Shown here: piece after piece, positions 1 to 64,000 of the stretch
Layout of the letters: the number at the start of each line of letters is the position of its first letter
Numbering within the stretch: position 1 is the first letter of the stretch
Source: an uncultured Rikenella sp.
GTDB taxonomy: Bacteria > Bacteroidota > Bacteroidia > Bacteroidales > VadinHA17
DNA length: 64,000 nucleotides
Reading direction: 5' to 3'
Assembly (NCBI GenBank): GCA_964470815.1
Contig: CAYYEH010000005.1
Span: 6,073-70,072 of the forward strand
Notes under the pieces: generated by a model
Database searches by the model: none
Seen by the model: the letters and a program-made list of their open reading frames with translations, nothing else
What the model was told of the DNA's origin: nothing
Position numbers and translations under genes: made by a program

Positions 1-341
1 CTGTAGATCAGCTTCCAGAACTGCCTTTTCTCGCGGAACAGATTGAAAACCTTCCGGATAAAAAGCTCAAACTCCTCCGTGGTAAGCAGGCTGTCATGGT
101 CAGGATTGAAGCTGGTGTATATATCAGCCAGGGAACGGTTAATGATAGCGGCGAGGAGGTCCTCCTTGCTCTTGAAATAGTTGTACATCAATCCCTTTGA
201 AATACCGGCATGCCTGGCTATCTGGGTGATGGTTGTAGACTGGAACCCCTGGTTGGAGAATTGTTCCAGTGCAGTGTCCATGATGAGGCTTTTCTTCTCT
301 TCCCTCATCCCCTCAAACTGATCCGGAGTTCTTGGTGACAT
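1..341 (-). CDS. TetR/AcrR family transcriptional regulator (C-terminal part runs off the window)
   Basis: Own translation of the minus strand from the ATG at 341 gives MSPRTPDQFEGMREEKKSLIMDTALEQFSNQGFQSTTITQIARHAGISKGLMYNYFKSKEDLLAAIINRSL... This is a typical N-terminal TetR helix-turn-helix. It is absent from the ORF track because the frame is open at position 1. Confidence 0.75.
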   Translation of the reverse strand, partial: MSPRTPDQFEGMREEKKSLIMDTALEQFSNQGFQSTTITQIARHAGISKGLMYNYFKSKEDLLAAIINRSLADIYTSFNPDHDSLLTTEEFELFIRKVFNLFREKRQFWKLIY

Positions 342-579
342 CTTCTTCTTTTTTTGAATGACCGGTTAACCAATAGTTCCCCCTATAAAAAACCGTTTTT
401 ATGACTGAACGGTCGGTCAAAGATAAAACATTATTTATGAAAAAGCAAATTTTTGAAAAGAATTTTAAGTATGTCCCGTCCAAACTTCAGCGGAGGCGAT
501 TCATTCAGCAATAATTTGTTTGTTAACAATGAATTATATCCGGAAAATTTGAGCCTGATGACAACGAATGAAAGCCGGG

Positions 580-1731
580 TTATAAACGCCCTAGCCTTTC
601 AATCAGTTCATTAACAGATACCACCTCGATACCTTTGGTCATGGGCCATCCTCTGTCCACTGGTGCAGCGACAAAGACATGATCTGGTTTTATGGTCTCA
701 ATTGCGGAATAGTTCCCTCTTGTCAGTGTTGGGGAAGGGGTAGCCTTGCACTCAATGGCTATTCGTTTATTGTTTATCTCTGTTACAAAATCGATTTCAG
801 CCCCGTTACTGGTACTGAAGAAATGACAATTTGCTTCCCTGAAGTTCCCTTTCAGATTAGCAAGCACCAACGCCTCCCACAGAGAGCCAAAAACCGGGTG
901 ACCGGAAATCTGATCAAAGCCCGAAAGCTGAAGTAATCTGGTTGTCAAACCATTGTCGGCTATGTAAACTTTAGGAGCTTTGACAATCCGCTTTCCGAAG
1001 TTTTTATAGTACGGTGGAACAATCTCCAGCATATATGTTCCTTCAAGGAGATCAACATAGTTTTTGACTGTTGTATTGCTTACTCCCAGTGAATTCCCAA
1101 GTGAAGAGTAATTAACTGTTTGTCCGTTATTATGTGCCAGCATCTGCCACAGTCTTCTCATTGCTGATGGTGCGATCCCTGCCCAGAATAAAAGATCGCG
1201 TTCAATGAAGGTTGTGATAAAATCATCGATCCAGGCTGCTGACATTTTTTCATTTTTATTAAGTAAGCTCCTGGGAAAACCACCTCTCAGCATGTAGGTC
1301 TCCAGATTGTAATCTGTGTAAATCTCATTCCACAGTAAAGGAGTAAGCTTTCGGTATGAAATTCTTCCGGCCAATGATTCCGACGACTGTCTGAGCAGTT
1401 CACGTGAAGCAGACCCCAGGATCAGGAATTTGCCATTCTGATGCCACTCGTCGGCAAGGCTTCTTATAAGGGGAAATAAGTCGGGCTTTCTCTGAATCTC
1501 ATCCAGGATAATCAGGTTATTCCTCTGTGATGAAAGATACCATTCAGGATTATCAAGTTTTGCCAGATCCGAGGGCTTTTCAAGATCCAGGAAAACAGAA
1601 TTATCCATTTCACCTGTAATGTGCCTTGCAAGGGTCGATTTTCCGCATTGTCTCGGACCAATTATTGCTGTCACAGGCACATTCTCAAGTGAAAGTCTGA
1701 TTTCACCTTCAAGCAATCTATTTATATACAT
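580..1731 (-). CDS. AAA+ ATPase with C-terminal DUF4143-type domain
   Basis: 383-aa ORF with Walker A GPRQCGKSTL, Walker B-like LIILDEIQ, and the overall AAA_14/DUF4143 architecture. Confidence 0.8.
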   Translation of the reverse strand: MYINRLLEGEIRLSLENVPVTAIIGPRQCGKSTLARHITGEMDNSVFLDLEKPSDLAKLDNPEWYLSSQRNNLIILDEIQRKPDLFPLIRSLADEWHQNGKFLILGSASRELLRQSSESLAGRISYRKLTPLLWNEIYTDYNLETYMLRGGFPRSLLNKNEKMSAAWIDDFITTFIERDLLFWAGIAPSAMRRLWQMLAHNNGQTVNYSSLGNSLGVSNTTVKNYVDLLEGTYMLEIVPPYYKNFGKRIVKAPKVYIADNGLTTRLLQLSGFDQISGHPVFGSLWEALVLANLKGNFREANCHFFSTSNGAEIDFVTEINNKRIAIECKATPSPTLTRGNYSAIETIKPDHVFVAAPVDRGWPMTKGIEVVSVNELIERLGRL

Positions 1732-1930
1732 GGCAATTTATCTGTTAATGCAAATTTAAACCAAATATTTTAATTTGCATGATTAATTACAATATATTCA
1801 ATTATTGGCTAATTCAGTAATTCTTTATAAATTTAGTGGTATTTCATTAGTCGACAATGAATTGCGGCGAGGCGAATGACAGCGAAGCCCAATGAGGGCT
1901 GACAGCCAGACCTATATGCTTCCATTAATT

Positions 1931-1960
1931 AAAAAAATCCGGGAGAGATCATCTCCCGGA
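1931..1960 (-). terminator. Rho-independent terminator of the blaI-blaR1-like operon
   Basis: Perfect 9-bp stem TCCGGGAGA (1938-1946) / TCTCCCGGA (1952-1960) with a 5-nt loop. On the minus strand it is followed by T7 (plus-strand A-run 1931-1937). It lies 24 nt after the stop at 1985. Confidence 0.65.
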
Positions 1961-1984
1961 CTTTTAAATTAAGACAGTACCGGA

Positions 1985-4069
1985 TTAAAATAGCTCCTGC
2001 GTTTTCTCACCGGTGGATAGCGTGAAGGAGATCGGGACAGAATACCATACGTTGACAGGCTTACCACCCTGCGTTCCGGGTGTCCAGTCGGGAAGAAGAC
2101 TCATTACCCTTACTGCTTCTGCATCAAGCAGGGGGTCAATTCCCCTTACAACTGTGACATCTTCGACTGACCCATCAGAAGTGACAACAAACCTCAGGAT
2201 GACTTTTCCCTGTATACCCCGTTCCCTGGCTTCAGGCGGATAGCTGACATTTTCATATATGAATCTGAACAGGGCTTCATCACCACCCGGATATGCCGGC
2301 ATTTTTTCAACCACAACAAATATTTCCCCTCCGCCCACCTTGTCAGGCAGCGAGAATTTAGCAGTGATCTCGGAGGTAAATGGTTCATTCATGCCCGGAT
2401 TCTTCGGAGGCTCCCACAGTGGAGAGGTTTTGATCACTTCTGCCAGGGCATTGGCAAGAACAGGATTGGTTGTTCCTTTGGGTTTTACATTGCTTACCGT
2501 ACCGTCCGGCTCAACAGTAAAGCTGACATGAGCCCAGCCCTCTATTCCGGCTGCAGTGGCCTCCGGAGGATATTTGACGCGGCTTATCACCCAATCGTTA
2601 AACGCAGTATAAAAACTGCCACTGAATGTCGGAAAATCGTTTCGTGATGTCCTGCGAAGAGGAACAGTCATGCCCAGTTCTCTGGCTTTTTCCCTGGAAT
2701 ATATTTCCATAACGCCGGCAGCTCCCTTCTCTCCATACTTTTCCCTGGCCTCATTAAATGTCAGGGCCTTTGCTATTCCCAAATCATTCCCCATCTTCTC
2801 CATAACCTCAGAGAGGGTAAGATCAGTAATTACGCCATCTACGACTACCAGCTGCTTCGGCTTCTGTTTTGCTGAAGCATCCGTCTTCACTGTGGAGGGG
2901 TCAACATAATCGGGGTCAGGTTCCATCCTGACTATCATCTCCTTGTCAGTAACAGGATTAAGCGGCAGATACTTATAGCCTTTATAAGTAAAAACCAGTA
3001 TCACATTTTCAGGAATGCCTTTGAATTCAAAGCGGCCTGAAGCATCGGTACTCACTGAAAGGGAGGTTCCGGATACATTAACATTTACTCCGGGGAACGG
3101 TGTGCCGTCTTCACGGTAAACTACTCCCCTGACAGTATTCTGGATCAGGGGTGCAGGCTGACTGATAATTAACTCAGACATACCTGTTGTTTCCTGATAG
3201 ACATACCTGGGAGATGCAAATGCAAACAAAATTCCTGCCGTAAGAGGCAACACAAGAAGCAGTTTCAGCTTCCTGTATGGAGAATAAGTTTTCTTTTTCA
3301 TCATTTCAAATCTGTTTGTGTAAAACGAAAAGTTGAATGAATTTGAGAGGCTGATCAGCCTGGCGTTGAAAACCTGGTTGAGAAGAGCCGCCCTGTATCC
3401 TGCCGGGTCAGATGTGTTCTGCAGAGCCTCCTCGTCGGCAAGATTTTCGTGATTCTGCCTGACCAGCGCGGAGTAGATCCATACGAACGGATTCATCCAT
3501 TGTATCAGGCTCATCATCTCAACAAGCAGGAGATCGAACCAGTGTTTCTGTCTGAGGTGCACCATTTCATGGTTCAGGATCTCCCTGGCCTCCCGCTCAC
3601 TCACTGAAGGATTGATGAAAACATAATTGAAAAATGAGAAAGCGGAGGTATATTTTTCAGTTCTGACCATCACGGCATCACCTGTCCTGATCACAGATCC
3701 TGTCCTTAACGCATGATAAAGCCTAAAGAAATGGAGCAGGGTCCGGACCAGAAAAAGAATCATTCCACAGGCATAGACCATCAGGAAAAGACCAGCGGGG
3801 GATTTCTGATCATGATGCACCGTATCAACTTCAGGCACCGGTGTCTGAGCCATCGATGCAACCTGCGTTTCCTGGACCACCGGCGCCGGCAGTTCAACCC
3901 TGTAATGCAAAGTTACGAAGGGAAGCATGAGAGATAGCAGAATCCCGGCAACCAGGTATGCCCTCTTAAGCCTTAAGAACCTCTCATTCCTGAGAAAAAG
4001 AAGATATATCAGCGCAAAGCCTGCCAGCCATGCAGCCGACTTTAAAATGTAAATTGCAGCCTGTTCCAT
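1985..4069 (-). CDS. M56 (BlaR1-like) membrane metallopeptidase/sensor fused to a CarboxypepD_reg-like domain and two TonB C-terminal domains
   Basis: 694-aa ORF with N-terminal TM helices and an HEMVH zinc motif. It has a VRGVVYREDGTPFPGVNVNVSG beta-sandwich and two TonB_C-like modules (YPPEATAAGIEGWAHVSF... and YPPEARERGIQGKVILRF...). Confidence 0.85.
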   Translation of the reverse strand: MEQAAIYILKSAAWLAGFALIYLLFLRNERFLRLKRAYLVAGILLSLMLPFVTLHYRVELPAPVVQETQVASMAQTPVPEVDTVHHDQKSPAGLFLMVYACGMILFLVRTLLHFFRLYHALRTGSVIRTGDAVMVRTEKYTSAFSFFNYVFINPSVSEREAREILNHEMVHLRQKHWFDLLLVEMMSLIQWMNPFVWIYSALVRQNHENLADEEALQNTSDPAGYRAALLNQVFNARLISLSNSFNFSFYTNRFEMMKKKTYSPYRKLKLLLVLPLTAGILFAFASPRYVYQETTGMSELIISQPAPLIQNTVRGVVYREDGTPFPGVNVNVSGTSLSVSTDASGRFEFKGIPENVILVFTYKGYKYLPLNPVTDKEMIVRMEPDPDYVDPSTVKTDASAKQKPKQLVVVDGVITDLTLSEVMEKMGNDLGIAKALTFNEAREKYGEKGAAGVMEIYSREKARELGMTVPLRRTSRNDFPTFSGSFYTAFNDWVISRVKYPPEATAAGIEGWAHVSFTVEPDGTVSNVKPKGTTNPVLANALAEVIKTSPLWEPPKNPGMNEPFTSEITAKFSLPDKVGGGEIFVVVEKMPAYPGGDEALFRFIYENVSYPPEARERGIQGKVILRFVVTSDGSVEDVTVVRGIDPLLDAEAVRVMSLLPDWTPGTQGGKPVNVWYSVPISFTLSTGEKTQELF

Positions 4070-4072
4070 ATT

Positions 4073-4447
4073 TTATTCCTGTTGGTCATCGTTTAGCTCT
4101 TCCCTGGCCTCCTTAAGTATCCTGTCCAGGTCCTTTACCGAAAGATTCTTCTCCCTTGCAAAGAATGATGTCATTGCAGGAAATGAATTGTTGAAGTACC
4201 CCTCAAGCAGCCCGAACAGCTGATGCTTTGAGTACTCCCGTTTCGAAACAAGCGGATAATAAAGGAATACATTCGCATAGGCCCGGTGATCCACATAACC
4301 CTTCTTTTCCAGCACTTTCAGTACTGTCGAAATTGTGTTTCTTGCCGGCTTCGGATCGTCAAATTTTTCCCTGATATCCTTCACGACTCCCTCTTCCAGA
4401 TCCCATAAAATCTGCATTATCTGTTCTTCAGCCTTCGTCAGTTGCAT
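4073..4447 (-). CDS. BlaI/MecI/CopY family transcriptional repressor
   Basis: MQLTKAEEQIMQILWDLEEGVVKDIREKF... is a winged-helix penicillinase-repressor fold. The stop lies 3 nt upstream of the M56 start. The ORF-track start at 4507 is a TTG, so the ATG at 4447 is preferred. Confidence 0.85.
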   Translation of the reverse strand: MQLTKAEEQIMQILWDLEEGVVKDIREKFDDPKPARNTISTVLKVLEKKGYVDHRAYANVFLYYPLVSKREYSKHQLFGLLEGYFNNSFPAMTSFFAREKNLSVKDLDRILKEAREELNDDQQE

Positions 4448-4517
4448 GCTTTCAATTCTTAATAATATTGTGTCAATGCCCGCTGCCGGACACCGCTTCT
4501 CAATCAATCCTTCAATG

Positions 4518-4582
4518 CAAATATACGACTATATTTATAGACGCGCAAGTTTTTATGAGTTTTTCGTCTATTTTTATAGTCA
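4518..4582 (-). promoter_or_regulatory. Candidate blaI promoter -7 box plus two 18-bp operator-like sites
   Basis: The minus-strand TATATTTG (4525-4518) is an exact match to the Bacteroidota TAnnTTTG -7 motif. Site 1 is CGACTATATTTATAGACG (4526-4543). Site 2 is CGTCTATTTTTATAGTCA (4565-4582). The reverse complement of site 2 shares GACTATA-N4-ATAGACG with site 1. Confidence 0.35.
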
Positions 4583-4697
4583 TTAGCGTAACGGGGTTAT
4601 TTATAATGACTTAAGTGAATACAATCCAAATCGATCAGGAAAATTGAATTTGCTCAGTTAATTGTGATTATACCATAATCATCAGAGCAGGAAGTCT

Positions 4698-5537
4698 TCA
4701 AAATGTTTCAAGCAGCCTGACAAGCTTTTCCCGTTCTGTGCTGCCGGGGGCTGACCGCAGAAGGTCATTGAGCCAGTTTCCGTACATGGGATTGGGCAAC
4801 ACAATGTATTTTGTGCCGAAGAGCCGGCGGTCGGCATCAACAGCTTCAAAACCAAGGTCAGGTCCCCGTTTCTCGTAGATGCCGCTGTGGTCGGCAAGGT
4901 TGTCTCCTACGAGCAGCAGTATCTCATAATGCTTTTCTATCAAAGCCCGCCTTTCCACTTTTGAGGAGGTTGTTTCCTTCAGCAGCATATGGGCGCTGTC
5001 TGCATTGACAAATCCCCATTCTGCCATGTTTTCAATTGTGGGCCCCATCTCCTGTACGGTTCTGTTTGAGACATAGAATACCTCCACCCCCATTGAATCG
5101 GCATACCTGGTGAAATCCACAGCGCCCGGGAGGGGTCTGGCCCGGGCAAGCTCAACCCACCGGAACCAGTCGTCATTGTTGAACGACTTCTTCTCAAGCA
5201 CCTGCCATCCCTGGAAAGGGGAATTGTCGAGCAGTGTCTCGTCGATGTCAAGGACCACCGCGGGAGGTTTTCTGTCTCCTGAAAGTACAGTGCCTTCCGG
5301 TGCCGGAGTGCCCGTCACAGGTGTGGTGTGGCCTGCCAATGCAAGGTTCTGTGTAATCGCGGTCTCCGCATTTCTGAAGCACTGGTAGTAAAGGGCCCGC
5401 ATCTCGGCCGATTTCTGATACCACAGCGTCGCAAGTATCAAATGATCCTGATCCTCAGAAACAGGTGCGGTTTCTTGCTTCACAATGGCACAGGAGGCCA
5501 GCATTATGATGACTGTAACAATAATGAGCTTTTTCAT
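4698..5537 (-). CDS. Class C acid phosphatase / 5'-nucleotidase, lipoprotein e(P4) family (HAD superfamily)
   Basis: Lipobox MLASC, HAD motif I VVLDIDETLLDN, FYVSNR, and GDNLADH. Confidence 0.85.
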   Translation of the reverse strand: MKKLIIVTVIIMLASCAIVKQETAPVSEDQDHLILATLWYQKSAEMRALYYQCFRNAETAITQNLALAGHTTPVTGTPAPEGTVLSGDRKPPAVVLDIDETLLDNSPFQGWQVLEKKSFNNDDWFRWVELARARPLPGAVDFTRYADSMGVEVFYVSNRTVQEMGPTIENMAEWGFVNADSAHMLLKETTSSKVERRALIEKHYEILLLVGDNLADHSGIYEKRGPDLGFEAVDADRRLFGTKYIVLPNPMYGNWLNDLLRSAPGSTEREKLVRLLETF

Positions 5538-5589
5538 CCGTTTTTATTCTGTTGAAAATAAACCAATTGTCGCAACCGGTCCGATTTTG

Positions 5590-5612
5590 TTTGTTAATGC
5601 CTAATTAACAAA
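5590..5612. promoter_or_regulatory. 9-bp inverted repeat in a divergent promoter region
   Basis: TTTGTTAAT (5590-5598), spacer GCCTA, ATTAACAAA (5604-5612). It sits between the divergent starts at 5537 and 5686. No function can be assigned from sequence. Confidence 0.25.
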
Positions 5613-5685
5613 TAATTGGCCGATGCGACTATAATGTTTGAAAGATATTTAACTTTATCGGAACTATACCAAAAAGCAACCTGCA

Positions 5686-7272
5686 ATGTCAACCTTAAAG
5701 CTGATGCTGGGGATGATCCCCTCAACCTCCAAAATTGAACAGGAAGAGAAGGCTCTGATTGCCGAGTATGAAAAAATGATTGCCTTCGCCGGCTCGGAAG
5801 CACTGGCAAAATACACACGGCTTCACGAGAGCGTCAACTCTGCCGGATTCAGGCAGAAGAAGAAGGAGATAGAATCACTTGCCTACAAAGGCTCGGAGGA
5901 GCATGCCAGGGAAACAGAATATTTCGGCCTGAAAAAAGCAAAAGACATTGTATCATATTTCAAAACCGAGGGGAGCGCTCTCCTGAAAAACTTCCAGTCG
6001 CTTGACGGATCATCAAGGATCAAGGATATCGAAGACCTGCAGCTCTTCGTGCAGTCGCCTGAATTCAAACAGAAGGAGAGGATGAAGCCCGTCACTTTCA
6101 AAGATACCGAAGAATATGGTAAATGGCTGGAATTCAAGAAACTGAAGGGCGACAAGGAGGTGAAGAAAAATCTCAATCCGGAGAAGGTGAAGAGATTCTC
6201 GGAGCTTCAGGCCCTGGTCACCTCATCAGCATTCCTGCTGAAGAAGAATATGAAGCCGGTTACCTTCAAGGACACTCCCGAATATCAGAAACTGCAGGAG
6301 TTCAAAACCAAAAAGGGGGCATCGGATATTGTCAGCTTTTACAAATTCCGTGACTCTAAGGAATATCACAACTGGGTTCAGGTCAAGGATTCTGCACGGC
6401 TGAAAAGATTTTATGAACTACAGGAGTACCTGAAAACAAAGGAGTTCAACGAAAGGAAGGAGTACCTGCTTGACAAGCGCCGGTTTGAAAAGAGCGAGAT
6501 GTTCAAAGAACTGAAAGAGTACGAAACGCTTAAAAACTCGCCGGACATCAAGTGGTATTTCAGCGTAAAGGATTCGAACAAGTTTGATATACTTAAAAAC
6601 AGGGTGCTGACCTTCAGCGATGAATTCGACGGAACGGCACCCGACAGCAGCAAGTGGCTCAACAAATACTTCTGGGGCGAAAAACTTCTGCATGACAGTT
6701 ACAGCATCGCCACAGACCTGCAGTGCTATACCCCGTCTGACAATTTCGAGGTACGTCATGGTGTGCTGCGTATCATCACAAAACCCCAGAAGACTACAGG
6801 CAAGGTCTGGGATCCGACAAAAGGATTCTATACAAAGGAATTTGCCTTCACTTCCGGAATTGTGAACACAGGTGCATCATTCAGGCAGAAGTACGGCACA
6901 TTCTCAGCCAAGATAAAGCTTACAGACCATCATGTCCGCAACGCCTTCTGGCTGATCGGTGACAAAATCACACCCCATGTAGATATTTGCAGGTCAGGAC
7001 ATGGCAAGGTATGGTTTGATCTCTTCACCACAAACGGCAACCACCTGAAGAAGAACATAGGATCAAAGTATCTTTCTGATTTCTATATCTATACCCTGGA
7101 TTGGACTTCTGATGCCCTCGTATGGAAGATAAACGGTGTCGAGGTGATGCGCCAGACCACCGGTGTACCCCAGGAACCGATGTACATCAACCTTGCCGGC
7201 GGCGTTGACAAACCAGTGGGTGGCATCTCATCGATGGAGGTTGACTGGGTCAGGGTATACCAGCCAAAATAA
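5686..7272 (+). CDS. GH16-fold (concanavalin-like) protein with repeat-rich N-terminal half; catalytic motif degenerate
   Basis: The C-terminal ~220 aa look GH16-like (LTFSDEFDG..., NAFWLIGD, YTLDWTSDALVWKINGVEV, VDWVRVYQ). The N-terminus has no signal peptide. See the finding for the lost ExDxxE motif. Confidence 0.7.
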   Translation: MSTLKLMLGMIPSTSKIEQEEKALIAEYEKMIAFAGSEALAKYTRLHESVNSAGFRQKKKEIESLAYKGSEEHARETEYFGLKKAKDIVSYFKTEGSALLKNFQSLDGSSRIKDIEDLQLFVQSPEFKQKERMKPVTFKDTEEYGKWLEFKKLKGDKEVKKNLNPEKVKRFSELQALVTSSAFLLKKNMKPVTFKDTPEYQKLQEFKTKKGASDIVSFYKFRDSKEYHNWVQVKDSARLKRFYELQEYLKTKEFNERKEYLLDKRRFEKSEMFKELKEYETLKNSPDIKWYFSVKDSNKFDILKNRVLTFSDEFDGTAPDSSKWLNKYFWGEKLLHDSYSIATDLQCYTPSDNFEVRHGVLRIITKPQKTTGKVWDPTKGFYTKEFAFTSGIVNTGASFRQKYGTFSAKIKLTDHHVRNAFWLIGDKITPHVDICRSGHGKVWFDLFTTNGNHLKKNIGSKYLSDFYIYTLDWTSDALVWKINGVEVMRQTTGVPQEPMYINLAGGVDKPVGGISSMEVDWVRVYQPK

Positions 7273-7295
7273 AGGACTGACATGATAAGTTTATG

Positions 7296-7323
7296 AAGGC
7301 TGTCCCGCCAGGGCAGCCTTTTT
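7296..7323 (+). terminator. Rho-independent terminator
   Basis: AAGGCTGTCCC (7296-7306), loop GCCA, GGGCAGCCTT (7311-7320) with one bulge. A T-run to 7323 follows. It lies 24 nt after the stop at 7272. Confidence 0.55.
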
Positions 7324-7399
7324 CAATCCGGCAATCCGGAAGGAATTCTGTAACTTTCCTGAAGATTTTACTTCTGTATTTGTTTTTTTTGCCTTGCCT

Positions 7400-7426
7400 G
7401 TAACATACGGGATGTGACGGCCGTCT
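7400..7426 (+). promoter_or_regulatory. ECF-type promoter candidate (GTAAC-N17-CGTCT)
   Basis: GTAAC (7400-7404), 17 nt, then CGTCT (7422-7426), 26 nt upstream of the ECF sigma ATG. This matches the general ECF pattern of AAC in the -35 and CGT in the -10, and such promoters are commonly autoregulated. Confidence 0.4.
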
Positions 7427-7451
7427 TTATGATGTCAGTGCATTGACCTGA

Positions 7452-7937
7452 ATGACCGTAAAAGAGTACAATAACGCCGTAAGGGAGTTCGGTGACCATG
7501 TCTACCGGTTTATTCTCCGCAGTATCAGGGACAGCCACAGGGCTGACGATATCGTACAGGATACATACGAGAAGTTGTGGCGGTGCGTTACTGAAATAGA
7601 GTACGGCGCTGCCAGATCATGGCTCTTCTCCACCGCTTACAACCGGATGATTGATGTAATAAGGAAAGATTCCAGGCTTGTTGATCTTGAGTGCTATGAT
7701 GACAGCTCCCTCTTTGCGGAAGAGAGCAGCAGCGACCTGAACGAGGTGCTTCACAAGGCGCTGGAGACACTCCCTGCAGCGCAGCGTTCGGTCATTCTGC
7801 TTCGTGACTATGAAGGATACAACTATAAGGAGATCGGTGAAATAACCGGTTTATCCGAGGCACAGGTCAAAACTTATATTTTCAGGGGACGTATGGCTCT
7901 CAGAAACTATCTTGTAAAGACATCGGTATGGCAATGA
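7452..7937 (+). CDS. RNA polymerase ECF sigma-70 factor
   Basis: 161 aa with region 2 (DIVQDTYEKLW) and region 4 (VILLRDYEGYNYKEIGEITGLSEAQVKTYIFRGRMALR). Confidence 0.9.
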   Translation: MTVKEYNNAVREFGDHVYRFILRSIRDSHRADDIVQDTYEKLWRCVTEIEYGAARSWLFSTAYNRMIDVIRKDSRLVDLECYDDSSLFAEESSSDLNEVLHKALETLPAAQRSVILLRDYEGYNYKEIGEITGLSEAQVKTYIFRGRMALRNYLVKTSVWQ

Positions 7938-8959
7938 CGGAAGATTTGGAATTCCCCCGGCTGACACCTTCCGGCGAACGGATGCCGCCAGGTCACAGTC
8001 TTCTCCGCAGACCGGAAGAGCTGACCGATGAACAGTTTGACCTGCTGGCAGCAGCATGGGCAGAAGATGCACTTTCCGGAGATGCGCTGACCGAGCTGGA
8101 ATCGGTGATTGCTTCCGCTCCGGGTAAAAGGGAACGTGCCAATAGCTTCCACAGCCTCCGTCTTGCACCTGGAAATGAAAACTGGCCCGGAATGAGAGGG
8201 TCTCTCAGGAATTCACCCGCAAAAACAGCGCTGAGGCGAACAATCATACCGGCCATTCTCGCAGCAGCTGCAATGCTTGTGCTTATTCTGTACGGTCCGG
8301 CAGGGGCAAGGCTGAAAACCCTGAACAACCCGGCCCGCACAACCGGAACGACAACCATGACAGTTGCAGAGATTCCCGGGGCACTTCCGGTTATTAGAAA
8401 TGACGGTCCTGCGACAACCAGCCATCAGGCCTTAACAGCGGTCGCTTCAAGAAAAAACAGCATCAACGGTAATCAGGTCATCAACGGCGATCAGGTCATC
8501 CCTGGCGATAACGCCATGTCTGCAAATCAGTTACTTGCTGCCAGCCAGGTCATCTATTCAGATCAGGTTACTTCCCGGGATAGAACAGAATCCACAATAG
8601 ACCGAACCACGCCACCGGTACCCCTGCATGGCTATGCAGTTATACCTGCTGTTGGATCAGCGACTGAGATGAGCCTGGCAACCATCACTCCGGCAGGCGT
8701 CAGCCGTTCAGTAATCCTGAGGGAAGAAAAGAACTGGATGCTCAGGAGCATCTCCTTCCTGGCAAGCGCGGTGACAGGCAGGGAGAAACAGATTGACGGT
8801 TATATGATTGCAAACGGCTGTATCAACGGAATAAATACCATCCTCGGATGGGAGATGGAGCTGGATCAGGTAAGCAACAAGTCCGGCGACCCGGTGGCAG
8901 TGAGTTTCAGCTCTTCACTCCTCTCTTTTACAAAACCTTTGAACAAATCCACGCCGTGA
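7928..8959 (+). CDS. Putative membrane anti-sigma factor
   Basis: It overlaps the sigma stop (ATGGCAATGA). It has a ~110-aa cytoplasmic N-terminus, one TM helix (IIPAILAAAAMLVLILYG) and an extracytoplasmic C-terminus. The call rests on position and topology only; no recognisable ZAS motif is present. Confidence 0.5.
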   Translation: MAMTEDLEFPRLTPSGERMPPGHSLLRRPEELTDEQFDLLAAAWAEDALSGDALTELESVIASAPGKRERANSFHSLRLAPGNENWPGMRGSLRNSPAKTALRRTIIPAILAAAAMLVLILYGPAGARLKTLNNPARTTGTTTMTVAEIPGALPVIRNDGPATTSHQALTAVASRKNSINGNQVINGDQVIPGDNAMSANQLLAASQVIYSDQVTSRDRTESTIDRTTPPVPLHGYAVIPAVGSATEMSLATITPAGVSRSVILREEKNWMLRSISFLASAVTGREKQIDGYMIANGCINGINTILGWEMELDQVSNKSGDPVAVSFSSSLLSFTKPLNKSTP

Positions 8960-9017
8960 GTGTAACTTTCCGGCAGTGATGCTCGTCACAGCATTAAACA
9001 ACAAAAATTTTCAATCC

Positions 9018-10025
9018 ATGAAAAGAATACTGATTTCATCCGCACTGATCGTTTCCATGCTCTTACCCTCAATGGCGCAGGAGAAGGAACAGAAACTAAA
9101 GGAGCTTGAACAGCTTGAACAGCAGACAGAAAAGACCACCCTGCCGGACACCCTGGTTGCCATTGAAGAGGACCTGGAGGCATTGAATGAGCCTGAAGAG
9201 GACCTGGCAGCCATTGAGGAAAAAGAAGGCGATACCTCCCGGGTAAAAATCGGTGAAGTTGTTACCATTGAGGATACAGGTGACGAAACCGTTATCAGGA
9301 TCGGCAAGAAAGCCGTCAAGGTGATCAGCGAGAATGACAATACGGAGGTCAGGATTGAGGAGGATCTAACCTATTCAGGACACAGCCGCAAGCGTTTCAG
9401 GGGCCACCTGGGCGGCCCGGAGCTGGGATTCAACAGCTTTTCAACCGGCAGATGGCTGAACAATGATGTTCCCCTTGAAGGTTATCTTGACCTCAACACG
9501 GCCAAATCAACCTGCTTCAATTTTGTCTTTCCTCCGGTAAACCTCGGTTTCACAAGTCATTTCGGAATTGTTACCGGACTGGGCATAAATTTTAACAACT
9601 ACCGTTTTGACGGAAACAATACCATCGTGGTTGACGGTGAAGGAAATATCACACCTGCCTTACCAGCAGAACCGATACGGTATGAAAAGAGCAAGCTGGC
9701 TACCGTTTACGGGTTCATTCCGGTAATGCTGGAGGTACAGATTCCCGTTTCATACGGAAGCGCCATCAACCTCGGTGCGGGAGTAATCGGGGCAGTAAAA
9801 CTGGGATCGCATACAAAGGTTGTCTACTACGATGACGGGAAACAGAAAGACAAAAACCGTGACGACTTCAACCTCAACGTCCTGAGGTACGGCGTCACCG
9901 CCAGGGCGGGATACGAGATGGTTCAGGTGTACGGCACCTGCTACCTGTCGCCCATGTTCGAGAAAGGCAAGGGACCTGAACTCTATCCCTTCGAGATAGG
10001 CATTGCCCTGACTTTCAACGACTGA
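9018..10025 (+). CDS. Outer-membrane beta-barrel-like protein with acidic N-terminal region
   Basis: The signal peptide MKRILISSALIVSMLLPSMAQE starts at the ATG at 9018 (the track start 8976 adds 14 unlikely residues). An E/D-rich segment follows, then alternating beta-strand-like sequence ending in ...IGIALTFND. Confidence 0.55.
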   Translation: MKRILISSALIVSMLLPSMAQEKEQKLKELEQLEQQTEKTTLPDTLVAIEEDLEALNEPEEDLAAIEEKEGDTSRVKIGEVVTIEDTGDETVIRIGKKAVKVISENDNTEVRIEEDLTYSGHSRKRFRGHLGGPELGFNSFSTGRWLNNDVPLEGYLDLNTAKSTCFNFVFPPVNLGFTSHFGIVTGLGINFNNYRFDGNNTIVVDGEGNITPALPAEPIRYEKSKLATVYGFIPVMLEVQIPVSYGSAINLGAGVIGAVKLGSHTKVVYYDDGKQKDKNRDDFNLNVLRYGVTARAGYEMVQVYGTCYLSPMFEKGKGPELYPFEIGIALTFND

Positions 10026-10050
10026 CAGGCCGGATTAACAGGTTTTCTGT

Positions 10051-10086
10051 GAGAGGGTGTTCGCAATAATGCCCTCTCTTTTTTTA
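10051..10086 (+). terminator. Rho-independent terminator
   Basis: GAGAGGG (10051-10057) / CCCTCTC (10072-10078) stem followed by T8 (10079-10086). It lies 26 nt after the stop at 10025. Confidence 0.65.
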
Positions 10087-10146
10087 TTTATCTTCCTGGC
10101 ACAAACCGGTCTGTCGGCTTACTGTACAAAATCGGGTGATTTTATG

Positions 10147-10154
10147 TAAGTTTG
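10147..10154 (+). promoter_or_regulatory. Bacteroidota -7 promoter box candidate
   Basis: TAAGTTTG is an exact TAnnTTTG match, 68 nt upstream of the pepE ATG. Confidence 0.3.
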
Positions 10155-10221
10155 GGACGTTGAAACAGTGGAACGGGAGTCATGATTCTGACCCTGTAAA
10201 ACAATTAATAACCAGAGAGAA

Positions 10222-10941
10222 ATGAGACTACTTCTTATCAGCAATTCAACAAATGCCGGGGAGGCATATCTCGATTATCCGAAGAACAATATCAGGGATT
10301 TCCTGGGAAGCAGGAAGGTAAAGGCCCTTTTCATCCCCTATGCAGCAGTAACATTTTCATATGATGCGTATGAGGAGAAGGTTAAAAGCCGCTTTAACGA
10401 GGTGGGGCATGATGTTGTCTCCATCCATCGTTTCAGGGATCCGGTAAAAGCTGTCATGGAGGCACCGGCAATTGTTGTCGGAGGAGGCAACACATGGATG
10501 CTTCTCAGGTGCCTCAGGGAGAACAAACTGATTGACCCGGTAAGAAAAAAGGTTCTTGGCGGTACCCCCTACATCGGCTGGAGTGCAGGTTCAAACGTGA
10601 CATGCCCGACAATAATGACCACCAATGACATGCCTGTCACCATGCCCTCATCACCGAAAGCCTTCGGACTGATCCCATTCCAGATCAATCCTCATTACCT
10701 CGATGCCAATCCCCAGGGTCATGCAGGTGAGACGCGGGAACAGAGGATTGAGGAATTCATCGCCGTAAACAGGGAGGTTTTTGTTGCAGGGCTGCGCGAG
10801 GGGACAATGTTCCTTCTGGAAAACAGGAAGCTGTCACTCATCGGTCCGCGCAACGCACGCATCTTCAGGTATGGCAGCCAGCCACTGGAGATGCAGCCCG
10901 GAGCGGACCTCTCCTTCCTGCTGAAAAAAGCCGGGAAATAA
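10222..10941 (+). CDS. pepE: Dipeptidase E (peptidase S51)
   Basis: MRLLLISNSTNAGEAYLDY..., GGGNTWMLL, and GWSAGSNV (nucleophile Ser context). Confidence 0.9.
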   Translation: MRLLLISNSTNAGEAYLDYPKNNIRDFLGSRKVKALFIPYAAVTFSYDAYEEKVKSRFNEVGHDVVSIHRFRDPVKAVMEAPAIVVGGGNTWMLLRCLRENKLIDPVRKKVLGGTPYIGWSAGSNVTCPTIMTTNDMPVTMPSSPKAFGLIPFQINPHYLDANPQGHAGETREQRIEEFIAVNREVFVAGLREGTMFLLENRKLSLIGPRNARIFRYGSQPLEMQPGADLSFLLKKAGK

Positions 10942-10962
10942 TCAACTGCGCCTTAAGGGGCT

Positions 10963-13566
10963 ATGAGACTAGTTCGGAAAATAGCGCTTTTTGCCGGAGG
11001 ATTTCTGCTGCTGGCCATAATGGTACCAGGCCTTTATGCCGTCCTGAACCAGGATAAGCTGACCGGGGCCCTTACAAGGAAGGTCAATGAGAGCGTCAAC
11101 ACAAAAATCTCATATGGTGACCTGCGTATAACAATATTCGAATCATTCCCAAACATCACTGTTAAGTTCATCGGCCTGCTGGTTGAACCTTCCCCTTTTT
11201 ATGACAGGACACAATTCAGGTTTGAAAACCTCGATACTCTCCTCTATGCCTCCTCGCTGTCACTTACCGTGTCGATGCCCTCTCTCCTTACAGGTACCGT
11301 GGCGGTGAAGTCTATTACAGCCAGGGACGGAGAGGTGAACCTGCTCACTGACAAGCGGGGTGATATCAATTACGAGGTTTTCACTGAAAAAAAAGAAGAC
11401 GGCAAAAACGTCAGGCTGAAAAACATTACGGCCTCAAATATAAGGGCTGTATTCAGTGACCGCAGCTCGGGAATAAGGGTCTCAGGCAGGGTAAACCAGG
11501 CCAACCTGGGCGGAGAAATCTTCCGTACCGGTATTTATCTGAATACCAGCCTGAATGCTTTATTGGACTCGGCCAGCATTGAAAACACAACATTCAGGGA
11601 TATTCCGGTGGAAGCAGGCATCAGGTTGCGGAAATCGCCCAACTCTCTTTCGGTGGCCAGAGGGTCACTTGCCATTGCCGACCTGAAATTTGACATTACC
11701 GGCAATGTCAACTATTCAGCATCAACCCTGAATATCAGCATTGAGGGAAAGAAAATAAGCATTTCATCCCTGATTTCACGCCTGCCTGATAAATGGCGTG
11801 CTTTTACCGGCAATTTCTCCCCGGTAGGTATCATTGACCTTAAATGCGCTATTACAGGTCAATATGGTGAGGCCGGTAAACCCCACATCGAAATCAATTA
11901 CGGCCTCTCGGGCGGAAAGATGAATCACTCCGCCAGCGGTTTCAGGGTCAATAACCTGGAATTCAATGGCGCCATTACCAACGGGGATCATAATTCCGCA
12001 GAAACATTCCGCTTCACCATGGATAACCTCACCGCCGGTTTTGGTTCTGCCTCGGTCAGGGGTTCGTTCATGCTCAATAACCTGAACAGGCCACATGTCA
12101 CTCTTGCGCTCGACGGCGACCTCGACTTTAATGACCTGGGACGGATCTTCAGGTCAGGCTACATAGAGAATCAGACCGGATCGGTATCAGGAAGCGTTCG
12201 CCTCTCGGGAATCATTCCCGACAGCAGCCGGGTGGCGGATGCCCTTCCATTCATGAAACCAGATATTTCACTGAATTTCAAAAATTTCGGAGCGTCATTG
12301 GCTGACAGGAAACTGATATTGACAAACGTCAATGGCTCCCTTACCGTAAAAAATGACCTTATTGCCGACAGCCTTTCCTTCAACTACCGGGATCAGCGTT
12401 TCACTCTCAACGCCGTTCTGAAAAACTTTGTCCCCTGGGTGTCAGGAAGGCCCGAAATATTGGATATAAGTGGTAATTTGCACACAGACAGGCTTGTCAC
12501 CTCAATGTTCATTGCAGAAAAAAGAGATACGGCAGCGACCGAAGATAAACCGTCAGACCTGTTCCCGGCAGATGTTACAGCCTCTGTCGCCATCAGAGCT
12601 GACAGCCTGATATTCAATAATTTCAGGGCTGCAGGCTTCAGCAGCAGGCTTATATACAAGCCTTATGTAATCACCTTCGGGGAGGCAAAGGCAGAAGGGC
12701 TTGACGGCTCGCTTACGGGTGAATTTATGTTAAGCAAGCAGAAGGATGGCGGTTACATCACGAGAACCAATCTGAATGTCAGGGGCATAGATATCAATAA
12801 GGCATTCACGGCATTCAATAATTTCGGGCAGGATTTCATTGTCAATGATAACCTCCGGGGCAGGCTGACAGGAAATCTGGCACTTCTTGCGCCGCTCGAC
12901 GGTAACTACAAGGTATTACGGAAGGCAATGGTTGCAGAGGCTCATCTGCTCATCAATGAAGGGAGGCTGGTTAATTTTGCGCCTGCGGAAAGTCTTTCAT
13001 CGTATCTTGACCTGGACGAGCTTAAGGACATCAGCTTCTCGAAACTTGAGAATGACCTTTACATCAACAACGGTACAGTATCGATCCCAAAAATGCTGAT
13101 CAACTCCTCGGCTGTCAATTTTACCGCCTATGGCACCCATGGCTTTGACGGCGATTATTCGTATCATGTAAGGCTCCTTCTCTCAGAGGTCCTCAGCCGC
13201 AAGGCAAGGGAGAGAAACCGGGGTGTAAGTTCTTTCGGGCAGGTCAGGGTAGACGGCAGCGGAAAGGCTACAGTTCCTCTGAAGATAGAATGCATAAACG
13301 ACAAGATAAGTGTGGGTTATGACTTCGGGCAGGCACAGGACAATATTAAAAGTGATATTGCCATTGAAAAGCAGTCCCTGAAGGGAATCCTGAATGAGGA
13401 GTACGGATGGTATGAGACAGACACGACCCGCACAAGGCCACAGGAAAGCAAACCAAAATTCACCATTACCTGGGAGGAGGGCAGGGAGCAACCTGCAGCC
13501 ACTGAACAGCAACAGGAGGCGGTGAAGGAGAGTCCTATCAGGATCCTGTTAAAAAAGAAAAAATAA
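10963..13566 (+). CDS. AsmA family outer-membrane biogenesis protein
   Basis: 867 aa with an N-terminal anchor helix, a long beta-rich body, and an AsmA-like C-terminal region. Confidence 0.7.
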   Translation: MRLVRKIALFAGGFLLLAIMVPGLYAVLNQDKLTGALTRKVNESVNTKISYGDLRITIFESFPNITVKFIGLLVEPSPFYDRTQFRFENLDTLLYASSLSLTVSMPSLLTGTVAVKSITARDGEVNLLTDKRGDINYEVFTEKKEDGKNVRLKNITASNIRAVFSDRSSGIRVSGRVNQANLGGEIFRTGIYLNTSLNALLDSASIENTTFRDIPVEAGIRLRKSPNSLSVARGSLAIADLKFDITGNVNYSASTLNISIEGKKISISSLISRLPDKWRAFTGNFSPVGIIDLKCAITGQYGEAGKPHIEINYGLSGGKMNHSASGFRVNNLEFNGAITNGDHNSAETFRFTMDNLTAGFGSASVRGSFMLNNLNRPHVTLALDGDLDFNDLGRIFRSGYIENQTGSVSGSVRLSGIIPDSSRVADALPFMKPDISLNFKNFGASLADRKLILTNVNGSLTVKNDLIADSLSFNYRDQRFTLNAVLKNFVPWVSGRPEILDISGNLHTDRLVTSMFIAEKRDTAATEDKPSDLFPADVTASVAIRADSLIFNNFRAAGFSSRLIYKPYVITFGEAKAEGLDGSLTGEFMLSKQKDGGYITRTNLNVRGIDINKAFTAFNNFGQDFIVNDNLRGRLTGNLALLAPLDGNYKVLRKAMVAEAHLLINEGRLVNFAPAESLSSYLDLDELKDISFSKLENDLYINNGTVSIPKMLINSSAVNFTAYGTHGFDGDYSYHVRLLLSEVLSRKARERNRGVSSFGQVRVDGSGKATVPLKIECINDKISVGYDFGQAQDNIKSDIAIEKQSLKGILNEEYGWYETDTTRTRPQESKPKFTITWEEGREQPAATEQQQEAVKESPIRILLKKKK

Positions 13567-13569
13567 CCC

Positions 13570-14715
13570 ATGGACATCTACCGGAAAAGACTGCTGTGGA
13601 AGGTACTGCTTCTGATATTCGCGGTGATCATCGGTCTCGGGTCACTGATCTACACCCATGACCTGGTAGACAGGTTAAAGAAAGAAGAGCGCAAGAAGGC
13701 TGAGCAGTGGGCGGAAGCCACCCGCAGGCTGGTCACTTCTGACGACTTCGAGTTCCTGTTCAGCATCATAGAGGACAATACCACCGTGCCGGTGATACTT
13801 ATTGACGAGGAGGAGAGTATCATTTCACAGCGGAATCTCCCTTCAGCCATGGCTACAGACACCCTGGCGATGGTACGGGAACTGAAGCGGATGGCCAAAA
13901 GGAATGATCCCATTTCAATTGAACTGCCCAACGGAATCGTTAACCAGCTTTATTACCGGGAAAGCACCCTGCTGCGCCAGCTTCGGGTCTATCCCTATGT
14001 GCAGCTGGCAGTGATTCTGCTTTTCATCGGGGTTGCCTACGTTGCCTTCAGTTCATCAAGAATGGCCGAACAGAACCAGGTATGGGTGGGGCTGTCAAGG
14101 GAGACCGCTCATCAGCTTGGGACTCCAACATCTTCATTGTCAGCCTGGAGTGAGATTATCAGCAACAGGTACCCTGGTACCGATATAGCGGAGGAGCTCC
14201 CTGCAGATGTGGAACGGCTCAGCAGAGTTGCAGAGAGATTCTCACTCATAGGATCAAAACCAAAACTGCAGCCTGGTGACCTGTCTGAGCTGGCTGAGAC
14301 AACTGCATCATATCTCAGAAAACGGATAGCCTCAACAATTGACCTTAATGTGCAGAATGAGATGCCAGGAACCATTTCTGTGCCATTTAATTCTGTTCTG
14401 CTCGGCTGGGTGATTGAAAACCTTGTCAAGAACTCGGCTGACGCCATGAAAGGGAGCGGTAAAATCACCATAAGACTTACAGAAACAGGCCAAGAGGCCT
14501 TTATTGATGTTGAGGATACCGGGAAAGGAGTTCCGAGGAAGGATTTCAAAACGATTTTCAAGCCCGGCTATACAACCAGGGAGCGTGGCTGGGGACTTGG
14601 CCTCTCACTCTCAAAAAGGATTGTTGAGGAATATCACAAGGGAAGGATATTTGTGCTCCGTTCAGAGCCCGGACACGGTTGCTGCATGCGCATAATGCTG
14701 AAGAAGCCGGGCTGA
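13570..14715 (+). CDS. Sensor histidine kinase (intact)
   Basis: H-box ETAHQLGTPTSSL, N-box ENLVKNSADAM, G1 VEDTGKGVP, G2 GWGLGLSLSKR, and two TM segments. Confidence 0.85.
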   Translation: MDIYRKRLLWKVLLLIFAVIIGLGSLIYTHDLVDRLKKEERKKAEQWAEATRRLVTSDDFEFLFSIIEDNTTVPVILIDEEESIISQRNLPSAMATDTLAMVRELKRMAKRNDPISIELPNGIVNQLYYRESTLLRQLRVYPYVQLAVILLFIGVAYVAFSSSRMAEQNQVWVGLSRETAHQLGTPTSSLSAWSEIISNRYPGTDIAEELPADVERLSRVAERFSLIGSKPKLQPGDLSELAETTASYLRKRIASTIDLNVQNEMPGTISVPFNSVLLGWVIENLVKNSADAMKGSGKITIRLTETGQEAFIDVEDTGKGVPRKDFKTIFKPGYTTRERGWGLGLSLSKRIVEEYHKGRIFVLRSEPGHGCCMRIMLKKPG

Positions 14716-14727
14716 CAGAATTAAGTG

Positions 14728-15990
14728 ATGATAAAGCGAAGTGACATAGAGATTATGGCCCCGGCAGGATCATGGGAGTCGCTCAGGGCAGCAATACAGG
14801 GCGGCGCTGACTCTGTATATTTCGGCGTTGAGAAGCTGAACATGCGGGCCCGTTCATCTCATAACTTCACTACGGCTGATCTGCCGGCTGTTGCCACTCT
14901 CTGCAGGGACAATGGTCTGAAGAGCTATCTTACCCTGAATATCGTGGTTTACGACGAGGAGACAGATGAAATGAATGTTGTGCTTAAGGCCGCGTCACAG
15001 GCAGGAATTAACGCAGTGATTGCGACTGATCAGGCAGCAATTCTGGCAGCCAGGGAGGCAGGGATAGAGGTGCATCTCTCCACACAGCTCAATATTTCAA
15101 ATACTGGATCACTCAGATTTTATTCCCAATGGGCTGATGTGGCAGTTCTGTCAAGAGAGCTTAACCTGCAGCAGGTAAAAAAAATACATGACTCCATCGT
15201 AAGTAATGATATACGCGGGCCACGGGGTGATCTGGTCAGGCTCGAAATGTTTGTCCACGGTGCGCTATGCATGGCTGTCTCAGGAAAATGCTACCTCAGC
15301 CTTCATGAATACAACACTTCGGCCAACAGGGGTAACTGCTACCAGACCTGCAGGCGGGGTTACACCGTAACTGACAGGGAAACAGGCTATGAGCTGGACA
15401 TTGACAATCAGTACATAATGTCTCCAAAAGACCTGTGCACAATTGGATTCCTTGACCAGATAATTGATGCAGGTGCTCGCGTTCTGAAGATAGAGGGCCG
15501 GGCCAGGCCGCCGGAATATGTTAAAACGGTCACAAGGTGCTACAGTGAGGCGGCAGCCGCTGTTGCTGACGGCTCCTTCGGGAAGGAGAAAGCGGAGGGA
15601 TGGATGAAGCAGCTCGTAACAGTATTCAACAGGGGTTTCTGGGATGGTTATTACCTCGGGCAACGGCTGGGTGAGTGGACCACAACCTACGGATCTGCAG
15701 CCACGAAAAGGAAAATCTACCTGGGAAAAGTAACAAACTACTTTGCAAAACCGGCTGTTGCCGAGATCAGGCTTGAAACGGGAGATATCTCTGTCGGCGA
15801 TGACCTGGTCATCACCGGCCCTTCAACCGGCATCATTGAAATAACTGTCAGTGAACTCAGGGATGCTTTTGAAAAAGAGTCAGCAACCGTCAGGAAGGGA
15901 GAACTCTGTTCTGTTAAAATCAACAGCCAGGCAAGGCGAGCTGACAAGGTATTCCGCCGGGTTGATGCTTCCTCCCTGAAAACGGATTGA
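14728..15990 (+). CDS. U32 family protein (annotated as peptidase; probably an Fe-S hydroxylase-type enzyme)
   Basis: The N-terminus IEIMAPAGSWESLRAAIQGGADSVYFG is typical of U32. A Cx6Cx15Cx3C motif is present (15268-15351). ATG 14728 is preferred over GTG 14725. Confidence 0.85.
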   Translation: MIKRSDIEIMAPAGSWESLRAAIQGGADSVYFGVEKLNMRARSSHNFTTADLPAVATLCRDNGLKSYLTLNIVVYDEETDEMNVVLKAASQAGINAVIATDQAAILAAREAGIEVHLSTQLNISNTGSLRFYSQWADVAVLSRELNLQQVKKIHDSIVSNDIRGPRGDLVRLEMFVHGALCMAVSGKCYLSLHEYNTSANRGNCYQTCRRGYTVTDRETGYELDIDNQYIMSPKDLCTIGFLDQIIDAGARVLKIEGRARPPEYVKTVTRCYSEAAAAVADGSFGKEKAEGWMKQLVTVFNRGFWDGYYLGQRLGEWTTTYGSAATKRKIYLGKVTNYFAKPAVAEIRLETGDISVGDDLVITGPSTGIIEITVSELRDAFEKESATVRKGELCSVKINSQARRADKVFRRVDASSLKTD

Positions 15991-15992
15991 AC

Positions 15993-17030
15993 TTACCGCA
16001 GCCTTTCAGCTGCCTCCATCACCAGGGCTGCGTTTACGGCCTCGTCATCAGTTTCAGTATTAATATATATAACCTGGCCTTCAGGTCTCTTTGACAGGCC
16101 ATAATGATACGACCTGTCATAATATTCCAGGGTAATTCTGATTGCAGTTTGGTAATCGCCACCCTTCAGGGCTTGGATAGCCTCGCGGGTTCTGTCACCT
16201 CCCAGTCTCTTTGAAATCTTCATGACTGATGACATTATCTCTTCCACGGGGAAGGAGGTATATTCCCTGATCAGTCTTGGCATTCGTGTATCGATGCTCA
16301 TCATCAGGGCAATCACAGGGGCGGTCTGCATACGGGCAAAAAAACAGTCAGGCATGAATACCGTGCCGATGTTGCGGCTTTCATCCTCAAGCCAGACAGG
16401 TTCATCCTCACTCAAGCCGGACAGGTCATCGTAAAGAAGGTTTGCAAAGTGTTCCGATGATGGCTGCGGCGCCTGCCCCAGTGCCCCGAATGCTGATCCC
16501 CTGTGCGAGGCCAGTCGCTCGAGGTCTGTCACCTGGGCGCCTGTCGTCTTCATCTTCCTGAGGATGCCGGTTTTCCCGCTGCCTGTAAGCCCTCCGAGGA
16601 TAAGGTAATTTCTTCTCCTGCCCAGCTCTTCGAGGATAAAGCTCCTGTACGCCTTATACCCTCCCCTGAGTAACAGCGGTTCCATCCCGCCGACAGAGAA
16701 CAGCCAGGCCATTGACTCTGAACGCATTCCGCCTCTCCAGCAATAGAGCAGAAGCCTGCCTCCCGACGATAACTCCAGTCCCCGTTTCAGCTTATCAGAC
16801 ATTTCAGGGGCAGCAAGGTCAATTCCGCGCAGAACGGCATTTTTACTCCCCTCATTTTTGTAGATGATGCCCACTTCGGCTCTCTGGGCATCATCAAAAA
16901 GGGGAATGCTGACTGCTCCGGGAATGTGGCCGGCAGCATATTCACCCGGCGATCTTACATCTGCCAGGGGTATAACTTTCCTAAGTTGAAGGAACTGATG
17001 AACCGGCAGCCTGTCAGGTGTAAACGCCAT
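15993..17030 (-). CDS. selU: tRNA 2-selenouridine synthase
   Basis: Rhodanese domain with LLLYCWRGGMRS (active Cys) followed by the P-loop GGLTGSGKTG. The length of 345 aa fits. Confidence 0.9.
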   Translation of the reverse strand: MAFTPDRLPVHQFLQLRKVIPLADVRSPGEYAAGHIPGAVSIPLFDDAQRAEVGIIYKNEGSKNAVLRGIDLAAPEMSDKLKRGLELSSGGRLLLYCWRGGMRSESMAWLFSVGGMEPLLLRGGYKAYRSFILEELGRRRNYLILGGLTGSGKTGILRKMKTTGAQVTDLERLASHRGSAFGALGQAPQPSSEHFANLLYDDLSGLSEDEPVWLEDESRNIGTVFMPDCFFARMQTAPVIALMMSIDTRMPRLIREYTSFPVEEIMSSVMKISKRLGGDRTREAIQALKGGDYQTAIRITLEYYDRSYHYGLSKRPEGQVIYINTETDDEAVNAALVMEAAERLR

Positions 17031-17033
17031 TGC

Positions 17034-19850
17034 CTATTCGGGCTTGTGATACCTGTCAATAACCCGCCTCAGATCCTCGACGGTAACCGGTTTCGCAAGA
17101 AGTTCCTTCATGCCGCTCTGCTCAACCTTTACCTTGGTTTCCGGCATGTTGTCTGCCGACAGTGCTATTATCTGCGTGTTCCGGTCAAACCCGAGAATGG
17201 TGCGGGCAGCTTCAAAACCATCTATCTCCGGCATGATAAGGTCCATCAGGATCAGGTCATAGGATTTTTCCCTGGCCATGTCAATTGCTTCGGCAGCGCC
17301 GGAGGCATAATCTGCCTGTACGCCAAGCACCTTTAACAGTGATCCCACAACCTTCCTGTTAAGATAGTTGTCATCAACCACAAGTATATTAGGCAGACCT
17401 GACCTGTCAGAGTTAAGGCGGGCTGATCTCCCCCTCAATGCCGGAAAATGTTCCTTAAGAACGGTCATCAGGTCCTCGGCAGCAAAGGGCTTGACCAGCA
17501 GATGGTCAATACCGAGATCGACGCATCTTGCATAGTGTCCTTTAGGATCACGTGATGTGAACATCATTACGATATGTTCAGACGCGAGGCCTTCTTCCAT
17601 AAGCGATTTTGCCGCAACAAAACCGTCGGTGTCAGGCTCGTCGAACAGCACCAGGAGAATGTTCCTGCCCTGGCCGGCGCGGAGACCTGCCTTTATCTGG
17701 GATACGGTATGCTTCTGGAAGCTGGTTACCGATACCGGCAGTCCCACCTTGTGCATTATGCTGAGGAAGTCATCATCACGCCCCTGGCTGCCTGTTATCA
17801 CAAGAGTACGTATATCTGCAGGATCGGTATAGGTACTGAGATCCATATTCTTGGTTATCTTCTCATTGAGATGGACCTTTACAGTAAATGAAACCTTCAG
17901 CCCCCTCTCACGTCCGGAGGCATCCCTGCCTGCAGGGCTCTCGGCCGTCAGTTCGCCGCCCATCAGTTCGGTCAGCTGCCTGGCAAGCACCGGACCCAGC
18001 TTAAGATCTTCAGCCCATTCAGATCGTTCTTTCAGGGTGGTTATGTAGTCACCGAAAAGCTTTTTGATTTCAGCTCTGGTATACGTGTTGCCTGTATCAG
18101 TAAGGGTGAAGCCAAGGGTGTAACTGTTTCCCAGTGATTTAATGACACTGCAATCAAGCCTGATCTCTCCTGAAGTGGTGCCCGAAACAGAGTGGCTCAT
18201 GAGATTTGTGATAATCTGCCTGAGCCGGTACGGGTCGCCGATCAGGTTTTCGGGTACAGCCTGGTCAATGTCAGATTCAAATCTGACAGGTGCTTCCGGA
18301 TTCTGACGCCTGATGAGATTCATACAGTATGCCACCTCCTCCCTGAGCCTGAAGGGGATCTCGTCAAGGATCATTTTTCCTGTTTCCACCTTTGATACAT
18401 CGAAGATATCGTTGATGATGTTCAGAAGCAGGTCTGCCGAACGTCTGAGAAGCCTGGCAATATCCTTTGTCTCTTCAGGCAGATCGGCCCTGTTCAGCAT
18501 CTCTGTCATACCCAGAATGCCATTCAGCGGAGTACGTATCTCAAAGCTCATCCTGGCAAGCATCTCTGACTTCGCAATATTGGCATCAGCCTCCTGTTGC
18601 CGTGCAAGCTCCAGCGAGGTTATGTCAATGAGGGCATCAAGGGTGTTGCCGGCACCTTCAAAGGTTACCGGAATAGTGTTCAGGAAAATGATTTTCTCCC
18701 CTCCGGGAGACGGGAGCCTGATCACCTTCCCCTGCCCGAATCGGGCAGTAATATCGCTTGAGTATTCATTTCCCGACAGGTCTGGCATAAGCTTCCCTTT
18801 CATGGCTGCTTCATCCTCAAATGAAAACAGGATGGCTGCCTGCCTGTTGGCTCTGAGTATTTCTCTCCCTTCATTGTAAATGATGAACCCCACAGGCATC
18901 TGGTCAAGGATAGAGAGCAGGCTGGTCTCCGATGTGGTCTTACCGGCAAGCTGCTTCGATTGCCGCCGGATGAACCCCCTGAACATCAGAATCACGAAAA
19001 GGAGGGTGAACATTGTCAGCAGGCCAAGGATGAGGGAGTTGCGTACAATGACCTTCTGAAAGAACTCCGTTGGCGCCGAGAAAACTAGACCAAAGTCAAT
19101 CCCCAGAATATTAACAGGGTAGTATGATGACAATATCTCTTCCTCAGATCCGGCAATGTTCATGGAATGTGAAATCCTGCCCGAGTTGCCGAGATCAAGG
19201 GCATTGGCAAGACGGTCAGTGTGGGTGTAACTCACCTCGCCCGGGTGATTGTCAAAGACCACTGCACCGGTATCATTCACCACCCACTGCCACTGATACT
19301 GCTCCAGGTTGTATTTTGCAAATATTCCTGAAAAGAATCGGCTGAAGTCAATGGTTATCACCAGGTTGCCCAACACTTTGCCGTTGGCGAGAACAGGCAG
19401 GTAGTACTTGTACCTGTCACGCTCAGCCTCGAGTTTTTCCATGGTATGGATGTATGGTACCGTCTGTGCCCTGTATGAACCATCAAGCCATGAATTCCTT
19501 TCCTCATCCTTGAACAGGGTATATACATCGCCGTCCGTGTTGTATAACATAAGGCCGACAACTATGTCCTCGTACCTGGAGTAGTACAGCTTCATCTTTT
19601 CCTTAGCCCTCTCATTGACTTCAGGATCAGAAAAAAAGAGTGTGATGTCTTCAGAAAAATCTATTTCATTGAGGTCGCTGATAATATACATTCCCGTATT
19701 GTCAACATCCGAGCCTGCAATCATTACCTGCCTGTCAAGCAGTTTGTTGGAATATTCAATCTGATTCCTGTAAAGGCTGAAATAGAATAATGCCGTTACC
19801 AGCATCAAAAGCACGAATGCGCTGTATGCAGCAATGAAGGTTCTTCTCAT
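17034..19850 (-). CDS. Hybrid sensor histidine kinase/response regulator homolog with degenerate kinase core
   Basis: 938 aa. The order is TM, extracytoplasmic sensor, TM, PAS-like domain, DHp-like segment (MSFEIRTPLNGILG), HATPase-like domain, receiver-like domain, and a canonical receiver (ILVVDDN..., LILMDLIMPEIDG, ALSA, AKP). See the finding. Confidence 0.85.
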   Translation of the reverse strand: MRRTFIAAYSAFVLLMLVTALFYFSLYRNQIEYSNKLLDRQVMIAGSDVDNTGMYIISDLNEIDFSEDITLFFSDPEVNERAKEKMKLYYSRYEDIVVGLMLYNTDGDVYTLFKDEERNSWLDGSYRAQTVPYIHTMEKLEAERDRYKYYLPVLANGKVLGNLVITIDFSRFFSGIFAKYNLEQYQWQWVVNDTGAVVFDNHPGEVSYTHTDRLANALDLGNSGRISHSMNIAGSEEEILSSYYPVNILGIDFGLVFSAPTEFFQKVIVRNSLILGLLTMFTLLFVILMFRGFIRRQSKQLAGKTTSETSLLSILDQMPVGFIIYNEGREILRANRQAAILFSFEDEAAMKGKLMPDLSGNEYSSDITARFGQGKVIRLPSPGGEKIIFLNTIPVTFEGAGNTLDALIDITSLELARQQEADANIAKSEMLARMSFEIRTPLNGILGMTEMLNRADLPEETKDIARLLRRSADLLLNIINDIFDVSKVETGKMILDEIPFRLREEVAYCMNLIRRQNPEAPVRFESDIDQAVPENLIGDPYRLRQIITNLMSHSVSGTTSGEIRLDCSVIKSLGNSYTLGFTLTDTGNTYTRAEIKKLFGDYITTLKERSEWAEDLKLGPVLARQLTELMGGELTAESPAGRDASGRERGLKVSFTVKVHLNEKITKNMDLSTYTDPADIRTLVITGSQGRDDDFLSIMHKVGLPVSVTSFQKHTVSQIKAGLRAGQGRNILLVLFDEPDTDGFVAAKSLMEEGLASEHIVMMFTSRDPKGHYARCVDLGIDHLLVKPFAAEDLMTVLKEHFPALRGRSARLNSDRSGLPNILVVDDNYLNRKVVGSLLKVLGVQADYASGAAEAIDMAREKSYDLILMDLIMPEIDGFEAARTILGFDRNTQIIALSADNMPETKVKVEQSGMKELLAKPVTVEDLRRVIDRYHKPE

Positions 19851-19877
19851 TGGTAATATGTCCCGAATGGATAACGC

Positions 19878-20801
19878 TTATCTGTACTTTTCATTGTCTT
19901 CAAGGACCATGCTCAGGTAGCTTTTGTATCTCCAGGGTTCTATTTCGTTGCGGGATACCGCTTCCGTGACTGCACAGCCTGGTTCATCAAGGTGCAGGCA
20001 ATTATGAAACCTGCATCCTGAAGATACCCTGAAGATTTCCGGGAAAAAGTGGTAAATCTCCCTGCGGTCAAAGTCAATGACACCGAAGCCTCTTATCCCC
20101 GGTGTATCAATCACATAACCACCCCCGGGAAGAGGATGCATTTCCGGGAATGTGGTTATATGTTTTCCCTGTTCGTGATAATCTGATATTGGACCGGTTC
20201 TGAGATCAAGTGACGGGTTCAGCCTGTTGAGCAGGGTGCTTTTACCTACGCCTGAGTTGCCTGAGATAAGGGTGGTTTTGTTTTTCAGCAGGTTGCTTAC
20301 TTCTTCGAGGCTGATATCTTCGGTTGCGGAAATCATAAGGACGAGATATCCTGTTTTTTCATAAACCGCCCTGATCCTGCGGGCGGTAGTCATCTCCTCT
20401 TCCCCGTAAAGATCAGTCTTGTTGATTATCAGGATTGCCGGAATGCGGTATGCTTCAGCGGTTGCAAGGAACCGGTCAATGAATTCAACAGGTGTTGCAG
20501 GCATTCTGACCGTAATTATGAGGACTGCCTGGTCAATATTTGCGGCAATTATCTGTGATTCCCTCGAAAGGTTAGATGCCCTGCGGATGATATAGTTTCT
20601 TCTTGGGGAGAGTGACACGATTACTCCTTCGGCAATATCAACCGTGACATGATCACCCACGGCCAGAGGATTGGTGGTACGGACACCGCTGACCCTGAAA
20701 CGGCCCCTGAGATGGCATTCATGGACCATGCCGTCCCCGTCGAGAACCCGGTACCGGCTTCCGGTCGATTTAATCACTATCCCATCTATTTTTTTGCTCA
20801 T
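19878..20801 (-). CDS. rsgA: Ribosome small-subunit-dependent GTPase A
   Basis: NKTDL, GNSGVGKSTLLN, and the zinc knuckle CRFHNCLHLDEPGC. Confidence 0.9.
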   Translation of the reverse strand: MSKKIDGIVIKSTGSRYRVLDGDGMVHECHLRGRFRVSGVRTTNPLAVGDHVTVDIAEGVIVSLSPRRNYIIRRASNLSRESQIIAANIDQAVLIITVRMPATPVEFIDRFLATAEAYRIPAILIINKTDLYGEEEMTTARRIRAVYEKTGYLVLMISATEDISLEEVSNLLKNKTTLISGNSGVGKSTLLNRLNPSLDLRTGPISDYHEQGKHITTFPEMHPLPGGGYVIDTPGIRGFGVIDFDRREIYHFFPEIFRVSSGCRFHNCLHLDEPGCAVTEAVSRNEIEPWRYKSYLSMVLEDNEKYR

Positions 20802-20809
20802 CCTGCAGC

Positions 20810-20849
20810 AAAAATAAAAAAGTGATGCCTCGTAATTGCGGGCATCACT
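20810..20849 (-). terminator. Rho-independent terminator after pfp
   Basis: Perfect 9-bp stem AGTGATGCC (20821-20829) / GGCATCACT (20841-20849). On the minus strand it is followed by TTTTTATTTTT (plus 20810-20820). The T-tract ends 9 nt before the rsgA ATG (20801). Confidence 0.6.
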
Positions 20850-20877
20850 CTGTTTATTACAGCTTTCCGGGCCCTTT

Positions 20878-22083
20878 TCAATATTCTGCAGCCATAAGGA
20901 AGAATGGCTTCATCTCAAAATTGGAATAATATGGCCTGAGCCTTTCGGTGTTATAGTATTCAGATACCTTGACCACCTTTTTAGATGAAGTGACCACATC
21001 GATGGGGACGTTGTCATACCTTCCGTTCTTGAGCACCACCACCCTGCCATGAATTCCCTTCATGATAAGGTCAAGCGCCAGGTTTCCGAATGCCATGGGA
21101 ACTATGGAGTCAACTGCGTCAGGATCACCTCCGCGAACCATGTATCCTAGCTTCTGGTTGATTATGTTAATTGTTTTGCCATTATTGTATTTTGCCGTAT
21201 GCTCCTTGATCTCAGCCGAGACAAGGTCACCTATTCCTCCCAGCTTTGCATGGCCGTAGGCATCTTTCTCACTGTCCTGAAATATCATTTCACCACCCTT
21301 GTAAAGGGCACCCTCTGAGACAAGAACTATGGAATAATGGCTGGGGTTAGAGTTGCGGTCTTCAACCAGGAGCCTGGTAAGCTGTTCAATATCAAATTTA
21401 TATTCAGGAATTACACACCTGTTGGCTGCACCTGCCATAGTGGGAAGCATTGCAGTGAAGCCGGCGTACCTTCCGAACACCTCAAGCACCATGATACGCT
21501 CATGTGAACCGGCCGAAGTACGCAGTGTGTTGGTCATCTGTATGGTACGTGTGACGCAGGTGCTGAAACCGATGCAGTAGTCAGTTCCGGGGACATCATT
21601 GTCCATGGTCTTCGGGATGGCAACAACTTTCACCCCCTGCTTGTAGAGATGGACCCCGTAGCTGAGGGTGTCATCACCGCCGATCGGAATGAGATAGTCA
21701 ATACCAAGCCATTCAAGGTTTTTAAGCACCTCGGGAGTCATGTCATTGATCTCATCCTTGTAGGTATCCTTAAGGTGGTCCGGCACATTGTTCTTTGATA
21801 CATGGCTTGGCCTGGTGCGTGATGTGTGGAGGTATGTGCCGCCTGTCCTTCCGGCCCTGTTCACGATGTCATCCGTCAGGATCTGGAAACACTGGCTGTT
21901 GTCAGCTTTGGGATCCCTGATAATTTCAAGGATTCCGGCCCAGCCCCTCCGCAGCCCGATAACCTTGTATCCTTCCCTGTTGGCCCTGATGGTAACAGCC
22001 CTGATAGCAGGGTTAAGACCCGGTACATCACCGCCGCCTGTCAGGATCCCTATCACTCCTTTGATTTTCTTCTGGTTTGCCAT
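20878..22083 (-). CDS. pfp: 6-phosphofructokinase, predicted pyrophosphate-dependent
   Basis: GILTGGGDVPGLN. PIGGDDTLSYG has Asp where ATP-PFKs have Gly. AIPKTMDNDV has Lys where E. coli PfkA has Gly. Confidence 0.8.
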   Translation of the reverse strand: MANQKKIKGVIGILTGGGDVPGLNPAIRAVTIRANREGYKVIGLRRGWAGILEIIRDPKADNSQCFQILTDDIVNRAGRTGGTYLHTSRTRPSHVSKNNVPDHLKDTYKDEINDMTPEVLKNLEWLGIDYLIPIGGDDTLSYGVHLYKQGVKVVAIPKTMDNDVPGTDYCIGFSTCVTRTIQMTNTLRTSAGSHERIMVLEVFGRYAGFTAMLPTMAGAANRCVIPEYKFDIEQLTRLLVEDRNSNPSHYSIVLVSEGALYKGGEMIFQDSEKDAYGHAKLGGIGDLVSAEIKEHTAKYNNGKTINIINQKLGYMVRGGDPDAVDSIVPMAFGNLALDLIMKGIHGRVVVLKNGRYDNVPIDVVTSSKKVVKVSEYYNTERLRPYYSNFEMKPFFLMAAEY

Positions 22084-22183
22084 TTTAAATGCTCTGTGTT
22101 ATATGGTTCAAATGCAGGCCGTAAAAGTAGAGTATTTCAAAATCATATCAAAAAGGTAATCTGCCTCCACTTGATTTTTTTAA

Positions 22184-22191
22184 TATTTTTG
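22184..22191 (+). promoter_or_regulatory. Bacteroidota -7 promoter box candidate
   Basis: TATTTTTG is an exact TAnnTTTG match, 13 nt upstream of the ATG at 22204. Confidence 0.25.
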
Positions 22192-22203
22192 ACAAAAAAG
22201 TAA

Positions 22204-22626
22204 ATGAAAAAAACAGATAAGGGGATAAAGTACTTCAGGGATGGTTACAGCTGTTCCCAGTCGGTACTGATGGCATTTACCGGAGAGAGCGGTGATTCGG
22301 CCAGGGTGGCGGCCGCATTTGGTGGCGGAATGGGAAGGATGCAGAAGACCTGCGGGGCCGTGACAGGGGCATATCTGTGGTTCGGGATGGCATACGGGGC
22401 ACCCGGATTGCCGGAAGAGAGTGACAAGACAAGGGTATATGGCAGGGTAAAGGAGTTCAACAGGATATTCACCGAACGAAATGGTACCGATATCTGCTCC
22501 GAACTTCTTGGCGAAGACCTTAATGACCCTGAGGGAAAAAAGAATATAGAAACCCGGGGGCTCACGCAGAAAGTATGCGAAAAATGCATACGGGATGCAA
22601 TTCAAATCATCGAATCTCTTGAATAG
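22204..22626 (+). CDS. C_GCAxxG_C_C family redox-type protein
   Basis: YSCSQSVL, TCGAVTGAYL, and the C-terminal CEKCIRDA, at ~140 aa. Confidence 0.8.
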   Translation: MKKTDKGIKYFRDGYSCSQSVLMAFTGESGDSARVAAAFGGGMGRMQKTCGAVTGAYLWFGMAYGAPGLPEESDKTRVYGRVKEFNRIFTERNGTDICSELLGEDLNDPEGKKNIETRGLTQKVCEKCIRDAIQIIESLE

Positions 22627-22629
22627 TCA

Positions 22630-23532
22630 ATGCACAGGGTTGTAATAACCGGTGGCACCGGCCTGATAGGCTCACGCCTGAGCACACTCCTTGCCGCTGA
22701 CGGTTGGGAGGTTGTGCATCTTACCCGCGGAGAAACAAAAAAGGAGAAGTACGGGTCATTCAGATGGGATCCCGGGAGCGGCTACTGTGATGTCAATGCA
22801 TTCCGCGAGGGAGATGCCATTGTTCACCTGGCTGCATCAAATATCGGACAGGGGAGATGGACTGAAGCACGGAAGAAGGAGATCATCCGCAGCCGAACCA
22901 TCAGCGGTGATCTCATCTACAGGATGACCATAGGGTTTGGCATAACTCCATCTGTATTCATAACTGCTTCAGGAGTAAATTACTACGGGTCAGGGATTTC
23001 GGAACATGCCTTTACGGAGAATGATCCGCCGGCAAAAGACTTCCTCGGAGAGACTTGCCGTTTATGGGAAGCAGCTTCCGACCCCTTCAGTGAGGCAGGT
23101 GTAAGGGTGGTTAAGCTGCGTACGGCGGTGGTGATGGCACAGTCAGGATCTGCGTTGAACAGGATGACTGCTCCTGCCATGGCCGGACTGATAGTCAGGC
23201 TCTCACCGGGCAACCAGTATTTTCCGTGGATTCACATTGACGACCTCTGCGGAATATATCACAGGGCACTATCAGACAGCACATTAACTGGTCCGTACAA
23301 TGCCGTGGCACCGCATCATGTGACTCATGACCAGCTGATGGGTGAGGTGGCCCGCCTCAAGGGGCTGCCCGTATTCCTCCCCCATGTGCCGGTGTGGCTG
23401 CTCAGGGTGGTACTGGGCGAAATGTCGGTGGTACTCACAAGGGGCAGCCGCATCTCCTCAGACCGTATTTCAGCAACGGGGTTCCGCTTCAGGTACCCTG
23501 ATATATCATCTGCTCTCAGGTCCTGCCTGTAA
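22630..23532 (+). CDS. TIGR01777-type NAD-dependent epimerase/dehydratase family protein (DUF1731 C-terminus)
   Basis: VITGGTGLIGSRL Rossmann motif, 300 aa, with the SSDRISATGFRFRYP C-terminal signature. Confidence 0.8.
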   Translation: MHRVVITGGTGLIGSRLSTLLAADGWEVVHLTRGETKKEKYGSFRWDPGSGYCDVNAFREGDAIVHLAASNIGQGRWTEARKKEIIRSRTISGDLIYRMTIGFGITPSVFITASGVNYYGSGISEHAFTENDPPAKDFLGETCRLWEAASDPFSEAGVRVVKLRTAVVMAQSGSALNRMTAPAMAGLIVRLSPGNQYFPWIHIDDLCGIYHRALSDSTLTGPYNAVAPHHVTHDQLMGEVARLKGLPVFLPHVPVWLLRVVLGEMSVVLTRGSRISSDRISATGFRFRYPDISSALRSCL

Positions 23533-23594
23533 GAGACATAGTCAGCCCTGAAGGGCCTTGTCAGAGAGGGTAGGATTCACCGGCTTTAACAGCA

Positions 23595-24929
23595 CTACAT
23601 CCCTCCTATCTGCATTTCAGCCACCCTGAAGGTGGGTGCGGCAAATGACCGGTTCATGTCAATGTCATTGCCCATCATGTCAATTCCGTTGAGGATGGCA
23701 TCGCCGCTTCCCGCGATTGTCAGTCCATCAACCGGATAGAGAATCTCCCCCTTTTCGATCCAGAACCCTGATGCGCCGCCGCTAAAGTTGCCGCTGACGG
23801 CGTCTATGCCATACCCGGTAACCCCGCTGAGAAGCAGTCCCCTGTCAGTGGCAGCGATGATCTCACTGCGGCTCTGCTTTCCTGTTTCAAGTGAAAGATG
23901 GTGTGTGCCGATGCCGGGCAGTGAGGTGTAGCCGTTTCTGGCGGCGTTGCCTGTGCTGACGGTTCCCGCCCTGCGGGCGGCAATAGTATTGTACACGAAC
24001 CCGCTGACGACTCCCTTATCAACCAGGATTCGTCTCTGTGTAGGAACACCCTCTCCGTCAAACGGGGCTGCGCCCATGGAGCGTGCCCTGGTGCCGTCGT
24101 CAATGATGGTCAGCAGTGGTGAAGCAAACTGTTTACCCATCGAATGGGCCAGGAAGCTGGCACCCTGAATCACCCTTTCGCCATTGAGGGCTGTTATGAC
24201 ACCGCGCAACAATGACCCGGCAACATCGGGGTCAAAGATCACTGAGGCTTTCTGCGTCTTCACCATTCGCGGATCAAGCATCTCCCAGGCTTTGCGAGCC
24301 GCTTTAGCAGCTATCTGGTCCGGCGGTGTGAGGTCACCGAAGAAACGGCGTGTGCTGTATTCACCTCCTGTCTTCTTCTGCTCTCCCTTCTCAGCCACCA
24401 CACTCACACCAAGAGAGCATCCGGATGCCTTGTAGCTGGCTGCTCTGCCTGACGAGCTGGCAATAAATACTTCAAAAACACTTTCACCGTAGGATGAACC
24501 AGAACTCTTGGTTATCCTGCCGTCACTCATCGCCATTTTTTCGAGCTCCAGGGCCATGGCTATCTTCCGGTCAAGGGCTATCCCCGCGATTTCGGGGTCA
24601 AAAAGATCCTGCACGGCGGTTTCTCCGATCAGTTCCGGCAGAACATTGCTCTCATCCGGGGTGGTGAGCCTGGCGAACTTAACCGCCATGGCAATAGTGT
24701 CGTCCAGGGCTTTCATCTCCAGGCTGTTGCTGTAGCTGAAGCCAAGCGATCCTCCGGCGATGACACGTATTCCCACTCCTGCTGAATCGGCCTCTTCAAT
24801 GGTTTCGATCTCACCGTTAAGGATGTTAACCGACAGGTTTCGTCCGGCAGATATGTATATTTCAGCTGCATCTGCCCCTGCTTTGAGGGCTTTGGATACA
24901 AGTTTCTCTGCAAGTGATAGATAATTCAT
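23595..24929 (-). CDS. pmbA: PmbA/TldE family metalloprotease subunit (no signal peptide)
   Basis: 444 aa with a TldD/PmbA fold (GVGIRVIAGGSLGFSYSN...; C-terminal GNFSGGASGFWIEKGE). The N-terminus MNYLSLAEKLVSKALKAG has no export signal. Confidence 0.85.
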   Translation of the reverse strand: MNYLSLAEKLVSKALKAGADAAEIYISAGRNLSVNILNGEIETIEEADSAGVGIRVIAGGSLGFSYSNSLEMKALDDTIAMAVKFARLTTPDESNVLPELIGETAVQDLFDPEIAGIALDRKIAMALELEKMAMSDGRITKSSGSSYGESVFEVFIASSSGRAASYKASGCSLGVSVVAEKGEQKKTGGEYSTRRFFGDLTPPDQIAAKAARKAWEMLDPRMVKTQKASVIFDPDVAGSLLRGVITALNGERVIQGASFLAHSMGKQFASPLLTIIDDGTRARSMGAAPFDGEGVPTQRRILVDKGVVSGFVYNTIAARRAGTVSTGNAARNGYTSLPGIGTHHLSLETGKQSRSEIIAATDRGLLLSGVTGYGIDAVSGNFSGGASGFWIEKGEILYPVDGLTIAGSGDAILNGIDMMGNDIDMNRSFAAPTFRVAEMQIGGM

Positions 24930-24953
24930 ATCATTGATTGTTAATGATTCACA

Positions 24954-26486
24954 CTAAGCTTTGCTGCCACCCACGTTAATTCCCCTTATTCTTACCGTTG
25001 GCTGCCCTGCGGTAACTTCTGCGCTCTGGCCCTTGCCACATATGCCCGGACCGAATGCAAGATCGTTTCCAACTGCATCTATGTTGGAGATCACATCCAT
25101 GCAGGACCCTATGAGTGTGGCTCCCCTTACCGGGACAGTTTTCTTCCCGTTTTCAATCAGGTAAGCCTCACGGCATGTGAAATTGAACATACCGGTAACC
25201 GGATTGACGCTGCCGCCGCTGAGGCTCTGGACATAGATTCCCTTTTTGGTGGAAGCCAGGATTTCTGCAGGGTCATCATTGCCCCGGGCAATGAATGTAT
25301 TTGTCATCCTGGGGATGGGGATATACCTGAAGTTCTCCCGGCGTCCGTTCCCGGTCCGTTTCATTCCAAGCTGCCTGGCACTGAGTATATCGGTCATATA
25401 ACCGTTGAGTACTCCGTTTTCTATCAGCACATTGCGTTGTGCCGGAGTTCCCTCGTCGTCATGATTGATTGTTCCACGGTAATTGGGCAGGGTGCCGTCA
25501 TCAATCATCGTAAAGCAGTCGCTTGCAACTTTTTGTCCTACTTTTCCGGTGAATGCACCGATTCCCTTTGAAATGTTATCAGCCTCAAGAGGATGCCCCA
25601 CGGCCTCATGTACCAGGACGCCGCCCCAGCCATTCTGCATCACCACATCCATTATGCCGGCCGGTGCCTCCTGGGCCGAGAGCATGGCGATGGCCTCACG
25701 TGAGGCATTCTGTGCCACCTCCTCAGGAGTCACCTGTGCAAACATCTCGAACCCGCTGTGCATGCTGAGCCGTTCACGCGCCATATGCCTGGCCTTGCCG
25801 TCGGATGACATAGCCTGTACAATGAAGAAGAGAAGTGGCAGCTCATCGCGGAGATAGAGTCCTTCACTGTTTGCAATGACTCGACCCCTTACTTCGTCAT
25901 AGTAATCTATCATGGCCATTTTTATCCTCGGGTCATAGGCAAGTGCTGCCTGATCTGCCCTTCTTATCATCTCGATGCGCTGTTCATCGGCAATCTCTCC
26001 AAGAGGCATTTCAACAGTCACAAACGATTTGTAGTCTGCTTCGGCGAGTCCGGCGATTGTAGCGACTGCTCCGCCTGAAGCCACGTATGCGGCCACCTCG
26101 GCGGCTCGCATCAGCCTCTCTTCGGATACCACATCAGTGTAGGCATACCCGGTTTTATTTCCGCTGATAACCCTGACACCGGCACCCTGGCTGATACCGT
26201 AAAGGCCGCTCCTGAATTTTGACTCCTCCATGACAATCTGTTTCGAGACACGGTTCTCGATATAAACCTCGGAGAAGTCGCCGCCTTTCTCAAGCGCTTT
26301 CTTCAGCACCCGGGAGATCATATCCCTGTCAGTGTCAAGTGCTGTCGCTGCAGCTGCATTACCGCCGCATGAGGTGAGCTGTGAAAGGAGCGCCGGCGTC
26401 ATGGCAACAGCCAGGCCACCCTTCGCCGTCAGCCCCAGAAATCGCCTGCGGGGGATATCTCGAACGGAAAATTGCTGTAATCTCAT
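24954..26486 (-). CDS. tldD: TldD family metalloprotease with twin-arginine (Tat) signal and possible lipobox
   Basis: The N-terminus IPRRRFLGLTAKGGLAVAMTPALLSQLTSCGG carries an RRxFL Tat motif plus LTSC. The catalytic HEAVGHPLE motif is present. Confidence 0.85.
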   Translation of the reverse strand: MRLQQFSVRDIPRRRFLGLTAKGGLAVAMTPALLSQLTSCGGNAAAATALDTDRDMISRVLKKALEKGGDFSEVYIENRVSKQIVMEESKFRSGLYGISQGAGVRVISGNKTGYAYTDVVSEERLMRAAEVAAYVASGGAVATIAGLAEADYKSFVTVEMPLGEIADEQRIEMIRRADQAALAYDPRIKMAMIDYYDEVRGRVIANSEGLYLRDELPLLFFIVQAMSSDGKARHMARERLSMHSGFEMFAQVTPEEVAQNASREAIAMLSAQEAPAGIMDVVMQNGWGGVLVHEAVGHPLEADNISKGIGAFTGKVGQKVASDCFTMIDDGTLPNYRGTINHDDEGTPAQRNVLIENGVLNGYMTDILSARQLGMKRTGNGRRENFRYIPIPRMTNTFIARGNDDPAEILASTKKGIYVQSLSGGSVNPVTGMFNFTCREAYLIENGKKTVPVRGATLIGSCMDVISNIDAVGNDLAFGPGICGKGQSAEVTAGQPTVRIRGINVGGSKA

Positions 26487-26525
26487 AATGGATCCTCCAA
26501 CTTGATTGAATTGACAATTTATTGA

Positions 26526-28424
26526 TTATCTGATAGTAAATTCCTTTTCAGGGAGTATTCCCCCTCTTGTGGTTATTACGGTAGCCCTGCCTTTCAGTTC
26601 GCCCCCGCCATAAACCCGTATGATGAAATGAGCCTCGGCTGTGGCACCGCCGGAGGTATAACCCACTGAGGCTGATATATACTCAGGCTCCCTGGCCTCC
26701 TCTTCAAAAAACATCATGCTGCCTCGCCTGGGGGCCGGTGGCGCCGGTTCGATGATACGGTAGTGTGGCATATCCCCGCTCCTGGTTTCAAATTTTATCC
26801 TGACCTGATCAGGCCTGACGATCTTGACAAGATGGGCCTGGCTGAGAGCAGTGGGCAGCTTGCCTGCATTCCTGAACCTGATGGTGAGGTCATAATCAGT
26901 TGAGTCACCACGGTGCCTCTTTATGCGCTTTACAGAATACTCTTCCCACTCAAGCCTGGGAAGGTGTTTTATAAGCTCCATGTTGAACAGGGCCTGGTTG
27001 GAAGCCCACTTTTCAAGATGGGCGGGAGGGGGATTCTGACTGAAAAATTTCGGGTGAAATCCCCCGGCCTCAACGCTGTCATGAACGGGATGGCTTACCG
27101 CTTTCCACTCATGGAATCCCTCTCCGCCATTTTCCTCATCATCCCAGGCCAGCATATCAATCTGGTCCTTGTCGCCGTCACCGTCATAATCCTTGTACCG
27201 GCCTCCGTTCCAGAGCTCGTCTCCATACCATATCGCACCGTAGTACCAGTACCCGAAATCGGGTCCGTGGCCGAACAGTGGCTGTCCGCTTCCGTAATCA
27301 TTGTATACGTCGCCGGCTCTCTCATAACCGGTTATCTTCCCGGCAAGGTCATCAAAGTAAATGTACCACTTCAGGTCTTCCGGGTACATTCTCTCCTCTG
27401 AGGGTGATGTTGAAGGGGGGCGCAGATGCATCGGAACGGTGGTGTCCATCGAGTTGACAACATATATGTTCGGGTGTGTCATCAGGAATGTAAACACAGC
27501 CCTGGTCTCCGGCTCGCTGAGGGGGTAGGCTCCGGCGCCCCTCTGGGTGAAGCCCCTGCCTGTCAGTTCACGCTCCGGCCTCCAGTTTTCAGGGTAGTTG
27601 CGGTGCAGGTCAAGGCCACCTATCCCATCCTCGTTGATACGGCCGTCACCGTCATTGTCTATTCCCTCGGAAGATGTGGCATAGATCCCTTCACCCCGGG
27701 GGACCCTTTTCATTATCCGTCGTGACGGGTCTGCCGGGTCGGGGATCAGGGTGCCGTTTTTCCTGTCAGGCCACCGTAATGTAAGTATTATGCCATCACC
27801 GTCAATATCTTCAGGCGGATCTTCGTCAAAAAGACCGTCGGAGTCATTGTCATCAGGCCTGACAGTACTGCGGTTGCTCTGGGCTGTATTGAGGTACAGC
27901 TCATGGCCGTCAGGATTATTGACCGGTCTGAGGTAAACGGTGAAGTGGTCAAGAAGGTCTGTAATTGCCGGATCGGTGCCGTAACCTTCAATAAGGTGCC
28001 TGGCCAGCCACAGGACAGATTCCGCGCCGGTTATCTCGCCGCTGTGCCTGTTCCCCTCAAAAAATGCGGCCGGCTTGTCAGTATCTGACCCGTTTTTGCC
28101 GCTGGTGAGGGTCATCTGCATTATTGGCCTTCCTTCATAGCTTCGGGCAATCTCATAAAGAGAAACAATCTCCGGATGCTCCCCGGCCCATCTCTCCATC
28201 CAGTAACAGATTACGCTGTATGAGTGGTACCTGTCAAAAGTAAGGGTATCACCGGGCAAATACTCCACACACGGGTGATTTACACGCGGGAAGAAACTCA
28301 CTCCGTGCCTGGTGCCGCCAACGGTGAAGAGAGATGAATCCGGTGCTGTTGCATTTTGAGCTGATAGACATTGTGAAACAGCTATGAATAAAGCTGCAAG
28401 GAATGCTCCGGCGATTCTTTTCAT
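26526..28424 (-). CDS. Secreted M14 family zinc carboxypeptidase with Asp-rich Ca-binding-like inserts
   Basis: Sec signal MKRIAGAFLAALFIAVSQCLSAQ and zinc motif NRHSGEITG. Asp-rich inserts are DDNDSDGLFDEDPPEDIDGDG, IDNDGDGRINEDGIGGLD and KDYDGDGDKDQID. Confidence 0.8.
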   Translation of the reverse strand: MKRIAGAFLAALFIAVSQCLSAQNATAPDSSLFTVGGTRHGVSFFPRVNHPCVEYLPGDTLTFDRYHSYSVICYWMERWAGEHPEIVSLYEIARSYEGRPIMQMTLTSGKNGSDTDKPAAFFEGNRHSGEITGAESVLWLARHLIEGYGTDPAITDLLDHFTVYLRPVNNPDGHELYLNTAQSNRSTVRPDDNDSDGLFDEDPPEDIDGDGIILTLRWPDRKNGTLIPDPADPSRRIMKRVPRGEGIYATSSEGIDNDGDGRINEDGIGGLDLHRNYPENWRPERELTGRGFTQRGAGAYPLSEPETRAVFTFLMTHPNIYVVNSMDTTVPMHLRPPSTSPSEERMYPEDLKWYIYFDDLAGKITGYERAGDVYNDYGSGQPLFGHGPDFGYWYYGAIWYGDELWNGGRYKDYDGDGDKDQIDMLAWDDEENGGEGFHEWKAVSHPVHDSVEAGGFHPKFFSQNPPPAHLEKWASNQALFNMELIKHLPRLEWEEYSVKRIKRHRGDSTDYDLTIRFRNAGKLPTALSQAHLVKIVRPDQVRIKFETRSGDMPHYRIIEPAPPAPRRGSMMFFEEEAREPEYISASVGYTSGGATAEAHFIIRVYGGGELKGRATVITTRGGILPEKEFTIR

Positions 28425-28481
28425 GGCAGAAATGGTAATAATTAAAAAAACGGAATCAAGTTAATGATTTTGGCTTAATAA

Positions 28482-29189
28482 TCAGCCCCGCCTGGAAATC
28501 ACTTCAAGTTTATTCATATCGGTAATCTCAATCGTGCGGCCGGTTGTTTTAATGATACCGTCACGCCTGAATTCGGAGAATGTGCGTATCACGTTGGCGG
28601 AACTCATACTGATCAGGTCAGCTATCTCCTTCCTTGAGACAGGGAGTTCAAAGATCCTGGAATGGTATATTTCGCCGGCGAAATAGAGCAGTACAAAGGC
28701 AATCCTGCCGGCCAGGTTCCTTTTCCTGATCTCCAGGCTCAGGCTGATAATGTTTTCGGATGTCTTCGAGAGTGCAGCAATGAGCTTCAGGGCAAAACTG
28801 CCATTGTTAAGTATCAGGTTTTTGATCAGGTCGATTTTTATACAGCATACCACTGAATCTTCAAGGGCAGAAAGTGAATACCTGTATTTCTCCTCGTGGA
28901 ATGCATTAATGTTGCTGACAAATTCATAGGGCCTTGTGATGGTAATTATCTGCTCATCTCCCTCTCCGGTTACCCTGTAGAGTTTCACCAGGCCTGTCTT
29001 CAGGTACTTGAAGTCACGGATCGGTTCTCCCTCGCCGTGAATGACTTCACCCTTTGAATATGAGATCTCATCCTTTGTATCACATACCTGCCTGATATCC
29101 TCCTCATCCAGGTTTGAAAACACCAGGTCTCTCAGTTCACATGAGAGACAGCTGCATTTTCTTTTCTGAATATTTGTTACGACAGCCAT
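28482..29189 (-). CDS. Crp/Fnr family transcriptional regulator with N-terminal Cys cluster
   Basis: cNMP-binding-like beta-roll plus the C-terminal HTH RKEIADLISMSSANVIRTFSEFRRDG. The N-terminus has C12-x-C14-x2-C17. Confidence 0.85.
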   Translation of the reverse strand: MAVVTNIQKRKCSCLSCELRDLVFSNLDEEDIRQVCDTKDEISYSKGEVIHGEGEPIRDFKYLKTGLVKLYRVTGEGDEQIITITRPYEFVSNINAFHEEKYRYSLSALEDSVVCCIKIDLIKNLILNNGSFALKLIAALSKTSENIISLSLEIRKRNLAGRIAFVLLYFAGEIYHSRIFELPVSRKEIADLISMSSANVIRTFSEFRRDGIIKTTGRTIEITDMNKLEVISRRG

Positions 29190-29258
29190 GAATCTTACAA
29201 AATTAGAACAATCCGCGGAATTATTCGTTCACCTTTCATATTTTTGACAATAGCGACA

Positions 29259-30059
29259 ATGGACCGGGAAAAAATGTTTTACGGCACGGATTATCATATT
29301 CATACAAGGTACAGTGACGGGAAGAGGGATCCGGAGGCATATATTGATGCTGCACTCAGGCTCGGGCTGAAGGAGATCGGTTTTTCAGACCATCTGAATC
29401 CGTCAGGAGGTGACACCGACTGGTGCATGGATCATTCCAGGCTTCCGGCCTATGCAGATCACATTTTGAGGTTAAGGAGGGAAAACAAGGATATTGCCAT
29501 CAGGCTCGGACTCGAAATAGATTATCTGCCCGGAAAGGAAAAGGAGACAGAACGGATAATCAATTCATTCCCTTTTGACTTCATAATCGGATCTGTTCAT
29601 TACCTGGGGCAGGAGACTGTAGACCTGGGACCCGGGTTCTACATCGGCAAGGACATTGATCTCATTTACGAAAACTATTTCAACCTGGTATGTGAAGCTG
29701 CATCCACCGGCTTCTTTGATATAATGGGGCATCCTGACCTTGTGCGAATCCACCGCTTCAGGCCGGAGGCAGACATCACCCATCTCTACAGCATGATGGC
29801 TTCTGCGTTCGAAATATATGATGTCGCCTTTGAGCTCAACACCAACGGCCGGAACAAGCCATTGCAGGACTTTTACCCTGACAGGCAGTATCTTTCACTT
29901 TTTGCTGAACACGGGGTGCCGGTTTGTGTCAATTCAGACGCACATTTTCCCGAAAGGGTCGGGCAGTATTTCAATGACGCATATGATCTACTCAAGAGGG
30001 CGGGATACAGGGAGATGGCTGCTTTTTCGGGCCGTGAAAGGTATCTGATCCCGTTCTGA
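29259..30059 (+). CDS. HisJ-family histidinol-phosphatase-like PHP domain protein
   Basis: DYHIHTRYSDG, GFSDH, GSVHY, MGHPD, and NSDAH metal-ligand motifs. ATG 29259 is preferred over TTG 29244. Confidence 0.8.
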   Translation: MDREKMFYGTDYHIHTRYSDGKRDPEAYIDAALRLGLKEIGFSDHLNPSGGDTDWCMDHSRLPAYADHILRLRRENKDIAIRLGLEIDYLPGKEKETERIINSFPFDFIIGSVHYLGQETVDLGPGFYIGKDIDLIYENYFNLVCEAASTGFFDIMGHPDLVRIHRFRPEADITHLYSMMASAFEIYDVAFELNTNGRNKPLQDFYPDRQYLSLFAEHGVPVCVNSDAHFPERVGQYFNDAYDLLKRAGYREMAAFSGRERYLIPF

Positions 30060-30128
30060 ATCTGGTGTACCTGACACGGGGGAAAAATGCTCCGGTGATG
30101 AGAGTTGCCAGGGAAGTTTTGAGTCAAT

Positions 30129-30695
30129 TTATGCCGCAGCCATCAGGTGTTCCGCGAGTATTCGGATTCCTATGGCTGCAAGTATTATACCCCCTAGTAT
30201 CTCAACTTTTGAACCGAGGCGGCTGCCGGCGGACTTGCCTATACGGATTGCCGTCATTGATGCAAGGAAGGTGACGGCTCCTATTATCAGGCCGGCGCTC
30301 CATATCTCAAGCTTCAGCAGGGCAAAGCTGATCCCCACCGCAAAAGCGTCAATGCTTGTGCCTACCGCCATTGTAAGAAGCACTGTCCAGCGGCTAATGT
30401 CAACAGGTTGACGGTCAGTCTCCCCCTTCAAACCCCCGATGATCATCCTTACACCCAGTATCATCAGCAGAATGAAGGCCACCCAATGGTCAAACATCTC
30501 AATATGGCCTGCGACCGTTGATCCGAGGAAGAAACCCAGGACCGTCAGCCCGCCCTGAAAAAGGGCAAGTATAAAGGCAATGCGCATGGCACTCCTGAAC
30601 TTTATTCTCGATTCAATCACCCCGCATGAGAGCGAAACGGCGAAGCTGTCGAATGAAAGTCCAAGTGCTACTCCAATGATAGTTATCAGATCCAT
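30129..30695 (-). CDS. mntP: Manganese efflux pump MntP
   Basis: MDLITIIGVALGLSFDSFAVSLSCG and a second half with SIDAFAVGISF (duplicated DUF204 repeats). ATG 30695 is preferred over TTG 30713. Confidence 0.85.
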   Translation of the reverse strand: MDLITIIGVALGLSFDSFAVSLSCGVIESRIKFRSAMRIAFILALFQGGLTVLGFFLGSTVAGHIEMFDHWVAFILLMILGVRMIIGGLKGETDRQPVDISRWTVLLTMAVGTSIDAFAVGISFALLKLEIWSAGLIIGAVTFLASMTAIRIGKSAGSRLGSKVEILGGIILAAIGIRILAEHLMAAA

Positions 30696-30754
30696 CTGTT
30701 TCGGATGGCCCAAAAATAGTAATAATTGCTATTTTTACCATCCTGTTTCACGGC

Positions 30755-31207
30755 ATGAGAATAGTTGTACAGAGAGTGAAAAGAGCCTCCGTCATCATCG
30801 GCGGGAAGGTGCATTCAACAATCGGAAAGGGTCTGCTGGTACTTGCTGGCATTGAGGAGGCAGACTCATCAGATGACGTCACCTGGCTGGCATCCAAGGT
30901 TGTGAACCTCCGGCTCTTCGATGACAGTAACGGCGTAATGAATCTTGCTGCCGTTGAAACCGGCAGCGGGATAATGATTGTCAGCCAGTTCACGCTTCAT
31001 GCCTCCACCAAAAAGGGGAACAGGCCCTCATACATCAGGGCCGCCAGGCCTGAAAAGGCAATCCCTCTCTACGAGGAGTTCATCTCACGCACCGGGGAGT
31101 TGCTTGGGAGTATGCCGGCAACCGGTATCTTCGGGTCGATGATGGATATTGAACTGGTGAATGACGGGCCGGTAACAATCATAATTGACAGCAGGAACAG
31201 GGAATGA
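30755..31207 (+). CDS. dtd: D-aminoacyl-tRNA deacylase
   Basis: MRIVVQRVKRASV..., SQFTLHAST.KG.RPS, and DGPVTIIID. Confidence 0.9.
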   Translation: MRIVVQRVKRASVIIGGKVHSTIGKGLLVLAGIEEADSSDDVTWLASKVVNLRLFDDSNGVMNLAAVETGSGIMIVSQFTLHASTKKGNRPSYIRAARPEKAIPLYEEFISRTGELLGSMPATGIFGSMMDIELVNDGPVTIIIDSRNRE

Positions 31208-32580
31208 GCGAGAATGAGCTTAAACGGTCAGTGCTGACGGTCACGGCTTTCGCCTCCTTTCTGACTCCGTTCATGGGTTCCGCGGTAAACCTGGCCCTGC
31301 CATCCATCGGGGAAGAATTCAACCTTAATGCCGTCACCCTCAACTGGATCATCAGCAGCTACATGCTTACCACCTCGATGCTGTTGCTTCCAGCCGGGAG
31401 GATAGGAGACATACTGGGCCGGAGGAAGATATTTACGGCAGGACTCGTGATCTTCACCCTTTCCATGGTACTGCTCACTTTCACACCCGGCATAAAATGG
31501 CTTATTGGAACCAGGATCCTGCAGGGTATAGGGGGTGCGATGATGTTCGGAACCAACATGGCCATCCTGACGTCCGTATTCCCCCCGGGGGAGAGGGGCC
31601 GGGCAATGGGCATCAACGTCACAGCAGTATATGTCGGCCTTGCCTCAGGGCCATTCCTGGGAGGGTTGCTGACCCGTTACCTGGGATGGAGAAGCATCTT
31701 TGCCTTCCTTATACCTATGGGGATTATCAGCCTGATCCTTATCCGCGCCAAAATGAAGCGTGAATGGGCTGATGCCAGGGGTGAAAGCTTTGACTGGGCA
31801 GGTGCCCTGATATATGGCCTGTCAATGGCGGCACTCATGTATGGCTTCTCAAAGCTGCCTTCCCTGCCGGGATGGATTATAACCGGGGCCGGCCTGCTGC
31901 TCATGCCCCTGTTTGTCTTCAGGGAGAAAAAAGCATTGTATCCGCTGTTTGACATGACCCTGATCTCAAAAAACAGGGTATTTGCATTCTCGAGCCTTGC
32001 AGCTCTGATTCATTACGCCGCCACCAGCGCCATCGGCTTCTTCCTGAGCCTCTTCCTCCAGTATATCAAGGACCTGGGGCCGCGCGATGCAGGATTCGTC
32101 CTCATGTCATGGCCACTGACAATGGCACTTATCTCAACGGCTGCAGGAAAACTTTCCGACAGACATAACCCGGGAATCCTCGCCTCCACAGGAATGGCAG
32201 TCACTTCCTTGGGACTGATAATACTATGTTTCCTCACCGAACAGACCCCGGTATGGCTTATCGTGGGAGTACTTATCATCATGGGAGCCGGATTCTCCCT
32301 TTTCTCTTCGCCGAATTCTAATGCCATCATGAGCTCGGTTGAAAAGAGGCAGCTGGGAAATGCCTCCGGAATGCTCGGCACAATGAGAAATGTGGGACAG
32401 ACATTAAGCATGGCTATAGCTCTTATGCTCCTTGCCCTCTATATGGGACAGGAAAAAATCAACCCCGGAAACTACCTGCAGCTGATGAATTCAATGAAAA
32501 GCGGGTTCGTTGTCTTCTCTATCCTTTGCTTTGCAGGAATCTTCGCCTCGCTGGCAAGAAACAAAAGCCTTCGTAAATAG
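31204..32580 (+). CDS. MFS transporter (14-TMS drug:H+ antiporter-like)
   Basis: 458 aa, highly hydrophobic, with the GRIGDILGRRK MFS motif. It has a 4-nt overlap with dtd. Confidence 0.8.
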   Translation: MSENELKRSVLTVTAFASFLTPFMGSAVNLALPSIGEEFNLNAVTLNWIISSYMLTTSMLLLPAGRIGDILGRRKIFTAGLVIFTLSMVLLTFTPGIKWLIGTRILQGIGGAMMFGTNMAILTSVFPPGERGRAMGINVTAVYVGLASGPFLGGLLTRYLGWRSIFAFLIPMGIISLILIRAKMKREWADARGESFDWAGALIYGLSMAALMYGFSKLPSLPGWIITGAGLLLMPLFVFREKKALYPLFDMTLISKNRVFAFSSLAALIHYAATSAIGFFLSLFLQYIKDLGPRDAGFVLMSWPLTMALISTAAGKLSDRHNPGILASTGMAVTSLGLIILCFLTEQTPVWLIVGVLIIMGAGFSLFSSPNSNAIMSSVEKRQLGNASGMLGTMRNVGQTLSMAIALMLLALYMGQEKINPGNYLQLMNSMKSGFVVFSILCFAGIFASLARNKSLRK

Positions 32581-32769
32581 ACAGGATGGCATTCGCTTCA
32601 ATCCTTTACTGATTTTCCCGGATTACCGTTCGAACCTAATCCGGACGAAAATGTACAATCATACCCATTTGTGAGTTCATGTTCATGCAAGTTTCATTAA
32701 AAACAATTAAATTGACCCGCGTTTGCCGGAGGGCAAACTGCTTATGGCTGTCAATACATAATACACATT

Positions 32770-33642
32770 ATGAGTAAATTATATAAAAAACTTCTGAATC
32801 ACGACTACTCTCCCGGCGAGATGGGTGAATGCATTGCTGAGGCGAAAAAGTTGCCCGGCGCGGTTGAGAGGGGCCCGCTGCTGAAGGAGATCTTTTCATG
32901 CATTGACCTTACAAGCCTCAATACTTCTGACAGTTCGGGAACTATCCTGAGTTTTGCGGAACGGACTGCCCGGTTCAGCTACAGTTTCAGCGATATCAGC
33001 AATGTTGCGGCATTGTGCGTATACCCCAACTACGTGAAAGTGGCACGTGAGGGCCTTGGAAACAGCGGGGTCAGGCTTGCAGTGGTTGCAGCTTCATTTC
33101 CTACAGCACAGACCTTCACCGAGGTTAAGATTATGGAGACCTCCATGGCCGTCAGGATGGGCGCCGATGAAATAGACGTGGTCATACCCGTAGGCACATT
33201 CCTCGAGGGGGCCCTTGATACTGTTATTGATGAACTGAAGGAGATAAGGGAAGCAGCTGGAGATACAACCCTTAAAGTGATCCTGGAGACCGGATTGCTT
33301 AAGGATGAGAGAAGCATATACAGGGCTTCAATAATAGCAATGGAATCCGGGGCTGATTTTATCAAGACTTCCACAGGAAAGAGCACGGTATCAGCCACCC
33401 CCGAGGCCGCCTGGGTGATGTGCCGGGCAATACGGGACTATTACAATGAGACCGGCATCATGATCGGGTTCAAGCCTGCCGGAGGAATAGTAACTCCTGA
33501 CGAAGCCCTGGTTTACTACTTCATCGTACAGAACATGCTCGGAAAGAAATGGCTCACACCCGAATATTTCAGGATAGGAGCCTCCCGCCTTGCAAACAAT
33601 ATCCTTTCGGAACTCTTCCCGGGAAAACCGGCTTACTTTTAG
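32770..33642 (+). CDS. deoC: Deoxyribose-phosphate aldolase
   Basis: GADEIDVVIP, KVILETGLL, and FIKTSTGK (Schiff-base Lys context). Confidence 0.85.
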   Translation: MSKLYKKLLNHDYSPGEMGECIAEAKKLPGAVERGPLLKEIFSCIDLTSLNTSDSSGTILSFAERTARFSYSFSDISNVAALCVYPNYVKVAREGLGNSGVRLAVVAASFPTAQTFTEVKIMETSMAVRMGADEIDVVIPVGTFLEGALDTVIDELKEIREAAGDTTLKVILETGLLKDERSIYRASIIAMESGADFIKTSTGKSTVSATPEAAWVMCRAIRDYYNETGIMIGFKPAGGIVTPDEALVYYFIVQNMLGKKWLTPEYFRIGASRLANNILSELFPGKPAYF

Positions 33643-33650
33643 CATCAGTA

Positions 33651-34508
33651 ATGACAATCGCTCAAGGCGATACGATAAGTGTTGCTGCTGATACACTCAA
33701 CCTGCAGTCAGGACAATCCGAGTTCAGCATAGGACAGATCATACCCGTCATCCCTGATACAGAGGGTATGAACCGGGATGAACTGGTTATCTCCGCCACC
33801 CGGAAAGATTTTCTTTCAGGCCTCAGGCGCATTGACGGGAATCCCCGGCCTCAGGAACTGGTTAATGGCGACCTGGGGTTCATCCTTCTCTCGGTCTCAT
33901 TGCTTATCATCACCCTGCTGACAGTCTTCGGCCGAAAAAGCATTGTTGCAGGCCTCGCTTCAATAAGCTTCCGCAGGAAGGAAGAGGCCACCCCTCCCGG
34001 AACCTCGGAAGTGTTTTCCTGGCCTCCCCTGCTGAGAAACCTGTTTACCATCATCAACATAAGCCTGTTTGCAACTGTTTCACTCCTTTCAACCGGAATC
34101 ACCGGAATAAATCTCCCGGGAGGCTCAGCGGGGCTGACAGCCATACTGGCAGGGTCATTCCTCGCAGCCCTGCTTGCCAGGCATCTCACAAGTATTCTGC
34201 TTGCCGCCATCACCGGGCTGAAAAATCCGTTCCGCGAATACATGAATGTTATATACAATTCCTGGTTCGCCTGTTCAGCAATCCTTTTCATTTTGAGCGG
34301 AATCATCCTTTTTGCTCCGGTTAACAATACCCTTCCGTTTATTATCACTGGCCTTATTGTTACATGCATATTTCTGTTAATCAGAGCCTTAAGACTACTG
34401 TCAATTTTTAACGACAGGCATATATCAATATTTTATTTCCTTTTGTACCTTTGTGCCCTTGAAGTCCTGCCCGTTCTGGTCATTCTGAGGATACTGGGTA
34501 TTATATGA
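33651..34508 (+). CDS. Multi-pass membrane protein, DUF4271-like
   Basis: It has about six predicted TM helices. ATG 33651 lies 9 nt after the deoC stop (the track start 33549 would overlap deoC). Its position directly upstream of the hemD-like gene is the conserved Bacteroidota arrangement as I recall it. Confidence 0.55.
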   Translation: MTIAQGDTISVAADTLNLQSGQSEFSIGQIIPVIPDTEGMNRDELVISATRKDFLSGLRRIDGNPRPQELVNGDLGFILLSVSLLIITLLTVFGRKSIVAGLASISFRRKEEATPPGTSEVFSWPPLLRNLFTIINISLFATVSLLSTGITGINLPGGSAGLTAILAGSFLAALLARHLTSILLAAITGLKNPFREYMNVIYNSWFACSAILFILSGIILFAPVNNTLPFIITGLIVTCIFLLIRALRLLSIFNDRHISIFYFLLYLCALEVLPVLVILRILGII

Positions 34509-34544
34509 CCGTCGGCCGGGAAGTGGAGGTTGAACTAAAAACTT

Positions 34545-35300
34545 ATGGCTTTGAAAATAAGGAAGGTATTAGTGTCGCAGCCTGAGCCAAACAATCCGAA
34601 ATCACCATATTTCGAGCTCGCAAAAAAATACAATCTGAAAATCGACTTCAAACAGTTTATTCAGATTGAGGGTATACCAGCAAAGGACTTCAGGCAACAG
34701 AAGATCAACCTTGCAGATTTCACGGCAATCATCTTTACCTCAAAAACTTCAATAGACCATTATTTCAGAATTTGTGAGGAGATGAGAATCGTTGTCCCTG
34801 ACACGATGAAGTATTTCTGCATAACCGAGAACGTGGCTTTCTATCTGCAGAAATACATCGTTTACCGGAAACGAAAGATATTCCACGGCAAAGCTAATTT
34901 TGAAGACCTCATTGACGTGATTATCAAGCACAAGGAGGAAAACTTCTTTGTGCCTCTGTCTGACCCTCATAAGTCCGACATTCCGGATCTCCTCAAAAAC
35001 CATAAGATAAGGCATACCATTGGTACCATGTACCGTACCATAAGCAGGGATTTTGATACCAAGGAACTCGATTACGACCTTCTTGTCTTCTTCAGCCCTT
35101 CAGGGATAAAATCACTCAAGGAAAACTTTCCTTCTTTCATACAGGGCGAGGTGAAAATTGCCGCTTTCGGTCCAACCACGGCAGAAGCTGTCACCAATGA
35201 AGGATTCAGGCTTGACCTCCAGGCTCCCAATCCCAAAGCTCCTTCAATGACCATGGCTCTTGACAACTTCCTGAAAGAGTATAACAAGAACAACAAATAA
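34545..35300 (+). CDS. hemD: Uroporphyrinogen-III synthase (HemD-like)
   Basis: KVLVSQPEPNNPKSPYFELAKKYNLKIDFKQFIQIEGI...IFTSKTSIDHYF matches the Bacteroidota HemD-like family. Confidence 0.7.
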   Translation: MALKIRKVLVSQPEPNNPKSPYFELAKKYNLKIDFKQFIQIEGIPAKDFRQQKINLADFTAIIFTSKTSIDHYFRICEEMRIVVPDTMKYFCITENVAFYLQKYIVYRKRKIFHGKANFEDLIDVIIKHKEENFFVPLSDPHKSDIPDLLKNHKIRHTIGTMYRTISRDFDTKELDYDLLVFFSPSGIKSLKENFPSFIQGEVKIAAFGPTTAEAVTNEGFRLDLQAPNPKAPSMTMALDNFLKEYNKNNK

Positions 35301-35366
35301 CGGCCTAAAGCCAAAACCGATGAACTGAAGCATCCTTCCCTCCGGATCGATGCTTTCTCTTTCCCC

Positions 35367-35759
35367 ATGAAAAAAAGGGCGGCATCATTCAAAAAAAGTG
35401 AAAGACTCTGCAGTGTGAAAGCCATCAGCGAACTCTTTGCCGAAGGCCGTACCATCAACATATCATCACTCAGGATCTTGTACCGTATCAGGCCCGTCAC
35501 CGGCGGAGTGATGCCCGTAAGGGTGCTGATAACGGTTCCCCGGCGTCATTTCAAGAAAGCCGTTGACCGCAACCTGATGAGGAGGAGGCTACGGGAAGCA
35601 TGGAGGAAAAACAAGGAGCCGCTCTTCGCCCTCATGAAGGAAAAAGGTCGCACAGCTGATATTGCATTAATCTGGACAGATATTATGATCAGGCCGTATG
35701 ATTACACCGAAAAATGTATTAAGGAAGCAATTGCGAGGGTGTCAGGGCTTAAATATTAA
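35367..35759 (+). CDS. rnpA: Ribonuclease P protein component
   Basis: Basic 130-aa protein with FKKSERLCSVKAISELF and NLMRRRLREAWR (RNR-like motif). Confidence 0.8.
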   Translation: MKKRAASFKKSERLCSVKAISELFAEGRTINISSLRILYRIRPVTGGVMPVRVLITVPRRHFKKAVDRNLMRRRLREAWRKNKEPLFALMKEKGRTADIALIWTDIMIRPYDYTEKCIKEAIARVSGLKY

Positions 35760-35778
35760 CTTTGTGAAAATTTTGTTT

Positions 35779-37452
35779 ATGAGAAACAAGAACAGAACCA
35801 GGATACTGCTTGTCACAGCTGTTTTCGTGACAGCACTGCTGACACTCGGGTTTCTGGTCGGAGGCCAGGAAAAGAAGGATTTCAAACTCACCAAAAACCT
35901 TGACATATACATTTCCCTGTTCAGAGAGCTGAACGCCTTTTATGTTGACGAGATAGACCCGGAAAAGCTTGTGCACAGAAGCATAAACAGTATGCTGTCA
36001 ACACTCGATCCGTATACTGTCTTCTATCCCGAGGAGAATACCGGAGACCTTGACTTCATGACAACGGGCAAGTATGGAGGATTTGGATCACTTATCAGAA
36101 AATCAGGTGATTACATTGTAGTAACCAATGTCTACAAGGGCTTCCCGGCAGACAAGAGCGGTATCAGGCCCGGAGACCTGATGATCAGCATTGACGGCAT
36201 TTCCCTGAAGGGGGTGACTACAGACAAGGCATCAGACATGCTTAAGGGAGATCCCGGAACAGAAGCAGAAATAATCATCAGGCGCAACGGGGAGGATATC
36301 CCGAAAAAGCTCAAAAGGGAAAGGATTGCAATTTCAGCGGTACCATATTACGGGATGGTTGATGGAAACACCGGTTACATAAGGTTTACCAACTTCACTC
36401 AGAACTGTATAGCAGAGGTCCGGGAAGCACTGATTGACCTGAAGGATAAACAGGGTGCGGAAGATCTGATCCTTGACCTGCGCAGCAATCCCGGCGGGCT
36501 TGTAAATGAAGCCGTTGAAATTGTCAATCTCTTCGTTAAAGCCGGACAGGAGGTGGTAAGCACCCGCGGAAGGGCAAAGCAATATGATGCGGTATTCCGC
36601 ACAACAAAGAGTCCTGTAGCACCCGACATGCCGGTTGTGGTGCTTATCAACAGGGGTTCAGCATCGGCTTCCGAGATCGTCGCAGGGGCTCTCCAGGACC
36701 TGGACCGCGGCGTTGTCGTGGGTGAAAGGTCTTTCGGCAAGGGGCTTGTCCAGGTCGCCAGGCCGCTGAGCTATAAGGCACAGGTCAAGATGACAACCGC
36801 AAAGTATTACATCCCAAGCGGGAGGTGCATCCAGGCAGTGGATTTCTCTCACCGAAATGAGGACGGAAGCGTGGGGATGATACCCGACTCCCTGACAAAG
36901 ACCTTCAAAACAAGGAATGGCAGGCCCGTGAAGGATGGCGGTGGAATCATCCCGGATGTACCCGTACCGTCGGATATGCTCAACAGGTTCGCCAGTGAGC
37001 TGTATGTTCAGAACATGATCTTCGACTTTGCCACCGGATATTACTGGTCTCACCCCAAACCCTTATCGCCTGACAGCCTGAACATTACGGAAAAAGACCT
37101 GGAACAGTTCAGGGAATTCCTCACTGGAAGAAAGTTTACCTACAAGACTGATTCCGAGGCCGTTTTTGAAGAACTGGCCAGGGTGGCCAGGGAAGAGGGT
37201 CTTTACGAGGAGAACCGTGAAGCGCTGGAAAAACTTAAATCAGGCCTGAGCCATACCCTTGAAAGGGAAATGATGCTGTACCGGGATGATGTGACAGAAC
37301 TGATTTCATCGGAGCTTGCCGGAAGATATTTCTATGACTGGGGCATGGTGCAGTATTCCGTCAGCCGTGACACCCAGATTAAAGAGGCAGTTAACATTGC
37401 AGGCAACCGGGCACGCTATGCATCACTTCTGAAGGCACCGGCAGGTATCTGA
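35779..37452 (+). CDS. S41 family C-terminal processing peptidase with PDZ domain
   Basis: RSNPGGLVNEAV, GSASASEIVAGALQD, KGLVQ, and a PDZ segment GIRPGDLMISIDG. ATG 35779 is preferred (a signal-anchor follows). Confidence 0.85.
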   Translation: MRNKNRTRILLVTAVFVTALLTLGFLVGGQEKKDFKLTKNLDIYISLFRELNAFYVDEIDPEKLVHRSINSMLSTLDPYTVFYPEENTGDLDFMTTGKYGGFGSLIRKSGDYIVVTNVYKGFPADKSGIRPGDLMISIDGISLKGVTTDKASDMLKGDPGTEAEIIIRRNGEDIPKKLKRERIAISAVPYYGMVDGNTGYIRFTNFTQNCIAEVREALIDLKDKQGAEDLILDLRSNPGGLVNEAVEIVNLFVKAGQEVVSTRGRAKQYDAVFRTTKSPVAPDMPVVVLINRGSASASEIVAGALQDLDRGVVVGERSFGKGLVQVARPLSYKAQVKMTTAKYYIPSGRCIQAVDFSHRNEDGSVGMIPDSLTKTFKTRNGRPVKDGGGIIPDVPVPSDMLNRFASELYVQNMIFDFATGYYWSHPKPLSPDSLNITEKDLEQFREFLTGRKFTYKTDSEAVFEELARVAREEGLYEENREALEKLKSGLSHTLEREMMLYRDDVTELISSELAGRYFYDWGMVQYSVSRDTQIKEAVNIAGNRARYASLLKAPAGI

Positions 37453-37480
37453 TATGGTGACGGCTCAGCGGACGCCGTAG

Positions 37481-37882
37481 TCAGTATATCTCCTTTTTCC
37501 AGACAGGCAGTCTCTCCTTGACCATCTCAAGGGTATGGCGGCATGCCCTTGTACCATGATCACGGTGACCCGAAGTAACCATGATGAACAGTGATGCTTC
37601 TCCTGCCCTGACAAGACCTGTCGAATGGACGATGATGACTGATCTGACATCGCTGAAAGCTGACCTGACTGTACGCACAATTTCTTCAGCCTCCTTCACG
37701 GCCATATCATCATATGCAGAATATTCTATGGCCTTAACCCTTTTACCGTCAGTCTCATCGTCGCGCACCCTGCCTACAAAGATTGAAACCGCGCCGGTGC
37801 TTTTATCATCATTCCCCAGCGTCATCAGTTCGGAAATCAGAAGAGGTGTGATTGGCCCCCCTGCCAAATACCTGTTTTTCAT
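37481..37882 (-). CDS. moaE: Molybdopterin synthase catalytic subunit
   Basis: GAVSIFVGRVRD, VHSTGLVRAGEASLFIMVTSGHR, and LPVWKKE. Confidence 0.85.
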   Translation of the reverse strand: MKNRYLAGGPITPLLISELMTLGNDDKSTGAVSIFVGRVRDDETDGKRVKAIEYSAYDDMAVKEAEEIVRTVRSAFSDVRSVIIVHSTGLVRAGEASLFIMVTSGHRDHGTRACRHTLEMVKERLPVWKKEIY

Positions 37883-37899
37883 TTGCGGTAGTAAATGGT

Positions 37900-38136
37900 T
37901 TAGCCCCCCTGGAACGGAGGGAGAATAGCAATTATATCATTTTTTTCAAGGTCTGTGTCCACTTTCAGGAGAGTCCGGTTCAACGCCATTCTGAACGGGA
38001 TATTGGAAAGTGACGGATATTTGCCTGTAATGATTCTGCGAAGTGATGCCGTATCTCCGGCCCTGATTGTCTCCTCAGTTTTTCCCGTAGCATCCTGAGC
38101 TGCTCCGAAGAAGAGGACCTTAACTTCTGCTTCCAT
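37900..38136 (-). CDS. moaD: MoaD/ThiS family sulfur-carrier protein
   Basis: 78 aa with a ubiquitin-like fold pattern, ending ...ILPPFQGG (C-terminal Gly-Gly). Confidence 0.8.
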   Translation of the reverse strand: MEAEVKVLFFGAAQDATGKTEETIRAGDTASLRRIITGKYPSLSNIPFRMALNRTLLKVDTDLEKNDIIAILPPFQGG

Positions 38137-38138
38137 GG

Positions 38139-41000
38139 TCAGTGAGCCTCCAGCCAGTTATATCCCGTACCTGTATCCACCTCGAGGGGCACCTTCAGCA
38201 GGGCTGCTCCCTTCATCTCTTCCCTTACCAGTGATGCCAGCCTGTCAACCTGTCCGGCATCTGCTTCGAATATCAGTTCGTCATGCACCTGCAAAATCAT
38301 TTTTGCCCGGGGCATTTCCTGCTCAAGTCTTGCTGCTATTTTCACCATGGCTATCTTAATGATATCAGCGGCGCTGCCCTGGATTGGCGCATTGATTGCG
38401 TTTCGCTCTGCATTTCCCCTTACCACCTGGTTCCTTGAGTGTATGTCAGGAAGATAGCGTCTGCGCCCGAACATGGTGGTGACATAACCCTGCTCCCTGG
38501 CCCTGCGTATGCTTTCATCCATATAAGCCTTAACCCCCGGATAGGAGCTGAAGTACCCGTCAATGAGCTCCCTGGCTTCTTTCCGGCCTATTGTCAGTCG
38601 TTCTGAAAGTCCGAAAGCCGAAATACCGTAGATAATGCCAAAGTTGGCGGTTTTTGCCCTGGCGCGCATTTCGCGGGTCACCTCCTTAAGCGGCACCCCG
38701 AAAATCTTGGAGGCTGTGGCAGAGTGAATGTCATGACCCGAGAGAAAGTCAGAGATCATTGAACTGTCGCCGCTGAGATGTGCCATGAGCCTCAGTTCAA
38801 TCTGCGAATAATCAGCGCTCAGAAAGATCTTACCTTCAGCAGGTATGAAAGCCTTGCGTATCTCCCGCCCCTCGGCATCACGTACCGGTATGTTCTGAAG
38901 GTTCGGGTTGGTGGAGCTGAGCCTGCCCGTGGAGGCTACCGCCTGGTTGTAAGTGGTATGTATCCTGCCTGTCCTTGGATCAATAAGCTGCGGAAGAGCT
39001 TCGACATAGGTAGAAAGAAGTTTTTTCAGGCCCCGGTAGTCAAGCACCTTACCGATAATCGGGTGTTTGCCCGAAAGGCGTTGAAGCACCTCCTCATCGG
39101 TGCGGTATTGCTTCGTACGCGTGAGCCTTGCGTTATCGTCGAGCCGGAGCCTTACAAAGAGTATGTCACCCAGCTGTTTGGGTGAGGAGATATTGAACTC
39201 GTGTCCTGCAAGAGAATATATCTCCTGCTCGAGTCTGATGATCATCTCCCGGAGAGTTATGGCATAGTTTTTAAGGACATTTTCATCTATCAGTACTCCC
39301 TCCCTTTCCATGGCGGCCAGGACCCTTATGAGCGGCATTTCTATTTCTGCGGCAAGCCGGTCAAGTTCACGGCTGATGAGCAATGGCTCAAAGTGTTTCA
39401 TCAGCTGCCAGGTCACGTCGGTATCCTCAACTGCATATTCCTTCACCCTCTCCCTGTCAACATCCCTCATCGTCTTTTGCCTCGGCCCTCTTTCACCAAT
39501 GAGTTCCTCGATATGCACCGGCTCATATCCGAGATACTGTGCGGAGAGCAGGTCCATGTTGTGGCGCATGTCAGGCTCCAGGAGATAATGGGCGAGCATG
39601 GTGTCAAAAAGTGGCCCTCTTACTTTAATGCCATAACGGGTAAGCACCTGGATGTCAAATTTCAGGTTCTGCCCGGTCTTCCTTATTTTTTCGCTTTCAA
39701 AAACCGGCCGGAGCGGTTCCAGAAGTTTCATAACGGTTTCTCCCGAGGGCGGAAGCCAGAGCATGGTTCCTGCACCCTTCTCCCATGAGAATGCTATTGA
39801 TACAAGCTCGGCATTGAGCGGATTAAGCGAATTTGTTTCGGTGTCAAAACAGAAATCGGTCAGTTGCATCAGCCTTTCAGCCAGCTTAACGCACTCTTCC
39901 TCCGTCTCTATGAGGATGTATTTATGTGGTGTGTTTCCGATGTTTGCGGTTGTGGTGCCGGCCGGATATACCATCCCGCCAAAGAGTGATCCTTGTGATT
40001 CAGTTGCGGGCTGCCGGGAGGAAGAGCCGGATGCAACGGTACCGGTTGTTCCGGCAGCCGTCAGAACCTGATGGCCCGTGACGGTCTGCTGGTCTGAGCC
40101 TGACAGCTGAACAGCCTCAGCAACGGGCAGCCGTGACGCCATGGTGCGGAATTCAAGCTCTTCATAAAGGCTGCGCAGCGCCATCGTATCAGCGACCTGC
40201 CTGTGCAGTTCAGCATGCCTGAACTCCACCGGCACATCCTGCTCAATTGTTGCAAGCCTTTTGGAAAGCAGTATCTGATCCCTGTTCTGCTCAATAATAT
40301 CCTTTTGCCGGCCCTGCAGCTCCGATGTGCGGGTAACGAGGTTCTCGATGCTCCCGTGCTCGCTGATGAGCTTACAGGCTGTTTTAGGGCCTATTCCCGG
40401 TGCACCCGGTATATTGTCGGATGTATCTCCCATCAGGCCCAGAAGGTCTGTGATGTTTTCCGGCGGCACACCATACTCCCTGACTATTTCTTCCCTTCCC
40501 CATATTTCCGCCTCACCCCCTGACCGCCCGGGCCTGTACATCACAACATTATCAGTAACCAGCTGTGCAAAATCCTTGTCCGGAGTCATCATAAAGGCTC
40601 TGTAACCCTGTTCTGCCGCTTTCCGGGCAAGGGTGCCGATCACATCATCAGCCTCATACCCGGGCACCTCAATGACCGGTATCCGGAAAGCCTCAAGGAG
40701 CCTTTTAATAAATGGGACAGCAATCTTAATGTCCTCCGGCGTGGCATCGCGGTTTGCCTTGTAGGCAGGGTAGATCTCATTCCTGAAGGTGGGACCCGGC
40801 GGGTCAAAGACAACGGCTATATGTGAAGGCTTCTGCTTGGAAAGCAGATCCTCGAGGGTGAGCAGGAAGCCAAATACAGCAGAGGTATTCATCCCCTTGC
40901 TTGTTACGCGAGGATTCCTGATAAATGCATAGTATGACCTGAAGATCAATGCATAGGCATCAAGCAGGAAAAGTCTCTTATCGTTGTCCGGATCTGTCAC
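38139..41000 (-). CDS. polA: DNA polymerase I
   Basis: 953 aa with a 5'-3' exonuclease N-terminus (FLLDAYALIFRSYYA), a 3'-5' exonuclease domain, and a pol domain (DYSQIELRLMAH, QVHDELIFE). Confidence 0.95.
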   Translation of the reverse strand: MTDPDNDKRLFLLDAYALIFRSYYAFIRNPRVTSKGMNTSAVFGFLLTLEDLLSKQKPSHIAVVFDPPGPTFRNEIYPAYKANRDATPEDIKIAVPFIKRLLEAFRIPVIEVPGYEADDVIGTLARKAAEQGYRAFMMTPDKDFAQLVTDNVVMYRPGRSGGEAEIWGREEIVREYGVPPENITDLLGLMGDTSDNIPGAPGIGPKTACKLISEHGSIENLVTRTSELQGRQKDIIEQNRDQILLSKRLATIEQDVPVEFRHAELHRQVADTMALRSLYEELEFRTMASRLPVAEAVQLSGSDQQTVTGHQVLTAAGTTGTVASGSSSRQPATESQGSLFGGMVYPAGTTTANIGNTPHKYILIETEEECVKLAERLMQLTDFCFDTETNSLNPLNAELVSIAFSWEKGAGTMLWLPPSGETVMKLLEPLRPVFESEKIRKTGQNLKFDIQVLTRYGIKVRGPLFDTMLAHYLLEPDMRHNMDLLSAQYLGYEPVHIEELIGERGPRQKTMRDVDRERVKEYAVEDTDVTWQLMKHFEPLLISRELDRLAAEIEMPLIRVLAAMEREGVLIDENVLKNYAITLREMIIRLEQEIYSLAGHEFNISSPKQLGDILFVRLRLDDNARLTRTKQYRTDEEVLQRLSGKHPIIGKVLDYRGLKKLLSTYVEALPQLIDPRTGRIHTTYNQAVASTGRLSSTNPNLQNIPVRDAEGREIRKAFIPAEGKIFLSADYSQIELRLMAHLSGDSSMISDFLSGHDIHSATASKIFGVPLKEVTREMRARAKTANFGIIYGISAFGLSERLTIGRKEARELIDGYFSSYPGVKAYMDESIRRAREQGYVTTMFGRRRYLPDIHSRNQVVRGNAERNAINAPIQGSAADIIKIAMVKIAARLEQEMPRAKMILQVHDELIFEADAGQVDRLASLVREEMKGAALLKVPLEVDTGTGYNWLEAH

Positions 41001-41446
41001 CTGTTATCGGATGCATGCCACTCGGCGTAAGCAGTGGCTGTTTCATATAATTTTACACTGTGAAGAAATGACCCTTCCGGGGCCATGGAGCTCAGCGTGG
41101 CTGCTATGTCTGCCACCAGGTTCTCACATGTTGGCTGCCAGGGAGATACGATGACATTTCCGAAATGCTGCCTGTAACGTTCCACAATTTCAGCCGGAGC
41201 CTGACCTGAAACCATCAGGGCATGATCAAACCGGTTTACAACACTTTCCCGGACTATCTTTTTAAGATCCCCGAAATCCATCACCATGCCGTTTCGGGGA
41301 TTATCCGGGTCATCCTTGGGCTCCCCGGCAAAAGTCACATAGAGGATGTAGGAGTGTCCATGCACGTTCCTGCACGGACCATCATAGTTCCACAGGGCAT
41401 GTGCCATCTCGAAACGGAATTCCTTTGTTACCCTGATCAGTGCCAT
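40997..41446 (-). CDS. queD: 6-carboxy-5,6,7,8-tetrahydropterin synthase
   Basis: FRFEMAHAL...CRNVHGHSY. It has a 4-nt overlap with the polA start. Confidence 0.85.
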   Translation of the reverse strand: MALIRVTKEFRFEMAHALWNYDGPCRNVHGHSYILYVTFAGEPKDDPDNPRNGMVMDFGDLKKIVRESVVNRFDHALMVSGQAPAEIVERYRQHFGNVIVSPWQPTCENLVADIAATLSSMAPEGSFLHSVKLYETATAYAEWHASDNR

Positions 41447-41560
41447 CTGTCCAACTCTTTGGTATCCGCAAAAATAAACTATTTAGACTGATTTTTGTTT
41501 ACCGGGATATTTCTGAATGATATTTGCACGTTTACATGTCATACATAATTGATTTAACCT

Positions 41561-41568
41561 TATCTTTG
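41561..41568 (+). promoter_or_regulatory. Bacteroidota -7 promoter box candidate
   Basis: TATCTTTG is an exact TAnnTTTG match, 22 nt upstream of the ATG at 41590. Confidence 0.3.
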
Positions 41569-41589
41569 CGCCCAATACATTCATAGCCA

Positions 41590-43230
41590 ATGAATAATAA
41601 CGAGATGTTGACTATCCCATTCCTTGCCGGAGAGAGCTTCAGGAGACACGGAAAGAACAGGGCAATGGGTTTTGTGGGAGAGGAAGTTATTACCTACAAC
41701 CAGCTGAAGGAGAAAACAGAGTCAGTGATGAGACTCCTGGAAGATCTGTCGGTACAACCGGGAGACAGGGTGGCCATATTGAGTACCAGCATGCCCAACT
41801 GGGGCGTCACATACCTGGCAATAACATCAATGGGTGCTGTTGCGGTGCCGATACTTCCCGACTTTACGACGGGAGAAATTGCAAATGTTCTCAACCATTC
41901 AGGAGCAAAAGTCCTGTTTGTCTCCGGAAGTCTTGTCCACAAGATAGAGATGTTCAGGTCAGAAAACCTTGAGACCGTGATCTCAATTGACGATTTCCTT
42001 GTCATGCGCGGAGGCAACGGGAAAAGCTTTGTTTCCGGAACCGTTCCTGCCAGGGAATACATCGTGAGCGGGGAGGACCTTGCAGTTATAATCTATACAT
42101 CAGGCACAACCGGCAAATCAAAGGGTGTGATGCTCACCCACAAAAACATCTGCTTTACCGCAAGGCAGGTAATGACCATTCAGCATGTGGTCGAGAGTGA
42201 TGTTTTCCTTTCAATACTTCCGCTTTCGCACACCTATGAGCAGACGCTGGGCCTTGTGCTTCCCCTCTTTAACGGCGCAATGATATGGTATCTGCGCAAG
42301 GCGCCGACACCCTCGGTTCTGCTGCCTGCCCTGAAGGAGGTGAGACCTACCACCATGCTGACCGTGCCATTGATTATGGAGAAGATCTATTTCGGAAAGG
42401 TTGCTCCCAAATTCAACAAGAGCAAATTCATGTCAATGCTTTACGGCACCCCATTGTTCCGCCGTTTCTTCAACAGGCTTGCCGGAAAGAAGATATACAA
42501 AGCCTTCGGCGGTCGTCTCCGTTTCTTCGGTATAGGCGGCGCAAAACTCAACCCTACCGTTGAACAGTTCCTTCTTGATGCAAAATTCCCCTATGCCATT
42601 GGTTATGGCCTTACCGAAACTTCTCCCCTGCTTGCTGGCACAAAAGTCGGCTCATCAAAGCTTGGCTCAACCGGCCCGGCAATGGAGGGTGTAACCCTCC
42701 TTATCAGCAATCCTGACCCGGTGACGGGTGAGGGCGAGATATGGGCCAGAGGCGAAAACGTAATGAAAGGGTATTATATGGAGCCGGCCATGACCGCTGA
42801 GGTGATGACCCCTGACGGGTGGTTCAGGACGGGCGATCTCGGACACATTGACAAAAACAACTACCTGAGCATCAGGGGAAGACTGAAGAATATGATCGTC
42901 GGATCCAGCGGAGAAAACATTTACCCGGAAGAGATTGAATCAGTAATCAACGACTTCGGACATGTGATAGAATCACTGGTGGTTCAGAAAAAGGGAAAGC
43001 TGGTAGCCATGGTTCACATCAACCTCGAGGAGCTGCAGGCAAAATACGCCCAGATGAAGAAGGATTTCACGGATCAGGCCGAACAGATCATCAATGAGTA
43101 TCTTGAAGAGCTCCAGAGATATGTCAACTCAAAGGTTAACCGTTACAGCCAGCTTCAGATGGTGGTTTACCATCCTGAGCCGTTCCAGAAGACAGCAACA
43201 CTGAAGATCAAGAGATTCCTCTATTACTGA
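41590..43230 (+). CDS. AMP-dependent synthetase / long-chain-fatty-acid--CoA ligase
   Basis: YTSGTTGKSKGV, GYGLTETS, and TGDLG...GRLKNM. Confidence 0.85.
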   Translation: MNNNEMLTIPFLAGESFRRHGKNRAMGFVGEEVITYNQLKEKTESVMRLLEDLSVQPGDRVAILSTSMPNWGVTYLAITSMGAVAVPILPDFTTGEIANVLNHSGAKVLFVSGSLVHKIEMFRSENLETVISIDDFLVMRGGNGKSFVSGTVPAREYIVSGEDLAVIIYTSGTTGKSKGVMLTHKNICFTARQVMTIQHVVESDVFLSILPLSHTYEQTLGLVLPLFNGAMIWYLRKAPTPSVLLPALKEVRPTTMLTVPLIMEKIYFGKVAPKFNKSKFMSMLYGTPLFRRFFNRLAGKKIYKAFGGRLRFFGIGGAKLNPTVEQFLLDAKFPYAIGYGLTETSPLLAGTKVGSSKLGSTGPAMEGVTLLISNPDPVTGEGEIWARGENVMKGYYMEPAMTAEVMTPDGWFRTGDLGHIDKNNYLSIRGRLKNMIVGSSGENIYPEEIESVINDFGHVIESLVVQKKGKLVAMVHINLEELQAKYAQMKKDFTDQAEQIINEYLEELQRYVNSKVNRYSQLQMVVYHPEPFQKTATLKIKRFLYY

Positions 43231-43324
43231 TGCCTTTACCACTGATCAGCAGGAAGAGCAGGTACCGGTATTTAAATGAGGTAATTACTGATTTTTTGCT
43301 ATTTTGCGGCCAAAATAAATCCTG

Positions 43325-43933
43325 ATGTCAAACCGGTCAAAAGCACTTTTTCTCATTTTTTCAATCCTGATTGTTGATCAGATTGTCAAGTTCATCATCA
43401 AAACCAATATGGTTATCGGGGAGGAAATCCCTGTCATCGGAAACTGGTTCCGGATACATTTCCTTGAGAACAACGGAATGGCCTTTGGCATGGAATGGGG
43501 CGGAAAAACAGGCAAGGTGGCCCTTTCGGTTTTCCGAATGATAGCAATTGCAGGAATTGCCTGGTATCTGAACAGCATCATAAAAAAGAATGCTCATACC
43601 GGCCTGATTCTTTCGGTAAGCGCTATAATTGCAGGTGCTGCGGGTAACCTCATAGACAGTGCTTTCTACGGGATGATCTTCAGCGAGAGCTGGCATACCC
43701 CGGCCGTTCTGTTCCCTGAGGGTGGCGGTTATTCTTCCTTCCTTCACGGCAGAGTTGTTGACATGCTTTATTTCCCTGTGATTGACACTCATTGGCCCGA
43801 CTGGTCTCCCATAAGACCCGGGCAATCATTCATTTTCTTCAGGCCGGTCTTTAACCTTGCTGATACCTCGATAACCACAGGAGTGCTTGCAATTCTGATC
43901 TTCCAGAAGAAGTTCCTGGAAGAGAAGAAGTGA
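43325..43933 (+). CDS. lspA: Lipoprotein signal peptidase (signal peptidase II)
   Basis: Four TM helices, with NNGMAFG and FNLADTSIT motifs. Confidence 0.85.
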   Translation: MSNRSKALFLIFSILIVDQIVKFIIKTNMVIGEEIPVIGNWFRIHFLENNGMAFGMEWGGKTGKVALSVFRMIAIAGIAWYLNSIIKKNAHTGLILSVSAIIAGAAGNLIDSAFYGMIFSESWHTPAVLFPEGGGYSSFLHGRVVDMLYFPVIDTHWPDWSPIRPGQSFIFFRPVFNLADTSITTGVLAILIFQKKFLEEKK

Positions 43934-44034
43934 TCAACAGTTGTTTTTTCGGGCAGTAAACCGGCAACCTGCTGCAGGGGAACATTTTGTTCTGCATTTT
44001 GTCATTTTTTTGGTATTTTTACCTGTTCCAGGGA

Positions 44035-45009
44035 ATGGCAGGACTATCAGACATAAAGAAACCGGTGGCAGCAGAAATGCGCGATTTTGAAGCATACTTC
44101 AGACGCACACTTCACAGCGACATACCCTTCTTTCATGTTATCCTGAACAATTTCCTGCGCCGCAAAGGGAAGCAGATGAGACCCCTCCTGGTCTTTCTCA
44201 CTGCCAGGCTCAACGGAACGGTGAATGAAACCACATTTGTTGCCGCCACCTTCATTGAACTGCTGCACACCGCTACCCTTGTCCATGACGATGTGGTCGA
44301 CGATGCCTCGGAAAGACGCGGACTGCCGACTATCAATGTGCTTTATAACTCAAAAATAGCCGTGCTTGTGGGCGACTACCTCCTGGCCCAGGGACTGCTT
44401 ATCAGCGTTGAAAAGCAAAGATTCAACATGCTGGGCATCGTCTCAGATGCGGTAAGGGAGATAGTGAAGGGAGAGCTGGTTCAGCTTCAGAAAACACGCA
44501 AACTGGACATCAGGGAAGAAGACTACTTCCGCATCATCAGAATGAAGACCGCTGCCCTGATTTCAGCATGCACTGCGTGCGGTGCAAGCTCGGTTACCGA
44601 TGACCCGGTTATTATTGCCAGGATGAAGGAACTGGGGGAAAACATCGGCGTTGCATTCCAGATAAAGGATGACCTGCTGGACTATACCGGCGACGGACTG
44701 ACAGGGAAAAGAGAAGGCAATGACATCAAGGAGAAGAAAATCACCCTCCCGCTGATACATGCACTCAGGGAGGCCGGGCCCCTTGAAAGGCGCCATATCA
44801 TCAGGCTGCTGAGAAGAAAAAAGAAGGGAACCAGGGAAATCAGGGAAGTGATTGAGTTTGTGAAAAAACACAAGGGGCTTGAGTATGCCGAATCAAAGAT
44901 GCAGGAATACTCTGACAGGGCAATCCGGATCCTGGAAGAGTACCCTGACTCGGAAACAAAATCAGCATTGATCGAATTTGTAATTTTTTCAACACTCAGA
45001 AGAAAATGA
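44035..45009 (+). CDS. Polyprenyl diphosphate synthase (trans-IPPS, long-chain type)
   Basis: The first and second Asp-rich motifs are LVHDDVVDD and FQIKDDLLDY. ATG 44035 is preferred over TTG 43987. Confidence 0.85.
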   Translation: MAGLSDIKKPVAAEMRDFEAYFRRTLHSDIPFFHVILNNFLRRKGKQMRPLLVFLTARLNGTVNETTFVAATFIELLHTATLVHDDVVDDASERRGLPTINVLYNSKIAVLVGDYLLAQGLLISVEKQRFNMLGIVSDAVREIVKGELVQLQKTRKLDIREEDYFRIIRMKTAALISACTACGASSVTDDPVIIARMKELGENIGVAFQIKDDLLDYTGDGLTGKREGNDIKEKKITLPLIHALREAGPLERRHIIRLLRRKKKGTREIREVIEFVKKHKGLEYAESKMQEYSDRAIRILEEYPDSETKSALIEFVIFSTLRRK

Positions 45010-45446
45010 AAGATGTAAGCCGCTTTCTCACGCTGGGCACCTATGCCATAGCCGGTGTCTCAAGAGATCCCAAGAAGTTCGGGCAGGTCATATTCAGAGA
45101 CCTGCGTAAAAAAGGGATGGATGTGGTACCCGTCAATCCCGCCGCCGAAACCATCGACGGAGTCAGATGCTACAGTTCAGTCCGGGAACTGCCGGAAAGT
45201 ATCAGGGGGGTCATATTCATGACACCAAAGGAGGAGACCCTCTCAGTGGCAAAGGAGGCAATTGCCCATGGAATTAAAGATCTATGGATACAGCAGGGTG
45301 CAGAAACAAAACAGACAATTGCCGAACTCGAAAAAGAAGATGTCAACCTGATCCACAACCAGTGCATCATGATGTACTGGAAACCGAACGGGATCCATTC
45401 ATTTCACCGTTTCCTGAAGAAAATCTTCGGTGGACTGCCCGCCTGA
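45006..45446 (+). CDS. CoA-binding domain protein
   Basis: YAIAGVSRDPKKFG...VVPVNP is a typical CoA_binding_2 N-terminus. It has a 4-nt overlap with the upstream gene. Confidence 0.75.
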   Translation: MKDVSRFLTLGTYAIAGVSRDPKKFGQVIFRDLRKKGMDVVPVNPAAETIDGVRCYSSVRELPESIRGVIFMTPKEETLSVAKEAIAHGIKDLWIQQGAETKQTIAELEKEDVNLIHNQCIMMYWKPNGIHSFHRFLKKIFGGLPA

Positions 45447-45539
45447 CGGCAAATTTTCGATTCTCACGAAGTCTATGGTGCAGGTAACACGTTCTTACCT
45501 ACTGTATTTCTGCATCTTATGATGTCGGAAACACAAAAC

Positions 45540-45555
45540 TGTTCCACGTGGAAAG
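45540..45555. other. parS-like ParB-binding site (14/16 palindromic)
   Basis: TGTTCCACGTGGAAAG. Its first 14 nt are identical to the site at 49376. It is intergenic, 3 nt beyond the uvrC stop. Confidence 0.6.
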
Positions 45556-45558
45556 AAA

Positions 45559-47358
45559 TCATTTTTTCAGGGCCGCGGCCAGAATTGAGGCTTTTTTAGT
45601 GCCAACTACCTTTTCAAGCTCCTCCGTTGATGTTTCAGATAGTTTTCTGACTGAACCGAATTTCTTCAGGAGCAGTTCCTTTGTCTTCTCTCCTATCCCG
45701 GGGATATCATCAAGCAGAGACCGCTTCATGCCGGAACTCCTTTTTCCCCTGTGGAATTTAATCCCGAACCTGTGGGCTTCGTTCCGTATCTGCTGTATTA
45801 TTTTCAGTGTAATACTGTTTTTATCAAGATATAGCGGAACGGAATCGCCCGGGAAATATATCTCTTCCAGCTTTTTTGCTATACCTACAACCGTCAGCCG
45901 TCCCCTGATCCCTAGTTTTTCGAGGCTTCTGACTGCAGAGGAGAGCTGACCCTTGCCACCATCAATAACCACAAGCTGAGGCAGCGGATTGTTTTCATCA
46001 AGCATTCTCCGGTACCGGCGGTATATGACCTCCTCCATCGACGCAAAATCGTCAGGACCGGTGACCGTCCTGATGTTGAAATGACGGTATTCCCTGTTGC
46101 TGGGCTTCCCATTCCGGAATACAACACAGGCCGCCACGGCAGATTGTCCCTGGATATTGGAGTTGTCAAAGCATTCAATATGAACCGGCAGAGCTGGCAT
46201 ATGAAGGTCTTTCTTCATTTTCTCAAGGTTCTTTTCGGTTCTGTTTTCCCTTGATTTTTCCGGGACCTTCTTCTCTCTCTCTATCCTGAAAAAGACCGCG
46301 TTGCGATTAGCCAGCTCAAGCAGTTTATGCCTGTCGCCTCGGCGGGGAACGACGTACTTTACCCTATTAAGCTTTATATCAGGCATAAACGGAACAATAA
46401 CCTCCGGGGAATCACTTGAGACCCTCTGTCTTATTTCTGTAACAGCAGTGGAAAGCAATGATTCCTTCTCTTCTTCCATGCGCATCTTCAGTTCAACTGA
46501 CCAGGACTGAACTATGGCTCCGGCAACCACCTTCATGTAGCTGACATACATCGAGACCCCTTCAACCGAGCAGCCGAATACATCCACATTACGTACGGAT
46601 GTGTTCACAACCACGGATTTGCTGCGGTATCTGGAAAGCATTTCCAGCTTTTCCTTAATCTTCTGAGCCTCCTCATACTTCAGCTCTGCAGCGAATTTTT
46701 TCATGAGAGATTCAAGGTAGGCGGTTACACCGCTTATATCACCCTTTATGATCTCTTTTATTCTGTCTGTCTGCCGGTTATACTCATCTTCGCTGATCAG
46801 GCCTATGCACGGGGCCTTGCAGTTACCCATGTGATACTCAAGGCATACCTTGAACCTGCCTTCGGATATCGCCTTTACTGAGAGCGGCAGGGAGCAGGTT
46901 CTGATCTGAAAAAGGTGGCGTATGAGCTCCAGGAGAGTTCTGACCGCCGGCACCGAAGTATAGGGGCCGAAATAGGAAGAGCCGTCAGCGACCAGCTTAC
47001 GGGTCATGAAAACCCGTGGAAAATGCTCATTCTTAACGCATATCCAGGGATATGTCTTGTCGTCCTTGAGCATTATGTTATACCTGGGCTGATGCTTTTT
47101 GATGAGGCTGTTTTCAAGAAGAAGGGCTTCAGATTCATTGTCAACCACGATATGTCGGAGGTCAGCGGCACGGGAGAGCATTACCTGTGTCTTGCCTGAC
47201 TGGTTCTTTGAGAAGTATGAGGCGACACGTTTCCTCAGGCTGCGGGCTTTGCCGACATAGAGGATCGACCCTGAAGCGTCAATGAACTGGTAGACACCAG
47301 GTTTGTCAGGCAGTGCTGACACCGAGGCTTTTATGTTCTCCCTGTCTGACATATGCAA
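45559..47358 (-). CDS. uvrC: Excinuclease ABC subunit C
   Basis: GIY-YIG N-terminus (GVYQFIDASGSILYVGKA), a UvrBC domain, and a C-terminal HhH. The track start 47358 is a TTG, and an ATG two codons downstream (47352) is an alternative. Confidence 0.95.
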   Translation of the reverse strand: MHMSDRENIKASVSALPDKPGVYQFIDASGSILYVGKARSLRKRVASYFSKNQSGKTQVMLSRAADLRHIVVDNESEALLLENSLIKKHQPRYNIMLKDDKTYPWICVKNEHFPRVFMTRKLVADGSSYFGPYTSVPAVRTLLELIRHLFQIRTCSLPLSVKAISEGRFKVCLEYHMGNCKAPCIGLISEDEYNRQTDRIKEIIKGDISGVTAYLESLMKKFAAELKYEEAQKIKEKLEMLSRYRSKSVVVNTSVRNVDVFGCSVEGVSMYVSYMKVVAGAIVQSWSVELKMRMEEEKESLLSTAVTEIRQRVSSDSPEVIVPFMPDIKLNRVKYVVPRRGDRHKLLELANRNAVFFRIEREKKVPEKSRENRTEKNLEKMKKDLHMPALPVHIECFDNSNIQGQSAVAACVVFRNGKPSNREYRHFNIRTVTGPDDFASMEEVIYRRYRRMLDENNPLPQLVVIDGGKGQLSSAVRSLEKLGIRGRLTVVGIAKKLEEIYFPGDSVPLYLDKNSITLKIIQQIRNEAHRFGIKFHRGKRSSGMKRSLLDDIPGIGEKTKELLLKKFGSVRKLSETSTEELEKVVGTKKASILAAALKK

Positions 47359-47393
47359 TTATTGACAGCCGTTAAGGAGGGCACGGCTATTTG

Positions 47394-47401
47394 CAAAGTT
47401 A
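47394..47401 (-). promoter_or_regulatory. Bacteroidota -7 promoter box candidate for uvrC
   Basis: The minus-strand TAACTTTG (plus-strand CAAAGTTA) is an exact TAnnTTTG match, ~36 nt upstream of the uvrC start. Confidence 0.3.
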
Positions 47402-47524
47402 AAAATTATGGCATGAGTAGGGCAAGGGCATCGAAGGAGTGTGAACTGACTCACTGCTATATATTTGATTACTTGGCATTTAGTGAATGCCCGGGTATTC
47501 TTCTGCGGCTTAGCAAGATACAAT

Positions 47525-47701
47525 CACTGCCCCTCGGGATAAACTTATAGCGGCCTGAGCCTGACGGGGTAAACCTGTGCAGGCCTGGGCCTGACTGGGT
47601 AAGATCAGGCCTTCATTTGCCTTACGGGTTAACTTGTACCGGCCTGAGCCTGAAGGGATAAACCAGCTCCTGCCTGCGTCTCACGTGGTAAGCCGGTAGC
47701 G
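47525..47701. repeat. Array of six degenerate direct repeats phased at 30 bp
   Basis: The core GGGnTAA(A/G)C recurs with its TAA at 47540, 47570, 47600, 47630, 47659 and 47689. Three units start with GGCCTG(A/G)GCCTGA. See the finding. Confidence 0.6.
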
Positions 47702-47714
47702 GTGATGACCAGCT

Positions 47715-49358
47715 TTATTTGCGGTATTTGAGGTAAGGATCGGGGACGAACAACGGAATATGGCGGAATGCTACTCCGTCAAATAATCCCCTGTCGCTCA
47801 TTTTCAGTTTTGGTATTACCAGCAGAGCCATGAACGAGAGGGTCATAAAGGGGGCATCAAGAACGGACCCCAGGGCCTTAACTGTTTCAGAGAGTTTTTC
47901 ATAGCGTGAAGCCATCGCTGTTACAGGCAGATCTGACATGATCCCTGCCACAGGCAGTTTAAGGATTTCCGCACCGTCGTCAGAAGCTACAGACATACCT
48001 CCTCCGGCATCGATCAGCAGGTTGATTGCAGTTACAATGTCACGGTCATTTGTGCCTACTGCAATTATGTTGTGACTGTCATGTGCCACAGAAGATGCCA
48101 TTGCTCCCCTCTTTAGTCCGAATCCCTTTATGAATCCGACAGCCGGAGGTTTGTCATTATATCTTTCCTTGACGACAATTTTAAGTAGGTCCTCTTCGGG
48201 TCTGGGCAATACAAATTCATTCTCTCCTGCCCGGATTATTTCCGCATCTGTAGTCAGTTCTCCGTTAACAGCTACGATTACATTGATTTTCCCGCCCTCG
48301 TTTATCACCCTTAGTTCATCCTGGAGAAGCCGTGTGCATTTGAATTTATTGATTTTTATTATTTCACCCGGGGTAAAGAGGGTTTTATCGCCATCATAAA
48401 CGCACCGGCCGTCAATCCAGGTTTGAATGACGTTCATTTCGGAAGGGTCGTCAACAATTATGAAATCTGCAGGGTCTCCCGGTTTGAGTGTTCCGGCACC
48501 GATATGGTAATGGTCAAAGGTATTCAGGGTGGCTGCCCTGATCACGTCAAACATATCATAACCCATAATGATGAGGCGTGCAACCAGCCTGTTTATATGT
48601 CCTTTCAGCAGCGTTTCCGGGTGGAGGTCGTCAGTGCATAGCATCACTTCGCCCGGGTAATATGTCAGCAGTGGTGCGAGTGTCTCCAGGTTTTTTGCGG
48701 CACTTCCTTCGCGGATGAGGATTTTCATTCCGCCTGAAATTTTCTCAAGAGCTTCTTCAATGGAAGTGCATTCATGATCTGTAGTAATACCAGATCCGAT
48801 ATATTTTTTCAGCTCAGCGCCTGTCAGGCCGGGAGCATGTCCGTCAATCGGAACACCGGCATCCCTGGCAGCTTCAAGTTTGCTGTGAACCTCGGCATCG
48901 TCATAGATAACGCCGGGGAAGTTCATCATCTCAGCGAGGAATTTAACTCTCCCTTCATTAAGCATTTCCCTGATTTCTGCAGGATTAATTTTTGCTCCTG
49001 CGCTTTCTGATGATGTAGCCGGCACGCAGGAAGGAGCTCCGAAAACGATCTTTAACGGTACTTTGTCAGCGTTGTCAAGCATGAATTTTACTCCTTCCCT
49101 GCCGAGTACGTTGGCTATCTCATGCGGATCAGCAACAACTGTTACCGTTCCATGCCTTACTGCAGCGACAGCAAAATGAGACGGCACAAGCATGCTGCTC
49201 TCAATATGAACATGAGCATCTGCTAACCCGGGCATGATGTAATTCCCGGGGCTATTATCGGTTTCAACCACCGACTCTATCTTCCCGGCCGATATGGTAA
49301 CAACCCCGGGATAAATGCGCCTCTTGTGCACATCAATAATTTTACCAGCAATATTCAT
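47715..49358 (-). CDS. ade: Adenine deaminase
   Basis: PGLADAHVHIESSML and the amidohydrolase fold, at 547 aa, typical of Ade. Confidence 0.9.
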   Translation of the reverse strand: MNIAGKIIDVHKRRIYPGVVTISAGKIESVVETDNSPGNYIMPGLADAHVHIESSMLVPSHFAVAAVRHGTVTVVADPHEIANVLGREGVKFMLDNADKVPLKIVFGAPSCVPATSSESAGAKINPAEIREMLNEGRVKFLAEMMNFPGVIYDDAEVHSKLEAARDAGVPIDGHAPGLTGAELKKYIGSGITTDHECTSIEEALEKISGGMKILIREGSAAKNLETLAPLLTYYPGEVMLCTDDLHPETLLKGHINRLVARLIIMGYDMFDVIRAATLNTFDHYHIGAGTLKPGDPADFIIVDDPSEMNVIQTWIDGRCVYDGDKTLFTPGEIIKINKFKCTRLLQDELRVINEGGKINVIVAVNGELTTDAEIIRAGENEFVLPRPEEDLLKIVVKERYNDKPPAVGFIKGFGLKRGAMASSVAHDSHNIIAVGTNDRDIVTAINLLIDAGGGMSVASDDGAEILKLPVAGIMSDLPVTAMASRYEKLSETVKALGSVLDAPFMTLSFMALLVIPKLKMSDRGLFDGVAFRHIPLFVPDPYLKYRK

Positions 49359-49375
49359 AATATTTATTGAAAAAA

Positions 49376-49391
49376 TGTTCCACGTGGAACA
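49376..49391. other. parS ParB-binding site (perfect 16-bp palindrome)
   Basis: TGTTCCACGTGGAACA. The half-site TGTTCCAC equals the left half of the classical B. subtilis parS TGTTCCACGTGAAACA. It lies in the 40-bp gap between the mnmG stop and the ade start. Confidence 0.75.
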
Positions 49392-49398
49392 CCTAATA

Positions 49399-51273
49399 TT
49401 ATCTGCCGAGATACATTATAAGAATTGAAACATCAGACGATGACACCCCGCTGATGCGTGAAGCCTGGCCAATGGTTGCAGGCTTGATTTTTGACAGCTT
49501 CTGCCTCCCTTCGGTTGATATTGAAGTCAGTTCGTCATAAACAATCTCGTCCGGTATCTTCAGATTTTCCAGTCGCTTGATCTTTTCAGCTATGCCTCTT
49601 TCTCTATCCAGGTAACCAGAATACTTGATCCTGATTTCAGCAGTTTCAATAATCTCAGTCTTTCTTTCGGAACTGAAGCAATCCAGTTTATCGCTTCCGG
49701 GAATTATACTTAGCAGCTCCTCAAGCTCTATCTGTGGTCTTGCTGCAATACTTACAGCCTTAATCTTCTGGGTTATTTCCGAGGTGCCCTTCTCTTTAAG
49801 AAACCTGTTAATTTCTGTTGGTGAAATACTCCGACTTTTAAGAAAGGCTATAATCTCCTCTGCCATCCTGTACTTTTCTTCCAGTCTTATAACTCTCTCC
49901 TTCGTGGCCGTGCCAAGATCCCTGGCCCGCGGTGTCAGTCTTTCATCCGCATTGTCCTGCCGAAGCAGAATTCTGTACTCAGCCCTGGAAGTAAACATCC
50001 TGTATGGTTCATCCACACCTTTTGTAACCAGGTCATCGATGAGTACACCTATATAAGCCTCATCACGTTTGAGTATAAACGGATGTCCTCCCCTTATCCT
50101 GAGCACTGCGTTAATGCCGGCCAGGAGCCCCTGGGCTGCTGCCTCCTCATAACCGGTAGTTCCGTTAATCTGTCCTGCAAAGAAGAGTCCTGAAACCCTC
50201 TTCGTCTCAAGCGAGTGTTTAAGTTGTGTCGGCTGAAAAAAATCATACTCGATGGCATATCCGGGGCGATAGATAACAACATTTTCAAGCCCTCTGATTT
50301 CCCTTAAAGCACCTAACTGCGATTCGAGTTTAAGACTGCTGGCAAACCCATTGATGTAGTACTCATTAGTATCCCATCCTTCCGGCTCCAGGAAAAGCTG
50401 ATGAGATTCCTTTCCTGCAAAGGTAACGATTTTGTCTTCCACACTGGGGCAGTACCGCGGACCCCTGCCCTTTATCCTTCCGGTAAAGAGCGGAGAAAAC
50501 TCGAGTCCTTTCCTGAGTACCTCGTGTGCTCTCTCATTTGTGTGGGTTATATAACAGCTTCTTTCGTCCTGTATGTCTATCCTGTCGTGAAGATATGAAA
50601 AGCATCGCCCGTCTCCGTCACCTTTCTGTTCGGTCATGGCTGCAAAACCGATACTTCTACCGTCCACTCTAGCGCTTGTACCAGTCTTCAGCCTTTCGAC
50701 CTCAAAACCCAGATCCCTCAGCTGATCGCTTATTCCCCTGGAAGCCGGATCCCCTGACCTTCCGCCGGCCATAGTATTGAATCCGACATGCATAAGGCCG
50801 TTCAGAAATGTTCCGTTTGTAAGTATAACAGCATCCGCCCTGAATTCTGTTCCGAATGTTGTCCGTACTCCCCTTACGGAACCCTGTTCTATTATGAGTT
50901 CACTAGCCTGCTCCTGCCATATCCCAAGGTTCGTGGTTTCTTCCAGGACCTTTCTCCATTCTCTGCTGAACAGCATCCGGTCACATTGAGCCCGTGGACT
51001 CCACATTGCAGGTCCTTTGCTTCGGTTCAGCATTCTGAACTGGATCATCGTCCGGTCAGTGATTAAGCCAGATACTCCGCCCAGCGCATCTATCTCTCTG
51101 ATTATCTGCCCCTTGGCTATGCCTCCCATAGCCGGATTACAGGACATCTGGGCAAGTTTTGTCATATCCATCGTGACAAGGAGTGTCTTCGCTCCCATTA
51201 CGGCAGCAATATGCGCAGCCTCACAGCCGGCATGTCCCCCGCCAACCACAATTATATCATACCTGAAGTTCAT
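49399..51273 (-). CDS. mnmG: tRNA uridine 5-carboxymethylaminomethyl modification enzyme
   Basis: [16 protein letters not shown] and full-length GidA homology over 624 aa. Confidence 0.95.
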
Positions 51274-51692
51274 TCGGCATATGATAAGGCCAGATACATT
51301 TCTTCCAACTCAGACATTTTCTTCTTCTCCCCTTCTGTTCTGTCATCATAGCCACATAAATGGAGGAAACCATGGAAAATAACCCTTCTCATTTCAGCAG
51401 ATGGCGAAACTCCATACTCACCTGAATTTTCTCTTACCCTGGTTTCACTTATGTATATTTCACCGTTAACGGTGTTTCCCTTGTTATAATTGAAAGTTAT
51501 TATATCAGTATAATAATCATGTCCCAGGAATTCAGAGTTTATCTCATAAACCTTTTCATCGCTGGTTATAATAACATCAATCTTTCCGGCTTTCATTCCG
51601 GCATCTGAAATAATTCTTCCTATTACCTTTTTGATTTTCCTGCTGTCGCGCAGTCTGAAATTTTCAATATCGTAATGGAAGCCTACTTTCAA
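51270..51692 (-). CDS. ybeY: rRNA maturation RNase YbeY
   Basis: The [11 protein letters not shown] zinc motif. It has a 4-nt overlap with mnmG. Confidence 0.9.
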
Positions 51693-51696
51693 TTTT

Positions 51697-52089
51697 TCAG
51701 TATTTGAATCTCATTTTTACCTGGTTTCCGGAGTCATTGTACTCTATTACATCCGCCAGGCTCCTCATAATAAACACTCCGCGTCCGTGAAGGTTCTCAA
51801 TATTTTCCGGATCCGTAGGGTCCGGCAGGTTATTATATTCAAAGCCATCACCCTCATCCGTAACTGTTACTTCGAACAAATTCCCGTCTGAAGTGAAATT
51901 CACAGTGACCATTTTTTCAGCATTACCTTTGTTTCCGTGAAGAATTGCGTTGTTGACCGCCTCAACAGTAGATATCAGTATCTTTCCGTACACCTCATCA
52001 GAGATGCCAAGTTTCTTCGATAACGTATCTACCAGCGTCTCTACAACCCGCAGTTTTTCAATGTCTGAATTTATAGTAATGCTTTCCAT
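51697..52089 (-). CDS. Small GHKL ATPase, RsbW/SpoIIAB-like anti-sigma-factor-type kinase
   Basis: 130 aa with VEAVNNAILHGN (N-box), VTDEGDGF (G1) and GRGVFIM (G2-like). Confidence 0.7.
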   Translation of the reverse strand: MESITINSDIEKLRVVETLVDTLSKKLGISDEVYGKILISTVEAVNNAILHGNKGNAEKMVTVNFTSDGNLFEVTVTDEGDGFEYNNLPDPTDPENIENLHGRGVFIMRSLADVIEYNDSGNQVKMRFKY

Positions 52090-52146
52090 TCCTGATTCCC
52101 TATCACTTTTATAACTGACAGGGTATTTATTTGTTGCAAAATTTAG

Positions 52147-53328
52147 TCATTTTTTTATAAGCCACTGCTCCGGGTCAAGCTTTTTCTTTTCCTCATATAC
52201 CATAAACTTCAGGACAGATTTTCCACCATCTCCGTTATCCATGTAAACATCTCCGATTTCCTGGCCCAGGGTTACGCTGTCACCTGCCTTTAGCTTCACG
52301 TTGACCAGGTTCTGATAAACCGTAAGGTATTTGCCATGTCTGATGATGACAGCCATATTTGCACCTGAAATTGCAAAGACGCGAACCACTTCCCCCTTGA
52401 AAACCGATCTTGCTTTAGTTTGTCCGACTGAAGTTATTTCTATGCCTATATTATCTTCGGTAACATTCTTTAGCACAGGATGCGGTTGCAGGCCGAAATG
52501 ACCGGTTATGATTCCTTTGTCAACAGGCCATGGAAGTCTTCCCTTATTCTCACCAAAAGAATCCCCGATCACCTTCATCTCCCTGCTCATGGGAACAGTT
52601 TCGCTTTTCTTTCTCTCCTCCTCAATGAGTTTCTCAATCTCCTTTTCAATCTGTCGTGCGATTCTCCTCTTTTCGTCAAGTTCCTGTTTCAACTGCTTTT
52701 CCTTTCTGCTGAGTGTGGTTACAAGCCTTTCCTTCCGGTTCTGTTCCTGGCTCAGCATCTGCTTCTGCCTTACCTCCTTGTTTTTAAGGTCGTTTACATT
52801 TCTCCTGTCCTTCTCAAGCCTTTCCTTCGTGCTCCGGAGTTCATTGTACAAAGTCTCAATTGTTTCTGTCTCCTTTCTCCTGTATTTGGCAACCTGTTGT
52901 ATATATTTAAGCCTCTTGTAACCCTGGTTAAAGTCAGAAGAGGAGAGGATAAACGCCAGCGCAGGCGTTCCCTTGGTAGCCTTGTAGGCACTAATAATTG
53001 ACCGTGCATACTCACTCTTCAGTTCATTTAGGTCCTGTTCAAGCATTTCCGTAGCCAGGCTGTTCAGGCTGATTCTGTATTCAAGGAGGCTAATCTCCTG
53101 CCCGTATTCATTAATAAGTCTCTCTCTCAGGTTCAACTTGCGGCCGATGACCCTGAGTTCATTGATGTTCTCATTTTTCTGGGTTGCTGTAGCTTTCAGC
53201 ATCCGGTCAACATATTCTATCTCCTGCAGGTTTTTTCTCCTCATCTCCTCCAGCTCTGCCCGTGATTGTCCTTCCAGGGCACATGCGAAAAACAATGCAA
53301 AAACCAATATGAGATAGCCTTTTTTCAC
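52147..53328 (-). CDS. EnvC-like murein hydrolase activator (coiled coil plus degenerate LytM/M23 domain)
   Basis: Signal peptide, then ~230 aa of heptad-rich E/K/R sequence. The C-terminal LytM fold has NIGIEI in place of HxxxD and VLKFMVYE in place of HxH, so the catalytic ligands are lost as in EnvC/NlpD. The start is a GTG at 53328. Confidence 0.8.
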   Translation of the reverse strand: MKKGYLILVFALFFACALEGQSRAELEEMRRKNLQEIEYVDRMLKATATQKNENINELRVIGRKLNLRERLINEYGQEISLLEYRISLNSLATEMLEQDLNELKSEYARSIISAYKATKGTPALAFILSSSDFNQGYKRLKYIQQVAKYRRKETETIETLYNELRSTKERLEKDRRNVNDLKNKEVRQKQMLSQEQNRKERLVTTLSRKEKQLKQELDEKRRIARQIEKEIEKLIEEERKKSETVPMSREMKVIGDSFGENKGRLPWPVDKGIITGHFGLQPHPVLKNVTEDNIGIEITSVGQTKARSVFKGEVVRVFAISGANMAVIIRHGKYLTVYQNLVNVKLKAGDSVTLGQEIGDVYMDNGDGGKSVLKFMVYEEKKKLDPEQWLIKK

Positions 53329-54089
53329 AATGATTCCCTCCTGTATGACGGCAGGTTGAATTCGATATCAGAATCGTACCCGAATATCAAATCATCAATA
53401 TTTAGTTTCACGTGAAACATTCTTTCCCTCTCATTCATTTCTATTACCGTCGGATACCTTATTCCACCGTTTGTGCCAAATTCACTAAATGTAATATAAA
53501 TCTCATGTCCTGAATATATTGCATCAATTGTTTCATTGCAAATCTTCATTTGGTCAATACAGATTGAAATATCCCTTCTGAAGCTATCATCTCCGGCTTC
53601 GACAATAAGCCGTCTGTTTTCGGTGTAAGTGTAATTACGGATATTTCCGGCAGGCATATCTCCGAAAATTACCTTCATGAAGTCTTCCGGCAGGCCGTTC
53701 TTCTTCAGTATTGCATCCTTCTTTCCAACATAAACAGTTTTGTTGAATCTGTCAATGGCTGCGATGTCATTTCCGACCATTAAAAGCCTGACAAGCTCAA
53801 TACCCAATGGTCCGCGAACGGATCCATAAAAGTCTCCGCGCCTGTTAAGCCTAGCATGCAGGCCAAACTTTCCTTCAATTTCAGTTCCCCGCAGTTCTAT
53901 TGTGCCTTTTCGTATCTCAAAGCCCTTCCCGGTAATATTATTTTCTATAACATCCGAAATGACAGCTTCATAGTTGAACCTCCCGGGTTCAGATAGTGTT
54001 TCTGTTGCCCTGCCTTTCCGAAGGGCCGAGCATCCGGCCATAACAGTCACCATAAAAAGCAGGCTGCAGTATTTTATTATTTTGTACAT
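53325..54089 (-). CDS. Lipoprotein, DUF4292-like (LolB-fold-like)
   Basis: Lipobox VMAGCS. It sits between the TPR lipoprotein and the M23 gene, the conserved Bacteroidota order as I recall it. Confidence 0.6.
   Translation of the reverse strand: MYKIIKYCSLLFMVTVMAGCSALRKGRATETLSEPGRFNYEAVISDVIENNITGKGFEIRKGTIELRGTEIEGKFGLHARLNRRGDFYGSVRGPLGIELVRLLMVGNDIAAIDRFNKTVYVGKKDAILKKNGLPEDFMKVIFGDMPAGNIRNYTYTENRRLIVEAGDDSFRRDISICIDQMKICNETIDAIYSGHEIYITFSEFGTNGGIRYPTVIEMNERERMFHVKLNIDDLIFGYDSDIEFNLPSYRRESL
53404..53419. other. parS-like ParB-binding site (15/16 to consensus), intragenic
   Basis: AGTTTCACGTGAAACA against the cross-phylum consensus TGTTTCACGTGAAACA. It contains the 14-bp perfect palindrome GTTTCACGTGAAAC and lies inside the DUF4292-like CDS. 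Confidence 0.7.
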
Positions 54090-55789
54090 CTTTTAATCTC
54101 CTCTTCCAGATATGACTTTGTTTCATCTGCTTCAAGGGCCCGATTCCAGTACAAAACCGCCTCATCGCATCTGCCAATGGCCTTCTTTATATACCCCATG
54201 TGCTCAAGCAGTTCAGGATCCTGTCCTTCACCATTCTCAAATATCCTCGACATAACACGGTGCGCTTCCCTGAACTTTCCAAGCCTGTAAAGCACCCATG
54301 CATAAGTATCTATGTACGTCGGATTGTCACCTTCAATAGCCATAACCCTCTCCGCCATTTTTAGCGCCTTCTTCAGGTCTGTATTTCCTTCCGCAAGAAA
54401 GTAGGCATAGTTGTTAAGCAGCAACGGGTCATCAGGCGTTATTGCAAGAGCTTCCTCATATATTGCATATGATCCGGAGAAATCCTTCATACGGTATTTC
54501 AGGTCACCCATCATAGAAAGAACCTGCACTTTCATCTGCTCATCATTTCCAGCCAGTATAAGTGCCTTTCGGAGTTCAGCATCAGCTACTTCATATTCTT
54601 TCAGCTCCATCGCGGCTATGGCATAATAAACCTTTCCCAGGATGCTCCTGTTGTTTTCCCTGGAATAAAGCGATGCCAGGTCATACATTTTCCGGTACTC
54701 CCTGGATTCAGCATAAAGTACCAGCAATCGCTCCTTAAACCAGAATCCCTGCTTTACTTCTTTTATTATTTCTTCATTTCTTCTGATTGCAAGCTCAGTC
54801 ATCCCTGCCCTTTCATAAACCCCTGGCCTTAGAGACATCACCTCCTCATCGCCAGGGTACTTATTTTCCAGTAGGAGAAGTGTTTCTGCCAGCGACCCTG
54901 CATTGCCCGCTATATATGCACTGTCACCGGCAAGCCTTTGTGAGATTGCTATCTTTCTTTCTCTATCAACTACATCACTTTCGAAAACCCTTTGAAGAAA
55001 AACAGATACTCCGGAATACTCCTGACGGTAAACAAGGCTCATCAGATACATAAGCTGGGTTTCAATATCATCAGGATTACTTTCAATTATCTTACGGTAT
55101 ATACTGTCACTTTTCTCCCTTTCTCCGTCTTCATAATATATATCTGCCAGCAGGGCGTTATACCTTGTTTCCTGAGGATACTGGTCAATAAGCCTTATGG
55201 TTCTTTCAGCTGCTTCTTTAAAATTGCCCTTGTTTATAATCCCATATATCATCATAAGTGACATATCAGGAGTGAGTGTTCCTTCACTGTCAAGTATCCG
55301 AAACAGTGAGTCGGCTTTTTCGGTTTCACCCTTTTCAGCAAAGAGACCAGCCAGGATCCCGTTTACTTCCACGGCCCGGTTGTCAGCCTTCAGTGCCCGT
55401 TGAAAATAGACAATGGCTGAATCTTTCAATTCATATTGGGTAAACAGGGATCCGCATGCCAGCTGAAACCAGTAGTTACCCGGCTCAAGCCTTGCGGCTG
55501 TTGTAGCGTACTTAAGCGATTTACCACTCATTCCGGCAGCTGAGTACATCTGTGCAAGCTCGAACCATGGCACAGCGTGGGTCTGGTCAAGCTCAATGCA
55601 CTTTTCGAACAGGGTTGCCGCCTCATTCAAATCGCCAACGTATTTCTGCCTCAGTGCCTCCGAAAGGATATAGTCATACCTGTTGTCTGTTCTCCTTTCG
55701 CTGCCTCTTTCAAACGCAGGTGAGATGATTTTCCTTGAGCATCCCGCCGCCACCAGCAGGAGCAAGAACAATATGATGCCTCTTTTCAT
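54077..55789 (-). CDS. Tetratricopeptide-repeat lipoprotein
   Basis: Lipobox VAAGCS and multiple TPR units across 570 aa. Confidence 0.8.
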
Positions 55790-56220
55790 CTTCTCCCGGA
55801 ATGTCCGAATCCTCCTTCTCCCCTGACTGTGGAGTCAATCACCTCGGTATGTACAAGTTCTGCTTTTTCATGACGGGCTACAATCATCTGTGCTATCCGG
55901 TCCCCGTCATTGACGGTAAATTCTTTCTCCGACAGGTTTATAAGAATAACTCCTATTTCGCCCCTGTAGTCAGCATCTATTGTACCGGGAGAATTAAGGA
56001 CGGTGATTCCGTGTTTGAGTGAGAGGCCGCTTCTTGGCCTCACCTGGGCCTCGTATCCCTCCGGCAACTCAATATACAGTCCTGTAGGTATCAGCCTTCG
56101 CTCCATCGGCCTGAGGGTGACCGGCCCGCCGGTGAAGGCACGCAGGTCCATACCGGCCGAATGCGCAGTTTCATATGCGGGCAGCGGATGTGATGATTTG
56201 TTTACTATCCTGATTTTCAT
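55786..56220 (-). CDS. dut: dUTP diphosphatase
   Basis: [25 protein letters not shown], and [10 protein letters not shown]. Confidence 0.95.
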
Positions 56221-57689
56221 TTCCTTCTTTTAAATAATAACGTAAAGAATTTATCCCTGATTTCAGCAACGGCAAAGAAAATCAAAAGCAACAAAGTGTC
56301 AAGGGCAGCATTGAGGATTTTGTTCTCTCCCGAGAGAAGTCCTGAGACAGGGAGCAATGAGATGGCAAGAACTATGTACATAAATATCTTTCCTGTTTCA
56401 TATTTTATCGGGTAATATTTTTGTCCCACAAAATATGAAACTATTACCATTGAAAGGTAGCAGGCGATGTGAGCCCAGGCTGCAGCAATATATCCAAACC
56501 GGGGCACGAAAACGATGTTTACCGCCAGGGTTACGATTACTCCCACAATAGTAATCCAGGCACCGTAAATTGTTTTGTCGTCAACCTTGTACCAGATGCT
56601 CTGGTTGATAAATATACCCAGAAGGAGATATCCCATGCTGACAATGGGCACCACCTTGAGCGATTCGCGAAAGTCCTCACCAATGAGTACCTGTATCGCC
56701 TCCGGATAGAGATTTATGCCAAGAAAGAGGATCAGCGCCGTTATCACAAAGTATTTCATTGTCACCGCATATGTCTCCCTGGCATCCCTGCTTCCGGCTT
56801 TTTCAAAGAAGAACGGTTCAGCCGCAAAGCGATACATTTGTATAAAAAGAGACATAAGCACACCAACCTTGTATCCTGCTCCATAAAGTCCGACTGTGGC
56901 AAGGCCTTCGGCACCGCCTATGAGCCTGCGAAGGAGAATTTTGTCAAGCACCTCGTTGAGTGAGCCGGCCATTCCTCCAATCAGAAGGGGCCAGCTGTAT
57001 GAAAGCATTTTGAGCAGAAGTTTCCTGTCAAAAACAGGTTTTATCCTGAAAATGAACGGAAGCAGGCAGACAAGGGTTACGGCTGATCCTGCCAGGTTTG
57101 CCACAAAGACATATCCCACCTGGAAATCCGGGTTCCAGATCCTGTAAATCCATGTGTCTCCTTTTTCCGCAAGGGCCGGTGCGGTTCTCAGAAAGAAAAA
57201 GGCTATTATGATGGTCACCAGCACATTTATTATTTTCAGTGCACTGAAGACCACAGGCCTGTTGTTGTTCCGCAGCCATGCAAAGGGGATTGCAGAGAAT
57301 GCGTCAATAGCAACTATCCAGGCAAACATTTTTATATATTCCGGGTGCTTTGCATAGCCCAGGAACCCTGAGACGGGATCAACGAACAGAGATATTGCAA
57401 ACAGGAACAGGGAAGATGTTGCTAACAGGCTTATCAGGGCTGTACCGTAAACTTCACCCGCGGGAGCTTTCTTTCCTGCAAACCTGAAATAGGTGGTCTC
57501 CATGCCATAGGTGAGAATGACCAGCGCCAGGACCATCCAGGCATATAGTTCTGTTACAACGCCGTACTGCTCCAGTCCAAGAATACGTGTATAAAAAGGG
57601 GTGAGGAGGGCGTAGTTCAGAAATCGCGGCACCACCGTTCCGAATCCGTAAATAACGGTCTGGCCCGCAAGTTTGCGTATATCGTTCAT
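56217..57689 (-). CDS. MOP-superfamily oligosaccharide/polysaccharide flippase
   Basis: 490 aa with ~14 TM helices and a Wzx/polysaccharide-biosynthesis-protein-like N-terminus. It has a 4-nt overlap with dut. Confidence 0.75.
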
Positions 57690-57712
57690 GCTTAACTCTT
57701 ACTGCAAATATA

Positions 57713-57720
57713 TATCTTTG
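57713..57720 (+). promoter_or_regulatory. Bacteroidota -7 promoter box candidate
   Basis: TATCTTTG is an exact TAnnTTTG match, 22 nt upstream of the ATG at 57742. Confidence 0.3.
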
Positions 57721-57741
57721 TCATTCGTAAAATAAAAGAAA

Positions 57742-58539
57742 ATGAGGACTTCATTACGCTTCGTGCTGTCACTGGCTGCCGTACTGGTTATTGCCGGCTG
57801 TTCAACCAACGGTAAAAAAGGGATACGTGCCGAGATAAAGACAACCGAAGGAGATATTCTGATATCTCTTTCCGACCTCACTCCGCTTCACCGCGACAAT
57901 TTTATCAAACTGGCTGAGAGTGGTTTTTATGACGGTGTAACATTTCACCGTGTCATCAGGGATTTCATGATACAGACAGGTGACGGATCGACGCGCCAGG
58001 ATTCATCGTTGATAAGTGATGATTACACCATCCCTGCAGAGATCAATGATTCTCTCTTCCACAGGAGGGGGGCTGTAGCTGCAGCCCGTATGGGTGATGA
58101 CGTGAACCCTGAAAGAAACTCATCAGGTACACAGTTTTACATTGTACAGGGCAAGGTTTACAACGATGAAGACCTGGCAGCAACCATACAGAGGATAGAG
58201 TATAACCGCAGGCAGTTTCTCTACAACAAATCGCTGATTGACCTGCGAAGGGAAGCTCAGCAAAGCGGTGCTGCCACCACGGAGGATGAGATTCAGCAGA
58301 ATGCAATAATAAAGGCGTATGAAGCCATGGAAGAGGCCGGACCATATGTTATGCCGGAGAATCGCAGGAATGCATATAAAACAGAAGGAGGCACCCCCTT
58401 CCTTGACGGCGCCTATACAGTCTTCGGAGAGGTCCTCGAGGGTATGGAGGTGGTTGACGCCATTGCTTCTACTGCTACGGATATGACCGACAGGCCGTTA
58501 CAGGATATCAGGATCCTGAAGGTAAAAATCGTTAAATAA
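57742..58539 (+). CDS. Cyclophilin-type peptidyl-prolyl isomerase lipoprotein
   Basis: Lipobox LVIAGCS, FHRVIRDFMIQTGD, and GTQFYIV. The cyclophilin fold carries a ~70-aa insertion. Confidence 0.85.
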   Translation: MRTSLRFVLSLAAVLVIAGCSTNGKKGIRAEIKTTEGDILISLSDLTPLHRDNFIKLAESGFYDGVTFHRVIRDFMIQTGDGSTRQDSSLISDDYTIPAEINDSLFHRRGAVAAARMGDDVNPERNSSGTQFYIVQGKVYNDEDLAATIQRIEYNRRQFLYNKSLIDLRREAQQSGAATTEDEIQQNAIIKAYEAMEEAGPYVMPENRRNAYKTEGGTPFLDGAYTVFGEVLEGMEVVDAIASTATDMTDRPLQDIRILKVKIVK

Positions 58540-58553
58540 CCCGTTTTTTCAAT

Positions 58554-59597
58554 ATGAAGGAGAGGATTGCAGAGTTAAGGAGGGAGGCAGAGGAGTACCA
58601 TATCGGGGATGAAGCTGCACTGGAGCAGTTCAGGATTGCGTTCCTGAGCAAGAAGGGACAGATCTCTTTGCTGTTTGAGGATTTCAGGACCGTACCTTCA
58701 GAGGCAAAGAGGGAAACCGGCCAGCTTCTGAATGAACTTAAGCAACATGCCACAGACAAATACAATGAGTACAGGGAGCGCCTGTCAATGGCTGAGACCA
58801 TTCAATCTGCAGTTGACCTCAGCATGCCGGCATTTCCGTTTGGCGAAGGGACCCGTCATCCGATTTCCATCGTGCGCAATGAGATAATCGACATCTTCAG
58901 CCGCATCGGCTTTACAGTATCCGAGGGTCCGGAAATAGAGGATGACAATCATGTCTTCACGATGCTCAACTTTGCCAGTGACCATCCGGCGCGTGATATG
59001 CAGGATACCTTTTACATAGAAAAGAAATCCGGCACAGAGTCAGATCCGCATGATGTGCTTCTGCGCACCCACACCTCATCGGTACAGGTAAGGGTCATGG
59101 AAAACCAGGCCCCCCCCATCCGTACGATTTCCCCGGGGCGTGTTTTCCGCAATGAGGCCGTCTCGGCCCGCGCCCATTGCATCTTTCACCAGATTGAGGG
59201 ATTATATGTGGCAGAGAATGTATCATTTGCTGACCTTAAGCAAACACTGCTCTATTTTGCCACCGAGCTGTTCGGGGAGGGTGTGCAGATCAGGCTCAGA
59301 CCATCATTCTTCCCCTTCACCGAGCCTTCGGCTGAGATGGATATCAGCTGCAATATTTGTAGTGGAAAGGGATGTAATGTCTGCAAGGGGACCGGTTGGC
59401 TGGAGCTGCTTGGCTGCGGCATGGTTGATCCGAGTGTGCTGGAAGCCTGCGGCATTGATTCCGTGAAATATACAGCCTATGCCTTCGGCATGGGAATCGA
59501 AAGGGCCACAATGCTCAAATACGGCGTAAATGACCTGAGGCTCTATTTTGAAAATGATATACGGTTCCTGAATCAGTTCAGAACCGAAATTTTATGA
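58554..59597 (+). CDS. pheS: Phenylalanine--tRNA ligase alpha subunit
   Basis: HPARDMQDTFY, FRNEAVSARAH, and FPFTEPSAEMD. Confidence 0.95.
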   Translation: MKERIAELRREAEEYHIGDEAALEQFRIAFLSKKGQISLLFEDFRTVPSEAKRETGQLLNELKQHATDKYNEYRERLSMAETIQSAVDLSMPAFPFGEGTRHPISIVRNEIIDIFSRIGFTVSEGPEIEDDNHVFTMLNFASDHPARDMQDTFYIEKKSGTESDPHDVLLRTHTSSVQVRVMENQAPPIRTISPGRVFRNEAVSARAHCIFHQIEGLYVAENVSFADLKQTLLYFATELFGEGVQIRLRPSFFPFTEPSAEMDISCNICSGKGCNVCKGTGWLELLGCGMVDPSVLEACGIDSVKYTAYAFGMGIERATMLKYGVNDLRLYFENDIRFLNQFRTEIL

Positions 59598-59643
59598 AAT
59601 TCAGGAATTAATAGCCACCTTTGTCATCCTAATTGCCAGAAAA

Positions 59644-60345
59644 ATGAAACAGCATGACTATACCATAGCATTCTGTGACAAATGCGCATTTGAAACCAGT
59701 TCAGTTTTTCGCTTCCTTACAAGGGATGAAACCGACAGGCTCAATTTCGAGAAGGATTTCAGGCGCTACAGGAGAGGTGATATACTCTACCACGAGGGTA
59801 ATCGCATAAGTGGTTTCTATTGTATCAATTCAGGCATAATCAAGGTCTTCAAAACCGGGGTTGACGGCAAGGAACAGATAATACGATTTGCAAGAAAGGG
59901 TGAAATAATTGCTTACAGGTCAGTGCTGAGCAATGAGCCGGCATGCACATCAGCCAAGGTGATAGAGGACTGCCAGGTGTGTTTCATACCCTCGGAGCTC
60001 CTTATCCAGTTTGTCAAGACCAATCCCGCATTTGCCTTTGAAGTGGTTAAACTGACGTGCCATGAGCTCGCAGAGGCAAACTCATATATTACTGATATAG
60101 CACAGAAGACGGTAAGGGAAAGGGTTGCCGAAGTGTTGCTGAGCCTGGTCAAGGACTTTGGTCTTGATGATCAGAAGTACCTTCGTATCTCGCTTACGCG
60201 TGAAGAGCTTGCAAACATTGTGGGTACCGCCACGGAATCAGTAATCCGTCTTCTTTCCGAATTCAAGAGTGACCGGCTTATTGAACTTAACGGGCGCAAG
60301 ATCAAGATTATAGATCAGAAAGGTCTTGAAAAGATAAGCTCCTGA
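59644..60345 (+). CDS. Crp/Fnr family transcriptional regulator
   Basis: cNMP-binding-like domain plus the HTH REELANIVGTATESVIRLLSEFKSD. The N-terminus has C11-x2-C14. Confidence 0.85.
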   Translation: MKQHDYTIAFCDKCAFETSSVFRFLTRDETDRLNFEKDFRRYRRGDILYHEGNRISGFYCINSGIIKVFKTGVDGKEQIIRFARKGEIIAYRSVLSNEPACTSAKVIEDCQVCFIPSELLIQFVKTNPAFAFEVVKLTCHELAEANSYITDIAQKTVRERVAEVLLSLVKDFGLDDQKYLRISLTREELANIVGTATESVIRLLSEFKSDRLIELNGRKIKIIDQKGLEKISS

Positions 60346-60420
60346 CCCGGATCTTTCCTCATGGCAGTTTTACTAATGATCGTTGCAGTGGGATTTCTCC
60401 TGAAGAGCGATATTATCTGA

Positions 60421-61467
60421 TCAGAAGAGGGTTTCTTCACGTCCTCTCACTATTCCGAGATGGCGGTATGCCAGTTCAGTAGCCTCCCGGCCCCGGGGTG
60501 TCCGTTTAATATACCCCTCCTTGATGAGAAAAGGCTCATAGACCTCTTCAATAGTACCGCTCTCTTCTCCCACCGCTGTGGCAACATTGGTCAGCCCAAC
60601 CGGTCCGCCCCTGAATTTTTCAATTATGGTTCGAAGGATCCTGTTGTCCATCTCATCAAGGCCGTGTTTATCAATGTTCAGCGCTTCCAGGGCATACCGG
60701 GTTATCTCCAGGTCAATGGCACCACTGCCCTTCACCTGTGCAAAGTCCCTCACCCTTCTCAGCAGGGCGTTTGCTATCCTTGGTGTGCCCCTGCTGCGCG
60801 ATGCTATTTCGGCTGCGGCATTCTCATTAATGGACACACTCATAATTGAAGCCGATCTTTTTACGATTCCTCTGAGAACAGGGGTATCATAATACTCAAG
60901 ATGAAATTTTATGCCAAAGCGTGCCCGCAGGGGGCTTGTCAGGAGGCCGGAGCGGGTTGTGGCACCGATGAGCGTAAAGGGATTCAGTTTAATCTGCACC
61001 GAGCGGGCTCCGGGGCCCTTGTCAATCATTATGTCTATCTGGTAATCCTCCATGGCCGAATAGAGATACTCCTCCACCACTGGATGGAGTCGGTGAATCT
61101 CATCAATGAACAGCACATCGCCCTCATCAAGACTTGTAAGTAATCCTGCCAGGTCACCGGGCTTGTCAAGCACCGGCCCGGAAGTTATCCTGAGTTTAAC
61201 CTTCAGCTCGTTTGAAATAATTGCAGCAAGTGTTGTCTTTCCCAGCCCGGGAGGTCCGTGAAGAAGCACATGGTCAAGAGCTTCTCCGCGCTGCAGTGCT
61301 GCAGTCACAAAGACGCTCAGGTTATCGGTTATCCGCTGCTGCCCCTTGAAATCGGCAAACGACAACGGCCTCAGCTGTTTCTCAAGTTCCGCATCTCCTG
61401 CCAGGGTAATCTCTTTTCTCAGGTTGAACTGTTCGTCCATCAGTGATCTATTTGATACGCCTGACAC
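60421..61467 (-). CDS. ruvB: Holliday junction branch migration helicase RuvB
   Basis: [20 protein letters not shown], and the [13 protein letters not shown] sensor. An alternative ATG at 61440 would remove the overlap with the upstream gene. Confidence 0.95.
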
Positions 61468-62998
61468 TGCTTTCCGGCAGGTTTACCGGCACGCCATTGA
61501 TGCTTGTCTCAATATCATCACGGTAAGTAATGGTGAGGATGACTTCGCCAAGTTCATCGTATTTTTTCCAGGTCCTGGTTCGTAATCCATTCCTGTAATA
61601 CCGGTCCTCCTTCATCCTGCCGTTTTCGTAATAAAGGATATGACGGCCGTCAGGGTTACCCTGCCTGTATTGGCCCTTAAATCTCAGTTTCCCGTCAGGA
61701 TAATAGGATTTCCATTCTCCGTTCATCAAGCCGAGGAGATATTCTCCCTCTTCGGTATTGTCACCTGTGGTAACTTTCCAGGCCCCGTTCCTTTCACCAT
61801 CGGCGAAGGTACCGCTGGCAATAATTTCACCGGTCCGTGTATATTCAGTATAGCTGCCGTCTCTTCTTCCCTGGAAATAATCCTCTTCGCGGAGCAACTC
61901 TCCGCCTGGATAATACCACCTCCATGTTCCGTCTATACGGCCGTTGCTGAATGAGCCGGCCTGTTCAAGCCTTCCCTGACTGTTGTAGAATTTCCAGGCT
62001 CCGGTTCTCCTGTTTGCCGTATAGTTACCTTCGGCTGTCACTTTCCCGTCTGCGGAATAATCCTTCCATGGGCCTGAGCGGTTTCCTTCGGCATCAACGA
62101 TGCCTTCTGAAATCAATACGCCGTTGTCATTATAAATTTTTGCATTACTGATAGTTCCGTCAGGATTGTATTCACGGTGAATCCCAACCGGAATTCCTTC
62201 CTTGTAAGGACCTGAGTAAATCAGCCGGCCTGATTCATCATAACGGTTTCTTATGTCGATCTCGGCGCTGTTGTCAGCTTCAGTGCCGGTTATTTTTCCC
62301 GTGTCATACAGGACCGTCACCAGGAGCCGTCCCCTTTCGTCATATTCCTTATAATAGCCATGAAGCATGTCATCACGAAAGTTGCGCTCTGTTTTTATGC
62401 TTCCGTCAGGATAAAACTCGAGCCACTCGCCCTGCTTCATTCCTTTTGCATCCGTCTGGTTTATCCTTTCGCGGCTTATCAGGAAATCATTGTTGTACTC
62501 CAGAAGGGTGATGATTTTTCCTTCACGGTCATATTCACGTGAAAGCCCTTCTTTCTTTCCGTCAGAGTAGGGAATTGTTTGTTTGACCTTTCCATCAGGA
62601 TAAAAAATACGGGCCACACCCTCTTTTTTGTCTCCGGCATAAAGCTCAGCCGAATAGACATAGAGACCGGCTACCAGATCTTTCTGATATTTGATTGAAT
62701 AACCATTTCTCTTGCCAAGCAGGTAGCTTATCTTTTCTGTGGTGTCTCCGGCCTGGTCATAAAAAACCCAGATGCTGTCGAGAAGAAAGCTGGTTCTTTT
62801 TCCTTCTGATTTGAGGACTCCCGTCACATAATAGCTTTTCCAGTATCCGTCAGGTTTTCCGTTTCTTATATATCCTTCACTGGATATATTTCCGTTAGGA
62901 TACCTGAATTGCTGAAAACCATCCTGCAGCTGAGCATTCTGCTGTGCAGACAAGAAGACAGGAAAAAATAGCAGCAACGTCAGCAAAAACCTTTTCAT
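61448..62998 (-). CDS. Secreted MORN-variant (YwqK-type) repeat protein
   Basis: Signal peptide [20 protein letters not shown] starts at the ATG at 62998. More than 15 repeats of the G.W..YY.(D/N)G.(L/I)..EG.Y..G..(D/H)G type follow. Confidence 0.7.
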
Positions 62999-62999
62999 T

Positions 63000-63947
63000 T
63001 TACAATCCCAGTTTGGCCGAAATTTCAAGCATTCTTTTAATTGGTACTGCTGCGCGATCTATTATCGCAGGATCAACAGTAACTTCCGGCTCTTCAAATT
63101 TAAGTGATTTATATATCTTTTCAAGTGTTATAAGCTTCATGAAGTTGCATTCGCTGCATCCGCAGGTAGAATCTTTCGGAGGAGCCGGGATGAATTTCTT
63201 GCCTGGTTCGGCTTTTTTCATCTGGTACAGGATGCCCGGTTCAGTTGCTACTATGAATATCTCGCCAGGATCCCTGCTGACAAATGATAGCAGTCCTGAT
63301 GTTGAACCGATGTAATCAGCAACCAGCCTGACCGGTTTTTCACACTCCGGGTGTGCAATGATCTTCGCTCCCCTGTTTTCCTCTTTTAGCTTAAGTATCG
63401 CTTCCAGAGAGAACTGTTCATGAACGTGGCATGCGCCGTCCCAAACAAGAATATCCCTTCCCGTGAGGCTTTTTATGTAATTTCCGAGGTTTCTGTCGGG
63501 GCCGAAAATTATCTTTTCCTTTTCCGGCAGTGATTCAATAATCTGTCTTGCGTTTGATGAAGTGCAGGCAATATCACTCAGAGCCTTTATATCAGCCGTC
63601 GTGTTCACATAAGTAATAACTGTTCTGCCAGGATTATCAAGAATGAACTTTTCAAAATCCTCCTTTTTACAGGAATCTGCCAGTGAGCATCCTGCCATAA
63701 GATCAGGAATTATTACCTTCTTTGCCGGGGATAGTATTTTTGCAGTCTCAGCCATGAATTTCACTCCGGCAAATACAATAATGTCAGCTGTGGTCTCCGC
63801 AGCCTTTTGTGAAAGCGCCAGGCTGTCGCCTATAAAGTCTGCTATATCCTGTATATCCGATGTCTGATAATAATGAGCAAGGATAACGGCATTCTTTTCC
63901 TTTTTCAGCGTTTCGATTTCCTTTATTATCCCGTTATTAACAACCAT
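63000..63947 (-). CDS. nadA: Quinolinate synthase
   Basis: AHYYQTSDIQDIADFIGDSL, VFAGVKFMAETAK, and AHPEC, at 315 aa. Confidence 0.9.
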   Translation of the reverse strand: MVVNNGIIKEIETLKKEKNAVILAHYYQTSDIQDIADFIGDSLALSQKAAETTADIIVFAGVKFMAETAKILSPAKKVIIPDLMAGCSLADSCKKEDFEKFILDNPGRTVITYVNTTADIKALSDIACTSSNARQIIESLPEKEKIIFGPDRNLGNYIKSLTGRDILVWDGACHVHEQFSLEAILKLKEENRGAKIIAHPECEKPVRLVADYIGSTSGLLSFVSRDPGEIFIVATEPGILYQMKKAEPGKKFIPAPPKDSTCGCSECNFMKLITLEKIYKSLKFEEPEVTVDPAIIDRAAVPIKRMLEISAKLGL

Positions 63948-64000
63948 AATTAATTTCTCCTGATTTTAAAATTTTCTTTATGATGGTTATTATATCCTGT

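Follow-up and report, generated by a model that had tools for sequence, protein, structure and literature searches.

In the window, i.e. the whole stretch of 64,000 nucleotides of DNA that was analysed, the genes of the metallopeptidase TldD and of its partner PmbA (TldE) lie side by side, preceded by those of an M14 carboxypeptidase and of a Crp/Fnr-family regulator. We propose, with a probability of about 0.5, that TldD and PmbA form a heterodimer that is exported as a Tat hitch-hiker and acts as a lipid-anchored, periplasm-facing degrader of oligopeptides, in a redox-tuned peptide-catabolism operon. Because only TldD carries a conserved twin-arginine signal, TldD and PmbA probably leave the cytoplasm together, already folded and assembled. 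If this is true, the periplasm would be an undescribed location for this normally cytoplasmic protease; a literature search found no paper on exported TldD/PmbA, as the original prediction had supposed.

In the model, TldD and PmbA would fold in the cytoplasm, take up metal there and combine into a hollow TldD/E heterodimer. The Tat translocase would carry this complex out via the signal of TldD alone; the export of a heterodimer with a single signal is an established Tat mode (PMC10924467). Residue Cys40 of TldD would then be lipidated and the signal cleaved, with the complex remaining anchored and facing the periplasm, where it would shorten unfolded oligopeptides, as TldD/E of E. coli does in the cytoplasm. 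The M14 enzyme, presumably exported to the periplasm by Sec, would trim C-termini alongside, and the FNR-like regulator encoded upstream would make the unit a periplasmic peptide-catabolism operon that is tuned by anaerobiosis or redox state. We infer the formation of the heterodimer (from homology only), its joint export and the oligopeptide substrate.

Gene cluster and probable transcription unit

The four genes are all on the minus strand, in the order regulator, M14 carboxypeptidase, TldD and PmbA, with gaps of 57, 39 and 24 nt, in exact agreement with the coordinates and spacing described originally, and the family assignment of each protein is backed by Pfam and NCBIfam profiles. The cluster is flanked by genes on the opposite strand, a PHP phosphoesterase (29244-30059, +) and a YfcH-like epimerase (22630-23532, +). 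No precursor gene was found near the cluster, the intergenic spaces of which are just 24-57 nt, so that the earlier statement to this effect is upheld.

The consensus of the Bacteroidota -7 promoter element is TAnnTTTG. A box that fits it, TAATTTTG (29198-29205, minus strand), is located 8 nt upstream of the regulator ATG and is the single intergenic occurrence on this strand within 23400-29350; the sequence around it, GGTGAACGAAT...GATTGTTCTAAATTTG, is conserved among close relatives. Since the spacers are short and the sole intergenic -7-like box precedes the regulator, a single transcription unit is supported. The 39-nt spacer between M14 and TldD (26487-26525, minus strand), where a GGAGGA Shine-Dalgarno sequence stands 7 nt before the TldD ATG, measures 21-60 nt in the majority of the orthologous loci, which also suggests co-transcription. 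In the window genome the TldD-PmbA module is probably co-transcribed with M14. The spacer between the regulator and M14 contains the imperfect palindrome AATCA-N6-TGATT, AATCATTAACTTGATT (28454-28469, minus strand), kept in close relatives only (L001-L013), which is a possible operator or attenuator.

TldD, PmbA and the predicted export signal

TldD (510 aa, 24954-26486, minus strand; NCBIfam TldD model, 378 bits) is the catalytic subunit. All three PmbA_TldD domains are present, and residues 58-508 align with E. coli TldD (5nj5_A, E=3.5e-102), with which it has the HEAVGH motif and the GxCGK Cys in common. The predicted HEAVGHPLE site is indeed intact, at residues 293-301, and GICGK lies at 481-485; by homology, TldD is a catalytically competent metallopeptidase with an intact HExxxH...C site. 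PmbA (444 aa, 23595-24929, minus strand; NCBIfam PmbA model, 225 bits) also has all three domains and aligns with E. coli PmbA (5nj5_B, E=1.5e-57). Neither HExxH nor HExxxH is present in its sequence, from which it is judged to be catalytically inert.

The first 40 residues of TldD (26367-26486, minus strand) have the features of a Tat-type lipoprotein signal: a twin-arginine motif P-R-R-R-F-L, with RRRFL at R13-L17 (26436-26450, minus strand), a weakly hydrophobic h-region and a lipobox L-T-S-C40 at residues 37-40 (26367-26378, minus strand). Conservation was studied in 81 TldD sequences, i.e. 80 orthologous loci and the window. The twin-arginine motif and the possible lipobox, both noted in the original prediction, are found to be conserved, D-[IM]-P-R-R-[RK]-F-[LIF] occurring in 81/81 sequences and the lipobox Cys in 79/81. 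In the same set the entropies at codon positions 1, 2 and 3 of the signal region are 0.68, 0.29 and 1.56; third positions vary freely (1.56 versus 0.29 at second ones), which indicates that the region is translated and under purifying selection. The arginine signal is thus, as judged from these sequences, not due to chance, and TldD is the sole credible candidate for such a signal among the window ORFs. The best 12-residue Kyte-Doolittle mean of the signal is 1.65, versus ~2.6-3.1 for membrane segments of the same window, and the h-region contains charged residues. The Tat model TIGR01409 scores 8.8 bits on TldD, below its trusted cut-off of 16.7, and neither tatA nor tatC was found within the window or within 1.95 Mb of related loci. 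Taken as a Tat-type lipoprotein signal, this N-terminus would make export Tat-dependent.

Surface export of Bacteroidota lipoproteins is marked by an acidic motif. Here, 68 of 79 orthologs have zero acidic residues in the six positions after the lipobox Cys, and because so few acidic residues follow it, a periplasmic rather than surface orientation is favoured, so that of the two sites considered originally, periplasm or surface, the former is preferred and the latter is not. Lipidation of Cys40 and a periplasm-facing anchor would be expected for TldD.

For PmbA, the ATG lies ~15-30 nt past the TldD stop in most loci, and the open frame before it is too short for a signal; in the window this frame reaches just a few codons upstream of the ATG. 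No signal peptide is present in any orthologous locus with a readable PmbA start, and thus the claim that the Tat-type signal is on TldD alone holds in every such locus. The same arrangement occurs beyond the clade. An N-terminal arginine extension is present in 21 of the 140 (~15%) full-length cluster representatives nearest to the window TldD, and in each of eight distant Tat-TldD lineages an ordinary PmbA lies directly downstream; in five of them, for which DNA was available (L081, L082, L083, L164, L165), the adjacent PmbA begins directly with the mature domain, and in the other three it has an ordinary length of 451-458 aa. Moreover, RRxFL-type N-termini recur on distant TldDs with no lipobox, such as P0124, P0125 and P0126, which suggests that Tat, and not the lipobox, is the conserved feature.

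The carboxypeptidase, the regulator and their coupling to TldD/PmbA

The M14 zinc carboxypeptidase (632 aa, 26526-28424, minus strand) matches Pfam PF00246 with E=2e-39 over profile positions 3-205 of 286 only, and by sequence and fold its best matches are carboxypeptidases A and T, with a structural model that is poor (mean pLDDT 58). As predicted, its N-terminus, MKRIAGAFLAALFIAVSQCLSA|QN, looks like a Sec signal of the signal-peptidase-I type; a Cys in this region is not kept in orthologs. An extra beta-rich domain of ~140 residues is present at the C-terminus, and no T9SS tail was detected with Pfam and NCBIfam profiles. The invariant residues include H127, E130, R275, H333 and E403. The three Asp-rich inserts described earlier are all present on the minus strand. 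Insert 1 (residues 191-211, DDNDSDGLFDEDPPEDIDGDG, 27792-27854) is DxDxDG-like, with D192, D194, D196, D200, E201, D202 and D206 invariant in 33 homologs, and by its motif may bind Ca. In insert 2 (residues 256-267, DNDGDGRINEDG, 27624-27659) D256, D258, D260, N264, E265 and D266 are invariant, and insert 3 (residues 412-423, DYDGDGDKDQID, 27156-27191) is less strictly conserved, with D416 invariant and D412, Y413, D420 and Q421 nearly so.

The regulator (235 aa, 28482-29189, minus strand; Pfam cNMP_binding and HTH_Crp_2) had been likened to Fnr on account of C12-x-C14-x2-C17 and an internal CC pair. The former motif stands, with C12, C14, C17, C36 and C115 invariant in 58/58 orthologs; the pair does not, because C115 alone is conserved and C116 occurs in only 12/58. 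The likeness itself gains support from the alignment of C14, C17 and C115 with the FNR cluster ligands C20, C23 and C122 (PDB 5cvr/9qlt). The score against the FNR equivalog model is 61 bits for a cut-off of 228 bits, the FNR recognition motif E--SR is absent, and the intergenic regions of the cluster contain no FNR box (TTGAT-N4-ATCAA) and no other clear shared operator. The regulator is described as FNR-like and probably Fe-S-binding, and it would tune the operon to anaerobiosis or redox state.

It was originally proposed that TldD/PmbA is coupled to M14. The adjacency in the window holds and an obligate link does not: 10 of 80 TldD loci have no M14 beside TldD yet retain other genes of the block, and among the 50 M14 loci whose sequence reaches far enough downstream, 22 have no TldD-PmbA. 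Some relatives have Crp-TldD-PmbA without M14, others Crp-M14 without TldD-PmbA, each part having been lost independently inside the same syntenic block, and at a greater distance TldD-PmbA occurs by itself, amid unrelated genes. The coupling is facultative, looser than first claimed, and the operon-level functional link between M14 and TldD/PmbA is a weak one; we regard M14 and the regulator as lineage-specific additions and not as obligate partners of TldD-PmbA. In some relatives a T9SS-tailed M6-like protease is inserted after the regulator (L012, L014, L020, L096, L122), and an SDF-family symporter (PF00375, E=4e-124) is located between M14 and TldD (L067, L068, L072, L073, L115, L161) or directly after M14 on a contig ending before TldD (L151, L156). 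With a secreted protease in the one case and a symporter for amino acids or dicarboxylates in the other, these insertions point to nutritional proteolysis. They are confined to a few sub-clades and may represent just one or two events.

Alternative explanations and known systems

It could be argued that TldD is exported by itself or as a homodimer, with PmbA staying in the cytoplasm to pair with a signal-less TldD paralog or to have a separate role, adjacency then reflecting ancestry. This would agree with the signal-less PmbA and with the homodimers formed by TldE homologs in crystals (PMC5810440). We regard it as unlikely, however, because PmbA has no catalytic motif, because the activity of E. 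coli TldD requires TldE, in a heterodimer that exceeds the homodimers in stability (PMC10885120, PMC5810440), and because the tight TldD-PmbA spacing is found in most of the ~80 loci and in the eight distant Tat-TldD lineages; with spacing so widely kept, separate compartments would be hard to explain. It is decidedly unlikely that the N-terminus of TldD is a plain Sec/Lol lipoprotein signal or membrane anchor with incidental arginines, in which case TldD would be transported unfolded and PmbA left behind: the conserved lipobox and the sub-threshold TIGR01409 score fit such a signal, whereas its 40-residue length, the invariant RRxF[LIF] before a weakly hydrophobic, charge-containing h-region and the lipobox-free distant homologs with the same type of N-terminus do not.

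The other two alternatives concern function. That the four genes are together by inherited synteny only, with unrelated functions and with M14 perhaps directed at cell-wall peptides, is quite unlikely. The independent losses would be consistent with it, as would the auto-label "murein tripeptide amidase MpaA" (JGI pipeline) on the M14 homolog P0383, and, since the housekeeping neighbours PHP and PFK are as syntenic as the cluster genes, synteny by itself is no proof of a functional link. Against it stand the common strand of the genes, their spacing (21-60 nt for most lineages) with no promoter-like box in between, the insertion of extra peptidase and transporter genes within the unit, and the regulator, which stays with the remaining peptidase gene: it is upstream of M14 in 57/64 loci and, in loci without M14, immediately precedes TldD. 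We consider it very unlikely that the module works in the periplasm as a protease dedicated to maturing one exported precursor, be it of a ribosomal peptide, a toxin or a cofactor (microcin B17, microcin C-like or PQQ-type), even though all characterised TldD/E functions are the processing of a specific peptide. A precursor or modification gene is absent at the locus, with its spacers of 24-57 nt, the neighbours of TldD-PmbA differ fully across lineages (fumarate reductase, Mur-ligase-like, cation efflux, M17, C25, HtrA), and the genes inserted in relatives are those of a secreted protease and a symporter.

The proposed exported heterodimer can be compared with E. coli TldD/TldE (MEROPS M103, PDB 5NJ5), which has the same three-domain architecture in both subunits and the HExxxH and distal Cys in TldD only, with a non-catalytic partner. 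By homology, the window pair would be expected to perform the same sequence-independent shortening of unfolded peptides within a hollow shell, but is predicted to act in the periplasm instead of the cytoplasm. The E. coli TldD is without the 40-residue twin-arginine lipoprotein signal, the alignment beginning at residue 58. The E. coli genes tldD and tldE (pmbA) are unlinked, whereas those in the window are adjacent and tightly spaced. A solved Bacteroidota PmbA/TldE homolog, BT3649 of Bacteroides thetaiotaomicron ("putative modulator of DNA gyrase", PDB 1VPB), is of the same family and length as the window PmbA (E=4.8e-46).

The regulator has the Crp/Fnr fold of FNR, the [4Fe-4S] oxygen sensor (E. 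coli; Aliivibrio fischeri, 5CVR/5E44), with C14-x2-C17 for C20-x2-C23 and C115 in LEDSVVC for C122 in LETSMVC. It differs in having no Cys at the position of FNR C29, with C12 and C36 invariant instead, and in the recognition helix, A-N-V-I-R versus E-T-I-S-R. The M14 enzyme has the HxxE zinc motif of bovine carboxypeptidase A and Thermoactinomyces carboxypeptidase T; over its N-terminal 118 catalytic-domain residues it is 31-36% identical to these and superposes on them at 1.5-2 A. We take its invariant R275, H333 and E403 to be R145, H196 and E270 of carboxypeptidase A. It differs from both in an insertion of ~90 residues that splits the catalytic domain into two halves and contains two DxDxDG-like loops, in a third acidic insert, in the added C-terminal beta domain and in having no pro-domain.

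Finally, the Tat hitch-hikers of E. coli include HybO-HybC of hydrogenase 2, DmsA-DmsB and PaoABC. In such complexes (PMC10924467 for the principle) the arginine signal is on one subunit only, and the partner, the gene of which adjoins, is presumably carried across in a complex with it; the gene layout here is the same. Nearly all known hitch-hikers are redox enzymes whose cofactors are complex, whereas the window pair is a predicted single-metal hydrolase, and its TldD also carries a lipobox.

The TldD/PmbA pair and the TldD signal

The four genes lie on the minus strand at 23595-29189, with the Crp/Fnr-family regulator at 28482-29189, the M14 carboxypeptidase at 26526-28424, TldD at 24954-26486 and PmbA (TldE) at 23595-24929, separated by gaps of 57, 39 and 24 nt, respectively, and flanked on the plus strand by a PHP phosphoesterase (29244-30059) and a YfcH-like epimerase (22630-23532). 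The original prediction had described this stretch accurately, the open reading frames, the gaps and, with Pfam and NCBIfam, all four families being upheld. The nearest record is NCBI contig JBAMKU010002864.1, where the M14 is 99% identical and the gene order and gene calls are the same, including the 510-aa TldD. An exact-sequence look-up of the window's TldD returned no record, and MAGs of uncultured Bacteroidales are the closest genomes.

TldD carries PF01523, PF19290 and PF19289 (PmbA_TldD domains 1-3), all above their cut-offs, and gives 378 bits on the NCBIfam TldD model, short of the 513 set there as the equivalog cut-off. From residue 58 to its end it aligns with E. coli TldD (chain A of the TldD/TldE structure 5NJ5, E=3.5e-102), with the metal motif HEAVGH (293-298) and the distal Cys in GICGK (481-485) having their counterparts in the E. 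coli HEAVGH and GVCGK. PmbA, of 444 aa, has the three Pfam domains, matches chain B of 5NJ5 (E=1.5e-57) and contains no HExxH or HExxxH over its length. Based on these alignments, with the HEAVGH motif and the GxCGK Cys kept in TldD and no HExxH-type motif in PmbA, the two proteins make up an ordinary catalytic and non-catalytic pair of the M103 family. From the homology to 5NJ5 and the adjoining partner gene we infer that they would form an active TldD-TldE heterodimer, it being noted that in E. coli TldE is required for the activity of TldD (PMC10885120, PMC5810440).

Residues 1-40 of TldD (MRLQQFSVRDIPRRRFLGLTAKGGLAVAMTPALLSQLTSC) show the RRxFL twin-arginine consensus, a low-hydrophobicity h-region and a lipobox LTSC. 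The motif P-R-R-R-F-L-G, followed by an h-region with a Kyte-Doolittle mean of 1.65, agrees with the reference pattern of a Tat signal, S/T-R-R-x-F-L-K-like and then weakly hydrophobic, and L37-T-S-C40 fits the lipobox pattern [LVI][ASTVI][GAS]C. Among 81 TldD sequences, namely the window's and those of 80 orthologous loci on one-genome-per-species contigs, all 81 have the RR motif, and 79 have the lipobox Cys. Over the signal region the nucleotide entropy at codon positions 1, 2 and 3 is 0.68, 0.29 and 1.56, a pattern implying that the region is translated and under purifying selection. The curated Tat model TIGR01409 gives the TldD N-terminus a sub-threshold score (8.8 bits versus a trusted cut-off of 16.7, E=2.2), which neither confirms nor excludes Tat. 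The Tat-type signal predicted on TldD is borne out at the level of motif conservation. No TatA-like open reading frame occurs in the 64-kb window, and a tblastn search with E. coli TatA against the window and 163 loci (1.95 Mb) gave no match, which is uninformative because the loci are small genome pieces.

In the same about 80 loci PmbA begins with M-[ND]-Y-..-L-.-EKLV, and in most of them its ATG follows the stop codon of TldD by about 15-30 nt. Since the frame upstream is closed after a few codons, a signal peptide on PmbA is excluded in these loci, as had been claimed.

The M14 carboxypeptidase, the regulator and how far they are coupled to the pair

The M14 protein matches PF00246 (Peptidase_M14) with E=2e-39, has an invariant zinc motif H127-S-G-E130 (HxxE) and aligns closely with carboxypeptidase A over residues 59-176. 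R275, H333 and E403 are also invariant, in motifs resembling those around carboxypeptidase A R145, H196 and E270, and they may correspond to Arg145, His196 (the third zinc ligand) and the catalytic Glu270, in a region where the Pfam alignment has already stopped, at profile position 205, and the AlphaFold2 pLDDT is <50. The AlphaFold2 model (33 homologs) has a mean pLDDT of 58, with the inserts <50, and with it Foldseek retrieves the carboxypeptidase A/T core only; this model is thus uninformative on the inserts and the C-terminal domain, and confirms the predicted M14 core alone. Asp-rich inserts 1 and 2 resemble DxDxDG loops, almost every acidic position in them being invariant, and it is plausible that these two inserts would bind calcium. 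The signal peptide is Sec/SPI-like, its Cys not being conserved in the orthologs, and as no T9SS tail was detected with Pfam and NCBIfam, the periplasm is the default location for this enzyme.

The regulator has five Cys that are invariant in 58 orthologs of 54-94% identity. When the protein is aligned with Aliivibrio FNR, its C14-x2-C17 coincides with C20-x2-C23 and its C115 with C122, giving three of the four ligand positions, while the position of FNR C29 is not a Cys; the fourth cluster ligand could come from C12 or C36, both of them invariant. The recognition helix reads ANVIR versus ETISR in FNR and thus lacks the E--SR motif, the score on the FNR equivalog model is 61 bits versus a cut-off of 228, and neither an FNR box (TTGAT-N4-ATCAA) nor a shared operator was seen in the intergenic regions. 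On the score, the helix and the missing box, an FNR ortholog is rejected. Of the Fnr-like redox or Fe-S type that had been proposed, the shared ligand Cys stand and the C29 position and DNA recognition do not; the regulator is probably an FNR-like Fe-S or thiol-based sensor. A second Crp/Fnr-family regulator is present at 59644-60345 (plus strand; 233 aa, cNMP_binding and HTH_Crp_2), with an N-terminal motif, AFCDKCAF (C-x2-C), that is shorter and of another kind.

Co-transcription of the cluster is plausible, as judged from the M14-TldD spacer of 21-60 nt in most orthologous loci, a GGAGGA Shine-Dalgarno sequence before TldD (26493-26498) that is kept in close relatives, and a Bacteroidota -7 box with its sole intergenic match just upstream of the regulator. 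PmbA, starting 24 nt after TldD, has no Shine-Dalgarno sequence; such sequences are generally thought to be little used in Bacteroidota. A scan for sigma-70 promoters and terminators, with a model unsuited to Bacteroidota, gave counts at the level of shuffled sequence. Between the regulator and M14 there is a palindrome AATCA-N6-TGATT, which is clade-restricted, and an Rfam scan of the entire 64-kb window gave no family at gathering score, with no tRNA, rRNA or riboswitch detected. As further observations, the M14-TldD spacer contains a CAACCTG tandem repeat in one relative's locus (L046), and several relatives (L023, L040 and L047 among them) have GC-rich palindromic elements in otherwise short spacers. 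The second gene downstream of the cluster (22204-22626, plus strand), syntenic in close relatives, encodes a small 'putative redox-active' protein of the C_GCAxxG_C_C type. At window positions 50000-56000, about 6 kb of minus-strand genes, the GC skew is strongly negative, at about -0.20.

It had been claimed that TldD/PmbA is coupled to M14 and to the regulator, and this holds in part. Within the window's clade the block of PHP (divergent), regulator, M14, TldD, PmbA, YfcH (opposite strand) and PFK is widely kept, with short spacers, and in 57 of 64 loci the regulator precedes M14. Against this, the parts are separable: M14 is absent beside TldD in 10 of the 80 TldD loci with the other block genes kept, six of these ten having regulator-TldD-PmbA directly, and in a metagenome scan with the M14 as query, where the 50 loci that have 1.2 kb or more of downstream sequence were counted, TldD-PmbA follows M14 in 28 and the same block occurs without it in 22. 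Moreover, synteny is kept equally well for PHP and PFK, which makes the conserved order weak as evidence of shared function. Farther out in the Bacteroidales (Draconibacterium-like, Prolixibacteraceae and others) the TldD-PmbA pair occurs by itself, its neighbours being fumarate reductase, cation-efflux or Mur-ligase-like genes.

Two kinds of insertion found in the block are informative. One is a metalloprotease of the M6-like (immune inhibitor A) type, about 844 aa long and carrying a C-terminal T9SS sorting domain, lying between the regulator and M14 in some relatives (L012, 3388-5922; L014, 3389-5923; also L096 and L122) and taking the place of M14 in L020 (5367-7895). The other, matching PF00375 with E=4e-124, is a sodium:dicarboxylate/amino-acid symporter, which separates M14 from TldD in L067 (6678-7901), L068, L072, L073, L115 and L161; in L151 and L156 it comes directly after M14 and the contig ends before any TldD. 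Both insertions fit a sequence of extracellular proteolysis, periplasmic trimming and amino-acid uptake.

Spread of twin-arginine TldD

A full HMMER search was made over 1.84 billion cluster representatives, and among the 140 full-length sequences of the best 150 TldD relatives, 21 (about 15%), across several lineages, are extended at the N-terminus by 40 residues or more and have an RR motif there, the extension ending in a lipobox in some and lacking one in others. Eight of these relatives, 38-47% identical to the window's TldD, were inspected. For the five with DNA available (loci L081, L082, L083, L164 and L165) the next gene downstream is a PmbA that begins at the mature domain, and for the three without DNA the downstream PmbA is of ordinary length (451-458 aa); no counter-example to a signal-less PmbA beside a Tat-bearing TldD was found among these eight lineages. 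Apart from the pair itself their neighbours are mutually unrelated. As read from these sequences, the single-signal arrangement is not peculiar to the window's clade.

In a neighbour-joining tree of 141 TldD sequences (the 140 representatives and the window's) the Tat-bearing ones fall in 12 separate small clades, the tree being a coarse one that does not separate repeated gain or loss from poor resolution. It is also noted, as an anecdotal observation, that peptidase genes adjoin some distant pairs: a DegP/HtrA-like Trypsin_2-PDZ protease (L165, 7913-9268, minus strand), a gingipain-like Peptidase_C25 (the locus of protein P0130) and a Peptidase_M17 (L082, 4291-5799). Two contigs of one MAG (JAPLDX01) bear two different Tat-TldD/PmbA loci, L016 with M14 upstream of TldD and the contig ending before the regulator position, and L029 with the regulator and no M14; these could be a real duplication or strains mixed in the bin.

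Proposed export and known systems

We propose that TldD and PmbA would assemble in the cytoplasm, that Tat would export them together on the signal of TldD, that Cys40 would then be lipidated, and that the complex would face the periplasm and degrade oligopeptides there, in this genome together with M14. The periplasm-facing position is suggested because in 68 of 79 orthologs the six positions after the lipobox Cys hold no acidic residue. The gene arrangement of a Tat hitch-hiker pair, with a signal-less partner encoded beside the signal-bearing subunit, is found in about 80 loci and in the distant lineages; PmbA would reach the periplasm only when bound to TldD. Export of a heterodimer on one signal is an accepted Tat mode (PMC10924467). 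Beyond the presence and conservation of the motifs, the steps of the mechanism are what we infer. We put at about one half the probability that there is a widespread TldD/E class, so far undescribed, in which a pre-assembled heterodimer is exported to the periplasm on the single, often lipobox-terminated Tat signal of TldD.

To our knowledge, the established roles of TldD/E, which is present in most bacteria, are only cytoplasmic: the maturation of microcin B17 and related peptides and the degradation of CcdA. If the exported form is real and conserved, it would add a second cellular compartment to the family, with the 'pencil-sharpener' peptidase serving in peptide breakdown outside the cytoplasm instead of peptide maturation inside it, and would suggest a plain physiological role: in proteolytic anaerobes, it would finish off oligopeptides in the periplasm. 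The exported form would also be a protease example of hitch-hiking, taking this mode past the cofactor-rich redox enzymes to a hydrolase, and the pair, with one signal and two proteins, would be a simple model that can be assayed in E. coli tat mutants. For annotation, a signal-less PmbA beside a Tat-bearing TldD should not be presumed cytoplasmic. Tat signals on such TldDs, we expect, may already be flagged by automatic databases.

That exported TldD/PmbA modules are undescribed, as had been stated, agrees with the full-text literature, in which no paper linking TldD, PmbA or U62 to Tat, hitch-hiking or the periplasm was found, subscription-only work, including a 2022 review of TldD/TldE (Microbiol. 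Res.), being outside this scope; the TldD/E structural paper does not mention signals (PMC5810440). Compared with the E. coli TldD/E of 5NJ5, the window's pair has the same architecture and differs in residues 1-40 of TldD. Both the protease family and the principle of export are known, and it is their combination, together with the compartment it implies, that appears to be undescribed.

What the first reader, a model, noticed from the sequence alone, without database searches (positions are those of the whole stretch)
45540..53419. Three unannotated parS centromere sites bracketing mnmG: an origin-proximal partition locus
Three 16-mers match the ParB-binding parS consensus tGTTNCACGTGAAACa. 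(a) 49376-49391 is TGTTCCACGTGGAACA, a perfect palindrome built from the TGTTCCAC half-site of the classical B. subtilis parS. (b) 45540-45555 is TGTTCCACGTGGAAAG, whose first 14 nt are identical to (a). (c) 53404-53419 is AGTTTCACGTGAAACA, 15/16 to the consensus, inside the DUF4292-like CDS. Three such sites within 7.9 kb cannot be chance, since a specific 16-mer with one or two mismatches is expected far less than once per 64 kb. parS sites cluster near oriC in most bacteria. mnmG (gidA) and rnpA, classical origin-proximal markers, are both in this window. No parA/parB, dnaA or obvious DnaA-box cluster is present here.
Basis: partly seen in the sequence, partly recalled or inferred. Interest (0 to 1): 0.65.

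Follow-up and report, generated by a model that had tools for sequence, protein, structure and literature searches.

The report
Conserved parS centromere sites beside mnmG
Three short palindromes around the mnmG gene of this Rikenellaceae-like Bacteroidales genome are very probably binding sites (parS) for the chromosome-partition protein ParB; this is an ordinary kind of element, but its main copy sits beside mnmG across most of the phylum.

Summary
All three 16-mers are at the stated coordinates. Shuffled sequence gives 0.17 matches with two or fewer mismatches per window, and 0.01 with one or fewer.

The parS reading is well supported for site (a), 49376-49391. It lies 7 nt after the mnmG stop codon. 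In 70 of 80 Bacteroidota mnmG loci a parS with one or fewer mismatches lies within 250 bp of an mnmG end. That is 2.2 sites per kb there, against 0.015 per kb elsewhere.

Site (b), 3 nt after the uvrC stop, is the only conserved block of its intergenic region in the two closest relatives. One of its half-sites is degenerate. Site (c) has a perfect 14-bp core but is absent from those relatives, so it is a lineage-specific extra site or, less likely, chance.

The variable positions of the two half-sites assort independently. This fits a dimeric protein reading two half-sites, not a hairpin.

The claim "origin-proximal" is not shown. The window has no parAB, no dnaA, no DnaA-box cluster and no change of skew sign. 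Support is indirect: Cytophagales relatives carry a DnaA-box cluster 1.6-3 kb from mnmG, and published Bacteroides Hi-C places the parS cluster at ori.

This is a new member of a known kind, of modest interest.

The parts
49376..49391 (.). parS site (a), the anchor: the perfect palindrome TGTTCCACGTGGAACA. It lies 7 nt after the mnmG stop codon and 17 nt before the ade start codon.
   Evidence: Searches give the sequence and coordinates. A parS with one or fewer mismatches lies within 250 bp of an mnmG end in 70 of 80 Bacteroidota loci, and in about half of the downstream cases it starts about 10 nt or less after the stop.
45540..45555 (.). parS site (b), a satellite: TGTTCCACGTGGAAAG, with one perfect half-site. 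In the other half the outer TG is replaced (CTTTCCAC on the minus strand). It lies 3 nt after the uvrC stop, in the intergenic region where uvrC and the CoA-binding-protein gene converge.
   Evidence: Searches give the sequence. TTTCCACGTGGAACA is invariant in the window, L001 and L008, while the rest of that intergenic region has diverged. The counterparts are at L001:15766 and L008:15874.
53404..53419 (.). parS site (c), a satellite specific to this lineage: AGTTTCACGTGAAACA, with the perfect 14-bp core GTTTCACGTGAAAC. It lies inside the LolB1/DUF4292-like CDS, where it encodes MFHVKL.
   Evidence: Searches give the sequence and an expectation of 0.01 hits with one or fewer mismatches per window. 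It is not conserved in L001 or L008.
49399..51273 (-). mnmG (gidA), the gene to which the anchor parS is linked across the phylum.
   Evidence: TIGR00136 E 1.9e-241. The gene order ybeY-mnmG-(ade)-uvrC is conserved in Bacteroidales loci.
49370..49394 (-). Optional secondary feature. On the mnmG sense strand, site (a) with its flanks can form a 9-bp RNA hairpin followed by UUUUUU, which resembles an intrinsic terminator.
   Evidence: The fold is -9.3 kcal/mol with z = -2.6. A T-run follows the site in only 9 of 70 downstream sites in relatives.

Best explanation
The three 16-mers form a cluster of chromosomal parS sites, the centromere-like loading sites of the ParB CTPase. Site (a) is the ancestral anchor that the phylum Bacteroidota keeps directly beside mnmG. 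Sites (b) and (c) are satellite sites 3.8 and 4.0 kb on either side of it.

Inferred mechanism, taken from the established ParABS model in B. subtilis, Caulobacter and Myxococcus (reviews PMC7022226 and PMC7333895):
- A ParB dimer reads the two half-sites through its helix-turn-helix domains.
- parS binding triggers CTP-dependent closure of the clamp.
- The clamps slide out over the flanking kilobases, here roughly from the lolB1-like gene to uvrC, and build one partition complex.
- ParA moves that complex to segregate the sister chromosomes.

What is shown here: the match to the consensus, its statistical excess, the clustering, the conservation of site (a) across the phylum and of site (b) within the family, and the independent variation of the two half-sites. 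What is inferred: ParB binding itself, spreading, the role in segregation and proximity to the origin. Whether a condensin is loaded at these sites is open, because no known condensin homolog was found in the two Bacteroidetes studied by Hi-C (PMC10197239).
For: - Exact or near-exact matches to TGTTNCACGTGNAACA lie at the three coordinates. Chance expectation is 0.17 for two or fewer mismatches and 0.01 for one or fewer.
- Across the 80 mnmG loci from Bacteroidota genomes there are 116 hits with one or fewer mismatches. Of these, 94 fall in the 42.4 kb within about 250 bp of mnmG ends (2.2 per kb). The other 22 fall in the remaining 1.457 Mb (0.015 per kb). 70 of the 80 loci have such a site.
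- The position shifts between orders while the sequence stays the same. The site follows the mnmG stop in Bacteroidales and lies between ybeY and mnmG in Cytophagales and Flavobacteriales.
- Site (b) is the only conserved intergenic block among the window, L001 and L008.
Extra sites therefore gather repeatedly near the anchor, as (b) and (c) do here.
- The variable positions 5 and 12 assort independently: both halves C-type in 50 sites, both T-type in 14, mixed in 47, against 51.3, 13.0 and 51.7 expected. A hairpin would require them to covary.
- Published work reports ParABS homologs in Bacteroides caecimuris and Muribaculum intestinale. The B. caecimuris parS cluster sits at the ori end of the secondary Hi-C diagonal (PMC10197239). 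Functional parS sites in S. pneumoniae and M. smegmatis share only the 14-bp core that site (c) has (PMC7022226).
Against: - No ParB gene could be examined for this genome. None is in the window or within 10 kb of mnmG in any relative.
- There are no binding data.
- Site (c) is not conserved in the two closest relatives.
- Site (b) lacks the G at position 2 of one half-site. From memory of Jalal et al. 2020, this base helps determine specificity, so (b) may bind weakly.
- Origin proximity is untested. The window contains no DnaA-box cluster and no skew switch.
Confidence: 0.82

Rival explanations
1. The palindromes are RNA hairpins that act as intrinsic transcription terminators for mnmG and uvrC, because sites (a) and (b) lie 7 nt and 3 nt after stop codons. 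On this reading they are not protein-binding centromere sites.
For: On the mnmG sense strand, site (a) with its flanks folds into a 9-bp hairpin (-9.3 kcal/mol, z -2.6) followed by U6. The closest relatives L001, L002, L004 and L008 also have a T-run, and some extend the palindrome to 22-24 bp.
Against: Terminators conserve structure, not sequence, yet here the same 16-mer persists across orders of a phylum. Positions 5 and 12 do not covary, and 29 of 116 sites carry a C/A mismatch in the would-be stem. Only 9 of 70 downstream sites are followed by TTTT. In Cytophagales the site lies upstream of mnmG. Sites (b) and (c) show no significant fold (z -0.3 and -0.1). The ade start codon follows site (a) by only 17 nt, which suggests read-through. 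A secondary terminator role for site (a) alone in this lineage remains possible, at roughly 0.25.
Confidence: 0.04
2. The sites are operators of some other dimeric DNA-binding protein that recognises a CACGTG core. This could be a transcription factor or a ParB paralog such as a Noc-like protein that regulates mnmG, ade or uvrC.
For: Sites (a) and (b) sit at gene boundaries. ParB-family paralogs with changed specificity exist in other phyla (Noc; from established knowledge).
Against: All 16 positions, not only the core, match the pan-bacterial parS consensus. The allowed variation (C or T at position 5) is exactly that of known parS sites (PMC7022226). The Noc site ATTTCCCGGGAAAT differs at the positions that are invariant here. 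CACGTG-core octamers outside the three sites do not share the flanking sequence.
Confidence: 0.05
3. Only site (a) is functional. Site (c), and perhaps site (b), are chance or decaying look-alikes.
For: Site (c) is absent from L001 and L008, where the orthologous codons differ. Site (b) has two mismatches, both in one half-site.
Against: A hit with one or fewer mismatches is expected 0.01 times per 64 kb, and site (c) lies 4 kb from the anchor. Site (b) is invariant over 15 nt in three genomes whose surrounding intergenic sequence has diverged. Relatives repeatedly carry extra sites within a few kb of the anchor.
Confidence: 0.15

Closest known systems
Bacillus subtilis parS / Spo0J (ParB) sites, consensus TGTTNCACGTGAAACA
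   Same: Both are the same 16-bp palindrome and allow the same C/T variation at position 5. Both form multi-site clusters, lie within or at the ends of genes, and include sites with 1-2 mismatches.
   Different: In B. subtilis the sites surround oriC and the mnmG-rsmG-noc-soj-spo0J block, and one site lies inside spo0J. Here no parAB, dnaA or DnaA-box cluster lies within the 64-kb window, or within 10 kb of mnmG in 80 relatives. Binding has not been tested here.
Pseudomonas aeruginosa parS1-4 cluster near oriC and the gidAB-parAB locus (PMC4368675, PMC13438810)
   Same: Both are a small cluster of parS sites spread over a few kb and linked to the gidA/mnmG neighbourhood. In P. aeruginosa one strong site is sufficient and the others are auxiliary.
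   Different: In P. aeruginosa the cluster overlaps oriC and gidAB-parAB form one operon. In this phylum mnmG is separated from parAB.
Streptococcus pneumoniae and Mycobacterium smegmatis parS (AGTTTCACGTGAAACT; GTTTCACGTGAAAC; Table 1 of PMC7022226)
   Same: Site (c), AGTTTCACGTGAAACA, shares their perfect 14-bp core and a variable outer base.
   Different: Those sites have been validated by ChIP or genetics, and site (c) has not. Site (c) is also not conserved in the nearest relatives.
Predicted parS clusters in Bacteroides caecimuris and Muribaculum intestinale (Hi-C study, PMC10197239)
   Same: They are from the same order and were predicted with the same consensus. In B. caecimuris the cluster marks the ori end of the secondary diagonal.
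   Different: That study does not report the link to mnmG or conservation across the phylum, and it lists no coordinates.
Rho-independent terminators
   Same: Site (a) is a stem-loop followed by a U-tract directly after a stop codon.
   Different: Here the sequence is conserved, not the structure, and there is no covariation. A U-tract is present in a minority of relatives.

Membership tests
Chromosomal parS (ParB-binding centromere-like site) | A 16-bp palindrome matching TGTTNCACGTGNAACA, or at least the 14-bp core GTTNCACGTGNAAC | tested here: met
   Site (a) matches all 14 specified positions, site (c) matches 13 of 14 with a perfect 14-bp core, and site (b) matches 12 of 14 with one perfect half-site.
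Chromosomal parS (ParB-binding centromere-like site) | Occurs more often than chance and is clustered | tested here: met
   There are 4 hits against 0.17 expected with two or fewer mismatches, and 2 against 0.01 with one or fewer. Three of the hits lie within 7.9 kb, and the other 56 kb has no hit with one or fewer mismatches.
Chromosomal parS (ParB-binding centromere-like site) | Conserved at the orthologous position in related genomes while the flanking sequence diverges | tested here: met
   Met for site (a) in 70 of 80 loci. Met for site (b) in L001 and L008. Not met for site (c).
Chromosomal parS (ParB-binding centromere-like site) | A cognate ParB (ParB_N plus HTH_ParB) encoded in the same genome | not testable with these tools
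   There is no ParB in the window or within 10 kb of mnmG in 80 relatives (tblastn with B. subtilis Spo0J; the query was validated against Pfam). The rest of the genome was not available. ParABS homologs are reported for other Bacteroidales (PMC10197239).
Chromosomal parS (ParB-binding centromere-like site) | Located in the origin-proximal part of the chromosome | tested here: inconclusive
   The window has 5 DnaA boxes against 15.6 expected and no cluster. The replication component of the skew is weakly negative throughout and does not flip. Cytophagales relatives have 6-11 DnaA boxes in an intergenic gap of about 450 bp, 1.6-3 kb from mnmG. No such cluster lies within 10 kb in Bacteroidales loci.
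Chromosomal parS (ParB-binding centromere-like site) | Bound by ParB in vivo or in vitro, with CTP-dependent spreading | not testable with these tools
   This needs ChIP-seq, or EMSA or BLI with the cognate ParB.
Intrinsic (Rho-independent) terminator | A stable GC-containing stem-loop directly followed by a U-tract, with the structure (not the sequence) conserved and compensatory changes in the stem | tested here: not met
   Site (a) has a hairpin of -9.3 kcal/mol followed by U6. However, only 9 of 70 sites in relatives have a T-run, and positions 5 and 12 assort independently, with frequent C/A mismatches. Sites (b) and (c) do not fold significantly. The consensus terminator scan did not list any of the three sites.
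oriC (replication origin) | A cluster of DnaA boxes in an AT-rich intergenic region, usually with a GC-skew switch | tested here: not met
   The largest nearby gap, 47359-47714, is not AT-rich and holds unrelated repeats of about 30 nt.

The most novel reading that the evidence does not exclude
The parS beside mnmG may be the ancestral, phylum-wide centromere anchor of Bacteroidota. On this reading it stayed within about 10-250 bp of mnmG after rsmG, parAB and dnaA, and in Bacteroidales also the DnaA-box origin, moved away. The centromere would then be uncoupled from the par operon, and possibly from oriC, by tens of kilobases or more. In the Rikenellaceae lineage the same palindrome may also serve as the mnmG terminator. 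If so, mnmG would be a one-gene marker for the centromere in any Bacteroidota MAG. The clade would also be a natural test of whether parS needs to lie next to oriC, in bacteria that seem to lack known condensins.
Probability: 0.3. Interest if true: 0.5.

Novelty: new member of a known kind. Interest (0 to 1): 0.35.

Why it matters
parS sites are seldom annotated, yet they mark the chromosome's centromere and usually its origin region. For this genome the locus gives the probable site where ParB loads. The comparative result, a parS next to mnmG in 70 of 80 Bacteroidota species sampled, offers a simple rule for locating the centromere in Bacteroidota genomes and MAGs. ParABS has hardly been studied experimentally in this phylum: the 2020 review PMC7022226 never mentions Bacteroidetes. 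The origin there does not always coincide with dnaA, and no known condensin homolog was found in the two species examined by Hi-C (PMC10197239). The element itself is of a well-known kind, so the gain is incremental.

Tried and rejected
- Looking up the exact mnmG protein in public assemblies found nothing, so the source genome could not be retrieved. A whole-genome parS scan, a ParB search and a genome-wide GC skew were therefore impossible.
- Livny et al. 2007 (PMC2168934), the reference survey of parS, is not held in the library. I could not check whether it lists mnmG-adjacent sites in Bacteroidetes.
- Five literature searches found no paper describing a link between mnmG and parS in Bacteroidota. 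The supplement of the Hi-C paper gives no parS coordinates.
- tblastn with B. subtilis Spo0J, Soj and DnaA found no ParB or DnaA in the window or the 80 loci. It found only two weak ParA-like hits, in L018 and L066. Spo0J and DnaA were then confirmed as family members by Pfam; Soj was not checked.
- Rfam and tRNA scans of the window found nothing.
- The consensus terminator scan did not flag any of the three sites.
- Half-site heptamers GTTYCAC are not enriched in the window beyond those inside the three sites: 19 found against 14.4 expected.
- The hairpin or terminator reading was rejected as the primary explanation.
- The repeat-rich gap between ade and uvrC was considered as a possible origin and rejected: it has no DnaA boxes, is not AT-rich and is not conserved.
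Full report
**Observation**

All three 16-mers are present exactly as described:
- Site (a), 49376-49391, TGTTCCACGTGGAACA.
- Site (b), 45540-45555, TGTTCCACGTGGAAAG.
- Site (c), 53404-53419, AGTTTCACGTGAAACA.

A scan for TGTTNCACGTGNAACA with two or fewer mismatches returns these three plus one weak hit, 23883 TGTTTCAAGTGAAAGA, which breaks the central CG. Dinucleotide-preserving shuffles give 0.17 hits per window, and none of 100 shuffles had 4 or more. With one or fewer mismatches there are 2 hits against 0.01 expected. Allowing three mismatches adds no further hits. The three sites span 7.9 kb, and the other 56 kb has no hit with one or fewer mismatches.

**Context**

NCBIfam and Pfam scans give the following map, from the plus-strand genes on the left to the long minus-strand run.

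| Coordinates | Strand | Gene or family |
|---|---|---|
| 43987-45009 | + | polyprenyl synthase |
| 45006-45446 | + | CoA-binding protein |
| 45559-47358 | - | uvrC |
| 47715-49358 | - | ade |
| 49399-51273 | - | mnmG |
| 51270-51692 | - | ybeY |
| 51697-52089 | - | RsbW-like kinase |
| 52147-53328 | - | M23 peptidase |
| 53325-54089 | - | LolB1/DUF4292-like |
| 54077-55789 | - | TPR protein |
| 55786-56220 | - | dut |

- Site (a) lies 7 nt after the mnmG stop codon and 17 nt before the ade start codon.
- Site (b) lies 3 nt after the uvrC stop, in a convergent intergenic region.
- Site (c) lies inside the LolB1-like CDS, where it encodes MFHVKL.
- rnpA is at 35367-35759.
- No parA, parB or dnaA is in the window.
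- The nearest mnmG relatives are Rikenellaceae MAGs, at 84% and 81% amino-acid identity. The window therefore comes from a Rikenellaceae-like member of the Bacteroidales.

**Comparative evidence**

I fetched 80 mnmG loci with up to 10 kb of flank on each side, each from a different species-level genome of Bacteroidota, and scanned them.

- Position. A parS with one or fewer mismatches lies within 250 bp of an mnmG end in 70 of the 80 loci. Of 116 such hits, 94 fall in the 42.4 kb next to mnmG ends (2.2 per kb). The other 22 fall in the remaining 1.457 Mb (0.015 per kb).
- Bacteroidales. The site follows the mnmG stop, and in about half of the cases it starts about 10 nt or less after it.
- Cytophagales and Flavobacteriales. 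The site lies between ybeY and mnmG.
- Saprospiraceae and Chitinophagaceae. These loci lack the site.

The same 16-mer is therefore kept beside the same gene across orders, while its exact position and its flanks change. This is the pattern expected of a protein-binding site.

The 22 distal hits are about a hundred times my chance estimate of roughly 0.2. Most lie within a few kb of the anchor. Extra sites thus arise repeatedly around it, as sites (b) and (c) do here.

- Site (b). L001 and L008 share the whole gene order from dut to the polyprenyl synthase. In both, TTTCCACGTGGAACA lies 3 nt after the uvrC stop. It is the only invariant block of that intergenic region.
- Site (c). It is not conserved: the orthologous codons in L001 and L008 differ at many positions. 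It is either a recent gain or a coincidence. The 0.01-per-window expectation and the 4-kb distance from the anchor favour a real site.

**Hairpin or protein site**

On the mnmG sense strand, site (a) and its flanks fold into a 9-bp hairpin (-9.3 kcal/mol, z -2.6) followed by U6. The closest relatives also show T-runs and extended palindromes.

Three results argue against a hairpin as the selected feature:
- Across all relatives, only 9 of 70 downstream sites are followed by TTTT.
- Sites (b) and (c) do not fold significantly.
- The two variable positions, 5 and 12, assort independently. Both halves are C-type in 50 sites, both T-type in 14, and mixed in 47, against 51.3, 13.0 and 51.7 expected. 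Among the mixed sites, 29 have a C/A combination that would break a stem.

Selection therefore acts on two independent half-sites, as expected for a dimeric helix-turn-helix protein. A secondary terminator role for site (a) in this lineage remains possible.

**Origin proximity**

The window gives no direct evidence for an origin:
- It has 5 DnaA boxes with one or fewer mismatches, against 15.6 expected, and they are not clustered.
- The gene-orientation-corrected GC skew is weakly negative throughout and does not change sign.
- tblastn with B. subtilis Spo0J and DnaA finds nothing in the window or in any of the 80 loci.

Indirect support does exist:
- Cytophagales loci L027, L039, L047, L072, L074 and L077 have 6-11 DnaA boxes. 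In the two loci whose ORFs I listed, L039 and L072, the cluster fills an intergenic gap of about 450 bp, 1.6-2.6 kb downstream of mnmG; box positions in the other four lie up to about 3 kb from it. There the mnmG parS is within about 5 kb of a candidate oriC.
- A Hi-C study found ParABS homologs in Bacteroides caecimuris and Muribaculum intestinale. It placed the B. caecimuris parS cluster at the ori end of the secondary diagonal.
- The same study noted that ori does not always coincide with dnaA. It found no known condensin homolog in these two species (PMC10197239).

**Mechanism**

The best-supported reading is a three-site parS cluster that nucleates one ParB-CTP partition complex over roughly the lolB1-like gene to uvrC. 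Site (a) is the strong, ancestral site.

Site (b) is probably weaker. One of its half-sites lacks the G at position 2, which I recall from Jalal et al. 2020 as a specificity determinant; this was not checked here. Site (c) has the perfect 14-bp core that is sufficient in S. pneumoniae and M. smegmatis (Table 1 of PMC7022226).

ParB binding, spreading, ParA-driven segregation and any condensin loading are inferred from the established model, not shown here.

**Novelty and verdict**

parS sites and their consensus have been known since the B. subtilis work and the 2007 survey by Livny et al., which I could not read. Consensus-based parS prediction has already been applied to Bacteroidales (PMC10197239). 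The element is a new member of a known kind.

In the literature I could search, I found no description of the phylum-wide link to mnmG without a nearby parAB. That is a useful but incremental comparative observation. Interest is 0.35.

Noticed in passing
window 47359-47714 (repeats at about 47524-47692): The 356-bp gap between ade and uvrC holds 3-5 degenerate direct repeats of about 30 nt, with the core GGCCTGRGCCTGA followed by GGG[GA]TAAAC. Three exact cores are present against 0.27 expected. The gap is not conserved in sequence in L001 or L008, which carry different repeats of their own at the same place. The function is unknown. It is not AT-rich and has no DnaA boxes.
   Followed up: partly
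window about 47391-47398, minus strand; L001 and L008 upstream of uvrC: A TAnnTTTG motif (TAACTTTG), resembling the Bacteroidetes -7 promoter element, is conserved just upstream of uvrC in the window and both close relatives. This suggests uvrC has its own promoter.
   Followed up: no
L002:12740, L005:12232, L009:14090, L044:12218: In several other Bacteroidales a perfect parS lies inside the ade coding sequence about 197 nt from its start, encoding AV[S/P]RGT. The Ser/Pro difference corresponds to the free N position of parS. The window's ade has GCA GTA AGG CAT GGA ACG there, which is not a parS.
   Followed up: partly
L039:13496-13894, L047:14508-15034, L072:14423-14753, L074:14446-15000, L077:14516-14890, L027:14340-14828: These Cytophagales loci have 6-11 DnaA boxes each (one or fewer mismatches) downstream of mnmG. 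In L039 and L072, the two checked, the cluster fills an intergenic gap of about 450 bp 1.6-2.6 kb from mnmG. These are candidate oriC regions within about 5 kb of the mnmG-linked parS.
   Followed up: partly
window 49400-55800: The genes from mnmG to the TPR protein have an unusually strong strand composition bias. GC skew is -0.18 to -0.27 on the plus strand, meaning a purine-rich coding strand, against about -0.05 for other minus-strand genes in the window.
   Followed up: no
window 23883-23898: This is a fourth, weak parS-like hit, TGTTTCAAGTGAAAGA, with 2 mismatches including the central CG. It lies inside a PmbA/TldD-like gene and is probably chance.
   Followed up: no
window 7452-13566: An ECF-type sigma factor (7452-7937) is followed by three large ORFs with no Pfam match at E <= 1e-6: 7928-8959, 8976-10025 and 10963-13566 (867 aa).
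   Followed up: no
window 1985-4507: A BlaI-like repressor (4073-4507) is paired with a BlaR1/M56-like protein that has a TonB_C domain at its C-terminus (1985-4069).
   Followed up: no
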